A DNA stretch of 64,000 nucleotides from an uncultured delta proteobacterium (GCA_963775425.1 CAVZJB010000009.1:96001-160000), one strand, 5' to 3'; shown: positions 1 through 64,000, numbered from the stretch's first letter. The notes: generated by a model from the letters alone, not told the origin. Numbers and translations are program-made.

Positions 1-2
1 GC

Positions 3-497
3 GTCCTGTGCGAGGTCGGCGTGCGCGCGCCCGAGCTTTTGCTCGAGCACGCCGAGCGCCTGCTCGCGCTCTGTGACGAGACCCAGCGCGACGTCCTCGC
101 CTGCACCATGTACGCGCTCTCGCCGGTGGCCCACCACCACGCCGAGGCGCTGTGGGACATGCGCGATCTGTTCTGGTCGGCCCTCGCGGACCTGACGCAG
201 CCCGCGGACATGGCGCAAGCCGGCGCGGTCCGCCTGCTGTCGGCGCTGTGCGCCGCCGGCCCCGACTACGCGCGCACGCTGGCGGGCGGTCTCGTGGACC
301 TGCTCGGCAAGTGCATGCCCAAGGACGTGGCGTTCTTCGCGGAGAGCGTGCTTCCGGCGCTCGGCACGGCGCACTCGCACCGCGCCAAGCCGGTGCTCGA
401 CCGCCGCATGAAGGAGCTGATGCCCGCCGAGGTCGCCCGGCTCCGCCGCGCGGTCCGCGCCGCCCAGACCGGGCAGCCGCTGTTCGCGGCGGCGTAG
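3..497 (+). CDS. Hypothetical alpha-helical protein, 5'-truncated by the window edge
   Basis: Frame is open from position 3 (VLCEVGVRAPELL...) to TAG at 495-497; Leu/Ala-rich helical composition. Confidence 0.6.
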   Translation, partial: VLCEVGVRAPELLLEHAERLLALCDETQRDVLACTMYALSPVAHHHAEALWDMRDLFWSALADLTQPADMAQAGAVRLLSALCAAGPDYARTLAGGLVDLLGKCMPKDVAFFAESVLPALGTAHSHRAKPVLDRRMKELMPAEVARLRRAVRAAQTGQPLFAAA

Positions 498-585
498 CCC
501 TCCATCACCGTGCAGACCCGGCGGCCCGCAACGAGAGTTGCGGGCCGTCGCGTTTTCGCCGACAACGCCAGCGAAGGGGGCTCCC

Positions 586-831
586 ATGGCGGACCTGAAG
601 CCGACGTCGAAGAAGACCCTGCAGAACGCGTTCGCCGAGATGGGCGACCGCAAGCTCATCCTGGTCGGCCCGGGCAACGCCCGCGTGCAGGACTCGCGCT
701 TTGCCATCTCCGACGCCGCCGTGGACCACGTGGTCATCAAGCTGCTCGGGGAGGAGGTCCTCGTGATTCCGTACGCCTCCATCGGCTCCATGAAGGTGGA
801 GCGGCAGCAGGTCACGATCAGCTATCGTTGA
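586..831 (+). CDS. Small hypothetical protein (81 aa)
   Basis: ATG at 586 after GAAGGGGG; GC3-biased codons; MADLKPTSKK...VTISYR. Confidence 0.7.
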   Translation: MADLKPTSKKTLQNAFAEMGDRKLILVGPGNARVQDSRFAISDAAVDHVVIKLLGEEVLVIPYASIGSMKVERQQVTISYR

Positions 832-834
832 GCC

Positions 835-1188
835 ATGCGCACCCGCAGCGTTCTTGTGCTCGCCGTGCTCGGGGCCGCCCTGGCCGCGGCGAGCTCATGC
901 GACGTCCTCGACCCGAAGGGCGAGGTGGTCACCTGCACCCAGCAGCAGTTGTGCGGTGAGGACGTCGCCACCGATCCGGTGACGGACACCTTCTGCACGG
1001 ATCCCACCGACGCCGACCGCGCCAGCCAGATCAAGCAGTACGAGAAGGACTACGCCGACACCTGCGCGGGCGCCCGCCTCACCTGCACCGGCGGCGCGCT
1101 CGACAACCAGCCCGCGGACTGCACCGCCAAATGCGTCACCGGCGGCGCGTGCGACTTCAACCCCGTCCCGCAGGCCGTCACGCTGTAG
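835..1188 (+). CDS. Cys-rich lipoprotein
   Basis: Signal peptide ending AAASS-C; eight further Cys in the mature part. Confidence 0.7.
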   Translation: MRTRSVLVLAVLGAALAAASSCDVLDPKGEVVTCTQQQLCGEDVATDPVTDTFCTDPTDADRASQIKQYEKDYADTCAGARLTCTGGALDNQPADCTAKCVTGGACDFNPVPQAVTL

Positions 1189-1189
1189 C

Positions 1190-1223
1190 GATCGGCGCGG
1201 CCGCTCCCTCCGGTCGCTTGATC
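1190..1223 (+). repeat. REP-like intergenic repeat, copy 1
   Basis: GATCGGCGCGGCCGCTCCCTCCGGTCGCTTGATC between convergent genes; same core at 5990, 36404 and 48639. Confidence 0.8.
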
Positions 1224-1646
1224 TCACGGCTCCTTCTTGGTGAGCGCCGGCGCCGAGAACCGCGCCATGGGGCCCGCGGCGACGGTGCCGGCAGGGGCCG
1301 GGGCGGTGCGCTCGAGGGCGCCGGCGACGCGCGGGCCGGCGCCGAGGGCGCGGGCGGCGTCGCGGATCTGCTCGGGGTCTTCCTGAAACGCGGCGAGCAG
1401 GCGGCGCCAGACGGCGGCGTCGACGCCGGTCTTGGCGAGCCACGCATCGACGGCGCGGGCGCGCGCGTCGTCGTCGCCGGCGTCGTCCCAGCCCACGGCG
1501 TGGATGAACGCCTCGACGGCGGGGCGCAGCCGCGCGGGCACGGCGCCGTCGGGCGAGAACATCAAGACCGCGAGCGGGAGGACGCCAGCGAGCTGTGCGT
1601 CGGGGAGCGCCTCGAGCTCGTCGAGGAAGCGCGTCAGCGCGCTCAC
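1224..1646 (-). CDS. Hypothetical protein
   Basis: 140-aa ORF with 4-nt overlap to the upstream ORF; typical codon usage. Confidence 0.65.
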   Translation of the reverse strand: MSALTRFLDELEALPDAQLAGVLPLAVLMFSPDGAVPARLRPAVEAFIHAVGWDDAGDDDARARAVDAWLAKTGVDAAVWRRLLAAFQEDPEQIRDAARALGAGPRVAGALERTAPAPAGTVAAGPMARFSAPALTKKEP

Positions 1647-1909
1647 GCGCGGAGGTTCCGGATCTGCGTCATCGCGCGGTCGTGCAGCAGGCCCATGCGC
1701 CGCATCGCCATCTCGGTCTCCGCGAGCGAGAGGGCTTCGAGGTTGCCGCCGATGAGCGTGTGCAGGCGCGAGACGAGCTCGCCGCCGACGTCACCGCGCT
1801 GCAAGAGCACGCTCAGCTCGCCGTAGGCGCGGGTGCGGCGCTCCTCGGTGCGCCGCATCCTCAGGGCCTCGCCGGGGGACACGGACTTCGTCGCGTTCAG
1901 CTTCACCAT
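1643..1909 (-). CDS. Hypothetical protein (88 aa)
   Basis: ATG at 1909 with TAGGGT 7 nt upstream; helical sequence MVKLNATKS...QIRNLRA. Confidence 0.65.
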   Translation of the reverse strand: MVKLNATKSVSPGEALRMRRTEERRTRAYGELSVLLQRGDVGGELVSRLHTLIGGNLEALSLAETEMAMRRMGLLHDRAMTQIRNLRA

Positions 1910-1967
1910 GGGGGCGACCCTAGCGGGCGCGCGCGGATCCGACAAAGACGCCGGTCACGCCGCGGGC

Positions 1968-3110
1968 CTACTGGCGGACGATCTCGGAGTCGAAGCGCGG
2001 CTGCAGTTGGTAGCGGATCACGCCGTTCACGGTGAACTCGGAGAGCACGCCCGTGATGGTGGCGAACGAATCGAGCGCCGAGACCGCCGGGTCCGAGGTC
2101 ATCAGGAAGTTGCTCACGAACAGCGTGTCGCCGGCGAAGTCGTCGATGGTGAAGTCGCCGTTCACCGACGGCTCGGACGCCTCGACGTTTTCGACGGTGA
2201 CGAGCACGCCCTCGAACGTCTCCGCGAGCACGCCGGGCTGAAGCTCCGCCACGGTGTGCACGTCGGCGAGCGGGTCCGAGCCGCACCCGGTGTCGACGTG
2301 GAATTCGCTGAGGTTGGCGAGCTGCGTCTGGCCGTTGAACTCACCGACCTTGCCCGTGAGCGTCACGCAACTGCCCACGGAGACGGTGGCGACATCGGGA
2401 AACTGCGATGCGATCGACGCCGGGACGAACACGCTGACGCCGGCGAATTCGGGGTAGGCGTGGCCGCCGCTGGTGACGCCCTGCGCTTCCTGCACGAACA
2501 GCGAGCGGTTCTGGTTGGCGCTCACCTCGGTGCCCGTCACGACCACCCGCGCGATGCGCACGCTGGCCTGCTGCGACACCGTGCCGTCCTCGATGTCCTG
2601 GATGTGCACCTGGCCGGCGTCGCACGCGGGGTCGCCGGCGCAGCCGCCGTCGGCGCAGTCGATGCGGCCGTCGCCGTCGTCATCGACGCCGTTGGCGCAA
2701 TTCTCGGCGCAGTGGGAGTCGAGATCGCAGGCGAAGTCGCGGCAGTCGGCGAAGCCGTTGCCGTCGTTGTCGACGCCGTCGTTGCAGATCTCGGCGCTCT
2801 CGCCTTCGCCTTCACCTTCGCCTTCGCCTTCGCCTTCGCCTTCACCTTCGCCCTCGCCGCCGGCGCGGACGCAGCTCCCGTCGTCGGAGCAGGTCTCGCC
2901 GTTCGCGCAGTCGCCGTCGCGCTCGCACTCGACGCAAACGCCGCCGGAGCAGGTCTCGGCGCCGTGGCAGTCGCTGTCGACGACGCACTCGTCGGCCGGC
3001 GGGCAAGCGCCGAGCGCCAGCGCTCCGGCGAGGAGCGCCAACGCGCCCGCGGCGGACAAGGCGGTGCGTCGCGCGGGCACCCAGGCGGTGAGCGGGGATG
3101 TCTGGCTCAT
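1968..3110 (-). CDS. Cys-rich lipoprotein with (GE)n linker and OB-fold-like C-terminal domains
   Basis: Lipobox LALGA-C; CxxDxDC repeats; GEGEGE linker; CxxGVDxDG Ca-binding-like repeats; VTLTGKVGEFNGQTQL and YQLQPR segments resemble OB folds of extracellular nucleases. Confidence 0.7.
   Translation of the reverse strand: MSQTSPLTAWVPARRTALSAAGALALLAGALALGACPPADECVVDSDCHGAETCSGGVCVECERDGDCANGETCSDDGSCVRAGGEGEGEGEGEGEGEGEGEGESAEICNDGVDNDGNGFADCRDFACDLDSHCAENCANGVDDDGDGRIDCADGGCAGDPACDAGQVHIQDIEDGTVSQQASVRIARVVVTGTEVSANQNRSLFVQEAQGVTSGGHAYPEFAGVSVFVPASIASQFPDVATVSVGSCVTLTGKVGEFNGQTQLANLSEFHVDTGCGSDPLADVHTVAELQPGVLAETFEGVLVTVENVEASEPSVNGDFTIDDFAGDTLFVSNFLMTSDPAVSALDSFATITGVLSEFTVNGVIRYQLQPRFDSEIVRQ
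2801..2856. repeat. Hexanucleotide repeat encoding a (GE)n linker
   Basis: About nine near-identical CCTTCG/CCTTCA units. Confidence 0.85.
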
Positions 3111-3739
3111 GTGCCCTCCTTGTCGCCCGCTGCGGGCGCCGCGTCCACCGGCGGCGCGGGGCTGTCGTCGTCGGCGGGGCTGTCGGCGGCGGGGCTGGCG
3201 GGGGCGGGGCTGTCGGGGGCGGGGCCGTCGGGGGCGGGGCCGTCGGGGGCGGGGCCGTCGGGGGCGGGGCTGTCGTCGGCGGGCGTGACGCCGGCCAGGA
3301 AGCGCAGCCACTCGGCCCTCACGTGGGCGATGTCGCGGGCCAGATCCACGGGAACGACGGCGTGCTCGAGGCCGTTGTGCCCCATGAACGCGATGATCCC
3401 CGCCTCGCCCGCCGAGAGCTTCTGCTGCACCTCGGGCTCGAGCGTGACGTGGCCGATGGCGCCGTCGCCCTTGTCGAAGTGGAAGCGACCGGCGTTCTCC
3501 GACGGCACCGCGGTCTTGTTGTCGAGCCGGTGGCGCACCACCCAACCGCGGATGACGTCGTACTGCTCGCTCTTGCCGGCCGCCCTCAGCTCGTCGAGCC
3601 GCTTGCGCCAACCGGCTCCCGCGTCCTCGGCGGCGCCCTTCCTCTTCTTGCCGCGGGAGGCCTGCTCCTCCTCCACCTTCTTGACCTGCTCCTCGGTGAC
3701 CAGGCCGGCCTTGAGGAGCTTTGCCTTCAAGTCGAGCAC
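3107..3739 (-). CDS. DUF2058 (YaiL-like) family protein
   Basis: N-terminus LKAKLLKAGLVTEEQVKK matches the family pattern; low-complexity PAPDG tail. Confidence 0.65.
   Translation of the reverse strand: MLDLKAKLLKAGLVTEEQVKKVEEEQASRGKKRKGAAEDAGAGWRKRLDELRAAGKSEQYDVIRGWVVRHRLDNKTAVPSENAGRFHFDKGDGAIGHVTLEPEVQQKLSAGEAGIIAFMGHNGLEHAVVPVDLARDIAHVRAEWLRFLAGVTPADDSPAPDGPAPDGPAPDGPAPDSPAPASPAADSPADDDSPAPPVDAAPAAGDKEGT
3156..3283. repeat. 15-bp tandem repeat encoding (S/G)PAPD units
   Basis: Repeated GGGGCGGGGC(C/T)GTCG units. Confidence 0.8.
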
Positions 3740-3740
3740 G

Positions 3741-4091
3741 TCACGGCCTCCCGATGCTCTCGGGGGGACCCCAGCGCTCGGCCTCCTCGGGGTCGAGGCG
3801 GCGCAGCATGTCCCAGCGGTAGATCCCGGTGTTGTGCGCGTCGGCGAACTTGAAATTCACCGCGTAGCGCCCGACCAGCTCCACGTCGAAGATGGCGGCG
3901 ACGTTGTTGTCGATGTGCTTGAGCCCGCCCACCTCGTGTCCTTGACAGAGCGCACAGGGGCAGTAGCCGCGCAGACGCTGAACGGGGTAGACGCTCGTAT
4001 GGCCGTCCCCCCACTTGACGACGACGCGCGACTTCTCGTTTTCGACCTTCACGTCGAGGGGGATGATCTCTTTTCCCGTGGGGACTGGCAT
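3741..4091 (-). CDS. DUF971 / GBBH-like N-terminal domain protein
   Basis: WGDGHTSVY, LRGYCPCALC, VGRYAV and HNTGIY motifs. Confidence 0.85.
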   Translation of the reverse strand: MPVPTGKEIIPLDVKVENEKSRVVVKWGDGHTSVYPVQRLRGYCPCALCQGHEVGGLKHIDNNVAAIFDVELVGRYAVNFKFADAHNTGIYRWDMLRRLDPEEAERWGPPESIGRP

Positions 4092-4126
4092 CGCGCCCCT
4101 TGTCGTACGCCGGCGCGGGCGGCGCA

Positions 4127-5143
4127 ATGACTGCCCCCACGCCGGCCCCCGCCCCCACGCCGGCCCCCGCCCCCACGCCGGCCCCCGCCCCCGTCACCTC
4201 CGGCGTCGCCGCCGTCTCGTCCCGCGGCCTGAAGAAGTCGTTCGGCAGCGTCCAGGCCGTCGCCGGCATCGACCTCGACGTCCCCGCCGGCGCCTGCTTC
4301 GGCCTCATCGGCGAAAACGGGGCCGGCAAGACCACGTTCATCAAGATGCTCCTCGGCATCACGCGCCCCGACGACGGCGACATCGCCGTGCTCGGCGGCT
4401 CCCCCGACGACGTCGCCGTGCGCAAGCACATCGGCTACCTCCCGGAGCGCCTGCACATCCCCGAGGCGTTCTCGCCGCTGCGCTTCCTGGCGAGCGTCGG
4501 GCGCATGAAGGGGCTGCTGCCCGCCGAGATCCCCGTCGAGAGCGAGCGCGTGCTCGAGCAAGTCAAGCTCGATCGCGCCGCGTGGAAGCGAAAGACCGGC
4601 GGCTTCTCCAAGGGCATGAAGCAGCGCACCGGCCTCGCCGCCTCCCTCGTCGGCAGGCCGCGGCTGCTCGTGCTCGACGAGCCCACCGACGGCATCGACC
4701 CGCTCGGCCGCGCACAGATCCGGGACGTCATCGTCGACGCCGTCCACGCCGGGGCCACGGTGTTTTTGAACAGCCACCTGCTCGCGGAGACCGAGAAGAT
4801 CTGCGACCACGTCGCGGTGCTGTCCAAGGGCAGGGTCGTGCAAGCGGGCGCGCTCGACGTCCTCAAGCGCAAGGACGCCTCGCGCGTGCGCTTCCTCAAG
4901 GCCGACGACGACGCAGCCCGCGCCGCCCGCTGCGGCTTCGCGCTGCTCGAGGGCGACGGCGTCGCTCCCGAGCCGCCCGACGCCGAGCAGCGCACCTATC
5001 GCTGGACCGGCGGCGGGCCGCACGAATTGTCCAAGGCCCTCGCCGCCGCCCTCGCCGACGGCCTCGTCGTCGTCGACGTCACGCCCGAGCTCAAGGACCT
5101 CGAGACCATCCTGCGCGAGTCCATCGCGGCGAGGCCGGCATGA
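4127..5143 (+). CDS. ABC transporter ATP-binding protein
   Basis: Walker A GENGAGKT, signature FSKGMKQR, Walker B LVLDEP, NSH switch; N-terminal 18-bp repeat (APTPAP)x3. Confidence 0.95.
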   Translation: MTAPTPAPAPTPAPAPTPAPAPVTSGVAAVSSRGLKKSFGSVQAVAGIDLDVPAGACFGLIGENGAGKTTFIKMLLGITRPDDGDIAVLGGSPDDVAVRKHIGYLPERLHIPEAFSPLRFLASVGRMKGLLPAEIPVESERVLEQVKLDRAAWKRKTGGFSKGMKQRTGLAASLVGRPRLLVLDEPTDGIDPLGRAQIRDVIVDAVHAGATVFLNSHLLAETEKICDHVAVLSKGRVVQAGALDVLKRKDASRVRFLKADDDAARAARCGFALLEGDGVAPEPPDAEQRTYRWTGGGPHELSKALAAALADGLVVVDVTPELKDLETILRESIAARPA

Positions 5144-5988
5144 ACCCGCGCAGCGTCATGAACGTCGCGCTCGACGTGCTGCGGGAGGCGGCTGCGTCGA
5201 AGTACCTCATCGTGCTGTTCGGCCTCATCCTGCTCGGCATCATCTCGCTCGCGCTGGCGCTCGACCTCGAGGTGGTGAACGGGGCCATCGCGGCCGGCAA
5301 GCTCTTCGGCGGCAGCATCGTCGGTAAGGGCAAGACGGTGGGAGTGGAGGAGTTCCTCGCGCCCTTCCTCGAGGTCATCGTCTACAACACCTTCGGCTGG
5401 GGTCTGTTGTTCCTCGTCGTCGCCGTCGCCGACATCGCGCCCCGGATGCTGGCGCCCGGCCGCGTGGAGCTCCTGCTCGCGCTGCCGCTTCGCCGCACCG
5501 AGCTCGTCCTGGGCATCTACCTCGGCGTGATCCTCATCGGCGCGCTCGCCACGTTCACGGCCGTGGGCGGCGGCGCGCTCGTCTTGTTCATCAAGGCCCA
5601 CTTCTTCACCTTGGCGCCGCTCATCGGCGCGCTCACGGCGCTCGTCGGCTTCATCACGCTGTACGGCGTGATGCTCGCGGTGGCGTCGGTGGCGCGGTCG
5701 GCGGCGCTGTCGGCGGGGGCCGCGATCTTGATCGGCATCGCCGGCGCGGCGACGTCGAACCGCGCGTCCGTGCTCGGCTTCTTCCGCCACGGCGCCTCGC
5801 GCGAGATCGCCTCGGTGATCATGGGACCGCTGCCGCGGTTGGTGACGCTCGCCAAGGCCGGCGGCGCCGCCGCGGTGCACCACCCCGTGAACTGGGGCGA
5901 GACGTCGGCCGTCATCGGCGGCTGCGCGGCGTTCGGCCTCTTCTTCGTCGTCGTCGCCTGCATCGTCGTCAGCATGAAGGACTATTGA
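5140..5988 (+). CDS. ABC-2 type transporter permease
   Basis: ATGA overlap with the ATPase; about 6 hydrophobic segments; ELLLALPLRRTELVLG motif. Confidence 0.85.
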   Translation: MNPRSVMNVALDVLREAAASKYLIVLFGLILLGIISLALALDLEVVNGAIAAGKLFGGSIVGKGKTVGVEEFLAPFLEVIVYNTFGWGLLFLVVAVADIAPRMLAPGRVELLLALPLRRTELVLGIYLGVILIGALATFTAVGGGALVLFIKAHFFTLAPLIGALTALVGFITLYGVMLAVASVARSAALSAGAAILIGIAGAATSNRASVLGFFRHGASREIASVIMGPLPRLVTLAKAGGAAAVHHPVNWGETSAVIGGCAAFGLFFVVVACIVVSMKDY

Positions 5989-5989
5989 A

Positions 5990-6011
5990 CGCGGCCGCTC
6001 CCCCCGGTCGC
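5990..6011 (+). repeat. REP-like repeat, degenerate copy 2
   Basis: CGCGGCCGCTCCCCCCGGTCGC, one mismatch to the core. Confidence 0.6.
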
Positions 6012-6017
6012 CCCCAG

Positions 6018-7160
6018 ATGGAGCGCAAGATGTCCAGGCGCAACAGTGTCGTCGCCCTCGCCGTCGCCGCAGTGGTCCTGCTGGTGCTCGCCTTCATCTT
6101 GTCGCGCAGCTCCGCCGACGCTTCGTCGTCGCCGGACGCCGGGCCGTCGTCGTCGGCGCCCGCCAGGAGCGCGCGCAAGGCGCCGCTCGTGTTCCCCCGC
6201 GACCGCGCCCGGCTCGCGGCGGCCACGCACACGGCGCCCGCGCAGCCGACGCCCGACGACAAGCCGCGGCTCGACGCCATGCAACGCGCGCTGTTCGGTC
6301 CCGGGAACAAGGGCGCCATCTTCGTCGAGGCCAACGCCATCCGCCACGCGCCGCTCATGGAGAAGATCCTGCGCTGCCGCCAGGCCGACAGCGCCGACGG
6401 CCTCGCCCGCATGAAGGCCGAGCTCGGCATCGACCCGATGGAGGACATCGACCGCGTCGGCTTCGACGGCGACGTCTTCGTCGCCAGCGGCTTCTTCGAC
6501 AAGCTCAAGCTGCCGCCGGAGATCGGCGACGGCGACGCCTACGGTGACGGCGGCCGGCTGTGGCAGGTGAAGGACGACAAGGGCAAGGACATGTGGTTCG
6601 GCGAGGTGGGTGACGGCATGCTGCTCACCGCCAGCGACGAGGCCCTCTTGAAGTCCGCCATGGATCGCGCCGAGGGCCGCGGCGCCGTCGCGGTCAGCGG
6701 CCTGCCGGCCGGCTTCGGCGAGGGCGAGGTCTACGGCACGGTCGGCGCCGCGTTCCTCAAGTCGGTGCTCGGCGGCAGCCAGGACCCCGTGGCGCAGACC
6801 ATCGCGACCATGGTGACGTCGTCGACGGTGCGCATGAACCTCGACGAGGACGCCGCGCTCTCTTTGGACCTGCAGGCCGTCGACGAGAAGTCCGGCGACG
6901 ACCTCGCCAAGGCGGTGGGCGGCGTGCTCGCCGGGCTTCACGCCAAGGCGCAGCAGCAAGGCGACGCCGAGCTGGCGCAACTGCTCGAGCAGGCGCGCGT
7001 GTCGCCGCTGCCCGGCGGCCGCTTCAACCTCGACGTCGCCGTCCCGGGCGACACGCTCCTGCGCGGCATGGGCTGCGGGCCCGACGGCACCCCGCTCGGC
7101 GCGCCCCCCGCTCCGCCGGCGAGCGCGCCGCCGGCGCCGCCGGCGCCCGCGCCGCAGTGA
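6018..7160 (+). CDS. Membrane-anchored exported hypothetical protein
   Basis: N-terminal hydrophobic helix, Pro-rich ends; start could be 6018 or 6030. Confidence 0.7.
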   Translation: MERKMSRRNSVVALAVAAVVLLVLAFILSRSSADASSSPDAGPSSSAPARSARKAPLVFPRDRARLAAATHTAPAQPTPDDKPRLDAMQRALFGPGNKGAIFVEANAIRHAPLMEKILRCRQADSADGLARMKAELGIDPMEDIDRVGFDGDVFVASGFFDKLKLPPEIGDGDAYGDGGRLWQVKDDKGKDMWFGEVGDGMLLTASDEALLKSAMDRAEGRGAVAVSGLPAGFGEGEVYGTVGAAFLKSVLGGSQDPVAQTIATMVTSSTVRMNLDEDAALSLDLQAVDEKSGDDLAKAVGGVLAGLHAKAQQQGDAELAQLLEQARVSPLPGGRFNLDVAVPGDTLLRGMGCGPDGTPLGAPPAPPASAPPAPPAPAPQ

Positions 7161-7164
7161 GCGC

Positions 7165-8307
7165 TCACCCCTCGGTCTTCTGCGTGGCCGCGATGAGGGT
7201 GTCGACGAAGCTCTCGCTGCAGATGCTGCCGCCCGTGAGCGCGACGTCGTCCTGCAGCTCGAAGTAGCGCGACCCCGCGTCGGCGGTGCAGCACGGCGTG
7301 TCGAGCGTGGCGTCGCAGGGCTCGCCCGGCCCGGTGAAGTTGGAGAGGCCGTGGCTCGGCCGGCACTGGCCCGGCAGGAGCGCGGCGCCCTTGTCGCAGC
7401 CGGCGGCGATGAAGCCGCCGCCCGCCGGGATGGCCCCGGCGATGACGACGACGCTGACGTCGTCGGCGCGGTTCGGGCCCTTCACGGCCGCGAGCCGCTC
7501 GGCGTAGCGCCGGACGGGCGTGAGCGCGGCGGCGTCGTCGTAGCAGTCGTCGGGACGGTGCTCGGTGACGATGCTCTCGCCGGGACCGCAGGTGGTGAGG
7601 GTCTCGTCGGGGAAGTCGCTGCCGTCATGGCTGCAGTCGTCCTCGTCGGTGACGAACACGACCATCAGTTGGGCCTCGTCGCGCAGGAACAGGTCCCGAT
7701 CGCCTTCGCAGCCGTCGGCGACCCAGGAGTCGCCGCCGAGGAAGACGTCGGCGGCGTCGAGGCCGCGCTCGAAGGGGGAGCCGAAGGTCCCGACGTTGTC
7801 GAGCAGCTCGCGGAACTTGCCGGCGACGTCGACGTCGTCGCGCGCGATGATCTTCTGACCCGTCGAGGGCACCGGCTGGAGGCAGCCGCGCTGCGGGCGG
7901 TACCCCCACGCGTCGTTGTCCGTGGCCTCGGACAGCGCGTTGTCGCACGCGTCGACGTCCGTGGTGATGACGCCGACGCGGAAGTCGCGGTCGTAGGCGG
8001 CGAGGATCTGGGAGAAGCCGCAGACGGTGGAGAGCTCCTCGAGGACGCCGGGCGCGGGATCGAGGAGCGCCTCGGGCACGTGCTCCAGGTCGGTGATCGG
8101 GCACTCGGGCTTGTAGATGGTGCGCGCCAGCGCCGCCTGCTCCTCCGCCATCGACCCCGAGTTGTCGACGACGAACAGGATGTCGATGGGCTTGTCGGCC
8201 GGCTCCGTCGACGACACGAGCGGCTGCCCCGGGGCGGAGCCGACGCCGTAGTCGATGACGCAGCCGGCGAGACCTGCCGCTCCGATGGCGAGCCAGAAGA
8301 CGCGCAT
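7165..8307 (-). CDS. VWA-domain Cys-rich lipoprotein
   Basis: Lipobox GLAG-C; MIDAS motif DILFVVDNSGSM; VFVTDEDDCS. Confidence 0.85.
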   Translation of the reverse strand: MRVFWLAIGAAGLAGCVIDYGVGSAPGQPLVSSTEPADKPIDILFVVDNSGSMAEEQAALARTIYKPECPITDLEHVPEALLDPAPGVLEELSTVCGFSQILAAYDRDFRVGVITTDVDACDNALSEATDNDAWGYRPQRGCLQPVPSTGQKIIARDDVDVAGKFRELLDNVGTFGSPFERGLDAADVFLGGDSWVADGCEGDRDLFLRDEAQLMVVFVTDEDDCSHDGSDFPDETLTTCGPGESIVTEHRPDDCYDDAAALTPVRRYAERLAAVKGPNRADDVSVVVIAGAIPAGGGFIAAGCDKGAALLPGQCRPSHGLSNFTGPGEPCDATLDTPCCTADAGSRYFELQDDVALTGGSICSESFVDTLIAATQKTEG

Positions 8308-8333
8308 AGGTGACCTCCGGCCGGGGTTTGGGC

Positions 8334-9053
8334 TCACGGCGCGGATCCGTCTCGCGCTCCGTCGTCGACGGCCGCGCGCACCATCTGCAGGAAGAGGCTC
8401 GTGGGGTACTCCCGCGTGAACGCGCCCGCCGCCGCGCGGGCGCGCTCGGTGTCGCCGCGCTGCGCGAACGCCACCACGGTGAGCGCGCGCCGCTCCTCGA
8501 CGAGGGTGCCGTGCGGGAACGCGCGCGCGTGCGCCTGCAGGCGCTTGAGCGCGAGGTCGGCGTCGCCGATGGCGAGCGCCTCGCGCGCGCCCTCGATGAT
8601 CTTGCCCTCGGAGGGGGCCTCGCCCCTCGACGCCGCGGGGCGCGACTCCGCGGGGGACGCGCGGTCGTCGACGGCGGCGGGCGCGACGGCGTCGTCGAGC
8701 GCGGGCGCGACGCCGGCGGGCGCATGCGGGACCCCGGGCGCGGCGGGCGCGGGGGCGGCGCGCGGGGCGACGGTCGCGGGCGCGGTGGCCGCGTCGACGG
8801 CGGCGGGCGCGCGCGCCCGGGAGGCCGCGACGACGACGCCGGTGCCGACGACGGCGACGGCGACGACGGCGGCGACCACCTTGGCGGCGCCGGCGCCGAA
8901 CGCGAGGCCGCCGGCGGCGGCGGGGACGGCGACGCTGGCGGTGACCTTGGCGAGCACGGCGGCCTCGACGCCCGGCGGCGGCGGCGGCGCGCCCGCCTGC
9001 GCCTTGTGCAGGAGCGCCTGGAGGTCGTCGGGGAGGGGCGGCAGATCGTTCAT
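8334..9053 (-). CDS. Putative anti-sigma factor (single TM, Pro/Ala linker, TPR-like C-terminus)
   Basis: Overlaps the ECF gene; TM VVAAVVAVAVVGTGVVV; HARAFPHGTLVEER and YPTSLF TPR-like segments. Confidence 0.7.
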   Translation of the reverse strand: MNDLPPLPDDLQALLHKAQAGAPPPPPGVEAAVLAKVTASVAVPAAAGGLAFGAGAAKVVAAVVAVAVVGTGVVVAASRARAPAAVDAATAPATVAPRAAPAPAAPGVPHAPAGVAPALDDAVAPAAVDDRASPAESRPAASRGEAPSEGKIIEGAREALAIGDADLALKRLQAHARAFPHGTLVEERRALTVVAFAQRGDTERARAAAGAFTREYPTSLFLQMVRAAVDDGARDGSAP

Positions 9054-9673
9054 GTCGTGCTCGAGCGGCGCCCGGGCGCACGGCGGACGGCGGCCACGAA
9101 GGCTTCGCGCGCCAGGCGCAGGCGGGAGTAGAGGGTGTTGAGCGGCGCGTCGACGACGCGGGCGATCTCGGGCATCGACAAGCCCTCGAGCTCGTGCAGC
9201 ACGAACACCGCGCGCTTGTCGAGGTCGAGCCCGTCGAGCGCACGCATGACCTCCTCGTGCGCCTCGCGCGCCTCGACGACGTCGTCGGCGGGGCGGTCGC
9301 GGGCGGGCACGCGGTCGCCGGCGCCCTCCACCAGGGACTCGCGGAAGCTCGAGGCCTTGCGCTTCTTGTCGAGCGCCACGCGAAAGCAGATGCCGAACAG
9401 CCAGGGCTTGGCGGGCCGCGCGGGGTCGTAGTCGCCGAGCTTTCGGTGCACGACGACGAACACGTCGTGGGCCAGGTCCGGCAGGTCCGCGTCCGGGATG
9501 CCGAGCCGGCGCAGCGAGCGCCACACGTACCCGAAGTGCTCCTGGTACAGCGCCGTGAACGAGGCCGCCGCGCGCACGTGCGCCGCGTCCGTCGGCGGCG
9601 GCAGCGGCAGAGGCTCGGTGATGGCGGCACCGTCCACCGCGGGGGTTTGGGGCAGGGCGCCGGTCTCCGTCAC
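9050..9673 (-). CDS. ECF RNA polymerase sigma factor
   Basis: Region 2 DLAHDVFVVV..WLFGI; region 4 RAVFVLHELEGLSMPEIA..NTLYSRLRLAR. Confidence 0.92.
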   Translation of the reverse strand: MTETGALPQTPAVDGAAITEPLPLPPPTDAAHVRAAASFTALYQEHFGYVWRSLRRLGIPDADLPDLAHDVFVVVHRKLGDYDPARPAKPWLFGICFRVALDKKRKASSFRESLVEGAGDRVPARDRPADDVVEAREAHEEVMRALDGLDLDKRAVFVLHELEGLSMPEIARVVDAPLNTLYSRLRLAREAFVAAVRRAPGRRSSTT

Positions 9674-10746
9674 CGGATCTGCACCTCGGCGCCGATCCCC
9701 AGATCCCAGCCGACGAGCGCGGGCTCCGCGTACACCTCATGCGACACGTCGTCGATCAGGCGAGGCCGGATGAGCGGCGACAGGAGGTCGCCCTGCACCA
9801 CCAGGCCAAGCTCCGGCCAGATGTGCATGTCGACGGCTCCGCGGGCGCCCACGGCCACCCAGGGCGCCGTCACGGCGCGGCTGTTGTCGAGGCCGATGCC
9901 GCGCGCGTTCAGGGCGCCGGCCTCGATGTCGCCGCAGCCGCGCAGCCCGACGAAGGCGTCGGGGTCCCACTCGAGACAGGCCGAGCCGTCGAGCGCGAGG
10001 AGCGCGACGTCGAGGAGCGCCCCGTTGCCCACCGGGTAGCGCGAGGGGAGGTCGAAGCGGACGCCCGCGTCCACGTCGACCACGCCGTAGCCGAACGAGG
10101 CCTGCCCGCGCAGCGACGGCGTGGCGATGACGCCCACGCCCGACGCCACGAGGAGCAGCGCGCGCCCCGACACCGACGCCGGCGCGGGGACGCCGGAGCC
10201 TGCGTCCGCCGCCGCCGGGGGCAGGCTCGCGCTCGCGCTCGCGTCTGCGGCGTCCGTCGCCGTCGGCGCGTCGACGGGCGCGGCGAACGTCAGACGCGCG
10301 GCGTCGGCAGCGTCGGCGCCACCGTCGGCGGGGCTCGCGCGCGCGTGCGTGGGCGGACGCCGGGGAGGAGCAGGGGGCCGGCGGCGCACGAGGAGGAGGG
10401 GATCGATGGCGATGGCGACGGCGAGGACGAGGTCGTCGGCGAGGGAGCGGCAGTCGGCATCGCCGTGGAGCACGCGCAAGCCGAGCCGGGTGCCGCTCGG
10501 CGAAAACAGGACGATGCGCGCGACGAGCTCGTCGCCGTCGCCGTCGCGGGCGACGCCGACGCGCACCTCGCGGGCGTCGTCGGCTTCGCGGAACGGCTCG
10601 CTGCCGATCCGGGCGCGCACGCGCGCGGCGAGCGCGGCGTCGGCGGGGCAGCGTTCGGCGCCGTCGCCGCGGACGATGCGCAGGCGGACGCGGTCTTCGT
10701 CGGCGAGGCCGGCGACGTGGACGGCGAGGACCACGCCGAGGATCAC
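9670..10746 (-). CDS. Exported hypothetical protein with beta-strand-rich C-terminus
   Basis: GTG start overlapping the methyltransferase stop; alternating hydrophobic strands ending WDLGIGAEVQIR. Confidence 0.6.
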   Translation of the reverse strand: MILGVVLAVHVAGLADEDRVRLRIVRGDGAERCPADAALAARVRARIGSEPFREADDAREVRVGVARDGDGDELVARIVLFSPSGTRLGLRVLHGDADCRSLADDLVLAVAIAIDPLLLVRRRPPAPPRRPPTHARASPADGGADAADAARLTFAAPVDAPTATDAADASASASLPPAAADAGSGVPAPASVSGRALLLVASGVGVIATPSLRGQASFGYGVVDVDAGVRFDLPSRYPVGNGALLDVALLALDGSACLEWDPDAFVGLRGCGDIEAGALNARGIGLDNSRAVTAPWVAVGARGAVDMHIWPELGLVVQGDLLSPLIRPRLIDDVSHEVYAEPALVGWDLGIGAEVQIR

Positions 10747-11624
10747 CCTCGTTTCCTGGCGTGCGCCACGTACATCGCGCCGTAGAGGTCCCGGCGGTCC
10801 TTGACGTAGCGATCGCGCAGATCGCTCGCGGTGGCGATCTCCACGACGTCGAACCCGAGCGACGAGAAGAACGGCACCGCGTCTTCGGGGTGGATACCGA
10901 ACAGCACGGGCTCCCCGAGGAGCGCGAGCAGGTTGGCGCTCAGGCGGTGCGCCGACGCGCGAAGGTCGGGCGCGTCGAGGAGGAACCAGAAGTCGCAGCA
11001 CAGCTCGCTGCCGCGGCCGCCGAGCCTCTCGATGAGAGAGAGCGTCTGCTTCACCGCCGCGCGCGTGAGGTACATCGACACGCCCTCCCACACGAAGAAC
11101 GTGCGCGCGCCCTCGACGAACCCCGCTCGCACGAGGGGGCCGTCGAAGGTCTCGGCCAGGAAATCGACCTCGACGCGGCGGACCACGCTACCCGGGAGAT
11201 CCTTCGCGTGCTTGCGCACGAGGTCGTCCTTGCGCCGCCCCGTCGACGGGAAGTCCACCTCGAACACCGGCCGGCCCTTCAAGGCACCGGCGAAGCGGTA
11301 GGCGCGCGTGTCGTAGCCCGCCCCGAGGAGCACCACCTGGGCGACGGGCTCGCCGCCGTCGGTGGAGAGCGCGCGCGAGAGGGCGTCGTCGATGAAGCGG
11401 TGGCGGGCGATGACGAAGTTGCCGACGCCGGGGAGCAAGCGCGTGGGGATCTCGACCAGCGGCCCGGCGGCCTCGGCGGCGCGCAGCGCCGTCCTCAGGC
11501 TCCTGCCGAGGAAGAGGCGCGCGTACGGGTCGTCGACGATGCGCGCGGCGGGATCGCGGAGCCGCTCGAACGCGCGAAAGAAGCAAACGGCCTCGGCGGT
11601 CTTCGACGGCGCGCTCTCCTGCAT
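10743..11624 (-). CDS. SAM-dependent methyltransferase (LCM/TIGR00027-like)
   Basis: DDPYA, RHRFIDD, QVVLLGAGYDTRAYR, FEVD and WEGVSMYL motifs. Confidence 0.92.
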   Translation of the reverse strand: MQESAPSKTAEAVCFFRAFERLRDPAARIVDDPYARLFLGRSLRTALRAAEAAGPLVEIPTRLLPGVGNFVIARHRFIDDALSRALSTDGGEPVAQVVLLGAGYDTRAYRFAGALKGRPVFEVDFPSTGRRKDDLVRKHAKDLPGSVVRRVEVDFLAETFDGPLVRAGFVEGARTFFVWEGVSMYLTRAAVKQTLSLIERLGGRGSELCCDFWFLLDAPDLRASAHRLSANLLALLGEPVLFGIHPEDAVPFFSSLGFDVVEIATASDLRDRYVKDRRDLYGAMYVAHARKRG

Positions 11625-11794
11625 GCGACGACTCTACGACGGCCGCTCCGGCCGTGGGTCGGCGCGCCCCTGGGAGCGGCGTCGGGGGCGATGCGCGCTG
11701 GCGCGTCGTCGTCGCCGTCGTCGTCGTCGTCGCCGTCGCCGTCGTCGTCGTCGGGCTCACGAGGGCCGGAGCCCGCGCAATCCCGTGCGGAGGG

Positions 11795-12127
11795 TCAGCG
11801 CTTCTTTTTGCCCGCGGCCTTCTTCGCCGGGTGCTTCTTGGCGGCTCTCGTCGACGACGGCTTCTTCGCCGGGGTCGCCTTCGCCGGCTTCTTCTTCGAC
11901 GGCGCGCTGTGCGCGGGCTTGGCGGCTTTGGCCGGCGCCTTGGCCGGCTCGGCCTTGGGCGGCTCGACGACCGGCGCCGCGGGGCGCGGCGCGTCGCCCT
12001 TCAGGATGGGCTTGGCGCCGCCGACGAAGCAATCGCTGCGCTCATGGTGCTTGGGCTCCTCGACGGGGCGCACCAGGCGCTCGTCGTCGAGGAACTTGGA
12101 GCGCAGCACGTTGGGCTGGCGCTCCCG
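11795..12127 (-). other. Lys/Ala/Pro-rich histone H1-like coding segment, in frame with the upstream AlkZ-like gene
   Basis: After TGA 12128-12130 the same frame continues RERQPNVLRSKF...AKKHPAKKAAGKKKR*. Confidence 0.6.
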
Positions 12128-13381
12128 TCAATCCATGGGGTTGTCGTCGTCGTTTTCGCCGAGGCGAAACACGGGCTCCTTGCCGAGCGGCCACAAAAAC
12201 GCAGCCGCCGGCCGCTCCGACAAGGGCGCGGGGAGCGCGCGCTCGATGACGCGCACGTCGCGCGCGCCGGCGACGACGGCGAGCTGCCCCGCGTGCGTCT
12301 CCGCGGCGAGGCGCACGGCGTTCAAGCGATTGGCGTAGGGCTCGAAGATGTGGAACTCGAGCGCGATGGAGTCGCTGTCGCGGAACTGCCACAGGCCGAT
12401 GCAGCGCCCCTCCTCGATGATGATCGAGGTGGTGTTGCCGGCGGGGTCGTAGACCCAGGGAGCGAAGCGCGGCTCGACGACGCGGGTGCGGTCGCGCCAG
12501 CCGAGTGGGTACGCGTCCCACAACGGCAGGAACAGGATGCGCTCGGGTTGCCCGCCGCCCTTGCGCGTCTGGTCGGCGACCTCCCGCAGAGTGACGAGGC
12601 CCTCGCCGAGCCCGTCGACGGGGAACTTCACGACCTCGCGGCCGAGCACCTCGAGCACGCGGCGCACGTCGGCCATGGGCAGGCCCGTCCACCAGGCGGC
12701 GTCCTCGAGGCGGGCGGGGCCGTACGTGCGCAGATAGCGGCGAACGACCTCGACGCGGGCCTGCTCCACCTGCTCCGGGATGAGCGACGCGCCCTCGAGC
12801 CACTGCTCGGCGAGCGCGTAGTTGAACTGGTTGCCCTTCCAGCCCTTGGACGTGGTGCGGACGAGCACGCCGATGTCGCAGAGCTTGCGCAGCAGCAGGC
12901 GCTCGATGTCGACGCCGGGGCGGCGCTCCTTGCCGGGGTACAAAAGCGCGATGACCTCGCTCTCCTGCCGCGGCATGGTGAACGCCTCGGAGCGCAGCTT
13001 CTCGGCGAAGCGCTGAAGCTGGAGCTCGTCGATGCCCTCGGAGCGCAGGCGGGACATGCCCGTCGTCGACAGCGTGTCGTACAGCGCGCGGAAGTAGAGC
13101 GGGTAGTCCTCGCTCGCGAGCAGGAACAGCGACCCGCGAAACGCCGTGGCGCGCACCAACGACCAATCGTTGACGAGCGCCTCCTCGAGGTCCCCGAGGG
13201 TGAGCGTCGGGCGCCGGGCCATCAGCGAGAGGTACGCGATGGGGTTCGGGCCGTAGATGCCGGGTCTTCTGTGGATGGCTTCCACCAGGGTCTCGCCGTC
13301 CCCGAACGCGTTCAGCGTGGTGTGGTGGTAGCGCTGCAGTTGCTTGAGGGGCGTGGCCTCGAAGGTGCCCTTGGCCGGCAT
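12128..13381 (-). CDS. AlkZ/YcaQ-like winged-helix (HTH_42) protein
   Basis: AYLSLMARR, LVRATAFRGSLFL, RRYLRTYGPARLEDAAWWTGL, FLPLWDAY and IGLW motifs. Confidence 0.85.
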   Translation of the reverse strand: MPAKGTFEATPLKQLQRYHHTTLNAFGDGETLVEAIHRRPGIYGPNPIAYLSLMARRPTLTLGDLEEALVNDWSLVRATAFRGSLFLLASEDYPLYFRALYDTLSTTGMSRLRSEGIDELQLQRFAEKLRSEAFTMPRQESEVIALLYPGKERRPGVDIERLLLRKLCDIGVLVRTTSKGWKGNQFNYALAEQWLEGASLIPEQVEQARVEVVRRYLRTYGPARLEDAAWWTGLPMADVRRVLEVLGREVVKFPVDGLGEGLVTLREVADQTRKGGGQPERILFLPLWDAYPLGWRDRTRVVEPRFAPWVYDPAGNTTSIIIEEGRCIGLWQFRDSDSIALEFHIFEPYANRLNAVRLAAETHAGQLAVVAGARDVRVIERALPAPLSERPAAAFLWPLGKEPVFRLGENDDDNPMD

Positions 13382-13487
13382 CGGAGCTCCGTGTTCGCTG
13401 TCGTCGTCGAGGGCCTACCCCGGCGCCCCGACACAAACAACCGCGGTTCCGTGCGGCCCGGCTTCCCGTCGGACGGTTCACGGCGGA

Positions 13488-13682
13488 TCAGGGGGCGGCG
13501 GTGGGGACGGGCGTGTCGGGCGTCTTGCGCTCGGCAAACCAGATGGCGATGCCGAGGGCGACCGCGGAGATCACGAGGACCACGACCAGGTGGCGGCCCA
13601 CCCCGGTGGGCCGTGGCAGCCGCGTGCCGAACATGGAGCGCTCGGCGGTCACCATCTGGTCGGGGTCATGTGGCTCGGGCAC
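13488..13682 (-). CDS. Small single-TM membrane protein (64 aa)
   Basis: One TM (LVVVLVISAVALGIAIWFA); TAGCCT 6 nt upstream of the GTG. Confidence 0.6.
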   Translation of the reverse strand: MPEPHDPDQMVTAERSMFGTRLPRPTGVGRHLVVVLVISAVALGIAIWFAERKTPDTPVPTAAP

Positions 13683-13862
13683 GCCCCGAGGCTACCGCAT
13701 CCGGAGCCACCCGAAGCAAGCGCGGGGGCGCCGCGCCCGGGAGCCCCGGTTCGTGGCGGACGGGCGGTCAAGCCCCAAAAGGAGCGCGGCGGAAGCTGCC
13801 GCCGGAGTCGTCCGCCGCTCCGGGCGCGCGGAGCGCGCGGCTGTTCGTGAGCGTCAGCGAAC

Positions 13863-13905
13863 AAAAAAGGGAGCCGTCGCCGGCGTTGAAACAACGCCGA
13901 CGACG
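13863..13905 (-). terminator. Intrinsic terminator downstream of sctT
   Basis: Minus strand: 14-bp stem CGTCGTCGGCGTTG/CAACGCCGGCGACG, TTT loop, then GCTCCC-TTTTTT. Confidence 0.65.
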
Positions 13906-14030
13906 ACCGAAAGCGGCGACCTCTCCCGTCGACGCCCGGACACAGCGTTTCCCCCCTCGGCTCGCCTCGCGGCGGGCCGTCACCTGATGCCCCCCGAGCT
14001 CCGCTGTGTCCGACCCCGACGCTGAACCTA
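13906..14030 (-). ncRNA. Candidate structured RNA (unassigned)
   Basis: Perfect 11-bp stem 13937-13947 with 14002-14012; inner CTCGG/CCGAG stem; CGCC-GCGA-GGCG GNRA hairpin on the minus strand. Confidence 0.35.
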
Positions 14031-14083
14031 ACGAGGACGCGGCCGCGCGCAGGGCTCGCGTGTGGATCGATCACGCGTGCGCC

Positions 14084-14905
14084 TCAGCTGAGGAGCTTGA
14101 TGATGTCGTCGACGTGGCCCAGCATGATCACCGAGTTCTTCAGCATGGTCTGGATGAACAGGTCGATGCAGAGGAAGAACACGATGCAGCCGCCGATGAC
14201 CTTGGCGGGCATGGCCATGAAGTACGCGTTGATCTGCGGGGCCACGCGGTTGATGAGGCCGAAGGACGTCTCGAGCGTCAGCGTGACGATGCCGATGGGC
14301 ATGGCGAGGAGCACCGCGATCTCGAGGATCTCGGCGGTGAGCCGCGCGTTGTACTCGACGAAGGCGGCGTAGCCGGCGTGGAAGTGCGGGAAGTCGTTGA
14401 TGGGGACCGCGACGAAGCTCTCGAACAGCGACGCCAGGAACGGGTGGTGCAGATCCAGCGCCAGGAACAGGGCGAGCAGCAACTGGTACTGCAGCGTGCC
14501 GAACGCCGACGAGCGCTCCTCGATCTCGGGCACCTGCAACTGGATCTGGTTGGCGCCGCGCAGGATGTCGATGAGCTGGCCGGCGATCTCCACGGTGTAG
14601 AACACCTTGGACGCGACGAAGCCGATGACGAGGCCGACGAAGGTCTCCTTCATCATCATGAGCGTGAACCCGATGGGCGTGATGGGCAGCCCGTGCTCCG
14701 GGCTGACGTTGGCGAGCACCGTGGGCCACAGCAGGATGGTGAGCGTGACGCCGACGCCCATCTTCACCTCGACGGGCGCGTTCTTGCCGCCGAGGAACGG
14801 CACGAGGACGACCATGGCCATGATCCGCGCCATGATCAGCGCGAACACGACGATGGTCTTCGTCATGTCGAGCTGCTGCGCGAGTGCAGCCATGAAGTTC
14901 TGCAC
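14084..14905 (-). CDS. sctT: T3SS export apparatus SctT (FliR/EscT family)
   Basis: VPFLGG..PVEVK, KETFVGLVIGF, AGQLIDILRG and FGLINRVAPQIN motifs. Confidence 0.92.
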   Translation of the reverse strand: MQNFMAALAQQLDMTKTIVVFALIMARIMAMVVLVPFLGGKNAPVEVKMGVGVTLTILLWPTVLANVSPEHGLPITPIGFTLMMMKETFVGLVIGFVASKVFYTVEIAGQLIDILRGANQIQLQVPEIEERSSAFGTLQYQLLLALFLALDLHHPFLASLFESFVAVPINDFPHFHAGYAAFVEYNARLTAEILEIAVLLAMPIGIVTLTLETSFGLINRVAPQINAYFMAMPAKVIGGCIVFFLCIDLFIQTMLKNSVIMLGHVDDIIKLLS

Positions 14906-14913
14906 GGCCGCTC

Positions 14914-15186
14914 CTAGTGGATCACGTCGGGGATGCTCCCGAGGCAGAGCGTCGCGAAGCGAAGCATCGTGGCCCCGAGCCAGCCGCCGGTGGCGGCGAG
15001 CACCGCGAAGACGGCGATCATCTTCGGGACGAAGGAGAGCGTCTGCTCCTGGATCTGCGTCGTCGCGGAGAACACCGCGACCAGCACGCCGATGAGCAGG
15101 CTCAACAAGATGGGGGGCATCGACACCACGATGGTGATGAGGATGGCCTCGTTCGTGATTTGAACGATGAAGTCCTGGACGGTCAT
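14914..15186 (-). CDS. sctS: T3SS export apparatus SctS (FliQ/EscS family)
   Basis: GVLVAVFSATTQIQEQTLSFVPK motif. Confidence 0.95.
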   Translation of the reverse strand: MTVQDFIVQITNEAILITIVVSMPPILLSLLIGVLVAVFSATTQIQEQTLSFVPKMIAVFAVLAATGGWLGATMLRFATLCLGSIPDVIH

Positions 15187-16052
15187 TGGTACCCCAAGAC
15201 GAGGCCGCGGGTGATGAGGTACCACCCGTCTACGAGGACGAAGAGCAATATCTTGAACGGCAGCGAGATGGTTGTCGGCGACAGCATCTGCATGCCGAGC
15301 GCCATCAATATGTTCGACACCACCATGTCGATCACCAGGAACGGCACGAAGATGATGAAGCCTATCTGGAAGGCCTTGGTGAGCTCGCTGATGACGAACG
15401 CGGGCGTGATGATCACGAGGTCGTCGGGCTGAAGCGACGCGCGGTCCTCCTCGGCGCGCAGCCGATAGGCGACGCGATAGAGCATCTGGCGGTTCTTCTC
15501 ATTGCTGTTTTTGAGGAGGAACGCCTTGATGGGCTCCTTGGCCTGCTTGAGCGCGTCGACGATGATGTCGACGTTCTCCTTCTGCAGGAGGTCGCCGCCG
15601 CGTCTTATCTCGATGAGGCGGTCGACGCGGTTGTAGATCTGCAGACCCACGGGCTGCATCACGTACGCGGTGAGGATGATGGCCATGCCCGTGATGACGG
15701 TGGTGGGCGGCGCCTGCTGCGTGCCGATGGCCTGGCGGGTGATGGACAGGACCACCGCGATCTTGACGAAGCTCGTCACCATCATCCCGACGAAGGGGAT
15801 GAGGGCGAGGCCCGCCATGGCCGTCATGAGGATGAGCGGGCGGTTGGAGATGGAGTCGTTGCCGAGGAGGTCGACGCCGCCGACGGTGGCGCCGTGGGCG
15901 ATGCCGCGACCCTTGGCCAGGGCGACGCACGGCGCGAGCGACACGACGAAGAAGACGAACGTGGCCCAGCCCACCCCGCGGGCGAAGCGCAGGGTGCGCG
16001 GCTCGTCCTTGTGGTGTCCGAAGCAGGAGCGGAGGGCTTCGCGGAGCTTCAT
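15183..16052 (-). CDS. sctR: T3SS export apparatus SctR (FliP/EscR family)
   Basis: TSFVKIAVVLS..QQAPP, PAFVISEL..AFQIGF and LPFKILLFVLVDGW motifs. Confidence 0.96.
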   Translation of the reverse strand: MKLREALRSCFGHHKDEPRTLRFARGVGWATFVFFVVSLAPCVALAKGRGIAHGATVGGVDLLGNDSISNRPLILMTAMAGLALIPFVGMMVTSFVKIAVVLSITRQAIGTQQAPPTTVITGMAIILTAYVMQPVGLQIYNRVDRLIEIRRGGDLLQKENVDIIVDALKQAKEPIKAFLLKNSNEKNRQMLYRVAYRLRAEEDRASLQPDDLVIITPAFVISELTKAFQIGFIIFVPFLVIDMVVSNILMALGMQMLSPTTISLPFKILLFVLVDGWYLITRGLVLGYQ

Positions 16053-16768
16053 GCGGTGGCCTTCTCGTCGTCGTTCGTCTTCTTGGCGTCGCGGCGCCTG
16101 AGGGCGTCCATGAAGGACGGCGGCGGCGCCGCCGCGGCCTTGGTCTCCACGTCCTTCAGGAGCGTGACGCCGCCCTCGCCGGCGGCGAGCAGCATCTGCT
16201 TGCCGTCGACCTCGACGAGGAAGAGCGAGCGCTTGGCGTCGAGGCCGACGCGCTCGACCACCTTGACCCGCCTGCCGAGGTTCTGGCGCTCGACGAGCTT
16301 GCCGAGCCCCTTGGACAGCGTGAGGTACACGAGCCCGAGGACGATGCAGAGCATCAAGATGGTCTTCAAGAGCGGCCCGACGAGGTCGCCGAGCCCCGAC
16401 TGCGGCGCCGGCAGCGGCTTGAGCGCGTCCGGATCCGGCGGGGGCGCCGGGGGCACCTGCGGCGCGGCGTGTGCCGCCGGGTTTGCCGCTGCGTCCCCGT
16501 CGTCCGCGCGCGCGGCGGCGACGTCCGCGCCGGTCGCGGGCGCCGCGTCGTCGTCGCCGGCGGGGTCGTCGCCGACGCCCGGCGGCGGCAGAACGAGCTT
16601 CACGGCGTCGTCGGCCGTGGCGTCGTCGTCGGCGGCGTGCGCGGCGGCGGTGCCGCCGAACGGCGCGCTGTCGCCGGCGTTGTCGGCGAGCGCGGGGCCG
16701 GCGAGCGCGAGCCCGACGACGACGAGCATGGGCGACGGGAGGGAGCCACGCTGGAGCTTGCTGATCAC
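16049..16768 (-). CDS. fliO: FliO-like protein
   Basis: TM followed by VKVVERVGLDAKRSLFLVEVDGKQMLL..EGGVTLL; directly upstream of sctR; TAAGCT 6 nt before GTG. Confidence 0.8.
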   Translation of the reverse strand: MISKLQRGSLPSPMLVVVGLALAGPALADNAGDSAPFGGTAAAHAADDDATADDAVKLVLPPPGVGDDPAGDDDAAPATGADVAAARADDGDAAANPAAHAAPQVPPAPPPDPDALKPLPAPQSGLGDLVGPLLKTILMLCIVLGLVYLTLSKGLGKLVERQNLGRRVKVVERVGLDAKRSLFLVEVDGKQMLLAAGEGGVTLLKDVETKAAAAPPPSFMDALRRRDAKKTNDDEKATA

Positions 16769-16878
16769 GGCCGCAGCTTAGCGCGCCGCGCTCCAGGCGT
16801 GGCGAGCGCCCCCGTCCGCGCGTGGGGCCGGGCCTACATCCGCGCCGGACCCCGGGCGGACGCCACGCGGGTGCCGGG

Positions 16879-18342
16879 TCATTTGACGAGGGAGAGGATC
16901 CGGACGCCCAGCTCGCCGTCGATCTCGACGAGCTCGCCCTTGCCGACGCGCTTGCCGTCGACGACGAGGTCCACGGGCTCGCCGGGGGCGCGCGACAGCT
17001 CGATGACCTGGCCCGCGCGCAGTTGGACGACGTCGGCGGCGGAGACCATCACGCGGCCGAGCTCGACGACCATCGCCACGGTGATGTCGTCGAGGAGGCC
17101 CGCGGCCTCGGGCGAGGGCTCGTCCTCGGGCTCCTCTTCCCCGTCGGAGTGCTCGGCCCCCGGCTCGTCGTCGACCGCGGTGCCACCCGGGAGCGGCGCG
17201 CCCCCGCCGGCGTCGTCGATGGGGGCGGCGACGCGGTCGGCGGCCTCCCGGCGCAGCCGGGACCCGAAGGCGTCGGCGTCGACGAGACCCGCAGCGGACA
17301 GCCGCTTGGCGTTTTCTTCCATCTCCCCGCCTTCTACCTCGCCGAAGCCCTCGTGGAACAGATGCGCCTTTGCGCGCGGCTCGCCCGCGGGCGAGATGGC
17401 CTCGATCTGGACCTCGTAGCGCCCGCTGTCGCCGACGACGAGCGCGCCGGAGATGACGCCGCGGTGCCCGTCGCCGAGCCGGCACTGCACGCGGCCGCTC
17501 AGCGTTTGCGGCTGGTCCTCGTCCTCGGGCGGCACGATCGTCACTTCGCTCTCCTCGACGAGGATGATGTCGTCGATCTCGAGGGACTCCACGTCCGCCA
17601 TCTGCAGACCGATGCGGCCTACCTCGACCACGAGCGGCGCCGTCAACAGCCGCACCACGTCGATGCGCTCGTCGAGCCGGCGGAGCCAGCGCGACAAGGC
17701 CGGGCCCTCCGCGGGGACGTCGGGCGAAAACGCGTCGCGCACGAAGCTCTCCGGCAAGTAGACGCGGCAGAAGCCCACCTTGACGTCGAAGAACAGCCGG
17801 AAGCTCAGGCACAGCAGGGGCGCGTCGACCGGGAAGCGCTCCGCGAGCGACGCCATGGTCCCGTGGACCCCCTCGAGCTTCAACGCCACGTCCTTGTCGG
17901 CGGCCCCCTCCTGCAGGAGCTGCAGCACGCGCAACAGCACGAAGGAGAACACGCCGTCCTCGATCTCCGACAGCGGCCTTTGTCCGTCGGCGTCCTCGGC
18001 GTTCCCCCCGAGGAGCTTGTCGATGGCCTGCTGCGCCACGGTGAGATCCACCTCGAGGAGCGCCTTCTCGGTGCGCGGCGGCAGCCCGATGACGGCGGCG
18101 CACGTGGGCTCCGCGAGGACCTGCGCGAGCTCTCCGTCGCCGAGCGCGCGCACGCCCTCGAACCACAGCTCGACGTCCGCGTGGACGAGCGGCCCGAGCA
18201 TGTCCTTGAGCCAATCCTTGAAGTCGCTCTCGAACGCCGTCTGCGGTAGGTGACACAACAGCGCGTTTTGCACCTGCACCTGCCGGCGGCTGATGCGGGG
18301 GAGCGTTCCCTGCAGCTTGAACTTGCGGAGCTTCCTCGCCAT
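16879..18342 (-). CDS. sctQ: T3SS cytoplasmic ring protein SctQ (two SpoA/FliMN domains)
   Basis: C-terminal VELGRV..LRAGQVIEL..PVDLVVDGKRVGKGELVEIDGELGVRI; a second SpoA-like region centrally. Confidence 0.9.
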   Translation of the reverse strand: MARKLRKFKLQGTLPRISRRQVQVQNALLCHLPQTAFESDFKDWLKDMLGPLVHADVELWFEGVRALGDGELAQVLAEPTCAAVIGLPPRTEKALLEVDLTVAQQAIDKLLGGNAEDADGQRPLSEIEDGVFSFVLLRVLQLLQEGAADKDVALKLEGVHGTMASLAERFPVDAPLLCLSFRLFFDVKVGFCRVYLPESFVRDAFSPDVPAEGPALSRWLRRLDERIDVVRLLTAPLVVEVGRIGLQMADVESLEIDDIILVEESEVTIVPPEDEDQPQTLSGRVQCRLGDGHRGVISGALVVGDSGRYEVQIEAISPAGEPRAKAHLFHEGFGEVEGGEMEENAKRLSAAGLVDADAFGSRLRREAADRVAAPIDDAGGGAPLPGGTAVDDEPGAEHSDGEEEPEDEPSPEAAGLLDDITVAMVVELGRVMVSAADVVQLRAGQVIELSRAPGEPVDLVVDGKRVGKGELVEIDGELGVRILSLVK

Positions 18343-19343
18343 CAGTCCTCGAAGACCTCGCGGATATCTTCCTTGATCTCGTCCACGGCTTCCTTTTTCT
18401 TGCCGGGGAAAAGCAGGCTGAGCCCGATCCCGGCCCCCAACAATCCACCCACGACGACGAGTGACAACGGGGTCGGCACGTGGGTCGGCGCCTCGGGCCA
18501 CACCCAGGCGAGGAGCGGCAGGCACATCTTGGCCCCGATGAAGCCGAGCACCAAGCCGAGCGCCGGCTTGAGGAACCGGAGCCCCCACAGCGCGCCCGAC
18601 AGCAGGAAGAACAGCGACCGCAGGCCCAGGATGGCGAAGATGTTCGAGGTGTAGACGATGAACGGGTCCAGGGAGATGCCGAACACGGCGGGGATGGAGT
18701 CGAGCGCGAAGACCACGTCGCTGAGCTCGACCGACACGAGGACGAGCAGGAGCGGCGTGGCCTTCCTGACGCCCTCTTTGAGCGTGAAGAAGCGGTGGCC
18801 GTCGTAGCTGTCGGTGACGCGGACGAAGCGGCGGGCGAGCTTGACGACGCGGTTGTCCTTGACGTCGCCTTCGTCGTCGCCGCCGCGCTCGACGATGAGC
18901 TTGATGCCGCTGTACAGGAGGAACGCGCCGAAGACGTAGATGAGCGCGTGCACCGTGGACAGAAGCGCGGTGCCGCCGATGATGAACACGCCGCGCAGGA
19001 CGACGGCGCCGAAGATGCCCCAGAACAGCACGCGGTGCTGGTAGGCGTCGGGGACCTTGAAGGCGTGAAACAGGAGCAAGAAGACGAAGAGGTTGTCGAC
19101 GGACAGCGAGTACTCGATGACGTAGGCCGAGAAGAACTCGAGGCCGCTCTCACGGTCCGACAGCACGAGGACGGCGACGCCGAACCCGCAGCCGAGCGTC
19201 ACCCACACGATGGTCCACGCGAGCGCCACGCGCTTCTTCATCGGCGCGTCGCTGCGGCTCCCGATCCACAGGTCCACCGCCAGCACCACGACGACGATGG
19301 CCGTGAACGCGATCCACAGCGCCGGGGTGCCGATGGAGTGCAC
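18342..19343 (-). CDS. terC: TerC/Alx family membrane protein
   Basis: EYSLSVDNLFVF, QHRVLFWGIFGA, DVVFALDSIPA and TSNIFAILGLRSL motifs. Confidence 0.95.
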   Translation of the reverse strand: MHSIGTPALWIAFTAIVVVVLAVDLWIGSRSDAPMKKRVALAWTIVWVTLGCGFGVAVLVLSDRESGLEFFSAYVIEYSLSVDNLFVFLLLFHAFKVPDAYQHRVLFWGIFGAVVLRGVFIIGGTALLSTVHALIYVFGAFLLYSGIKLIVERGGDDEGDVKDNRVVKLARRFVRVTDSYDGHRFFTLKEGVRKATPLLLVLVSVELSDVVFALDSIPAVFGISLDPFIVYTSNIFAILGLRSLFFLLSGALWGLRFLKPALGLVLGFIGAKMCLPLLAWVWPEAPTHVPTPLSLVVVGGLLGAGIGLSLLFPGKKKEAVDEIKEDIREVFED

Positions 19344-19424
19344 CCGGGGGAAGTACCCGCTGAGGGGACGGGTGCCAAGCAAGACCCGCGGCGCAGCGAT
19401 GCGCGGGCGCGCGCCCACGCTTCG

Positions 19425-20330
19425 TCAGCGGGTCTCGAGGCGGGCCAGCGACAGGCCCTTCTTGTCGAGGCGGCGCATGAGGTCTCCCTTGGAAGCCTCG
19501 ATGAGCCGCTTGCTGTTCTGATCGAGGTTCTCGAAGCGCAGCGAGACCTTGCCGTCCTCGGCGGACACGCGCATGCGCGCGCCCTTGAGCGGGCCGTCCT
19601 TCAGCTCGATCTGGAATTCCTTGAGGCCCTTGTCGTTGACGGCGAGGTGCACGGCGCTGACGAGCTTGTCGAGGAGCTCGGCGGGGATCTGCTTGACCTC
19701 GTGCGCCGGCGCCGCCCCCTGCGCCGCCTGCAACTGAGCGGCCTTGACGGCGCCGAGCGCGCCGGCGCCCTCGCGGCCGCGCCCGTCGGACTCGCCCTTG
19801 CCGTCGGCGTCGATGGCGGCGTTGGGCAATGCGGCGTTGCGAGCGTCGAGCTGCACCGCCTCCGCGTCCATCTCCTTGGCCGTCTCCTTCTTGTCGAGGT
19901 CGACCTTGCGATCGTCGCGCTCGACGCGGTCGTGCTCGACGCCCTGCTGGCGCCGCACGAAGCGGCCCGTGTCCGCCGACTGCGTCGCCGTGGCGTTCTT
20001 GTTGAGCACGCCCTGGAAGCCCTTGGCCTGCTGCATCGCGCGCGTCTGCTTCTGGATGCCGCTCCTGGCGAGGCGCGCGGCCTGGGCCTCGCTGTGGGCC
20101 TCCTTGGCGACGTGCTCGCCCTCCTGCTCGGCGTGGTGCTCCTCGTGCTGCGCCTTGAGCGCCTTGTCCTTCGTCGTCTCGGCGGTGCGCTGCCCGGCGC
20201 GCACCAGCTTGCCGAACGCCGCACGGTTCTTCTCGGTGGACTTGGCGTCGCGGGCGTTCTTGTCGAGCTTCTTCTGGAGCCGCTCAGCCTCCGCCCTTTT
20301 GTGGGCGTCTTCTTCGACACGCGTGGACAT
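19425..20330 (-). CDS. SctP/FliK-like length-control protein
   Basis: Charged N-terminal region, C-terminal FQIELKDGPLKGARMRVSAEDGKVSLRF (T3S4-like), position between sctO and sctQ. Confidence 0.7.
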   Translation of the reverse strand: MSTRVEEDAHKRAEAERLQKKLDKNARDAKSTEKNRAAFGKLVRAGQRTAETTKDKALKAQHEEHHAEQEGEHVAKEAHSEAQAARLARSGIQKQTRAMQQAKGFQGVLNKNATATQSADTGRFVRRQQGVEHDRVERDDRKVDLDKKETAKEMDAEAVQLDARNAALPNAAIDADGKGESDGRGREGAGALGAVKAAQLQAAQGAAPAHEVKQIPAELLDKLVSAVHLAVNDKGLKEFQIELKDGPLKGARMRVSAEDGKVSLRFENLDQNSKRLIEASKGDLMRRLDKKGLSLARLETR

Positions 20331-20417
20331 GAAAAACCCCGGTGAAAAGCATCGCGGAGTGTATCGGCGCCGCCGCCGACGGGGGTGCGACCCCGTCATG
20401 ACGCGGCGCGCCGTCCG

Positions 20418-20669
20418 TCAGCGACGCGCGGCGGCGAGCTCCTCGCGGAGCTTTTCGATCTCCTCGCGGAGCTTCTCGTTTTCGCGCTGGACCTCGTCGG
20501 CCGTGGGCGGCGGCGGGTCCTCCTTGGCGGCGGCCCCGTCGCGCGGCCCCAGGCGCTTTTTCATGTGCGCGCCGGCGACCTTGGCGATCTCCACGCCGAC
20601 GCCCGCCAAAAGCGCCTTCCCCAGCGTGCGCCCGAGCTCCGCGATGACCTTTCCCACGGAGGCGTTCAT
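20418..20669 (-). CDS. Small amphipathic/coiled-coil protein
   Basis: ATGA overlap with sctO; ENEKLREEIEKLREEL heptads. Confidence 0.7.
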   Translation of the reverse strand: MNASVGKVIAELGRTLGKALLAGVGVEIAKVAGAHMKKRLGPRDGAAAKEDPPPPTADEVQRENEKLREEIEKLREELAAARR

Positions 20670-21178
20670 GCGTCACCGAGCTCCTCGAGGAGCTTCTGGA
20701 AGTACTGGGCCTGCGCGATGTCCTCGGCGGCCATCTCTTCCTTCAGCATGCGCTCGCGCTTCACCTGCTTGAGCCACTTTTCCTTGTGCTTCTCGAGGGC
20801 TTTGAAGTCCTGCGTACATTTCACGACAACTTCCATGGCTTCGGCGGCGATGCGCTCGGCTTCCTGAACGCGCTCTTGCTGCCTGTCGATGTCCACCTGG
20901 TAGGCCTCTTCCTGCTGCTTGAGTCGCTCGATGTGCCGGTCGTTTTGCTGGATCTGGCTCACGGTGTACTCGCCCATGCGGGTGCGCTCGGCGTACTCGG
21001 CCTTCTTGTTCTGGCGCATCTGCACCATCTCTCTGAGCTTCTGGCGCATCTCGTCGAGCTTGCGCTCCTCCTCGACGACCTTCCTGCGCTTCTCCGCGTA
21101 GGCCTCCTCGGCCTCCTTCTTCTTCTTCTCCCGCATCTCGTAGAGGACCTGCAGGCGGTACGCCGGCGACTTGGCCAT
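20666..21178 (-). CDS. sctO: T3SS stalk protein SctO (FliJ/YscO-like)
   Basis: YRLQVLYEMRE start, fully coiled-coil, KALEKHKEKW motif; first co-oriented gene after sctN. Confidence 0.8.
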   Translation of the reverse strand: MAKSPAYRLQVLYEMREKKKKEAEEAYAEKRRKVVEEERKLDEMRQKLREMVQMRQNKKAEYAERTRMGEYTVSQIQQNDRHIERLKQQEEAYQVDIDRQQERVQEAERIAAEAMEVVVKCTQDFKALEKHKEKWLKQVKRERMLKEEMAAEDIAQAQYFQKLLEELGDA

Positions 21179-21252
21179 ATGGGATGAGATTACCGTCTGC
21201 TCGCGGCGGCGTCATTGCACAGGCCGCTTCCGGGCGTGGTACGTGCTGCTCT

Positions 21253-23032
21253 GTGTCGCTCCCGGGCACGGCGCTCTTCTTCGCCCTCCTCGCGGTCGTC
21301 GTCGCGGGCGTGGCAGGCGCCCTGCGGCGCCTGCAGGCCGGCCGGCCTTCCACCGCGGCCGCGGCGGCGCTGGCCGTCCTGGCGGTGGGCCCGGACCTGC
21401 TCGGGCGCCCCTTTCACGACGTCGGCGCCGGCCTGTGTCTCACTTCAGTCCTGTGCGCGCCGGGCGTCCTCTTTTTGCGCCGCCCCGCCCCGGCGCGGAC
21501 GGGCGACCCGCGCGCGCCGGGCCCTCCGCTCGACGCGCTCGCCGCCGCCCTCGCGCTCCTCCTGTTCGCGGGCATCGCCTGGGTGACGCTCACGACGTTC
21601 CTCTGGGACGAGCGCAGCACGCACTTCGGGCTCGCCTCCGTCGTCGCCAGGGGCGGGTTGCCGGTGTTTCACCCCGAGTTCCCCGGCGCGGCGTTTTCGT
21701 ACCACGCGGGCTTCGACGTCATCGCCGGCGCCGTCCGGCGCTTCACGCGGCTGCCCATCGAGCGCTGCATCGACGTCGTCGGCCTCGCCGCCGCGGCGTC
21801 GCTGCTGTGGACGCTCCTCGACATCGGCCGCGACCTCGGCGGACGCGCCGGCGCGCGCCTCGCCCCCGCGCTCGCGCTGCTCGCCTACGGCCCGCTCTCC
21901 CTGTGCACCGGCGTGGTCTACGGCCTCGATCCCGCGTGCAGCGCCCTGTTCCCCGCGTCGTGGCAGCACACGGCCTGGCTGCCGGCGCCGGTGATTCTCG
22001 AATTTCTTCCAACACCCGCAGGCCCTCGGCATGGCGGTCGTCCTGCCCGCGCTCGTCCTCGGCAGCGACGACGACCAAAAGCGCTTCGGCGCCGGCGTCG
22101 CCCTGCTCGCGCTGGCGTCACAGGCGCACGTGGTGCTCTTCGGGCTCGCCGGCCTCGGCCTCGCCGCCGTCGTCGTCGCGCGCACCGTGCGCACGCGGGC
22201 CGTGGCCGCCGGCGCCGTCCGCGGCGCCGCGCTCCTGGGCGCGCTCGCGTTCGCGCTCCTCGCCGGCGGCTTCTTCCATACGCCGGAGGCGCCCGCGCGC
22301 TTCCTGTGGGTCGGGCACTTCCGCGCCGCGTTCCACGCCGGCGTCCTCGGGAGCATCGCGCTCAACCTGGTGCTGTTCGCGCCCGCCCTCGCCACGCTGC
22401 CGTTCGCGGTCTTTCGCGCGCGAGCCGGCGGGCTGCGCCTCGCGCTCGTCGTCGCCGCCGCCGCCGGGTTCATCGCCGGCAACGTCGTCAGCTACGAGCG
22501 GAGCTGGGACATCGTGAAGCTCTTCGGGGCCGCCGCCTTCTGCGCCAACCTGCTCCTCGCCGACGTGCTGGCGGCCGCCGTCGCGCGCGTGCGGCCCGCC
22601 GTCGTCGCCTGCGTCGCCGCCGCCTGCGCCGTCGCCGGCGGCGTGTGGCTCGTGCGCTTCGGCCCGCTCAACGGCGCCATCGCCCCGCGCTACACCGAGC
22701 GCGCGCCCGCGCCGCTCGCGCGCGACCTCGACGCGCGCTTCGGCGACGTCGTCGGCCTCGCGCCCGTCCTCACCGACGCGCCGCAGATCCAGGAGCTCGG
22801 CTTCGCCCTCGTCGGGTTCGACTGGCGCGACGCCAGCGTCGGCTTCCTCGTCGACCGCGACCGCCGCGACGCCCTCACCAAGCTGCGAGACCGCGCGCTC
22901 ACGTCGCTGTCGCTCGCCGACGTGCGCGCCACGGGAGCGCGCTTCGTGCTCGTGCGCGCCGGGCGCGCCGTGGACCCCGCGCTCGAGCGCGTCGGCGACG
23001 TCGACGACCACGCGCTCTACCGCGTGCCCTGA
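21253..23032 (+). pseudogene. Polytopic membrane protein (possible GT-C fold) split by a +1 frameshift near 21997
   Basis: First frame is hydrophobic to PAPVI (WDERSTH, YHAGFD); second frame resumes SNFFQHPQALGMAVV and stays hydrophobic to TGA 23030-23032. Confidence 0.7.
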
Positions 23033-23036
23033 TTCT

Positions 23037-24470
23037 TCAGTCCTGGGCGTCCGCGAACATCTCCACCAGCGCCTGCACCGTGTCCTCGAACGCGGAGGCC
23101 TCCGTGGTGCCCTGCTTGAGGAACGTCTCGACCTCTTCGATCTTGTCGATGGCGTAGTCGACCTGCGGATCGGTGCCGTACTGGTACGCGCCGAGGAGGA
23201 TGAGGTCGCGGTTCTTCTCGTAGGTGGCCATCACCTGCCGCATCTTGGACGCGGCCTTTTTGTGCTCGTCGGCGGCGATGCCGGTCATCACGCGGGACAG
23301 CGACGGCAGCACGTCGATGGCGGGCCAGTGGTTTCGCGCGCCGAGCTCGCGGTTGAGGATGACGTGGCCGTCGAGGATGCCGCGCACCTCGTCGGCGATG
23401 GGCTCCTCCATGTCGCCGCCTTGCACGAGGATCGTGTACATCGCGGTGATGGAGCCGATGTGGTTGTTGCCGGTGCGCTCCATGAGCTTCGGGATGAGCG
23501 CGAACACGCTCGGCGGGTAGCCCTGGCGCGCAGGCGGCTCGCCGAGCGCGAGGCCGATCTCGCGCTGCGCGCGGGCGAAGCGGGTGGAGCTGTCCATCAT
23601 GAACAGGACGTCCTTGCCCTCGTCGCGGAACCACTCCGCCACCGCCGTGGCGACGAAGCAACACTTGAGGCGCACGAGCGAGGGCTGGTCCGACGTGGCG
23701 CACACGACGACGGAGCGCTTGAGGCCCTCTTCGCCGAGGGAGTCGTGGATGAACTCGAGCACCTCGCGACCGCGCTCGCCGACCATGCAGACCACGACGA
23801 TCTCGGCGGAGGTCTGCCGCGCGATCTGTCCCATCAACGTCGACTTGCCGACGCCGGAGCCCGCGAACAGGCCGACGCGCTGGCCGCGGCCGACGGTGAG
23901 CAGGCCGTCCCACGCGCGCACGCCGAAGGAGATGACGCGATCGACGGGTTGGCGCGTGTAGGGATCGGGGCACTCGCGCTCGACGGCCCAGTCCTCGAGG
24001 CCCTCGATCTCCTCGATGGAGCCGAGGCCGTCGATGGGCTCGCCGGTGCCGGAGAGCGTTCGGCCGAGCAGGCCGTAGCCGCACTTGATCTGGAACGGCT
24101 TGCCGCTCGGGATGACCTCGCTCTCGGGGCCGAGCCCGGCGTTCTTGGGATTGCCGAGCGGCATCAAGAAGACGGCGCCGTCCTTGAAGCCGACGACCTC
24201 GGTCTTGAGCGCGCCGACGTCTTCCTTGGGCGACGTCACGTAGCACATCTCGCCGATGCGCACGCCCGGCACCGCAGCCTTGATGATGAGGCCGGTGACC
24301 TCGGTGACGCGGCCGCGGACGCGGTACGGCTTGGCCTCGCGGATCTCCTCGATGGCCCGACGCAGCTCGATGACCTTGCCCTCGGGGACGCCGTCGACGT
24401 GGGGCGCGGGCTCGCCGACGAGGTTCTCCTCAAGGGCGTCGAAGTCCGGCTTCTTGCGCGTGGTGGTCAT
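23037..24470 (-). CDS. sctN: T3SS ATPase SctN (FliI/YscN family)
   Basis: GQRVGLFAGSGVGKST, GERGREV, DSSTRFARAQREIG and GILDGH motifs. Confidence 0.96.
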   Translation of the reverse strand: MTTTRKKPDFDALEENLVGEPAPHVDGVPEGKVIELRRAIEEIREAKPYRVRGRVTEVTGLIIKAAVPGVRIGEMCYVTSPKEDVGALKTEVVGFKDGAVFLMPLGNPKNAGLGPESEVIPSGKPFQIKCGYGLLGRTLSGTGEPIDGLGSIEEIEGLEDWAVERECPDPYTRQPVDRVISFGVRAWDGLLTVGRGQRVGLFAGSGVGKSTLMGQIARQTSAEIVVVCMVGERGREVLEFIHDSLGEEGLKRSVVVCATSDQPSLVRLKCCFVATAVAEWFRDEGKDVLFMMDSSTRFARAQREIGLALGEPPARQGYPPSVFALIPKLMERTGNNHIGSITAMYTILVQGGDMEEPIADEVRGILDGHVILNRELGARNHWPAIDVLPSLSRVMTGIAADEHKKAASKMRQVMATYEKNRDLILLGAYQYGTDPQVDYAIDKIEEVETFLKQGTTEASAFEDTVQALVEMFADAQD

Positions 24471-26641
24471 TGGCCCTTGAGGATCGCCCTCACCTTGGAG
24501 GCGTCCTCCGCGTCGGGCTTGAGCTCGAGGTACTTCCGGTAGTGCTTGCGCGCGAGATCGTTCTTCTTGAGCTTGGCGTAGGCCACGCCGAGCGTGCGGT
24601 GCACGTTGGCGTTGTTGCCGTTGACGTAGGGCGCGAGCTCGCTCACGGCGGCGCCGGGATCGCCCGCGAAGATCTTCTGGGTGGCGCTGCTCAGCGCCTT
24701 GTTGATCTCGGCCTGCTTGTTGTGGTGCGTGACGCGGGGCTCGTCGGTCTTGCGCTTGTGCTTGGGCTCCGCTCGCACGGCGTGCCCGCCGCTGTCGCCC
24801 GCGGCGTCGTCGGCGGCGGCGAGGGCGGCGTCGTCGTCCGCGCCCGCGGCGGCGCCGTCGTCATGCGCGTCGCCCGGGGCGGCGTCGTCGTGCGCGGCGG
24901 CGTCGTCTGCGCCCGCGGCGGCGGCGGCGGCGGCGGGCGCGTCGTCCCCGGTGGGGCCGACGTCGGGCTTGGCGCCGCTGCCGTCCGGGACGGGCGCCGT
25001 GTCGGGCGTCGTCGGCGTCGGTGAGGCCGCGGCGGTGGGTGGGGGCGGCGTGGGCTTGTCGTCGCCGCCGCTCGTGGCGACGAGCACGGCGATCACCGCG
25101 AGCAGCGCGATGACGACGACGACGCCGATGACGATGATGTTCGGGCGGCCGCTCGGCTGCGAGAAGCCCTCGAACGGCGCCGCCGACACCGCGTCCGCCT
25201 GCTTCTTGCGAACGGGGTTGGTGACCCCGGTGCCGGCGTCCTGCTCGAAGTCGTCGCCGGCGGTGTCGGCGATGCGGGCGCGCTCGATCTCCTCGGGGGA
25301 GACGGCGAAGCGCTCGCCGATGGCGACGAAGCGAAGGCGGACGCGGCCGAGCTCGACGACGTCGCCGGGCTTCAACACGGCCTGCTCGACCTCCTCGTTG
25401 TTGACGAGGACGCCGTTGGCGCTCTTGAGATCGAGGATGCGCACGCGATCGCCCTCGCGCACCACCTTGGCGTGGTTTCGCGAGACCGACTTGTGCTCGA
25501 TGGTGATGTCGTTGTCCTCGGTGCGCCCGAGCACCGCCTCCGCCGCACGCAGCGAGAAGGTGCTGCCCGCGAAGATGGTGTTGAGCACCACCAGGCGCGG
25601 GTACACCACGTCCTCGGCGCCGGGCGCGGCGCGCATGGCCTCGGTCTGCTCCTCGAGGGCGGTGCGTGCGTCGTTGGGACGCGCCGGCGCCGCCGGCGTC
25701 CCCGGCGCGCGCCCGTTGTCCGGCGACGGCGTGGCCGGCCGCGCGTCGGGGGCGCGGTCCTGCGCCCGCGGCTCGGGCTTGGTCTCGAGCACCCCGACGT
25801 GGCCGCCGATCTCGGGCACCGCCGCCGTCGGCGATCCCTCCGCCTTGTGCGCCACCGCCTTGTGCGCCGCCGGCGGCGGCGCGGGCGGCATGGTGATGGG
25901 CGGCGGCGACGTCGCCTGGCGCACCGTGGGCTCGAGCTCGGCCTCGCGCTGTCGCGACGGCAGCGCCGCGGCGTCCACAGTGGGCGCCTCCATGGCTTCG
26001 AGCATCTCCATGGTGACGCGCTCGGTGTCGCCGCCGTCGGGATCGAAGCCGCTCCGCGCGTTGCTGCCGTTTTCCGGCGCCGGCTGCGGCGCGGGCTGCG
26101 CCCCCGCGACCGCGGGCGACGGCACCGTGCGCTCGTCGCTGAGCGGGTGATCTTCCTGGGTGGCGAGCCCGGGCACCGACAGCGCGGGTCCGCCCTGCGG
26201 AGGCTCCCAACGCTGCGTGTCGCCGGCGAACTCGTCGTCGTCGGGGCCGTGGGGAGCGGTGTCGCGGTGCAGCGGCTGCGTGGCCTGGGCGCCCTCGGCC
26301 GCGCCGTTGTGCGGGTGTTGCGGCGCGGTCACGCCGAGGGTGTCCTGCGCGTGAAGCGCGAGGTGGTAGTCGCCGATCTGGATGGTGTCGCCCTCGTGGA
26401 CGTGCACCCGGCCGTCGATGCGATCCCCGTTGAGCTTGATGCCGTTGAAGCTCTTCAGGTCCTCGATCAGGACGTGGCCGTTCTCCTTCGAGAGCTTGGC
26501 GTGGTTGCGGGAGACGTTCCGCTCCGTGAGCCGGATGGTGTTCCCTTCTTTACGCCCGATGGTGATGACGTCGCGCGTGAACGGCACGACGATCTGCTTG
26601 CCCGCATCGTCTTCGATGATCAGCTTCCAGGTCGAAGGCAT
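24467..26641 (-). CDS. Double-FHA, single-TM, C-terminal TPR protein
   Basis: FHA1 IGRKEGN..VSRNH..DLKSFNG; FHA2 LGRTEDN..VSRNH..DLKSANG; TM IIVIGVVVVIALLAVIAVLV; TPR HRTLGVAYAKL..YRKYLELKP; ATGA overlap with sctN. Confidence 0.88.
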   Translation of the reverse strand: MPSTWKLIIEDDAGKQIVVPFTRDVITIGRKEGNTIRLTERNVSRNHAKLSKENGHVLIEDLKSFNGIKLNGDRIDGRVHVHEGDTIQIGDYHLALHAQDTLGVTAPQHPHNGAAEGAQATQPLHRDTAPHGPDDDEFAGDTQRWEPPQGGPALSVPGLATQEDHPLSDERTVPSPAVAGAQPAPQPAPENGSNARSGFDPDGGDTERVTMEMLEAMEAPTVDAAALPSRQREAELEPTVRQATSPPPITMPPAPPPAAHKAVAHKAEGSPTAAVPEIGGHVGVLETKPEPRAQDRAPDARPATPSPDNGRAPGTPAAPARPNDARTALEEQTEAMRAAPGAEDVVYPRLVVLNTIFAGSTFSLRAAEAVLGRTEDNDITIEHKSVSRNHAKVVREGDRVRILDLKSANGVLVNNEEVEQAVLKPGDVVELGRVRLRFVAIGERFAVSPEEIERARIADTAGDDFEQDAGTGVTNPVRKKQADAVSAAPFEGFSQPSGRPNIIVIGVVVVIALLAVIAVLVATSGGDDKPTPPPPTAAASPTPTTPDTAPVPDGSGAKPDVGPTGDDAPAAAAAAAGADDAAAHDDAAPGDAHDDGAAAGADDDAALAAADDAAGDSGGHAVRAEPKHKRKTDEPRVTHHNKQAEINKALSSATQKIFAGDPGAAVSELAPYVNGNNANVHRTLGVAYAKLKKNDLARKHYRKYLELKPDAEDASKVRAILKGQ

Positions 26642-26725
26642 CCGCGAGTGCGCACTCCTGGCCGGCATCATACGTCGACGAACAGGCCGGCCGCCAAGCC
26701 GTGACCGGCGCTGTGTTTGGAGACC

Positions 26726-27982
26726 CTATCGCACACCGCGGGCGATGTTCTTGCCCGCCGGCCACCGCCGGATGACGTCCAGGGCGGCGGCCACCTGCGG
26801 ATCCCGCTTGACCCGCTCCGCCCCGTGGATGCCCGGCGGCAGATCCGCGGCCGGACGCACCGGGACGTCCGGCTCGATGCCGACGTCCTGGATGGAGCGC
26901 CCGCTCGGGGTGAAGTAGCGGGCGATGGTGAGCTTCAGCCCGGCGCCGTCGTCGAGCCCGAACAGCGTCTGCACCGATCCCTTGCCGAAGGTGCGGGTGC
27001 CGACGACCACGGCGCGCTTGTGGTCCTGGAGCGCCCCGGCGACGATCTCGCTCGCCGACGCGGTCCCGTCGTTCACGAGGAGCACCAGCGGGTAGTCCGG
27101 CTCCGTCCCCTCCGGCCGCGCCACCTCCCGCTCCGTGTTCCTCGGGTTCCTGCCCTGGGTGGTGACGATCAGGCCGTCTTTGAGGAAGCGGTCCGCCACG
27201 CGCACGCCCTCGTCGAGGAGGCCCCCGGGGTCGTCGCGCAGGTCGAGCACCACGCCCGCCGGCTGCTGTTTGCCGAGCGCCCGCGCCCGCTTGCGCGCCC
27301 CCGCCAGCGCGTGCGCCAGCTCCTGGTCGGTGCGCTCCTGGAACGCGCGGATGCGGACGTAGGCGATGTCGTTGCCGAGGTCGTCGTCGTCGACGGAGGG
27401 CACGCGCACCTGCCGGCGCACGAGCGGGATGTCCCGCGCATGATCCCAGCCCTTGCGCGCCACAGTGAGGACCACGCGGGTGCCGGGGACGCCGCGCATG
27501 AGCTTGACGCTGGCCTCGAGCGGCTGGCCGCGCATGCTCTCGCCGTCGACGGCGAGGATCTTGTCACCGGGCTTCAAGCCCGCGTGCGCTCCCGGGCTGT
27601 CCGCGTGCACGACCTCCACCTGGATGACGTCGCCGCCGGGCTCTTTGTAGGGCCCCACCTCGATGCCGAGCCCGCCGAACTCGCCCGCGGTGTCCTCGCG
27701 GAGCTTCTCGTACTCGGCGGGGCGCATGAAGGTCGTGTGGGGGTCGAGGCCGGAGAGCATGCCCGTGATGGCGTCGTAGACCAGCTCGTCCGGGTCGAGC
27801 TCGTCCACGTAGTTCTGCTGCACGTACGTGAGCACCTGCGAAAACACCCGCAGCTTCTTGTACGTGCCGTCGACGCCGCCGGCGTACGCGACGCCTGCGC
27901 CGCCGGCGAGGACGACGCCGCACAACAGTCCTGCGACGAACGCAGCGAGGGAAGGCGTGCGGAACAGCGGGGGACGGCGCAT
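26726..27982 (-). CDS. ctpA: S41 carboxyl-terminal processing protease
   Basis: LDPHT, PDZ domain, LDLRDDPGGLL, TASASEI, TFGKGSVQ and GIEPD motifs. Confidence 0.93.
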   Translation of the reverse strand: MRRPPLFRTPSLAAFVAGLLCGVVLAGGAGVAYAGGVDGTYKKLRVFSQVLTYVQQNYVDELDPDELVYDAITGMLSGLDPHTTFMRPAEYEKLREDTAGEFGGLGIEVGPYKEPGGDVIQVEVVHADSPGAHAGLKPGDKILAVDGESMRGQPLEASVKLMRGVPGTRVVLTVARKGWDHARDIPLVRRQVRVPSVDDDDLGNDIAYVRIRAFQERTDQELAHALAGARKRARALGKQQPAGVVLDLRDDPGGLLDEGVRVADRFLKDGLIVTTQGRNPRNTEREVARPEGTEPDYPLVLLVNDGTASASEIVAGALQDHKRAVVVGTRTFGKGSVQTLFGLDDGAGLKLTIARYFTPSGRSIQDVGIEPDVPVRPAADLPPGIHGAERVKRDPQVAAALDVIRRWPAGKNIARGVR

Positions 27983-28019
27983 GGACACCTCGGGTTGCCG
28001 AGTCTATAGCGACCGGCCC

Positions 28020-29771
28020 ATGAGCATGACCGTCGCCGCCGCCAGGAAGTTCCTCGCCGAAGACCCCGACGCGGACACCCGCGCCGAGCTCACCGCCCTC
28101 CTCGAGCGCGTCGAAGCCGGCGACGCCGCGGCGCGCGCGGATCTCGACGAGCGGTTCTCGGGCACCCTCGAGTTCGGCACCGCGGGGCTGCGCGGCAAGG
28201 TCGAGGCGGGCACCATGCGCATGAACCGCGTCGTCGTCATCAAGGCGACGTGGGGCCTCGGCACGTATCTGCTGGAGAACGTCGAGGGCGTGCCCACGCG
28301 AGGCGTGGTGATCGGCTTCGACGGCCGGTTGACCTCGCGCCAGTTCGCCGAGGACGCGGCGGCGGTGCTCGCGGCCCTGCGCATCCCGGTGCACATCGCG
28401 GTGGACCCGATCTCCACGCCGCAGTGCGCGTTCACCGTCGAGAAGCTGAAGGCGGCGGCGGGCATCATGGTCACGGCGTCGCACAACCCGCCCGCGGACA
28501 ACGGCTACAAGGTCTATTGGGGCAACGCCGCCCAGATCATCCCGCCCCACGACACCGGCATCGCCGCGTGCATCGCGCGGGCGCCGGCGTGCAACGAGAT
28601 CGAGCGCACGTCGCCGCCCGACGCAGCGGGCAAGGGCCTGCGCCGCCTGCTGTCCGACGATGTCGAGCGCGCGTACCTCGACGGCGTCCGCGCCCTGGCT
28701 TGGCACAAGCCGGCGGCCCCGCTGTCGTCGGGCGGGAAGCCGTTGACGGTGCGGGCCGGGGACCCGGTGCCGCTGCGCATCGTGTACACGGCGATGCACG
28801 GCGTCGGACACCGCTGCGCCATTCGCGCGCTCCACGAGGCCGGCTTCGACGGCGTCGTCGACGTGCCGAAGCAGGCGGACCCCGACGGCACGTTTCGCAC
28901 GGTGGCGTTCCCGAACCCCGAGGAGAAGGGCGCCCTCGATCTCGCGCTCGCGCTCGCCAAGGAGAGCGACTCCGAGATCATCCTCGCCAACGACCCCGAC
29001 GCCGACCGCCTCGCCGTGTGCGTGCGCGAGGAGGGCCGCTGGCGGATGCTGACGGGCAACGAGATCGGCATCCTGCTCGCCGCGGATGCGCTCGACCACG
29101 CTCCCGTGCCGGACGGCGCGAAGAAGCTCGTGATCACCACCATCGTGTCGTCGACGTTCCTGTCGCGCATGGCCAAGGACAAGGGCGCGGCGTACGCGGA
29201 GACGCTGACGGGCTTCAAGTGGATCGCCAACAAGGCGATGGAGCGCCTGAGCGAAAACGAGGTCTTCGTGTGCGGCTACGAGGAGGCGCTCGGCTACTCC
29301 CTCGGGCCGCTGGTGCGCGACAAGGACGGCATCGGCGCCGCGGTGCGCTTTGCGGAGATGACGCGCTCGCTGAAGGCGCAGGGCATCACGCTCGGGCAGC
29401 GCCTCGACGCGCTCGCCGTCGCCCACGGCCTGTCCCACGCCGTGAACTGGTCGGTGACCATGCCGGGCGCGGCGGGCATGGAGAAGATCAAGGGCGCCAT
29501 GGCGTCCTTGCGCAAGGAGCCCATCCAGTCGCTCGACGGCGAGGCGGTGGAGCGCTTCGTGGATCTCTCGCCGGGCGCCGACGTCGTCGTGTTCCACACG
29601 AAGGACGGCGCGCGGCTGACGGTGCGGCCGTCGGGGACGGAGCCGAAGATCAAGATGTACTTCGAGATGGTGGCGCGGGTGCCGCACGAAAAAGAGATCG
29701 CGCCGGCGCGCGCGCGCCTCGAGGAGCGCGGGCAGCGCGTGAAGGCCGAGGTCAACAAGCGCCTGTTCTGA
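28020..29771 (+). CDS. Phosphomannomutase/phosphoglucomutase
   Basis: FGTAGLRG, TASHNP, NDPDADR, GYEEALG and RPSGTEPKIK motifs. Confidence 0.95.
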   Translation: MSMTVAAARKFLAEDPDADTRAELTALLERVEAGDAAARADLDERFSGTLEFGTAGLRGKVEAGTMRMNRVVVIKATWGLGTYLLENVEGVPTRGVVIGFDGRLTSRQFAEDAAAVLAALRIPVHIAVDPISTPQCAFTVEKLKAAAGIMVTASHNPPADNGYKVYWGNAAQIIPPHDTGIAACIARAPACNEIERTSPPDAAGKGLRRLLSDDVERAYLDGVRALAWHKPAAPLSSGGKPLTVRAGDPVPLRIVYTAMHGVGHRCAIRALHEAGFDGVVDVPKQADPDGTFRTVAFPNPEEKGALDLALALAKESDSEIILANDPDADRLAVCVREEGRWRMLTGNEIGILLAADALDHAPVPDGAKKLVITTIVSSTFLSRMAKDKGAAYAETLTGFKWIANKAMERLSENEVFVCGYEEALGYSLGPLVRDKDGIGAAVRFAEMTRSLKAQGITLGQRLDALAVAHGLSHAVNWSVTMPGAAGMEKIKGAMASLRKEPIQSLDGEAVERFVDLSPGADVVVFHTKDGARLTVRPSGTEPKIKMYFEMVARVPHEKEIAPARARLEERGQRVKAEVNKRLF

Positions 29772-29863
29772 GGGCCCGCCGACGTGCTTCGCCACGTTGT
29801 CCGCACGGCCCCTTGGGCGGCTCCGCCGCGCGCTGCTCCGAGCGCGTTGGTTGCGTCAGCCCG

Positions 29864-31489
29864 TCACTCCTTCGGCTTGGGCGGGACGGGCTCGAGGATG
29901 AGACCGAGGTCCTCGGCGCTCGGGATGGGCGCGGCGATGCCGGGCTGGATGCGCGTCCTCTCCTCGGGCTCCTCGTCGACGTCCTCTCTGCGCCGACGCA
30001 TGGGCAGGCCGACGGGGATCACCGGGATCACCGGGACGACGGGCACCGCCGACGCCGCGCCGCGACCGGCGATCGGTGACGCGCCGCGGATGCCGGCGGC
30101 GGACCTCATCTTCGCGGGCGGAGCGGCGGCCGCGGCCGCGGCCTGCAGCAGCGCGGGGTCGGCGATCGTGGTCATCTCGACGCTCTCGTCGCGGAGCTGC
30201 GGGAAGGCGGCGCCGGGGGGCGGCTCGAGGTCGTCGACGGGCGGTGGCGCGGCGCGTGGCGCGAAGCCGCGCGGCGTCACCGCGGGCGGCTCCGGCTCGG
30301 CTTGCGCCTCCGCCGCGGCGAGGAGCATCGCGGCGTCGGCGACCATGGTCATGTCGATGCCGTCGTCGTGGACGTCGTCGAACACGGCGCCGGCGCCCGC
30401 GTCGACCTCGATGTCGGCGTAGGCGTCGGGGGCGCGCGCGGCGGGCGCGTCCTTCGGCTGCGGCCCGCCACGGTACACGCCGGTGTCGTCGCGAGGCCGC
30501 ACCACGGGCGACGGCGCGGGGGGCTCGGAGATCTCGTCGAGCAGACGGTCGCGCGCCGGGCTCGTGTGCACCTCGTCGGTGCGCTCGCTGTCCTCGAAGG
30601 ACGCGCCGTCCGTGTGGATGTCGAGGTCGAGCTCCGGCACCTGCGGCTGCTTCGGCGCGGGCATCGACAGGCCGCGCAGCGCGCGCTCGATGCACTCGAG
30701 CGCCTCCGCGTGGGTCTTCACGCGCTTGCTGCGGTCCTTCTCCAGGAGGCGATCGACGAGGTCGACGAGGCCCTGCGGACCCGGCACCGACGCGGCCAGC
30801 GACGGCGGCGGCGTGCTCACCTGCGCATGCAGGAGCGACGCGGGGCTCCCCACGAACGGCGTCTTGCCCGTGACGCACTCGTACAGGACGCAGCCCAGCG
30901 CGTAGAGATCGCTGAGCGGGTCCGGCGGCGTGCCGACGAGGATCTCCGGCGCCAGGTACGCCGGCGTGCCGCGCACCGACTCCGTGCCCTCCACCGGCGC
31001 CGGCAGCAGGAAGTCGCCGAGCTTGGCGCGGCGCAGGTCGCCCTCGGGCAAGAGCACGTTGCGCGGCTGGACGTCGCCATGCGCGAGGCCGACCGACCAA
31101 CCCGCCTGTAGCCCGAGGCAGATCGCGCGCGCCACCTCGAGGGCCTCGGCGCTCTTGAGCGGGCCGCGCTCGAGGCGCGCGGCGAGGCTCTCGCCCTCGA
31201 CGAGCTCCATCACGACGTACGGCACGTTGTTGTAGACGGACACGTCGTTCACGCGCACGACGTGCGGTGAGCTGATCTTCTCCACGAGCAAACGGTCGCG
31301 CATCAAGCGGTCGCCGGCCGCGGCGCGCCTGGTGCGCAGCACCTTGATGGCGACCTGCGCGTCGTCGGCGTCGAGGTCCGCGAGGCGGCAGACGAAGACA
31401 CGTCCGACGGCGCCGCCTCCAATGAGGCGCACGATGCGGTGCTTCCCGATGGTCGCACCGAGGACCGTGGAGCTCTTGGCGTCGGCCAT
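29864..31489 (-). CDS. Ser/Thr protein kinase with degenerate motifs and disordered tail
   Basis: IGGGAVGRV, VAIK, HGDVQPRN, DFL, GTPAYLAPE and SDLYALG motifs. Confidence 0.85.
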   Translation of the reverse strand: MADAKSSTVLGATIGKHRIVRLIGGGAVGRVFVCRLADLDADDAQVAIKVLRTRRAAAGDRLMRDRLLVEKISSPHVVRVNDVSVYNNVPYVVMELVEGESLAARLERGPLKSAEALEVARAICLGLQAGWSVGLAHGDVQPRNVLLPEGDLRRAKLGDFLLPAPVEGTESVRGTPAYLAPEILVGTPPDPLSDLYALGCVLYECVTGKTPFVGSPASLLHAQVSTPPPSLAASVPGPQGLVDLVDRLLEKDRSKRVKTHAEALECIERALRGLSMPAPKQPQVPELDLDIHTDGASFEDSERTDEVHTSPARDRLLDEISEPPAPSPVVRPRDDTGVYRGGPQPKDAPAARAPDAYADIEVDAGAGAVFDDVHDDGIDMTMVADAAMLLAAAEAQAEPEPPAVTPRGFAPRAAPPPVDDLEPPPGAAFPQLRDESVEMTTIADPALLQAAAAAAAPPAKMRSAAGIRGASPIAGRGAASAVPVVPVIPVIPVGLPMRRRREDVDEEPEERTRIQPGIAAPIPSAEDLGLILEPVPPKPKE

Positions 31490-31593
31490 CTCACCGGTTG
31501 TATCCCCCCACCTGCGACGAGGAAAGAACGCGAACGATGTGGCTCGACCGTTTTCGCGCTCGTGCGCGGCCTTTTTGTTCGTATGCTGCACCC

Positions 31594-32454
31594 ATGGACG
31601 ATCGCGCGCGGGGCATCCAGTTCGTCCTCGTCGTCACCCTGGTGCTGAACGTCGCCGTCGCGCTCTCCAAGATCCTCTACGGCGTGTGGGCGGAATCGCT
31701 CTCCATCCGCGCCGACGGCTTTCACTCCGCCACCGACGGCCTGAACAACGTGGTCCTGCTCGTGGGCACGTGGCTCGCCGCCCGGCCCCCCGATCGCGAG
31801 CATCCGTATGGGCACAAGAAGCTCGAGGTGTTCGCCGCCGGCGCGGTGGGCATCGGCCTCCTCGTGGTCGCCGCCGACGTCGTCCGCGACGTCATCGGGC
31901 GCGTGCGCGGGACCATGGAGCCCCCGCACATCAACGTGGGCGCCTTCGCGGTCCTCGGGGGCACGCTGGCGGTGAACGTCGGCGTCTCGCTGTGGGAGGC
32001 GCGGGTGGGCAAGCGGCTCATGAGCCCCGCCTTGCTGTCGGACGCGGCGCACACGCGCAGCGACGTCGTGGTCACCGTCGGCGTTTCGCTGTCGGCGCTG
32101 CTCGTGCGCTTCGGCTTCGTGTGGGTCGACGCCGTCGCCGGCGCCGCCGTCGCGGTCTTCATCGGGATCACGGGCGTGCGCATCGTGAAGGAGAACGCCA
32201 GCTACCTCATGGACACCAACCTCGTCGACGTCGACCGCGTCGTCGCCCTCGCGCTCACCGTCGAGGGCGTGCGCGCCGCGCGCGACGTGCGCTCGCGAGG
32301 CTCGCCGGGCAACGTGTTCGTGGACATGGCCATCGCCGTCGACGGCGGCGTCCCCGTGGAGCGCGCACACAGCCTGGCCCATCGCGTCGAGGACAGCGTG
32401 CGCAAGGAGATCCCGGGGATCGCGGGCGTGCAGGTCCACGTGGAGCCCGCCTAG
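31594..32454 (+). CDS. Cation diffusion facilitator (FieF-like)
   Basis: ADGFHSATD, PPDREHPYGH, DAAHTRSD and VHVEP motifs; TATGCT 6 nt upstream. Confidence 0.93.
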   Translation: MDDRARGIQFVLVVTLVLNVAVALSKILYGVWAESLSIRADGFHSATDGLNNVVLLVGTWLAARPPDREHPYGHKKLEVFAAGAVGIGLLVVAADVVRDVIGRVRGTMEPPHINVGAFAVLGGTLAVNVGVSLWEARVGKRLMSPALLSDAAHTRSDVVVTVGVSLSALLVRFGFVWVDAVAGAAVAVFIGITGVRIVKENASYLMDTNLVDVDRVVALALTVEGVRAARDVRSRGSPGNVFVDMAIAVDGGVPVERAHSLAHRVEDSVRKEIPGIAGVQVHVEPA

Positions 32455-32590
32455 AGAAGTGACCGCATAGCCGCCGTGGAGGGCGGTCGCGCCCGTGACA
32501 AGGGCGTGCGCAACAACGAGCTCGACCTGACCGCGCCGCGGCCGTGATCAACCTGCAAGAGATCGCCAAGCTCCGCCGCGCGGCGTCGCA
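32455..32590 (+). mobile_element. Degenerate IS1182-like transposase C-terminal fragment
   Basis: Reads RIAAVEGGRARDKGVRNNELDL, then after a frameshift RAAAVINLQEIAKLRRAA; similar to the relic at 52141-52310. Confidence 0.55.
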
Positions 32591-32700
32591 GAGCCCGCGC
32601 CGGGTCCCGTCGTCGGTGCGCACGAGAGCCCTGCACATCGCCACGAAGTCGCCACAGCGACACCGCTCCAAATGCCGACAACGTCGTCACCGCGCCGCGC

Positions 32701-33216
32701 TCACGGGCATTGCAGGTCGGAAGCCGAGGGATCCGTCGTGGTGCACGCGCGGACGGCGACGTCGACGTCGCCGGTGCGCTGCAGCACCGTGACCGAGCGC
32801 AGGGCGAGGGGCCCGGCGCCGTGGCAGGTCTCGGAGGCGCTGGTGGCGACGACGAGGTTCGCGCCGACGGCGAACACCCCGTCGACGTCGACGGTGTCGA
32901 GGCGGTCGAGCACGAGGACCTCCTCGTTCGCGAAGTCGACGTCGACGCTGCCCGACGCGCAGGAAAACGAGTCGAGCAGCTCCTGCTCCGAGCCGAACAC
33001 GTGCGCCTGCGTCGCCGACAGCTCCGCGGGGGCGGTGTCGGCGGAGCAGGCGGGGTCGAGGTCGGCGTGGAACGGGAGCCGCTCGACGGGATCGGCCTTG
33101 TCGACGCTGGGCCCGGTGCACGTCGTCTCCGGAGCCGGGGCAGGACCGCCGCACGCCCCAATGAGGGCGAGCACGACGGCGGCGGCGGCGATCGGGAGGG
33201 ATCCGGGGAGGCGCAT
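32701..33216 (-). CDS. Cys-containing lipoprotein
   Basis: Lipobox LIGA-C; VDVDFANEEVL segment. Confidence 0.7.
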   Translation of the reverse strand: MRLPGSLPIAAAAVVLALIGACGGPAPAPETTCTGPSVDKADPVERLPFHADLDPACSADTAPAELSATQAHVFGSEQELLDSFSCASGSVDVDFANEEVLVLDRLDTVDVDGVFAVGANLVVATSASETCHGAGPLALRSVTVLQRTGDVDVAVRACTTTDPSASDLQCP

Positions 33217-33273
33217 CACCCGACGTTGCCAGGCGCGCGGCCTTCGTGCACCCTCCGGACCTCGGAGGTCTCC

Positions 33274-34719
33274 ATGAGCGTGCTCATCACCGGTGGCCGG
33301 GTGGTCACCGCCACCGACGACTACTTCGCCGACGTCTTCATCGACAACGACACCGTCACCGCCATCGGCAAGGATCTCGCCGGCACGCTGCCGGCGGCCA
33401 AGGGCGCCACCGTCGTCGACGCCAAGGGCAAGCTCGTCATCCCCGGCGGCATCGATCCGCACACGCACATGGACATGCCGTTCGGCGGCACCAGCTCGTC
33501 GGACGACTTCGAGACGGGGACCATCGCCGCGGCGTTCGGCGGCACCACCACCATCGTGGACTTCGCCATCCAGCAAAAGGGCGAGTCCACGCTCAAGGGC
33601 CTCGAGAAGTGGCACCAGAAGGCCGAGGGCAAGGCCACCATCGACTACGGCTTCCACATGATCATCACGGACATGCCCGACGAGCGGCTGCCCGAGATGA
33701 AGCGCCTCAGCGACGAGGGGCTCACGTCGTACAAGCTCTTCATGGCGTATCCCGGCGTGTTCTACGTCGACGACGGCACGCTGTACCGCACCTTCCGCCA
33801 GGCCGGGGAGAACGGCACGCGCATCTCGATGCACGCCGAAAACGGCATCGTCATCGACGAGATCATCAAGGCCGCGGTGAAGGACGGAAAGGTCCAGCCG
33901 AGGTTCCACGCCAAGACGCGACCCACGCGCATGGAGGCGGAGGGCGTGCACCGCGCCATCGCCATCGCCGAGGTGGCGGGCGTGCCGCTGTACATCGTGC
34001 ACTTGTCGTCGGCGGACGCGCTCGAAGAGGTGAAGCTGGCGCGGATGCGGGGCGTGGACGTGCAGGCGGAGACGTGCCCGCAGTACCTCTTCCTCGACGA
34101 GACCTCCTACGACAAGGAGGGCTTCGAGGGCGCCAAGTGGGTGATGACGCCGGCCCTGCGCGAGAAGTGGAACCAGGACGTCCTGTGGCAGGGGCTCAAG
34201 TACAACCACCTCTCGGCGATCGCGACGGACCACTGCCCGTTCTGCTTCAACGGCGCGTGGAAGCCCGGTGACCCGGCGCCGGAGCGGCCGGGCAAGGAGC
34301 TCGGGCGCGAGAGCTTCACCAAGATCCCCAACGGCGCGCCCGGCGTCGAGAACCGCATGGCGCTCATGTACCACGGCGGCGTCGTCGAGGGCCGCATCTC
34401 GCTGAATCGCTTCGTGGAGCTGACGTCGACGTCGGCGGCCAAGACCTTCGGCTTGTTCCCGAAGAAGGGCACCATCGCGGTGGGCAGCGACGCCGACATC
34501 GTGGTCTTCGATCCCAACCGCACCGAGACCATCTCCATCAAGAACGACAAGACGCACCACATGCGGGTCGACTTCTCGGCCTACGAGGGCTTCACGGTGA
34601 AGGGCTACCCCGACACCGTCATCTCCCGCGGCCGCATCATCGTCGACAAGGGCTCTCAGAAGACCAAGGGCGGCGGCCGCTTCATCAAGCGCGCCCGCGC
34701 GAGCGAGCTGCTTCGATGA
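33274..34719 (+). CDS. hydA: Dihydropyrimidinase
   Basis: PGGIDPHTH, SYKLFMAY, MHAENG, VHLS, ATDHCPF and IPNGAPGVE motifs; GGAGG RBS. Confidence 0.96.
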   Translation: MSVLITGGRVVTATDDYFADVFIDNDTVTAIGKDLAGTLPAAKGATVVDAKGKLVIPGGIDPHTHMDMPFGGTSSSDDFETGTIAAAFGGTTTIVDFAIQQKGESTLKGLEKWHQKAEGKATIDYGFHMIITDMPDERLPEMKRLSDEGLTSYKLFMAYPGVFYVDDGTLYRTFRQAGENGTRISMHAENGIVIDEIIKAAVKDGKVQPRFHAKTRPTRMEAEGVHRAIAIAEVAGVPLYIVHLSSADALEEVKLARMRGVDVQAETCPQYLFLDETSYDKEGFEGAKWVMTPALREKWNQDVLWQGLKYNHLSAIATDHCPFCFNGAWKPGDPAPERPGKELGRESFTKIPNGAPGVENRMALMYHGGVVEGRISLNRFVELTSTSAAKTFGLFPKKGTIAVGSDADIVVFDPNRTETISIKNDKTHHMRVDFSAYEGFTVKGYPDTVISRGRIIVDKGSQKTKGGGRFIKRARASELLR

Positions 34720-35855
34720 CGAAGAAGCGTCCGTCGAAGAAGAAGCGCCCCGCGGCCAAGAAGGCCCGCGTGTCGAAGAAGAAGGCGCGGACGTCGTCGC
34801 AGAAGAAGAAGAAAGTGCGCACGTCGTCCAAGAAGAAGGCGCGGACGTCGTCGAAGAAGAAGAAGAAAGCGCGCGCGCCGTCGAAGAAGAAGGCGACGGC
34901 CGCGAAGCGGCGCGCGGGCACGAAGAAGCGCACCGCGAAGCGGACGGGCAGGCGCTCCCCCTCGAGGCCGGCGCGCGCGTATCGGATCGGCACGGCCGCC
35001 TGGTCGCGTGACGGCCGCGTGTTGGCCACGGCGGCGGGCAAGCGCATCTACGTCTGGGACGTGAGCCGCGCAGCGCCCAAGAAGATCGGGAGCTTCCTGA
35101 CGCAGGTGGACGCGTCGCGCATCGCCGTCGACGCCGACGGCTCGCGCGTCGCCGCCGCCGTCGCCGGCTTCTCGGAGGTGCGGATCCGCGCGGCGTCCAC
35201 CGGCGCGCTGCTGCACGAGATCCACGCCCGCGGCGCCGTCACCTGCTTCGGCTTCGCCCCCGACGGCCGCTTCGTCCTCGGCGAGGTCGAGCGCATCGGC
35301 GAGCAGGGCCTTCACGCGCGCAGCTACGTCACGCTCGTCGACCTCCTCACGGGCGCGGAGCTGTTCCGCACGGCGGTCATCGACCTGCCCATCCGCGAGA
35401 TCGCGTTTTCGGCCGACGGCCTGCTTTTGTTCCTCGGCTTCGGCGGGGGCATCGTCGTGGTCTTCGACCTCGAGGCGCGCCGCGAGCTGTTTCGCTTCCC
35501 GTCTCTCGACGAGCGCGAGATCGGCGCGCGCATCGCCGCCGCGTTCGCCTTCAGCCGCGACGGCCAGCGCGCCGCCATCGGCTACGACAACACCGTCGAG
35601 GTGTGGCCCATCGACGGCGGCGATCGCCTCGCGCGCATCGACCTCGGGACCAAGGCGTGGTCCGTCGCGCTCACCGACCGCGGCGACGCCGTCATCGCCG
35701 GCGCCCCCGCGTCGGGCGTGTGGTCGCTGCAGGGCAAGAAGGTGGCGTCGCTCGACGTCGCCCACCCCGTGGTGGCCAGCCCCGACGGCAAGCGCGTGCT
35801 CGTCGGCGAGCGCATCAACCTGAAGAAGGGCCCCGCGCTCGCCCCGGCCGCCTGA
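34716..35855 (+). CDS. WD40-like beta-propeller with Lys/Arg-rich N-terminal tail
   Basis: ATGA overlap with hydA; KKKARTSS repeats; WSRDG/FAPDG/FSADG/FSRDG/SPDG blades. Confidence 0.8.
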   Translation: MTKKRPSKKKRPAAKKARVSKKKARTSSQKKKKVRTSSKKKARTSSKKKKKARAPSKKKATAAKRRAGTKKRTAKRTGRRSPSRPARAYRIGTAAWSRDGRVLATAAGKRIYVWDVSRAAPKKIGSFLTQVDASRIAVDADGSRVAAAVAGFSEVRIRAASTGALLHEIHARGAVTCFGFAPDGRFVLGEVERIGEQGLHARSYVTLVDLLTGAELFRTAVIDLPIREIAFSADGLLLFLGFGGGIVVVFDLEARRELFRFPSLDEREIGARIAAAFAFSRDGQRAAIGYDNTVEVWPIDGGDRLARIDLGTKAWSVALTDRGDAVIAGAPASGVWSLQGKKVASLDVAHPVVASPDGKRVLVGERINLKKGPALAPAA

Positions 35856-35959
35856 GTCGTCGCCGTCCCTGATCGCCCCGCGCGTTCGACGAGGACCGGC
35901 GCCGCTGACCCCGCGACGGCGCGCTTGCATTCGTCCGCGAGATGCCTATCGTCCGGCCC

Positions 35960-36367
35960 ATGAAGCGCCTCATCCCCTTCGCTGTCGTCATCGCTGCTGC
36001 CGCACTCACGGGCCTCGCCGGCTGTCACCCCGAGGGCTCGAAGGACCAGGGGAGCGCCGGGGTCCCCGCCCGCGGCGAGGGCGGCTGGTACGACGGCCAC
36101 GTGAAGCTGCCGGCCGCGGCGGACACCCCGCCCTCGGCGGAGCCGACGCCGTTCGACGCCGCCAAGGCCGCCGCCGCGCCGACGCTGCCTCCGGCCACCG
36201 TGGCCCCCGGTCCGTCGACGCCGACCGCCGCCGCCCCAGCCGCTGCCGCTCCGGCCGGCGCCGCTCCTGCGGCCGCTGCCGCTCCGGCAGGCGCCGCTCC
36301 GGCCGCTGCCGCCGCTGCGCCCCCGGCGGCGAAGCCCGCGACGCCGGCTCCGGCGGCGACGCCGTAG
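35960..36367 (+). CDS. Ala/Pro-rich lipoprotein
   Basis: Lipobox GLAG-C; TTGCAT-N16-TATCGT directly upstream. Confidence 0.75.
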   Translation: MKRLIPFAVVIAAAALTGLAGCHPEGSKDQGSAGVPARGEGGWYDGHVKLPAAADTPPSAEPTPFDAAKAAAAPTLPPATVAPGPSTPTAAAPAAAAPAGAAPAAAAAPAGAAPAAAAAAPPAAKPATPAPAATP

Positions 36368-36403
36368 CGACGCAGGCTCCGGCGACGCCGGAGCGACGCT
36401 GGC

Positions 36404-36437
36404 GATCAAGCGCGGCCGCTCCCTCCGGTCGCTGATC
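36404..36437 (+). repeat. REP-like repeat, copy 3
   Basis: GATCAAGCGCGGCCGCTCCCTCCGGTCGCTGATC between convergent genes. Confidence 0.8.
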
Positions 36438-36438
36438 A

Positions 36439-36506
36439 GCGGCGGGAGCGATCACGCGGCGGGAGCGATCACGCGGCGGGAGCGCTCACGCGGCGGGAGC
36501 GCTCGC
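36439..36506. repeat. 17-bp tandem repeat x4 spanning the NCS1 stop codon
   Basis: GCGGCGGGAGCG(A/C)TC(A/G)C at 36439, 36456, 36473 and 36490. Confidence 0.85.
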
Positions 36507-38150
36507 GCGCGGCATCAGCTTGGTCCCGATCAGGTAGATGCCGCCGGCGATCAAGAAGCCCGTGAACCAGGCGTAGGGATAGATGGCGTCGAAGAAGCCG
36601 CCGGCGCCGTCGATGACGTGCGCGCTGGCGAGAAAGCCCGGCACGTTCGGCGCAATGCCGGCGACGAGCGCCACCATCGCCACCGGGTTCACGCCGGAGT
36701 AGCGGCCGGTGCGCATGCCCTCGCGGCCGACGCTGCCTTCGAGGATGAAGGCCAGGAAGCGGACGACCGGGATGCGGCTCAGCACCCGCACGACCGAGGC
36801 CAGCACCGGCGTGCTCCCGGGCCGGTAGAGGTCGCCGACGTCGAGCTCGCGCTTCCGCACAATCCAGTAGTCGGCGATCATGATGCCGGCGATGGGCCCG
36901 AGGAGCGCCGAGTAGCCCACGAGCCAGTTGAAGATGTACGTGTCCGCCGACGCCAGCAGCTTCCACGGCATGAGCAGGATGCCGAGCACGCCGGTGATGA
37001 GCCCGCCCATCTTGAACGAGATGTGCTTCGGCGCGAGGTTGGCGAAGTCGTTGGCGGGGCTGACGACGTTGGCGGCGATGTTCACCGACACCGTGGCGAT
37101 GCCGACGCCGACCAGCGACACCACCGCGACCAGCAGGCGCACCCCGTCGGACGCGATGAGCGGAGCCTCGAGGCCGGCGGGCGCCGTGCTCGACGTGATC
37201 TGCGAGAGCACGAACACCGGGTCCCACAGCTTGCCCGGGTCCACGCCGGTGAGGAGCGCCTGCGACGCGCTCGTCACGACGACGCCCATCGCCGAAAACG
37301 CGATCATCGTCGTCGGCAGGCCCAGCACCTGGCCGAGCATCTGTTCTTTCTGGCCTTTGCCGAAGCGCGTGAAGTCCGGGATGTTCAACGAGAGCGTGGC
37401 CCAAAAGCCAATCATGCCCGTCAGCGACGGGATGAAGACCTTCCAGAACGCGCCGACGGTCTCGAACTTGGACGGCTGCGTCAGCATCGGCCCGAGGCCG
37501 CCCGCCTTGACGACGACGAAGGCGAGCAGGCCGCCGGCCAGGACGAGGACGATGGGCGCCGCCCAGTTCTCGAAGACGCGCACCGCGTTCATGCCGCGGA
37601 AGATGATGAAGACGTTCAGGCCCCAAAACAGGAAGAACGTGATGGCCGACGGCAGCGTGAGGCCGGCGAACGACGCGCCGCCGCCGAGGTTGGCGTATCC
37701 GGGCCACAGGGCTTCCACGAAGGTCTTCACGGCTTCGCCGCCGATGAACGTCTGGATGCCGAACCAGCCGCACGCGACGATGGCGCGCAGGACGGCGGCG
37801 ACGTTGGCACCGGCGGTGCCGAACGAGGCGCGCGCGAACACGGGGAACGGGATGCCGTAGCGGGTGCCCGCGTGCGCGTTCAGCAGGATGGGCACGAGCA
37901 CGATGATGTTGCCGAGCCCGACCGTGAAGAGCGCCTGCCACCAGTTCATGCCCGCGGCGACCAGGCCGCCGGCGAGCATGTACGTGGGGATGCAGTGCGC
38001 CATGGAGATCCACAGGGCGGCGAAGTTGTACGTCGTCCACGTCCGGCGCGACGCGGGCACCGGCGCCAGGTCGGGGTTGAACAGCGGGCTGTCCTTGACG
38101 TCGGCGGGGAGACCTTCGAGCGCCTCCGCCACGAATGCGGGATCGTGCAT
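36486..38150 (-). CDS. NCS1 nucleobase:cation symporter
   Basis: NPDLAP..RRTW, GTRYGIPFPV, CGWFGIQ, LNIPDFTR and PWKL motifs. Confidence 0.95.
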   Translation of the reverse strand: MHDPAFVAEALEGLPADVKDSPLFNPDLAPVPASRRTWTTYNFAALWISMAHCIPTYMLAGGLVAAGMNWWQALFTVGLGNIIVLVPILLNAHAGTRYGIPFPVFARASFGTAGANVAAVLRAIVACGWFGIQTFIGGEAVKTFVEALWPGYANLGGGASFAGLTLPSAITFFLFWGLNVFIIFRGMNAVRVFENWAAPIVLVLAGGLLAFVVVKAGGLGPMLTQPSKFETVGAFWKVFIPSLTGMIGFWATLSLNIPDFTRFGKGQKEQMLGQVLGLPTTMIAFSAMGVVVTSASQALLTGVDPGKLWDPVFVLSQITSSTAPAGLEAPLIASDGVRLLVAVVSLVGVGIATVSVNIAANVVSPANDFANLAPKHISFKMGGLITGVLGILLMPWKLLASADTYIFNWLVGYSALLGPIAGIMIADYWIVRKRELDVGDLYRPGSTPVLASVVRVLSRIPVVRFLAFILEGSVGREGMRTGRYSGVNPVAMVALVAGIAPNVPGFLASAHVIDGAGGFFDAIYPYAWFTGFLIAGGIYLIGTKLMPRASAPAA

Positions 38151-38214
38151 GGCGTCACTGGTAGCGGCGCCGACCTCGGTTGCAAACCGCCTCGCCGCCG
38201 GCCACAAGGAGGAC

Positions 38215-38508
38215 GTGCTCGCCGCGCTCCTCATCACGGGCCTCGCCGTCGTCTCTCCCGGGCGCGCGACGCCCCGCGTCGAGCTCGCGCACGCAACCCG
38301 CCCGCTGCCGACGTCGGCGCAGGCCGGCCTCGAGCTCGCGGGCGCCGGCGCCGCGGTCTTGTGGATCCGCCACGTCGTCGTCGACGCGCGCACGCGCGGG
38401 CAGGAGGCGGAGGCCGTCGACCTCGTCACCGGTCCTTTGCCCTTCGGCGCCTTCCCGGCGGTCATCGTTCCGCTCGCGCGCGCGGCGCACCTGTTGCCGT
38501 CGGAGTAG
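38215..38508 (+). CDS. Small hypothetical protein
   Basis: AAGGAGG just before GTG 38215; hydrophobic N-terminus. Confidence 0.45.
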   Translation: MLAALLITGLAVVSPGRATPRVELAHATRPLPTSAQAGLELAGAGAAVLWIRHVVVDARTRGQEAEAVDLVTGPLPFGAFPAVIVPLARAAHLLPSE

Positions 38509-38556
38509 CGGGGACAGCCCGGTTGATTCTTCGCGGGGTCGACGTAGAACGCGACC

Positions 38557-39870
38557 ATGAAGACCGGCTCGAACCTCTCCGCCGCCGACATCGCGCACAA
38601 CTTCGCCGAGATCGCGCCCGCGCTGAACAAGGCGGAGGCGTTCGCGGAGAGCAACCGCTGCCTCATGTGCTACGACGCGCCTTGCACCATCGCGTGCCCG
38701 ACGCACATCGACGTGCCCGCGTTCATCAAGAAGATCCACAACGACAACCTCAAGGGCGCGGCCCGCGTCATCCTCGACGCCAACCCCATGGGGCACTCCT
38801 GCGCGCGCGCGTGCCCGGTGGAGGCGCTGTGCGAGGGCAGCTGCGTGATGAACCACCAGCAGATGAAGCCCATCGAGATCGCGCGGCTGCAGCGCTATGC
38901 CACGGACGCCGCGCTCGAAAACGACTGGAAGCTCTTCGAGCCCGGCCCCGCCACGGGCAAGAGCATCGGCATCGTCGGCGCCGGCCCCGCCGGGCTGTCG
39001 TGCGCGCAGGACCTGCGCCGCGCCGGCCACGCCGTCGTCGTGTACGACGCCAAGCAGAAGCCCGGCGGCCTCAACACCTACGGCATCGCGCAGTACAAGC
39101 TCACGCCGGAGACGGCGCTGGCCGAGGCCAAGATGGTCGAGGCGCTCGGCGTCGAGATCAAGACGGGCGTCGTCGTCGGCAAGGACGTCTCGTGGGACGA
39201 CCTGTTGAAGAAGCACGACGCGGTGTTCCTCGGCATGGGCCTCGGCGCCACGCAGAACCTGGGCATCCCCGGCGAGGACCTCACGGGCGTCGTCGACGCG
39301 CTCACCTTCATCGAGCACTTGAAGGAGAAGCCCTACGGGGCGTTCAAGGTGCAGGCGCGCGTGCTCGTCATCGGCGCGGGCAACACGGCGGTCGACGCCG
39401 CCACGCAGGCGCGCCGGCTCGGCGCGGAGCACGTGAGCTTCGTGTACCGGCGCGACGAGGCGGCGGCGCCCGCCTACGAGTACGAGCTCGACATCGCCAG
39501 GAAAGACGGCTGCGAGTTCATCTGGCGCACGGTGCCCGTGGCCGTCGAGGGCCAAAACGGCCGGGTCACCGGCCTTCGCTGCGTGCGCGTGAACGACAAG
39601 CTCGAGCCGCAAGACGGCTCGGAGCACGTCATCCCGTGCGACCTCGTCATCAAGGCGCTCGGGCAGCAGAAGCGCAAGGCGATGCTCGGGCAGGTCCCCG
39701 GCCTGGTGCTCGACGGCGCCGGCCGCGTCGTCGTGCAGGCCAACGGGCAGACCACCAACGAGAAGGTCTTCGCCGGCGGCGACTGCATCAACGGCGGCAA
39801 GGAGATCGTGAACGCCGCCGCCGACGGCAAGCGCGCCGCCCACGCCATCGACGTGTTCCTGCGCGTGTGA
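38557..39870 (+). CDS. preT: Dihydropyrimidine dehydrogenase NAD(P)/FAD subunit (GltD-like)
   Basis: RCLMCYDAPCTIACP, GAGPAG, GAGNTAVD and FAGGD motifs; adjacent to preA. Confidence 0.9.
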   Translation: MKTGSNLSAADIAHNFAEIAPALNKAEAFAESNRCLMCYDAPCTIACPTHIDVPAFIKKIHNDNLKGAARVILDANPMGHSCARACPVEALCEGSCVMNHQQMKPIEIARLQRYATDAALENDWKLFEPGPATGKSIGIVGAGPAGLSCAQDLRRAGHAVVVYDAKQKPGGLNTYGIAQYKLTPETALAEAKMVEALGVEIKTGVVVGKDVSWDDLLKKHDAVFLGMGLGATQNLGIPGEDLTGVVDALTFIEHLKEKPYGAFKVQARVLVIGAGNTAVDAATQARRLGAEHVSFVYRRDEAAAPAYEYELDIARKDGCEFIWRTVPVAVEGQNGRVTGLRCVRVNDKLEPQDGSEHVIPCDLVIKALGQQKRKAMLGQVPGLVLDGAGRVVVQANGQTTNEKVFAGGDCINGGKEIVNAAADGKRAAHAIDVFLRV

Positions 39871-39923
39871 GCTCGGCGCTTTTGACGGGTTGCACGGCGA
39901 TGCGGCTTCGATAGCGTCGGGCC

Positions 39924-41240
39924 ATGGTCGACCTCACCGCCAACCTCGCCGGCATCGTGTCCCCGAACCCCTTCTGGCTTGCGTCGGCGCCGCCCACCAA
40001 CACCTACGGGCAGGTCGCGCGCGCGTTCGACAACGGCTGGGGCGGCGCGGTGTGGAAGACCATCGGCCAGCCCATCATCAACGTCTACTCACGCTACGGC
40101 GGGCTCGACTCGGGCACGCAGAAGCTCATCGGCCTCAACAACATCGAGCTCATCACGGACCGTCCCATCGAGGACAACATCAAGGAGATGAAGCTCGTCA
40201 AGAAGCGCTACCCCAAGCACGCGCTCATCGCGTCGCTCATGGTGGAGTCAAACCGCGAAGCGTGGCACGAGATCGTGAAGCGCACGCAGGGTGAGACCGG
40301 CTGCGACGGCTTCGAGCTCAACTTCGGCTGCCCGCACGGCATGAGCGAGCGCGGCATGGGCGCCGCCGTGGGTCAGGTGCCCGAGTACTGCCAGCAGATC
40401 GTGGAGTGGGTGAAGGAGGTCTCCTCCATCCCCGTCATCACCAAGCTCACGCCCAACGTCGCCGACGTCACCTATCCGGCCCGGGCCGCAAAGGCAGCCA
40501 AGACCGACGCCGTCAGCCTCATCAACACCGTCAACTCCATCATCAGCGTCGATCTCGACCTCATGGCGCCCAGGCCGAGCGTCGCGGGCAAGGGATCGCA
40601 CGGGGGCTACTGCGGCCCGGCGGTGAAGCCCATCGCGCTCAACATGATCTCGTCCATCGCCGCGGACCCGGAGCTCGCCGGGCTCCCCGTCTCCGGCATC
40701 GGCGGCGTGTCCACGTGGAAGGACGCGGCGGAGTTCATCGCGCTCGGCTGCACCAACGTGCAGGTGTGCACGGCGGTCATGCACTACGGCTTCCGCATCG
40801 TCGAGGACATGATCGACGGCCTCTCGTCGTGGATGGAGTCCAAGGGCTACTCGAAGCTCGCGGACTTCCAGGGCAAGGCCGTGTCCACCGTGCAGAAGTG
40901 GGAGAACCTCGACCTCAACTACTTCACCCGCGCGCACATCGACGAGGACAAGTGCATCGGCTGCGAGCTCTGCTACATCGCCTGCGAAGACGGCGCGCAC
41001 CAGGCGCTGCGCCTCGTCACGCGCACGACGCCTGCCGGCGAGGCCCTGCGGCGCGTCGAGGTCAAAGAGGACATGTGCGTCGGCTGCAACCTGTGCTCGC
41101 TCGTGTGCCCCGTGCCGGACTGCATCAGCATGAAGCAAATCCCGAGCGGCGGCGCGCCCACCACCTGGAAGCAGTTCGCCGGGGGGCAGGGAAAGCTCGC
41201 CGAGCGCCCGCAGCACTACACGGACGTCGACGAGGCGTAG
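39924..41240 (+). CDS. preA: Dihydropyrimidine dehydrogenase subunit PreA
   Basis: NPFWLASAPP, GLNNIELI, ELNFGCPHG, KLTPN motifs; two C-terminal 4Fe-4S motifs. Confidence 0.96.
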   Translation: MVDLTANLAGIVSPNPFWLASAPPTNTYGQVARAFDNGWGGAVWKTIGQPIINVYSRYGGLDSGTQKLIGLNNIELITDRPIEDNIKEMKLVKKRYPKHALIASLMVESNREAWHEIVKRTQGETGCDGFELNFGCPHGMSERGMGAAVGQVPEYCQQIVEWVKEVSSIPVITKLTPNVADVTYPARAAKAAKTDAVSLINTVNSIISVDLDLMAPRPSVAGKGSHGGYCGPAVKPIALNMISSIAADPELAGLPVSGIGGVSTWKDAAEFIALGCTNVQVCTAVMHYGFRIVEDMIDGLSSWMESKGYSKLADFQGKAVSTVQKWENLDLNYFTRAHIDEDKCIGCELCYIACEDGAHQALRLVTRTTPAGEALRRVEVKEDMCVGCNLCSLVCPVPDCISMKQIPSGGAPTTWKQFAGGQGKLAERPQHYTDVDEA

Positions 41241-41243
41241 CCC

Positions 41244-41468
41244 CTACGGCTCGGGGTCGCCCTCGGCGGAGTTGACGACCTCGTCGAAGAAGCCGGCGAA
41301 CGCGGGGCGCTCGTCCTGCCGCACGACGCCTGCGCGCTTGAGCCACTGGATGGCCTCGAGCAGCTCGCCGTCCTGCTCGGTGTCAGGCTGGGTGTCAGGG
41401 CGAACGTCGTCGTCGTCCTCTGCGGGCAGGGGCGGCGGATGGGGCTTGTGCACGCTCATCGTGGTCAT
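41244..41468 (-). CDS. Small acidic hypothetical protein
   Basis: GAGGGA RBS before ATG; LEAIQWLKRAGVV helix. Confidence 0.5.
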   Translation of the reverse strand: MTTMSVHKPHPPPLPAEDDDDVRPDTQPDTEQDGELLEAIQWLKRAGVVRQDERPAFAGFFDEVVNSAEGDPEP

Positions 41469-41703
41469 CGCTGTTCCCTCGAACGGACACTGAACCCGGT
41501 AGAAGCGAGAAACATGCCCGACGCTCAACCCGAGAGCGACGACGCGTGTCACGCCGGATCCGCGCGGGGCGTGCGCGCGACACAGGCCGAAGGACGCGGC
41601 GATCGTGCGCGAAGCGATCGTTCGAATCGAGGCAACGGCTGTGTCGCCGTGCCCGCGGCCCGCGAATTTCTGCGTGTACGTGTGAGTGGCAGCTCGCGGG
41701 CCG

Positions 41704-42567
41704 TCAGGCGCGCGTGGCGAGGAGGGCGCGGATGGCGCCGGCGACGTCGGCGGGGCGCTCGACATGGAGGTGGTGCGCCCCCTTGAGGGTCTGCAGGCGC
41801 GCCTGCTTCATGGCCGCGAGGCGCGCGTCGGTGGTCTCGCCCTCGGGGACGTAGCCGTCGCTCGCCCGCAGCACGAGGACGGGCATCCTCATGCGCGCGG
41901 CGGTGGCGAGCCACATGGACTCCGGCCAGCGCACGGGGGTGGGCCCGCGCAGCCGCGGGTCGAACGGGAAGGCGAGGCGGCCGTCGCCGGCGTCGACGAG
42001 CACGTGCCGCACCATGCGCAGCGCGCCCTCCCTGGACAGCCCCGGGTTCTGCTGGCGGACCTTGTCGGCCGCGTCGTCGACGCTGGCGACGGTGGAGAAG
42101 GGGCGCTTGTCCGCGAGCACGCTCTTCACCACCTCGGCGAGGCGCTCGGGGGCCTCCGCCGGGTCTTCGGGCGGCCCGCCCACCGAGTCGATGAGCAGCA
42201 GCCGCGGCACCATCGCCGGGACCGCGCCCGCGAGCAGGGTCGCGACGTTGCCCCCCATCGAGTGCGCGACGAGGACGTCGACGGCTTCGCCGCTCTTCTT
42301 CAGCGTGTCGATGACGACGGCGACGTCCTTCAGGTGATCGAGCAGGTGATAGCTGCCGCCGGCGCCGACGCGCTCGCTCTGCCCGTGGCCGCGGAGGTCG
42401 AGCGCGAGGCAGCGCACGCCGTCGAGGGCGTCCGCGACCGCGTCGAAGGAGCGACCGGTGTCCAGGTAGCCGTGCACGAAGAGCGCGACCGGTCCTGCGC
42501 CGGCGTGATCCCACAAGCGCAGCTTGAGGCCGTTGGCTTTGACGACGCGAGCGACCGGTGACGCCAC
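41704..42567 (-). CDS. Alpha/beta hydrolase
   Basis: HGYLD, DLRGHGQS, AHSMGG nucleophile elbow, HHLHVE. Confidence 0.92.
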   Translation of the reverse strand: MASPVARVVKANGLKLRLWDHAGAGPVALFVHGYLDTGRSFDAVADALDGVRCLALDLRGHGQSERVGAGGSYHLLDHLKDVAVVIDTLKKSGEAVDVLVAHSMGGNVATLLAGAVPAMVPRLLLIDSVGGPPEDPAEAPERLAEVVKSVLADKRPFSTVASVDDAADKVRQQNPGLSREGALRMVRHVLVDAGDGRLAFPFDPRLRGPTPVRWPESMWLATAARMRMPVLVLRASDGYVPEGETTDARLAAMKQARLQTLKGAHHLHVERPADVAGAIRALLATRA

Positions 42568-42590
42568 CGCGCGGGTCTAGCATGACGCCG

Positions 42591-44543
42591 GTGGGCCGGC
42601 GGGCCTCCGTCGCCGATTCCGCCCGCGTCGCCGCCCGGCTACGCTCGGGCGTGACCGACGACATCCTGCAGCGTCTCCTCTCCGACCCAGACGTCATTGC
42701 CGACCCCGTCGCCGTGGAGCTCGCACACGTCGTCAGCGCGCCCACGGGCCTGTCGTCCGCGGGCTTTCCGTACCTGAGCGACGACGCCTTCGCGCGCTTT
42801 CGCGACCGCGTGCCGCACATCCTCGCCATGGGCCCGCGCGCGCTCGCCGCGCTCGACGTCGTCACCGCCGCCGCGCGCCGCGCCGGCGCCGACGTCGCCG
42901 CCGCCGCCAGGGTGGTGCGCGGCTGCGTCCTCACCGCCGCCGTCACCGCGCCGCCCGACCTGTGGCTCGTTCGTCACGTCGCCGGGTGCCTCGCGCGCAC
43001 GGGCGTGGTGCAACGCCTCCTCGCCGGCGAGACCGTCGACGCGAGCGCATGCGACGTCGTCGTCGCCGGCGGCACGCACCGCGCCGATGCGCGCGAGCTC
43101 GAGGCCGACCTCACGCTCCTCGTGTCACGCGGCCTGGTCCAGGTCGCGCCGTCCGTCGACGGTGAGCGCCGCGCGCGCTTCGTGGCCCCGCGTCACCCGC
43201 GTGCGCGAGAGACGCTCGCCGCGCTTTCGCCGCTGCCGCCGTCGTGGCCGGCCGACGTCTCTCGCCTGTGGTGGCTCGCGTTCGCGGACGCAGCCGAGCG
43301 AAGCGCCGGTGGCCGCTCGACGATGTCGGGGCTCGCCGTGCGCCCCCTCGACGACGACGAGCGCGCGGTGCTCGTCGAGCTCGGCGCGAGCGCGCGCACC
43401 CGCACCGACGCCGCGCAGGACACGTGGATCCCCACGGCCGTCGAGGTCGAGGTCGGCTTTCGCCTCGTCCCCGTCGTGCTTGGCCTGCGCGCCGCCGGGA
43501 TGCACGCGCGGCTCGCCGAGGGCGCCGCCCTCGACGCCGCCGCGCTGTGCCCGGGCGAGCCCGCGGTGGGCGCCGCGGCGCTGGCGATCCTCGAGGCGGC
43601 CGGCGTCGTCATGAAGGCCGGCGGGGACGGCGGCGGCGGTCCGCGGTTCCTGCCCACGGCCACGGGCAAGCGCGTCGGCGACAAGGGCGCCGGGCCCATG
43701 GGCATCATCGAGGCGTACCACCCGTACATGGCCCACCTCGACGACATCCTCGTGCACGGCCGCGGCGGCGCCGCGTGGGTCACGCGCGGCGCGAACATCG
43801 CCGCCAGCCAGGACGCCAACCGCGACACCTTCCAAAGGGCGAACGACGCCCTCGACGCGTACTGCGCGGACACCGGCTTTTCGTACGAGGTGTACATCGA
43901 GCACGCCATCGGCCGCGGTGAGGCCACGCGGCAGCGCTTCGAGAAGGACGGCGAGCGCGTGCGTTACTTCGGCGCCGACCTCGAGGACGCCGCCATCGAC
44001 GCGTGCCTCGAGGAGCAGGCGCGCGGGGTGCTGCCCAGGAACATGGTGTTCGTGCGCCACGCCGACATCGGCGACCCGCAGCCGCTCGTCGACGCCGTCC
44101 GCAAGGCCGGCTGCTCCACGGAGGGCGCGGTGATGATCGTCGGCAACGGCTTTCACGAGGTGCGGGGCAAGGACGACGACGGCATGGTCGGCGTCTTCCG
44201 CGCCTACTGCGACGCCGGCATCGTGTTGCTCTTCACCGAGGAGAACGCGCTGCGCGTCGACGACCTCCTGGCCACGGCGTGGAACACCTACCACGCGGGC
44301 TTCCGTTACGTGCACGACAAGTCCGGGCAGGGGCTCCGGCCCGCCGAGCCCGCGCTCCCGTCGACGGTGGGCCGCTCGCTGCACAGCTCGTGGCGCGAGT
44401 GCGCCGAGCGCGCGGGCTACGTGCGCATGGACAAGTACTCGTCCAAGTCGCGCACGGTCTACCCGCTGGCGAGGAAGGGACGCGCCAACCCCACCATCAG
44501 CGCGAGCCACTTCTGCGTTCCGGCGCGGCTCGTCCGGGCATAG
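42591..44543 (+). CDS. Large hypothetical protein, winged-helix-like N-terminus plus SAM-methyltransferase-like C-terminus
   Basis: YIEHAIGRGE, YFGADLE, HADIGDP and VGNGFHEV resemble class I MTase motifs; TAGCAT 7 nt before GTG. Confidence 0.6.
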   Translation: MGRRASVADSARVAARLRSGVTDDILQRLLSDPDVIADPVAVELAHVVSAPTGLSSAGFPYLSDDAFARFRDRVPHILAMGPRALAALDVVTAAARRAGADVAAAARVVRGCVLTAAVTAPPDLWLVRHVAGCLARTGVVQRLLAGETVDASACDVVVAGGTHRADARELEADLTLLVSRGLVQVAPSVDGERRARFVAPRHPRARETLAALSPLPPSWPADVSRLWWLAFADAAERSAGGRSTMSGLAVRPLDDDERAVLVELGASARTRTDAAQDTWIPTAVEVEVGFRLVPVVLGLRAAGMHARLAEGAALDAAALCPGEPAVGAAALAILEAAGVVMKAGGDGGGGPRFLPTATGKRVGDKGAGPMGIIEAYHPYMAHLDDILVHGRGGAAWVTRGANIAASQDANRDTFQRANDALDAYCADTGFSYEVYIEHAIGRGEATRQRFEKDGERVRYFGADLEDAAIDACLEEQARGVLPRNMVFVRHADIGDPQPLVDAVRKAGCSTEGAVMIVGNGFHEVRGKDDDGMVGVFRAYCDAGIVLLFTEENALRVDDLLATAWNTYHAGFRYVHDKSGQGLRPAEPALPSTVGRSLHSSWRECAERAGYVRMDKYSSKSRTVYPLARKGRANPTISASHFCVPARLVRA

Positions 44544-44570
44544 CGCGGGCGCCGCCGGGCCGGGCTGCGT

Positions 44571-45785
44571 TCAGGCGCGCCACACGGGGTGGCGGCGGAA
44601 GCCGGCGGCCATGACGACGACGCCGAGCGCGGAGACGGCGCCGACGAGGAGGAAGTGCGGGCCGTAGCCGAAGGCCTGGGCGGAGACGCCGGAGAGCCAA
44701 CTGCCGACGAGCTGTACGAGCACGACGGCGCAGGCCTGCACGGTGTAGTCGGTGCCGCCGGTCTTCGGGTCGCACACGTCCATCATCGCCGTGAACAGCG
44801 CGACCGTGGCGACGCCGCCGGTGAAGTGCTCGATGACGACGAGCGTGGCCACGACGCCGGGGCCGGTGGCGGCGAACGCCGGCCACGCGTAGCCGGCGAG
44901 GAGGAGCGTGTGCACGGCGCCGCCGGCGACGAGGGCGAAGAGCCGGCCGCGCTTGGCGAGCGCGCCGCCGGTCATGGCGCCGAGCAGGCCGGCCCCCGAG
45001 CCCCACAGCGCGAACAGCGAGCCGATCTGGGAGAGCGAGTACCCCTTGTCGACGAGCATGGTCTTGGCCATCGGCCCGGGCAGCGCGTCGCCGAGCTTGT
45101 AGACGGCGACGAGCGCGAGCCACACGAGCACGTCCTTGCGCTTGAGGAACGCCACCGCGGCGGTCCACGTCACCGGCCCCCCTTCCTGTGTCGCGCCGAC
45201 GAGCGGGCGCTCGCGGAACCACAACACCGGCAGCGTGGCGGCGGCGAGGACGGCAGCCATGGCGACGAAGGTCGCGTGCCAACCGAGCCGATCGAAGACC
45301 CACACGAGGACGGCGCCGCCGATGATCATGCCGACGCGGTACGCGGCGACCTGCACGCCGTTTCCGTGGCCGCGCTCGGCGGGCGTGAGGAGGTCCACGG
45401 CGAGGCCGTCGGTGGCGATGTCCTGTGTGGCCGCCAGCGCGTTCATCACCAGGAGGCCCACGGCCATGACGCCGACGAGCGAGGAGCCGCCGAACGCGCC
45501 TTGCGCGCCGGCGAGCGCGAGGGCCATCGCCACCGTCAGCGCCTGCAGCGGGACGATCCAGCCCCGGCGCCGGCCGAGCGGTGAGCCAGTGAAGCGGTCC
45601 ACCACGGGCGCCCACAGGAACTTCAGCGCCCACGGCGCCGCCAACACCGCGCTCGCCCCGATGAGCGCCAGGGAGATCTTTTCCTTGCGCATCACCACCG
45701 GCAACGCCGTCGTGAAGAAGCCGTAGGGGAGCCCCTGTGAGAGATACAGGGAGGTCAAGAGCCCCAGCTTCGCGGGCGTGCGCAC
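44571..45785 (-). CDS. MFS transporter (AmpG/RhtX/FptX-like)
   Basis: LYLSQGLPYG, PWALKFLWAPVVD, GRRRGW and ATQDIATDG motifs. Confidence 0.92.
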   Translation of the reverse strand: MRTPAKLGLLTSLYLSQGLPYGFFTTALPVVMRKEKISLALIGASAVLAAPWALKFLWAPVVDRFTGSPLGRRRGWIVPLQALTVAMALALAGAQGAFGGSSLVGVMAVGLLVMNALAATQDIATDGLAVDLLTPAERGHGNGVQVAAYRVGMIIGGAVLVWVFDRLGWHATFVAMAAVLAAATLPVLWFRERPLVGATQEGGPVTWTAAVAFLKRKDVLVWLALVAVYKLGDALPGPMAKTMLVDKGYSLSQIGSLFALWGSGAGLLGAMTGGALAKRGRLFALVAGGAVHTLLLAGYAWPAFAATGPGVVATLVVIEHFTGGVATVALFTAMMDVCDPKTGGTDYTVQACAVVLVQLVGSWLSGVSAQAFGYGPHFLLVGAVSALGVVVMAAGFRRHPVWRA

Positions 45786-45850
45786 CCGCGCAATCTAGCC
45801 GGCGGCGGGGGCCTTTCAACCGCCCGCCGCGTTCGCTATCTCGTCGAGCC

Positions 45851-47221
45851 ATGAAGCGTTACGCCAACATCGCCCTCACCGTCGTCGTCGTGGTCTTGGC
45901 GATCCTCGTCGGCTGGATGGTGGCGAGCAAGTTCGGCCTGGTGGCGCCGCCCATCAAGCAGTCGAAGATCGATCGGCTCATCCGAACCACCACCGGCAAC
46001 CCCAAGCACAAAAACGCCTACCTCTCCGTCGACGACCCCACCATCAAGGTCGACGACCTCGGCCCGCGCAAATGGAAGATCATCGACGTCCATGAGCACC
46101 TCAAGGGCGAGCCCGAGGCCAAGATGCTCCTCAAGGAGATGGACAAGCTCGGCATCCAGCGCACGTCGCTCATGGGGTCCACCACGTACACGCTGACGCT
46201 CAACCCCATCTACGGCTTCGAAGGGTGGAAGGACAACAACGAGTCCTTGTTGAAGGTGAAGAAGGCGCACCCGGGGCGCTTCGCGGTGTTCGTCACGTTC
46301 GATCCGTGTGACGACGAGGACAAGGTCGCCCTCGTGAAGGACTACCTCGCTCGCGGCGCCGACGGCGTGAAGCTCTACCTCGGCCACGGCGCGCACACGC
46401 CCAAGTTCGCGTTTCACTGCGAGCCCATCGACGCGCCCAACATGGAGCCGTTCTTCGCGTTCGCCGAGGACGCGCAGATCCCCATCGTCCTGCACGTGAA
46501 CCTCGGGAAGTACTGGGACGAGATGCTCGACGTCCTCGAGAAGCACCCCTATCTGCGTGTGAACATGCCGCACTTCGGCCTGTCGAAGAACTCGGGCCAG
46601 AAGCTCAAGCGGCTCGCGTTCCTGCTCAACCGCTACCCGTACGCCTACACCGACGTGAGCTTCGGCTACTACACCTACCAGCTCGACGGGTACGAGAACC
46701 TGGCGATGTGGCGCTCGCGCAGCAAGGAGTGGCTCACGCAGGAGCGGGACAAGGTCATGTTCGCGTCGGACATGGTGCTCGAGCCGTCCAAGGACCAGCC
46801 GTACATCGAGAACACCCTGCGCGCGTACATGCAGTTCCTCGAGAAGGAGCGCTGGCGTGTGTTCCTCGTGCCGTCCAAGACCATGCACGGCATGGGGCTC
46901 GACGACGAGACGCTGCACCACATCTACGAGGTCGCGCCGCACAACTTCCTGCTCATGGACGACAAGGGCAACCTGCCGGACCGCACCAAGGACCCGCGCG
47001 TCGAGGTGCCGCGCCCGCCCGTCCCGCCGCTCACGCCCGACATGATCCCGCCGTTGCGCTTGCCGCGCGGCGGCGCCGTGCCGGCGCACGGCGCGGCCGA
47101 CGCCGGTGTCGCCGCCCCCGTCGACGCGGGCGCCCAGCAGGGCTCGAGCGAGCCCGAGGGCGACGACGAGGGCGAGATCGACGACGACGTCGGTGGAGGA
47201 GCCGGCGCGACGGCCGAGTGA
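45851..47221 (+). CDS. Membrane-anchored amidohydrolase-2 family protein
   Basis: N-terminal TM; IIDVHEH, GVKLY, IVLH, PHFG, YTDVS and MFASD motifs. Confidence 0.85.
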   Translation: MKRYANIALTVVVVVLAILVGWMVASKFGLVAPPIKQSKIDRLIRTTTGNPKHKNAYLSVDDPTIKVDDLGPRKWKIIDVHEHLKGEPEAKMLLKEMDKLGIQRTSLMGSTTYTLTLNPIYGFEGWKDNNESLLKVKKAHPGRFAVFVTFDPCDDEDKVALVKDYLARGADGVKLYLGHGAHTPKFAFHCEPIDAPNMEPFFAFAEDAQIPIVLHVNLGKYWDEMLDVLEKHPYLRVNMPHFGLSKNSGQKLKRLAFLLNRYPYAYTDVSFGYYTYQLDGYENLAMWRSRSKEWLTQERDKVMFASDMVLEPSKDQPYIENTLRAYMQFLEKERWRVFLVPSKTMHGMGLDDETLHHIYEVAPHNFLLMDDKGNLPDRTKDPRVEVPRPPVPPLTPDMIPPLRLPRGGAVPAHGAADAGVAAPVDAGAQQGSSEPEGDDEGEIDDDVGGGAGATAE

Positions 47222-47254
47222 CGGCGGCGGGGCCACACCCGCTGCCCGCGTCGT

Positions 47255-48568
47255 CTACTTGGGCAGGCCGATGGGCATGCCCGAGGGCGGCGGGCCCTGC
47301 TTGTCGTCGTCGCCGCCGAAGACCTCGGCCCACTTCACGCGCGCGGTGAGTTGCATCAGCACGAACAGCGTGAGGGTGGCGCCGACCGCGATGGACAGGC
47401 CCGTCTGCCCTTCGACGAAGAACGCGCACGAAAAGAGCACGAGGAACACGAGCTGCGCCGCCGCCGCCTGGAGCCACGCCGCCTTGCTGCCCATCACGAT
47501 GCGCAGGTAGCTCACCACCAACGCGACGCTGGCGACGGCGGAGATGGCGAACGCGGTGGCGATGTCGACGACGTCGACGAGGTAGGCCAGCAGCAGGTGG
47601 AACGCGAAGAACCCGGCCGCGAGGAAGAAGTAGTTCATCGGGTGCAGGCTCTTGCCGCGCACCACCCCGAGGATCACCATCACGGTGAAGAAGAACAGCA
47701 GGCTCACGGGCGCGAAGAACGAGATGCGCGCCGCCACCGGTCCCGGGTTCAAGCGGCTCGGCAGCTCCACCGCGATGCGCTGGCCGGTGACGAGGTTGGC
47801 GAACTTCCACGTGAGGAGGGCGCCGTCGCCGGCGGCGGCCTTCGCCGACGGCGACATCGAGCCCGACGGGAAGTCCACGTCGGCGACGTTGGTGGAGAGC
47901 GCGAGCGCGAAGTCGCGCACCTGCGAGACGCCGTCGCCGAACACGTAGCTCCACGTGCCGATGCCGCGTGAGCGGTAGGCGACGTCGACGTCGACGGCGT
48001 CGCCGGGGTGGAGCTCGAGGCGCACCACGGCGCCGCGCGACAGATCCGTGACCGCCGGCGCCTCCTTGCCGTTCACCTTGAAGACGAAGCCGTCGTAGAT
48101 GCCCTCGGTGGAGGGGAACGAGAAGCCGACCTCGGCGTCGCCGACGTCGTTGGTCTGGTTCTCGAAGCGATAGTGCCCGGCGAAGCCGACGCCGTAGGTG
48201 GGGAACCACAGCAGGCCCTTCCGGCGGTGCTGGAGATCGAGGGAGACGCGGACGTCGCTCTTCACGAGCGAGACGGATTCGCCGCGGGTGTTGCCCTGCA
48301 CGAGCGACTCACGGACGCGCTCGACGTGCTCGCCAACCTTCTTGCCCTTGTCGTCTCTGTCGACGACGTTGCGCGTGACGTCGTGGGTGACGAGCCACGC
48401 CTCCGGCGCCCGCTGCACGTGCTCACCGCCCCAGAGCCGCTCCACCTCGGCGCGCAGGGTGCCGTCGGCCTCGCCGCTGCGGTTGGTCACGGTAGCGCCG
48501 AGGATCATCCACGCGACCGTCGTGCATACGAAGATGAACCCAATGGCGAACAGGCGGAGCGGTGTCAC
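47255..48568 (-). CDS. CreD-like inner membrane protein
   Basis: N-terminal TM, LWGG..Q periplasmic domain, LHPMNYFFL, C-terminal TM bundle ending LMQLTARVKW. Confidence 0.75.
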   Translation of the reverse strand: MTPLRLFAIGFIFVCTTVAWMILGATVTNRSGEADGTLRAEVERLWGGEHVQRAPEAWLVTHDVTRNVVDRDDKGKKVGEHVERVRESLVQGNTRGESVSLVKSDVRVSLDLQHRRKGLLWFPTYGVGFAGHYRFENQTNDVGDAEVGFSFPSTEGIYDGFVFKVNGKEAPAVTDLSRGAVVRLELHPGDAVDVDVAYRSRGIGTWSYVFGDGVSQVRDFALALSTNVADVDFPSGSMSPSAKAAAGDGALLTWKFANLVTGQRIAVELPSRLNPGPVAARISFFAPVSLLFFFTVMVILGVVRGKSLHPMNYFFLAAGFFAFHLLLAYLVDVVDIATAFAISAVASVALVVSYLRIVMGSKAAWLQAAAAQLVFLVLFSCAFFVEGQTGLSIAVGATLTLFVLMQLTARVKWAEVFGGDDDKQGPPPSGMPIGLPK

Positions 48569-48638
48569 GCGAGCCTCCCTCACGTCGAGCGCGTGGTGTG
48601 GAGGCACAAAGCCGCGGGCCCCGGCGGCCATTCCGGTT

Positions 48639-48673
48639 GATCAAGCGACCGGAGGGAGCGGCCGCGCTGGATC
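48639..48673 (-). repeat. REP-like repeat, copy 4 (reverse orientation)
   Basis: Reverse complement reads GATCCAGCGCGGCCGCTCCCTCCGGTCGCTTGATC. Confidence 0.8.
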
Positions 48674-48687
48674 ACGCGACCGGAGAG

Positions 48688-49584
48688 TCAGCGCACCGTG
48701 ATGCGGAGGCCGGCGCGGTTTTCGAATTGCTGCAGCGCGCCTTTGTCGTAGGCGACGGCGTCGACGTGGGCGGGCTTGCCTTCGGCCGGGTGCACGAGGG
48801 TCATGCCGCGCACCTTGATGTGGATGCCCTCCATGTAGCTGAACAGGCCGTTGGCCTTGCCGACATAGAGCGTCTCGACGCGCACCTGGTGGGTGCCGGG
48901 GAACACGGTGCCCTCGTAGAACACCCGCGCCTTCCGGGCGTCGATGCCCGTTTGATCGTTGGCGTCGGTGACGCGCTTGCCGTCGACGAACACACGCACC
49001 TGGATGAGCTTGAGCCACGCGGAGACTTCGTCGGTGTAGCGCACCGTGAGCGGCGCCGACGGGAGCGGCTCGGGCGCGAGGTCCTGGTGCGCCGCGCGCG
49101 CGGTCCCCGCGTCGGCGACGCCCGCGTCGACGACGCCGTGGGCGGCCGCAGCGACGCCGGCGTCGTGGACGGCCTCGGCCTCGCCGGCGTCGACGACGAC
49201 CGGCTCCTTCGCGACCGCCGTGCTCTCGACCGGCTTGTTGTCCACCGGCTTGTTGTCGACCGGCTCCTCGGCGCGCGCGCGCCGGCCGTGGTGTGTGGGC
49301 CCGACGGGCGCCACCAGCGCAATGGCCGCGCCGGCGTCGACGACGGCCTCGACGAGGCCGCCCGCGTCGGCGGCGCCGGCATCGCCCACGGCTTCGGCGA
49401 CGCCCGCGTCGAGGTCGCCCGCGTCGGCGTCGCCCGCGCCGACGTCGCCCGCGTCGGCGTTGCCCGCGTCGTTGGATTCGCTCGTTCGGCTACAGGCGCG
49501 GCCGATGAGCAGACCGAGGACCACGGCGACCACCGCGATGACCGCGAATGCCAGGAGCCTGCCGGTGTTCCCGCGCCGAGGCAC
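48688..49584 (-). CDS. Membrane-anchored protein with DAG-repeat linker and beta-sandwich C-terminal domain
   Basis: TM then many DAG units; VFVDG..VFPGTHQVRV..LFSYMEG; TAGACT 6 nt upstream. Confidence 0.7.
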   Translation of the reverse strand: MPRRGNTGRLLAFAVIAVVAVVLGLLIGRACSRTSESNDAGNADAGDVGAGDADAGDLDAGVAEAVGDAGAADAGGLVEAVVDAGAAIALVAPVGPTHHGRRARAEEPVDNKPVDNKPVESTAVAKEPVVVDAGEAEAVHDAGVAAAAHGVVDAGVADAGTARAAHQDLAPEPLPSAPLTVRYTDEVSAWLKLIQVRVFVDGKRVTDANDQTGIDARKARVFYEGTVFPGTHQVRVETLYVGKANGLFSYMEGIHIKVRGMTLVHPAEGKPAHVDAVAYDKGALQQFENRAGLRITVR

Positions 49585-49602
49585 GGCGCGAGTCTACGGG
49601 GA

Positions 49603-50412
49603 TCAGAGCAAGGCGACCAATTGCCGGGCGGTGGCCACGAGCACGCCGTCCGCGGACCAAAGGTCGCAGCGCTCGTCGGTCATGCCTCCGTCGCCGACGC
49701 GCGAGCTCTGCACGATGAGCACGTGAGCGCCGGGCGCGACGGCGGCGGGATCGCCGTGGAAGTCGATGGTCATGTCGACGCTGCTGGCCGCGCGCAGCGA
49801 GGGGAGCCGGGGCATGAGCGCCGGCGGGTACGCGTCGATGAGCGCGGCGACGGCGGGCGCGTCGACGACCACGGGCTCGCGCGGCCGCAGCCAGCCGCCG
49901 ACGAGCGAGCGCGGCGACGATGACAGCGGCGGGTCGCCGAGGCACATGCGGTATTCGAAGAACTGCGTGAACGCCGGCAGGACCGGGACGTCGGGCGGCA
50001 CCGTGGGCACGCCCTCGGGAGCGGGGACAGCCGGCATCTGCGCGTCGAGGTACACGAGCGCGTCTTCCGGGCGCGGGCGCGGCACGGCGAACGTGGCGCT
50101 CGCGAGGGTGACCACCGTGTCGCCCTGGCGCACGCGCGCCGAGAGCGTGGACATGGTGGCGCCCGCGCGCTCGACGACGACGTCGCAGGTGAGCGGGCCC
50201 TCCCGGGCCGGCGCGCAGAAGTGCACGTGGAGCGTGCGCGGCCGGCGCGCGGGGGCGTCGACGACGGTCATCATCGCGCGGAGGACGCCGGCGTTGAGCA
50301 AGCCGCCGTAGGCGCCCTTGCCCTGAAACCAGGGCGGCGTGATCTCCGCCGTGAAGCGCGCGCCCCCGGCGCGGGTCCAGGTGGTGGCGGCGACGAGGGG
50401 GGCTGCGGTCAT
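49603..50412 (-). CDS. Double hot-dog thioesterase family protein
   Basis: WFQGKGAYGG, HVHFCAP, DAYPP, SVDMTIDFH and LWSADG..ARQ motifs. Confidence 0.88.
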   Translation of the reverse strand: MTAAPLVAATTWTRAGGARFTAEITPPWFQGKGAYGGLLNAGVLRAMMTVVDAPARRPRTLHVHFCAPAREGPLTCDVVVERAGATMSTLSARVRQGDTVVTLASATFAVPRPRPEDALVYLDAQMPAVPAPEGVPTVPPDVPVLPAFTQFFEYRMCLGDPPLSSSPRSLVGGWLRPREPVVVDAPAVAALIDAYPPALMPRLPSLRAASSVDMTIDFHGDPAAVAPGAHVLIVQSSRVGDGGMTDERCDLWSADGVLVATARQLVALL

Positions 50413-50581
50413 CGCCGGACGTTATCGGTGGGCGCCGCGGCGTCAACTCGGAGTCCACGGCGCTGGACGCGCCGCGCTCGTCGACGACGACCGTGTGCGC
50501 GATGCTGCGCCGTGCGCGCGGCGAAGCCGCCCTCGTCCGCGCGCTCCCGTTGGCATATCGAGCGGTCGCAGGAGCAACGCC

Positions 50582-51187
50582 GTGACCGCTCGCGCCCGAC
50601 GCCACCTCATCGCCGCCGACCCCGTCCTCGGTCGTCACATGGACAAGATCGGCGCCTGTCGCCTGCGCAAGGACGACATCTCGAGCCTCTACGAGTCGCT
50701 CGCGGAGGCCATCGTGTACCAGCAGCTCAACGGCAAGGCTGCGGCGAGCATCTTTTCGCGGGTGAAGGCGCTCGGGACCCGCGGCTTCCCGAGCCCCGCG
50801 GAGCTCATCGCCCTCGACGACGCTGCGCTGCGCGGTGCCGGCCTCTCGGCCGCCAAGGCCAGGGCCGTGCGCGACCTGGCGCTGCACGAGCAGCGCGGCG
50901 ACCTGCCCACGCTCGCGGAGGCGCACGGCCTCGACGACGCGGCGCTCGTCGACAAGCTCACGGCGGTGCGCGGCATCGGCCCGTGGACCGTGGAGATGCT
51001 CCTCATCTTCCGCCTCGGCCGCGGCGACGTCCTGCCCGCCACCGACTACGGCATCCGCCAGGGCTTCCAAAAGGTCTTTCGCACCAAGGCGCTGCCGTCG
51101 CCGGCGCAGGTCCTCGCCCGCGGCGAACGCTGGCGCCCCTTTCGCACCATGGCCGCGTGGTACCTCTGGCGCGCCGTGTCGCCCTGA
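50582..51187 (+). CDS. alkA: DNA-3-methyladenine glycosylase II (HhH-GPD)
   Basis: IVYQQL, GLSAAK, VRGIGPWT, DYGIR and WRPFR..YLW motifs; AGGAG RBS. Confidence 0.9.
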   Translation: MTARARRHLIAADPVLGRHMDKIGACRLRKDDISSLYESLAEAIVYQQLNGKAAASIFSRVKALGTRGFPSPAELIALDDAALRGAGLSAAKARAVRDLALHEQRGDLPTLAEAHGLDDAALVDKLTAVRGIGPWTVEMLLIFRLGRGDVLPATDYGIRQGFQKVFRTKALPSPAQVLARGERWRPFRTMAAWYLWRAVSP

Positions 51188-51272
51188 CGCCGTCGGTGTC
51201 GAGCGGAATGCCGCTTCGCCTTTTCGGTCGGCGTTTTTTGACATCGATGACGACGACGCCGACGATCGAGGC

Positions 51273-52115
51273 ATGTCCGCGCCACTCGTGCTCGTCGCCG
51301 CGCTCGCCGCCTCCCCGCACCCGTTGGGCTTCGGCCTCGCGGCCGCCGCGCCGGCGCCGCCGCAAGTGGTCGTCGTGCACGACGGCGCGCTGGCGGAGGC
51401 GCAGGCGGTGACCGCGCACCTGTCAGCGAGCGGGAAGGTGCTCGCCACGCTGCGCGAGGCGCCGCTCGCCGCGAGCTGCGTGCGCACCACGGCGTGCCCC
51501 GAGCGCCCGAAGGCCGACGCCCTCGTCGCGGTCGCCGTGACGGGATCGTCGGTGCACATCGAGCTCGTCGACAACACGGGGGCCACGCGGGCGAGCGAGG
51601 TGGTCGCCGTCGGCGATCCGGCGCTCCTCGACGCCACGCTCGCGCCCGCCCTCGATCGCATCGAGGACGCCGCCGTCGCCGGCGCCACGCCCGACGCGGC
51701 GCCCGCCACGCCGCCGCCCGACGCGCAGAGCCCGTGGGTCCCCTGGGTGCTCGGCACCGGCGTGGTGTGCGGCGGACTCTGTCTGCTCGGCGCCGCCGCC
51801 GGCGTGGTCTACGCGATGATCGCCTCGGCCCAGGCTGCCGGTGACGCCGCGGGTAACGCGTGCGGCGACGCGCTCACCAACGCCTGCACCGCACCCTTCA
51901 ACGCCCTCGGCGACGCCTGCGCCAGCGTCGCCGACATCGGCAACGCCTGCAGCGGCCTCGGCGACTCTTGCAGCAGCGCGGGCGACGCCTGCAGCGGCGT
52001 CGGCGACATCGGCGCGTGCGCGGTGATGCCGAACGCGCCCGCCGAGCCCGGCGACCCGCGCCCCGTCATGTCCGCGGCGCCGTCAACGGGCCGCGCGAGC
52101 GCGATGCGCTACTAG
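51273..52115 (+). CDS. Membrane protein with C-terminal periodic Cys-rich repeat
   Basis: GAGG RBS; TM followed by (G/T)(N/D)(A/S)C repeats. Confidence 0.65.
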   Translation: MSAPLVLVAALAASPHPLGFGLAAAAPAPPQVVVVHDGALAEAQAVTAHLSASGKVLATLREAPLAASCVRTTACPERPKADALVAVAVTGSSVHIELVDNTGATRASEVVAVGDPALLDATLAPALDRIEDAAVAGATPDAAPATPPPDAQSPWVPWVLGTGVVCGGLCLLGAAAGVVYAMIASAQAAGDAAGNACGDALTNACTAPFNALGDACASVADIGNACSGLGDSCSSAGDACSGVGDIGACAVMPNAPAEPGDPRPVMSAAPSTGRASAMRY

Positions 52116-52469
52116 AACGCCGAACAGGTTGAAACCAGCGTCACGACGCCATCACGGCACGCTGCGCCGCTTGGAGGTTCTGCAGCGCGGCGGTCCGGCG
52201 TAGCGCGAAGGCGTTCTTGCGACTCCCGCGGTAGCGCGCTCGTGGGCGCCTGCGTGCAGCGACGTGGGTGAGATGGTGCTCGACGCGGGCGCGGCGTCGA
52301 AGGCGCATGCGGCGAGGTGCTGTGCAAGCCCTGGCCAACACAGAGGGCGAAGGGACTGTTCACCAAGGCCGACTTTCGCATCGACCATGGACGGGCAGCG
52401 CGTGCGACTCGCGCTCGCCGGCCACGCTCAGCCGCGTTCCACCGCTCGCGGCAACCTGATCGGTGTTAG
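52112..52469. mobile_element. Internally deleted and rearranged IS1182-like relic with imperfect terminal inverted repeats
   Basis: Minus 52141-52310: RARVEHHLTH..RARYRGSRKNAFALRRTAALQNL; plus 52311-52385: GEVLCKPW..GLFTKADFRID; ends CTAGAACGCCGAACAGGTT and AACCTGATCGGTGTTAG. Confidence 0.7.
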
Positions 52470-53542
52470 TGCCAGGTGCCCGCGAGCGCGTCGGGGACCT
52501 GCAGCGCGTACGCGTCTTCGAACACGCCGAGGTTCGCGTCGGTGCCGAAGGCGAGCGCGCCGGCGCTGCCCGGCGGACCGCGCCAGTTGTACGTGAAGCC
52601 GCGGGCCTCGGGGCGCTCGCCGTCGACGGGGACCTGCGCCCACGCGCCGGTGTCGAACGTAAACGACCAGAGGTCGCCGAGCACGTGGCTGCCGTTGCCC
52701 GAGTCGGAGCCGAAGCCGTACAGCAGCATCGACTCGTCGGGGGCGAGCGACGTCCACGGGTAGCGGCGGCCCTGCGGCACGTCCGTCGACGTCGTCGCGA
52801 TCTGCGACCAGGTCTCGTCGGCGGGATCGAAGCGCCAGAGGTCCGAGAAGAAGATCGGGCCGAACGCGCCGAGGCCCATGCCGCCGACGAGGAGCACCGT
52901 GCCGTCGTCGAAGATGTGGATGCCGGCGTCGTAGCGCGCGGGCGGGCCGTCGATGGACAGCTCCGTGAGCGTGTGCGCCGCCGGGTCATAGCGCCAGGTC
53001 TTGCCGGTGAACCCCGAAGACGAATCGAGGCCGCCGAACACGTATCCCTTGTCCGCCGACGGCGAGAAGAACGCCTGGCAGCCCACGGGGTGGTCGGCGG
53101 CGCCGTTGGCGTCGATGGCGACGTGCTCGAGCGTCTCGGTGTTGACGATCTCGGCGCTGTTTTCGTCGTTGAACGTCCCGTTCCTGCCGCCCACCACGAG
53201 CAGCTCGTGTCGATTGGGATCGAACATGGCGCAGTTGCAGTAGCGCGGCGTGTCCAGCGTCGTCAGCGGCGTCGCGCGCATGGTCCCGTCCGACGCGTCC
53301 AGCCGGAAGATGTCCTGCGTCACGGTCATGCTCTGATCGACGCCGCCCACGACGAAGTCGCCGACGGCGGCTGCGCCCCAGCGGGCGTCGACGCCGTCGG
53401 TCTCGATGGGCGCGAACGAGAAGGTCGTCCGCTTCGGAGCGTTGTCGTCGGGCGGCGGCGCGGCGCCGGGGCCGACGCAGGCTCCCCCGAACGGCAGGGC
53501 GAAGGCGAGGGCGAGGGCGGGGCGCAGAGGGAGGAGACGCAT
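52466..53542 (-). CDS. Kelch-repeat lipoprotein
   Basis: Lipobox FGGA-C; repeated VGG/FGG..(D)LW.F(D) blades. Confidence 0.85.
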   Translation of the reverse strand: MRLLPLRPALALAFALPFGGACVGPGAAPPPDDNAPKRTTFSFAPIETDGVDARWGAAAVGDFVVGGVDQSMTVTQDIFRLDASDGTMRATPLTTLDTPRYCNCAMFDPNRHELLVVGGRNGTFNDENSAEIVNTETLEHVAIDANGAADHPVGCQAFFSPSADKGYVFGGLDSSSGFTGKTWRYDPAAHTLTELSIDGPPARYDAGIHIFDDGTVLLVGGMGLGAFGPIFFSDLWRFDPADETWSQIATTSTDVPQGRRYPWTSLAPDESMLLYGFGSDSGNGSHVLGDLWSFTFDTGAWAQVPVDGERPEARGFTYNWRGPPGSAGALAFGTDANLGVFEDAYALQVPDALAGTWH

Positions 53543-53629
53543 GGCGTGTGCGCTCTCAGCAGGCGGCGTGCCAAACGAGGTGATCGCCCGGCGCACACCT
53601 CGGGCCTGGCGGCGCGTCCGCCGCCGCTG

Positions 53630-54538
53630 TCACGAGGGCGCGAGGAACGCGAGCGTCTCGCGCACGAGGATCTCGGGCGCGTCGTGCTGCACCCAGTGCG
53701 AGCACTGCGGGATGCGCACGGTGCGCACCGACGTGACGACGCGGTCGAGGCCGTCGAGGTTCTCCGGAGGCAGCGCGCTGTCGTCGAGGCCCCACACCAC
53801 GAGCGTGGGCCGTTCGACGACGCCGCCGCGGTGGCGCCCGCCCTTGAGGCCGCGCAGGCCCTCGGCGACGGCGGCACGGCCGGCGGCGCGGTAGTAGTTG
53901 AGGCCCGCGGTGAGCGCCCCCGGCTTCTTGATCGCGCGGACGTAGAGCTCGACGTCCTCGTCGGTGAACGCGCCCTCGCGCCGCGGCTGGTACTTGAGGA
54001 TGTTCTTCAGCGGGCGGAAGTCGTCCGACGACACCAGGCGCTCGGCGACGAACGGCACCTGGAACACGAACATGTAGTAGCTCGCCTTGAGCTGATCGAA
54101 GTGGCGCAGCCGCTTCTTGAACAGCCCCGGGTGCGGGGCGTTGACGATGACGAGCTTGTCGAGGACGTCGTCGTGGCGGAGCGCGAGCTGCCACGCGACC
54201 ACGCCGCCCCAGTCGTGGCCGACGACGTGGGCTCGCTCGTGGCCGAGGGCGCGGATGAGCGCGTGCACGTCGGTGGCGACGCGGTCGACGGCGTAGTCGT
54301 CGACGTGCGGCGGCTTCTCGGAGTCGCCGAAGCCGCGCAGGTCGGGGACGGCCACGGTGAAGCCCGCGTCCCGGAGCGGACCCATGACGTGCCGCCACGT
54401 CACCCACGACTCCGGCCAGCCGTGCAGGAGCACCACCAGCGGGCCGCTCCCGCCGAGGACGACGTGGAGGGCGACGCCGTTCACGGTGACGCGAACGTGA
54501 TCGAAGCCGCGCGTGTCGTCGGCGACGGTGCTGGCCAT
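53630..54538 (-). CDS. Epoxide hydrolase-like alpha/beta hydrolase
   Basis: HGWPE, DLRGFGDS, GHDWGG, NYYRA and SHWVQ motifs. Confidence 0.92.
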   Translation of the reverse strand: MASTVADDTRGFDHVRVTVNGVALHVVLGGSGPLVVLLHGWPESWVTWRHVMGPLRDAGFTVAVPDLRGFGDSEKPPHVDDYAVDRVATDVHALIRALGHERAHVVGHDWGGVVAWQLALRHDDVLDKLVIVNAPHPGLFKKRLRHFDQLKASYYMFVFQVPFVAERLVSSDDFRPLKNILKYQPRREGAFTDEDVELYVRAIKKPGALTAGLNYYRAAGRAAVAEGLRGLKGGRHRGGVVERPTLVVWGLDDSALPPENLDGLDRVVTSVRTVRIPQCSHWVQHDAPEILVRETLAFLAPS

Positions 54539-55563
54539 CACCACACCATGTACGCGGAGCCCCAGGTGAAGCCGGAGCCGAAGGCGACGAGCGCCACCTT
54601 CATGCCCCGCTGCAAGCGGCCGTCGCGCTCGAGCTCTGCGAGCAGGATGGGGATGGTGGCTGCGGTGGTGTTTCCGTACTTCTGGATGTTGCTCGGCACC
54701 TTCTCCGGGGAGAGGCCGAGCTGATCGCGCACGTACTCGTTGATGCGCATGTTGGCCTGGTGGCAGACGACGAGGTCAAGGTCGTCTGCCTCGAGCCCGT
54801 TTTCCATGCACATGCCCATGAGCGACATGATCATCTTCTCGACGGCGTTCTTGAACACCGTCTTTCCGTCCATCTGACAAAACAGCATGTCCTTGGTGAC
54901 GATGCCGCGGCCCTCGGCGTCCTTGGGGATGAACGGGGTGTTCCTGTTGTTCCACACGCGCTGCGAGAGCGCGTCGGCGAAGCGGCCGTCGGCGCCGAGG
55001 TTCATCCAGCGGATGCCGCGCCCCGACTCCATGAAGGCCGGCTCGTCGCTCCCCCGCAGGACGACGGCGCCGGCGCCGTCGCCGAAGAGACAGGCGACAG
55101 TGCGGCCCTCGGTGGTGAAGTCGAGCGCCGAGGTGTGCTTCTCGCCGCCGACGACGAGGACGTTTTTGGCCATGCCCGTCTCGACGATGCCGCGGGCGCA
55201 GGCGAGCGCGTAGAGGAAGCCGGAGCACTGGTTCCTGACGTCGAGGGCGGGGATGCCCACGAGGCCGAGCTTGGCCTGCAGGTAGCAGCCGGCGCCGGGG
55301 AAGGCGTGCTCCGGCGACAGCGTCGCGAAGACGATGAAGTCGATGTCGGAGACCTCGAGCCCGGCGCGCTCGATGGCGTCCTTGCACGCGGGCAACGCGA
55401 GGTCCGAGGGCCCCTCGCCGTCCTCGGAGAACCGGCGGGCCTCAATGCCGGTGCGCTGGACGATCCACTCGTTGTTGGTGTCGATGCCCAGGTCGATGAG
55501 GTCCTGGTTGGTCATGACCTTGGGCGGGACATGAAACCCGGTGCCGGCGATGTAAGCGCGCAT
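54538..55563 (-). CDS. fabH: 3-oxoacyl-ACP synthase III family protein
   Basis: RTGI, QCSGF, LFGDGAGA, HQAN, YGNT and FGSGFTWG motifs. Confidence 0.93.
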   Translation of the reverse strand: MRAYIAGTGFHVPPKVMTNQDLIDLGIDTNNEWIVQRTGIEARRFSEDGEGPSDLALPACKDAIERAGLEVSDIDFIVFATLSPEHAFPGAGCYLQAKLGLVGIPALDVRNQCSGFLYALACARGIVETGMAKNVLVVGGEKHTSALDFTTEGRTVACLFGDGAGAVVLRGSDEPAFMESGRGIRWMNLGADGRFADALSQRVWNNRNTPFIPKDAEGRGIVTKDMLFCQMDGKTVFKNAVEKMIMSLMGMCMENGLEADDLDLVVCHQANMRINEYVRDQLGLSPEKVPSNIQKYGNTTAATIPILLAELERDGRLQRGMKVALVAFGSGFTWGSAYMVW

Positions 55564-55652
55564 GTGCGGGAACGTACCGGCGGCCCGGTGAAAGGCAACC
55601 CGGGCGTGCGGCCCGCCGTCGACACACGGCGGACCAAAGCGAGGCGTTCAGC

Positions 55653-64000: not shown

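Follow-up and report, generated by a model that had tools for sequence, protein, structure and literature searches.

What kind of machine is encoded by a set of type III secretion (T3SS) genes in the genome of an uncultured bacterium, and do the unusual genes lying among them belong to that machine? The genes occupy positions 14084..26641 of the stretch of 64,000 nucleotides that was analysed (the window). As set out below, the cluster and a number of parts scattered elsewhere in the genome very probably constitute the needle-less, secretin-less T3SS core of the Myxococcota, with lineage-specific TerC and FHA additions. The host is an uncultured, flagellated member of the Myxococcota.

Pfam searches and start/stop mapping located all twelve genes of the cluster in the window, with their order, 4-base overlaps and a terminator; the genes lie on the minus strand, except for a 333-aa ORF on the plus strand. 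The series starts with a gene for a double-FHA/TM/TPR protein (24467..26641), followed by sctN for the ATPase (23037..24470; Pfam ATP-synt_ab and T3SS_ATPase_C), and, beyond the 333-aa ORF, by sctO for the FliJ-like stalk (20666..21178; Pfam YscO-like, E 1e-18) and an ORF of 83 aa. The sctP-like gene comes next (19425..20399, the likely start being the ATG at 20330). Its matches are weak (HpaP, E 1.4e-4; Flg_hook, the FliK C-terminus, E 0.006), and the product carries a T3S4/FliK C-terminal-like domain at its C-terminus; it is 28% identical over 318 aa to the positional orthologue in Archangium, which matches Flg_hook at E 1.5e-9. The gene terC (18342..19418) then precedes sctQ of the sorting platform (16879..18342; Pfam FliMN_C, E 3e-18, and FliM, E 4e-10), whose product joins a FliM-like N-terminal part to a FliN/SpoA C-terminal part (NCBIfam SpaO_YscQ, 101.4 bits at a cut-off of 100.8). 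A FliO-like assembly factor is encoded at 16049..16768 (Pfam FliO, E 3e-11; TIGR03500, E 1e-11, under the cut-off), with hydrophobic segments at residues 10-28 and 129-147 and an acidic low-complexity stretch in between. The export gate genes follow, namely sctR (15183..16052; Pfam FliP, E 2.5e-67), sctS (14914..15186; Pfam Bac_export_3, E 2e-25) and sctT (14084..14905; Pfam Bac_export_1, E 6e-52), the last being 33-80% identical to its positional orthologues in related loci. About 175 nt past the sctT stop there is a terminator-like hairpin on the minus strand (13872..13908; 17 pairs, 11 of them G-C, then a T-run). The 4-base overlaps are at the FHA/sctN, sctO/83-aa ORF, fliO/sctR and sctR/sctS junctions, while terC and sctQ share one base (ATGA). 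The gene order, overlaps and terminator reported in the first-pass annotation of this DNA were therefore borne out by the Pfam matches, the start/stop coordinates and the hairpin search.

That annotation had also recognised no sctU, sctV, sctJ, sctD, sctL, sctC or flagellar axial gene in the window, and we likewise found none in 10-31 kb of it. The whole-genome search that it had proposed for the remaining sct genes was carried out with profiles, and all those found lie outside the window. The remaining parts were at eight other loci: SctV (C4:94355-96505) and SctU (C16:1085265-1086482), both over the injectisome equivalog cut-off; SctJ with a FliG-like gene (C9:217983-220042); SctL/FliH-like (C9:230243-231130); a weakly matching SctI-like gene on contig C14 (FliE, E 0.026; 35% identity to the Archangium gene); a TPR pair on contig C8; a dedicated sigma factor on contig C13; and a TPR and FHA-TM pair (C9:69055-71419). 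The basal-body and gate parts SctJ, SctL, SctU, SctV and SctI-like were thus all found, the SctI-like one weakly. The genome is 94.55% complete, and absences are provisional. The description of the cluster as partial is correct for the locus, where genes are missing, but not for the system, the rest of which is scattered in the genome.

Scattering of this kind could mean that coordinated function has been lost. The system would then be a relic in decay, no longer able to assemble; the M. xanthus loci were once explained in this way. The spread of the parts over nine loci on about five contigs is in line with this, as are the sctN of genus g3, which stands alone amid unrelated genes, and SctU, which carries NPAH in place of NPTH. 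However, all the parts found are intact open frames, all expected parts are present, and orthologues of SctN, SctQ and the FHA protein occur at 53-92% identity in 10/10 family relatives. Scattered T3SS are also run by Chlamydiales (as described in PMC3459982), and the M. xanthus orthologue is reported to be functional in prey lysis (PMC12075869). A relic is therefore quite improbable.

A complete flagellar locus was found at C9:334-381 kb, on the same contig and ~220 kb from the cluster. It has its own export genes, and it contains FlgH, rod, FlhF/G, FlhA, FliA, MotAB, FliE-I, FlgD/E, FliL-R, FlhB and flagellin. The presence of this locus on the same contig, together with the FliO-like gene, the FliM-domain SctQ and the FliH-type SctL of the present system, would suit a paralogous, second export apparatus working for that flagellum. 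But the flagellar locus owns its FliH/I, FliM/N, FliO/P/Q/R, FlhA and FlhB, and the relationships of the proteins point away from it. SctN of the window is 64-66% identical to SctN of M. xanthus and Archangium and 45% identical to the FliI of its own genome. In a tree of 28 rows it fell within a 14-row Myxococcota clade that includes M. xanthus (support 97/100), apart from the injectisome ATPases and from the own-genome FliI, which was placed among the flagellar rows. SctR, SctQ, SctU and SctV scored over the NCBIfam injectisome cut-offs and under the flagellar ones; for SctR the scores were 226 bits for yscR (cut-off 208.6) and 192 bits for fliP (cut-off 217), and the protein shares only 37% identity with the own-genome FliP. 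Moreover, the cluster is also found in Myxococcaceae-type (f14) genomes, many of which have one SctN/FliI-class match only. We consider a second flagellar apparatus extremely unlikely. The first-pass annotation had set its reading against one in which SctN and SctR group with FliI and FliP and a full flagellum exists elsewhere; the flagellum does exist, while the tree and the cut-offs speak against the grouping.

The same data identify the system. SctN identity and the tree agree with the earlier suggestion that the cluster belongs with the Myxococcus-type needle-less machine, to which we add that it is secretin-less too. In Myxococcus xanthus this machine bears the name T3SS*, and it corresponds to the 'Myxo' NF-T3SS of Abby and Rocha 2012 (PMC3459982, section 9; PMC12075869). 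The cluster had been put forward as a candidate undescribed system, but it is instead an orthologue of this published one, going by the descriptions in these two sources. In the phylum sample, 22 family codes had a T3SS*-type SctN (>=63% identity). The order N-O-P-Q-(FliO)-R-S-T was present in at least 43 of 80 related loci, and sctO lay <=1.5 kb downstream of sctN in 60 of 71. The FliO-like gene had been regarded as a novelty of the lineage; this cannot be maintained, as a FliO match lies between sctQ and sctR in 34/46 related loci and FliO has already been reported in the Myxococcota T3SS (PMC12403147). Myxococcaceae and Archangiaceae have all of these genes side by side at a single locus. 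The order at the Archangium locus (TPR, sigma, SctI, SctJ, FliG-like, SctL, N, O, P, Q, FliO, R, S, T, U, ... V) agrees with that given for mxan_2438-2451, where sctQ is MXAN_2445 (PMC12075869, PMC10196010).

We also looked for the parts that would make the system a canonical injectisome. The whole genome gave two matches to the secretin family PF00263, one being PilQ with PilMNOP and the other GspD with GspC/E/F and pseudopilins (T2SS), and no T3SS secretin. No match to the needle SctF (PF09392) was seen at E 0.1, although the control genomes were also all below the cut-off, and PF16693, the SctD periplasmic domain, was without a match in this genome and likewise silent in the controls. With no T3SS secretin found, and with PF16693 and PF09392 unmatched (controls silent for both), a canonical injectisome was rejected. 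The proposed partnership with a Tad/Kil system gained no support either: neither TadE nor RcpC nor a third secretin was found in the genome, and RcpC was found in 0/21 sampled genomes of the order, as against 9/12 of f14. In reviews, T3SS* itself or its joint occurrence with Tad is described as restricted to Cystobacterineae/Myxococcaceae.

The double-FHA protein has one hydrophobic segment (residues 502-520) after its two Pfam FHA stretches; a Pro/Ala/Asp-rich low-complexity region (residues 521-650) follows, and then the C-terminal TPR. Its gene has an S41 C-terminal processing protease as a conserved upstream neighbour (26726..27988, minus strand; Pfam Peptidase_S41 and PDZ). Orthologues were found in 10/10 f1, 2/2 f6, 1/1 f3 and 1/2 f4 genomes, and were absent from 21 small f2 genomes, 14 of which keep SctN. 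By coordinate comparison, the gene adjoins sctN in genera g1, g2 and g4 and in families f3, f4 and f6, an adjacency seen directly in 5/66 loci and in L099. The first-pass annotation had listed this protein as an extra partner, and the orthologues in f1, f6, f3 and f4 support a conserved, lineage-specific addition. The coupling of the gene to sctN across the order looks new. In genus g3, however, sctN is found elsewhere and the FHA gene remains beside the S41 protease, and for this reason its primary partner may be the protease rather than the T3SS.

As no other SctD candidate was found in the genome, could this protein be the SctD of the lineage, that is, the outer inner-membrane ring protein, anchoring the sorting platform at the membrane instead of a canonical SctD? 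PF16697, the model for the cytoplasmic domain of SctD, is matched by both FHA domains (102.9 bits, cut-off 33.2), a single TM segment follows them, and the start/stop overlap with sctN indicates translational coupling. However, PF16697 also matches generic FHA proteins (46 matches in Archangium) and is outscored here by the plain FHA model. Past the TM segment there are no ring-building domains, just low-complexity sequence and one small TPR. In addition, Myxococcaceae have a different double-FHA-TM protein beside sctV (5/5 complete genomes), and the orthologue of that protein lies outside the window, at C9:69055-69930. An SctD role for the cluster's FHA protein is therefore doubtful.

The terC product belongs to the TerC/Alx family of membrane proteins (Pfam TerC, E 4e-49; PF03741, 167 bits at a cut-off of 27.8; TIGR03718, 370 bits at a cut-off of 246.4) and has 8 predicted hydrophobic segments. 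We observed terC directly upstream of sctQ in this genome, in 9/10 family relatives (spanning 3 other genera of the family) and in 1/2 f6 genomes. This adjacency was missing in the family member G125 and in the sampled f3, f4 and f5 genomes; Myxococcaceae-type loci were all without terC, which was found in 1/80 related loci. The ATGA junction is seen only in this genome, the gaps in the relatives being ~50-200 nt. The T3SS-linked copies are 60-72% identical to one another and 45-49% identical to housekeeping TerC, and in the tree they formed a monophyletic clade (6 rows, support 1.0) on a long stem, apart from the housekeeping proteins. An alignment showed an inserted loop and an acidic tail at the C-terminus common to them, with the acidic motifs of the TerC core kept. 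No riboswitch was found for the linked terC. The first-pass annotation had counted TerC, too, among the extra partners, and the adjacency in 9/10 relatives supports a conserved, lineage-specific addition. A T3SS-linked TerC clade upstream of sctQ looks new, and its separate position, long stem and conserved tail fit a new, retained function. Since T3SS* elsewhere is without TerC, the system works without it there.

Two further ORFs lie in the cluster. The 83-aa ORF (20418..20669), for which neither Pfam nor NCBIfam gave a family match, encodes conserved Gly/Ala-rich helices at the N-terminus, joined by a Pro-rich linker to a coiled-coil helix at the C-terminus; it is 48-49% identical in 3 sister-genus loci, and AlphaFold models its product with three helices (mean pLDDT 67). 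The plus-strand 333-aa ORF (22031..23032), with 6 hydrophobic segments and no Pfam or NCBIfam match, comes between sctN and sctO, its end being 4 bases from the stop of sctN. It had matches in 0/80 and 0/13 related loci, paralogues on contigs C4 and C11, and atlas clusters labelled only 'hypothetical protein'. By these comparisons, this ORF is a private insertion and not part of the system. In the sister genus this position is occupied by a 128-aa Cys-rich ORF unrelated to it.

Insertions are clearly tolerated at the sctN/sctO junction. TerC, the FHA gene and the 83-aa ORF might then be neutral passengers that persist by linkage in an ordinary T3SS* orthologue and have no role in secretion. 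TerC is indeed missing from the T3SS* of the other families examined (1/80 loci) and from G125, and in g3 the FHA gene is with S41 and not with sctN. But the terC-sctQ adjacency was kept, in 9/10 relatives and one f6 genome, where the sctN-sctO and sctP-terC junctions broke, and the separate long-stem clade of the linked TerC with its own conserved C-terminal tail and the start/stop overlap of FHA and sctN also speak against passengers. Neutral linkage is the less probable account.

On our preferred reading, of a T3SS* core with TerC and FHA additions, the machine would be an inner-membrane export apparatus with neither a needle nor a secretin of its own. Going by homology, it would deliver unfolded substrates to the periplasm, driven by the proton-motive force and helped by the ATPase. 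The membrane-anchored double-FHA protein, given its conservation, may link Ser/Thr-kinase signalling to the ATPase or the sorting platform. TerC proteins of Bacillus subtilis, MeeF and MeeY, are described as acting with a protein-export machine and metalating exported enzymes (PMC10550928, PMC12096827). The linked TerC might, by analogy, supply Mn2+ or another divalent metal on the periplasmic side for the metalation of proteins exported unfolded. We tentatively suggest, as a speculative and rather unlikely extension, that in this family of uncultured Myxococcota the dedicated TerC has become a T3SS accessory subunit, handing over Mn2+ or another metal where substrates emerge in the periplasm, with enzymes exported unfolded being metalated as they arrive.

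If true, it would make this the first T3SS to carry a metal chaperone of its own, and the needle-less T3SS* would be a stand-alone periplasm-directed exporter needing neither a Tad/Kil pilus nor a secretin. The conserved TerC insertion offers a concrete idea of how unfolded T3SS substrates acquire metals. The needle-less T3SS* has been proposed as an evolutionary intermediate between flagellum and injectisome, and it is a working part of myxobacterial predation. Its presence beside a complete flagellum in one cell means that it is not the leftover of a lost flagellum. Since T3SS* is present in an entire order without any Tad/Kil marker having been found there, its ancestral job was probably wider than Kil-coupled prey lysis. 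It also tolerates complete scattering of its genes.

Among known systems, the flagellar export apparatus (FliHIJ, FliMN, FliOPQR, FlhAB) has parts homologous to those of the cluster, and flagellar-type characters are seen in the FliO-like gene, the FliM-domain SctQ and the FliG-like gene neighbouring SctJ. However, the cluster proteins form a separate clade, at 37-45% identity to the host's flagellar copies, and the cluster is without rod, hook, filament or Mot genes. The Chlamydiales injectisome is likewise described as a non-flagellar T3SS with its core split among several loci (PMC3459982), though those systems have a secretin, needle and translocon and belong to another NF-T3SS family; the likeness is one of description only. 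FHA domains are also attached to an envelope machine in TagH/Fha1 of the T6SS and in GltG of M. xanthus. The double-FHA protein is by score a member of neither (NCBIfam similarity weak, far under the cut-off), and its two FHA domains, TM segment and small periplasmic TPR, as well as its partners, are unlike theirs. MeeF and MeeY of B. subtilis and Alx of E. coli are of the same family as the linked TerC, which is over the TIGR03718 cut-off. The linked protein differs from them in its lineage-specific loop, its acidic tail and the lack of a riboswitch, and while MeeF and MeeY work with Sec, its gene is embedded in a T3SS operon.

The closest relative is T3SS* of M. xanthus (mxan_2434-2464, core mxan_2438-2451). 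There the genes form a single cluster, sctL is next to sctN, and the Kil system is reported to recruit T3SS* (PMC12075869). Here the genes are in nine loci, the double-FHA/TM/TPR gene is next to sctN, TerC stands before sctQ and the 83-aa ORF after sctO, the host has a complete flagellum, and no Tad/Kil markers were found. Both systems are without a T3SS secretin, and the needle model gave no match here, where the controls were silent as well. They have orthologous SctN, the same order N-O-P-Q-FliO-R-S-T, and a common accessory set of SctJ, FliG-like, FliH-type SctL, SctI-like, SctU, SctV, a sigma factor and TPR proteins.

The window has a G+C content of 72%, so many of its ORFs are spurious, and the real genes were selected with a codon-position G+C filter and Pfam. 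We observed a minus-strand cluster that begins with a 724-aa double-FHA/TM/TPR protein (24467-26641; two FHA domains, a hydrophobic segment at residues 502-520 and a C-terminal TPR). It continues with sctN (23037-24470), sctO (20666-21178), an 83-aa ORF (20418-20669), an sctP-like gene (19425-20330/20399, with weak HpaP and FliK C-terminal matches), terC (18342-19418), sctQ (16879-18342, with FliM and FliN C-terminal matches), a FliO-like gene (16049-16768), sctR (15183-16052), sctS (14914-15186) and sctT (14084-14905); sctN, sctO, terC, the FliO-like gene, sctR, sctS and sctT were assigned by Pfam. The FHA/sctN, sctO/83-aa ORF, fliO/sctR and sctR/sctS junctions have 4-base overlaps, the end of terC and the start of sctQ have an ATGA in common, and a strong hairpin with a T-run lies 3' of sctT. 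Pfam, the start/stop coordinates and the hairpin thus bore out the first-pass annotation on all points checked (genes, order, overlaps and terminator). The G+C content falls to 64% at 14001-16000 (sctR/S/T), against ~72% on either side. A riboswitch search with Rfam gave no match at E 0.01 or better in 13000-28000, so none was found 5' of the window terC, and none 5' of four housekeeping terC loci. A promoter 5' of sctO was rejected as unreadable; alignment with three relatives shows a coding ORF there in those relatives.

With the window SctN as query, a scan limited to one genome for each species returned 80 loci, nearly all labelled as Myxococcota, Myxococcales or Deltaproteobacteria MAGs. 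The window SctN showed 64-66% identity to SctN of Myxococcus xanthus, Archangium gephyra and other Myxococcaceae, ~52% to Ysc-type SctN and 45% to the FliI of its own genome. A maximum-likelihood tree of 28 rows placed it within a 14-row Myxococcota clade that includes M. xanthus (support 97/100), and the FliI of the same genome with those of Salmonella, Azospirillum and Rossellomorea. Injectisome ATPases formed a third group, the branching order among the three being unresolved. Since M. xanthus has a single SctN-class match above 32% identity, its SctN and that of the window are one-to-one orthologues. SctV, SctU, SctR and SctQ exceeded the injectisome equivalog cut-offs of NCBIfam and fell short of the flagellar ones. 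Among the related loci, sctO was 3' of sctN in 60 of 71, and sctP, Q, R, S and T were downstream of sctN in 43-53 of 80. The FliO-like gene had been proposed as a lineage-specific extra. This did not hold, as 34 of 46 related loci have a FliO-like match between sctQ and sctR, and FliO in the Myxococcota T3SS is already in print (PMC12403147, in the part available to us); the gene is ancestral to the family.

The window corresponds to C9:96001-160000 of the genome assembly (8.26 Mb, 18 contigs, 94.55% complete). We located the remaining parts in this assembly by tblastn with Archangium proteins, followed by Pfam. Whole-genome family searches found two FHIPEP, two FlhB/SctU and two YscJ/FliF genes; one of each pair is in a flagellar locus, and the other three stand apart. 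These are SctV (contig C4:94355-96505, flanked by lexA and an epimerase gene), SctU (C16:1085265-1086482, apart from the flagellar locus) and SctJ, followed by a FliG-like gene (C9:217983-220042). A SctL/FliH-like gene was found at C9:230243-231130 (tblastn and Pfam), a weakly assigned SctI/FliE-like gene on C14, a 177-aa + TPR pair on C8, a sigma factor on C13, and a TPR + FHA-TM pair, orthologous to a pair in Archangium, at C9:69055-71419, 26 kb before the window. With these parts found at separate sites, nothing is missing by comparison with the needle-less, secretin-less T3SS of M. xanthus (T3SS*), but the system is dispersed among nine loci and five contigs. The SctJ/FliG-like pair lies just 5' of sctN in many relatives. 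In genus g3, of the window's family, sctN stands alone among unrelated genes, and terC-sctQ-fliO-sctR-S-T forms a separate block. Four related loci (L019, L021, L025 and L028) have a solitary sctN amid HDOD, SUI1, DUF2237 and zinc ribbon genes, a scattering more extreme than in the window. The SctU on C16 carries NPAH, and the FlhB of the genome has the canonical NPTH autocleavage motif.

The whole-genome family searches also found two secretins, PilQ adjoining PilMNOP and the T2SS GspD adjoining GspC/E/F and pseudopilins. No needle protein was matched in a profile search of the genome, which had no positive control. The TadE and RcpC families, markers of Tad and of the Tad-like Kil system that partners T3SS* in M. 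xanthus, had no match in this 94.55% complete genome. In a 120-genome phylum sample, RcpC was present in 0 of the 21 genomes of the window's order and in 9 of 12 of f14 (the code for the family that holds the complete Myxococcus-like genomes). An unbiased 7-mer search of 11 upstream regions gave no significant word (best p 8e-5 among 16,384 words). Upstream of the scattered units, 4 of 11 regions contain CGATA[AG] (FHA, SctI-like, C8 pair and TPR-FHA pair), as do 25 of 603 control regions (binomial p 8e-4 for 4/11, the motif being chosen post hoc). We take this motif to resemble the sigma-28 -10 promoter element.

A complete flagellar locus lies outside the window at C9:334-381 kb (loci L009-L011 and L097), with flagellin, FlgH, rod, FlhF/G, FlhA, FliA, MotAB, FliE-F-G-H-I, FlgD-E, FliL-M-N-O-P-Q-R and FlhB. 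Its genes include those for the L-ring, the hook and a full set of export proteins. A second FliI-class match was observed in 4 of 10 family relatives, at 44-45% identity among the matches listed. Our literature search, which covered few subscription journals, found no description of flagellated Myxococcota, including those with a T3SS. T3SS*-type SctN (63% identity or more) gave at least 150 matches in at least 22 family codes of a 300-genome phylum sample, a tally that includes one unpublished genome (G200), on which no result rests. The parts of the reviews available to us confine either the system itself or its joint occurrence with Tad to Cystobacterineae/Myxococcaceae (PMC10849154, PMC11821767). 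Family f2, of the same order as the window's genome, has very small genomes (0.3-3.4 Mb, mostly >90% complete). T3SS*-type SctN was present in 14 of 21 f2 genomes (68-74% identity for 8 among the matches listed), and these may represent reduced, dependent lifestyles that keep T3SS*.

When we examined terC, we observed it directly 5' of sctQ in the window's genome and in 9 of 10 other family genomes (genera g2, g3 and g4; the exception is G125), as well as in one of the two family f6 genomes. It was beside sctQ in none of the sampled f3, f4 and f5 genomes and in none of the Myxococcaceae-type loci. TerC next to sctQ is specific to the window's lineage; the first-pass annotation had proposed a lineage-specific variant with extra partners. 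The linked copies had 60-72% identity to the window TerC, a TerC/Alx protein by NCBIfam; housekeeping paralogues, including that on C16 of the same genome, had 45-49%. Six linked copies formed one clade with a long stem (support 1.0) in a 15-row FastTree tree that leaves out the G154 copy, truncated to 28 aa in ORF calling. The alignment shows a loop insertion and an acidic C-terminal tail common to the linked copies, in which the TerC core motifs are also conserved. Nothing was found on TerC with type III secretion in Myxococcota in a literature search with few subscription journals.

Orthologues of the double-FHA/TM/TPR protein were found in 10/10 genomes of the window's family, 2/2 of f6, 1/1 of f3, 1/2 of f4 and none of the 21 of f2. 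By coordinates the gene adjoins sctN except in g3, where it is beside an S41 protease; the S41-FHA pairing thus outlives the FHA-sctN pairing. Beyond the TM segment there is nothing but low-complexity sequence and one small TPR, so the protein is without SctD-defining features. The region 5' of the FHA gene (26726-31591) encodes an S41/PDZ protease, a plus-strand phosphoglucomutase and, at 29864-31591, a Ser/Thr kinase; these neighbours are conserved in the sister genus. In A. gephyra, genes for a TPR protein and a tail-anchored double-FHA protein are convergent to sctV (L116:4226-6436). The window gene was rejected as the orthologue of this double-FHA-TM gene, for which the top match in the genome was C9:69061-69960 and the window gene ranked tenth. 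The Archangium-type gene lies 13-22 kb from sctN in 5/5 complete Myxococcaceae-type genomes, and the 'large inner ring protein' called in the long Myxo locus probably refers to it.

Between sctN and sctO, the opposite (plus) strand carries a 333-aa membrane ORF (22031-23032). It had no match in Pfam or NCBIfam, and the Atlas gave 'hypothetical protein' clusters with a weak DUF6541 lead. Present in 0/80 and 0/13 related loci, it is private to this genome. Relatives of genus g2 have at this junction a 128-aa Cys-rich, zinc-finger-like, two-TM ORF (L018:11470-11856); since the ORFs differ, the junction is an insertion hot spot. The 83-aa ORF was kept (48-49% identity) in three loci of g2 only, and its AlphaFold model has three helices in a weak, simple fold (mean pLDDT 67, pTM 0.31).

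By homology, SctRST/U/V would form the inner-membrane gate, with SctR assembly aided by FliO, and SctN/L/O/Q and the FliG-like protein would form the cytoplasmic part beneath a SctJ ring. A substrate-class switch may persist via SctP and SctU (NPAH). With neither a dedicated secretin nor a needle protein found, export should deliver the substrates to the periplasm. The conserved linkage suggests a putative role for the linked TerC in supplying metal on the periplasmic side to substrates arriving unfolded, by analogy with MeeF/MeeY and Sec, our model for this role (PMC10550928, in the part available to us). For the FHA protein, the conserved linkage together with what is known of its family points to a putative coupling of Ser/Thr-kinase signalling to the ATPase; the sister genus retains a neighbouring kinase gene.

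The Archangium order is TPR, sigma factor, SctI-like, SctJ, FliG-like, SctL (FliH type), N, O, P, Q, FliO, R, S, T, U and, after a small FlhB-C-like gene and further genes, SctV. This agrees with two published descriptions, in the parts available to us: T3SS* of M. xanthus (cluster mxan_2434-2464, deletion mxan_2438-2451, sctQ = MXAN_2445; PMC12075869, PMC10196010) and the 'Myxo' NF-T3SS of Abby and Rocha, without secretin, SctF and translocon (PMC3459982). The SctN clade, the gene order and the identity to M. xanthus have led us to conclude that the cluster, initially put forward as a candidate for an undescribed system, is not a new kind but a variant of the known T3SS*: scattered, TerC-bearing, Kil-less and in a flagellated host.
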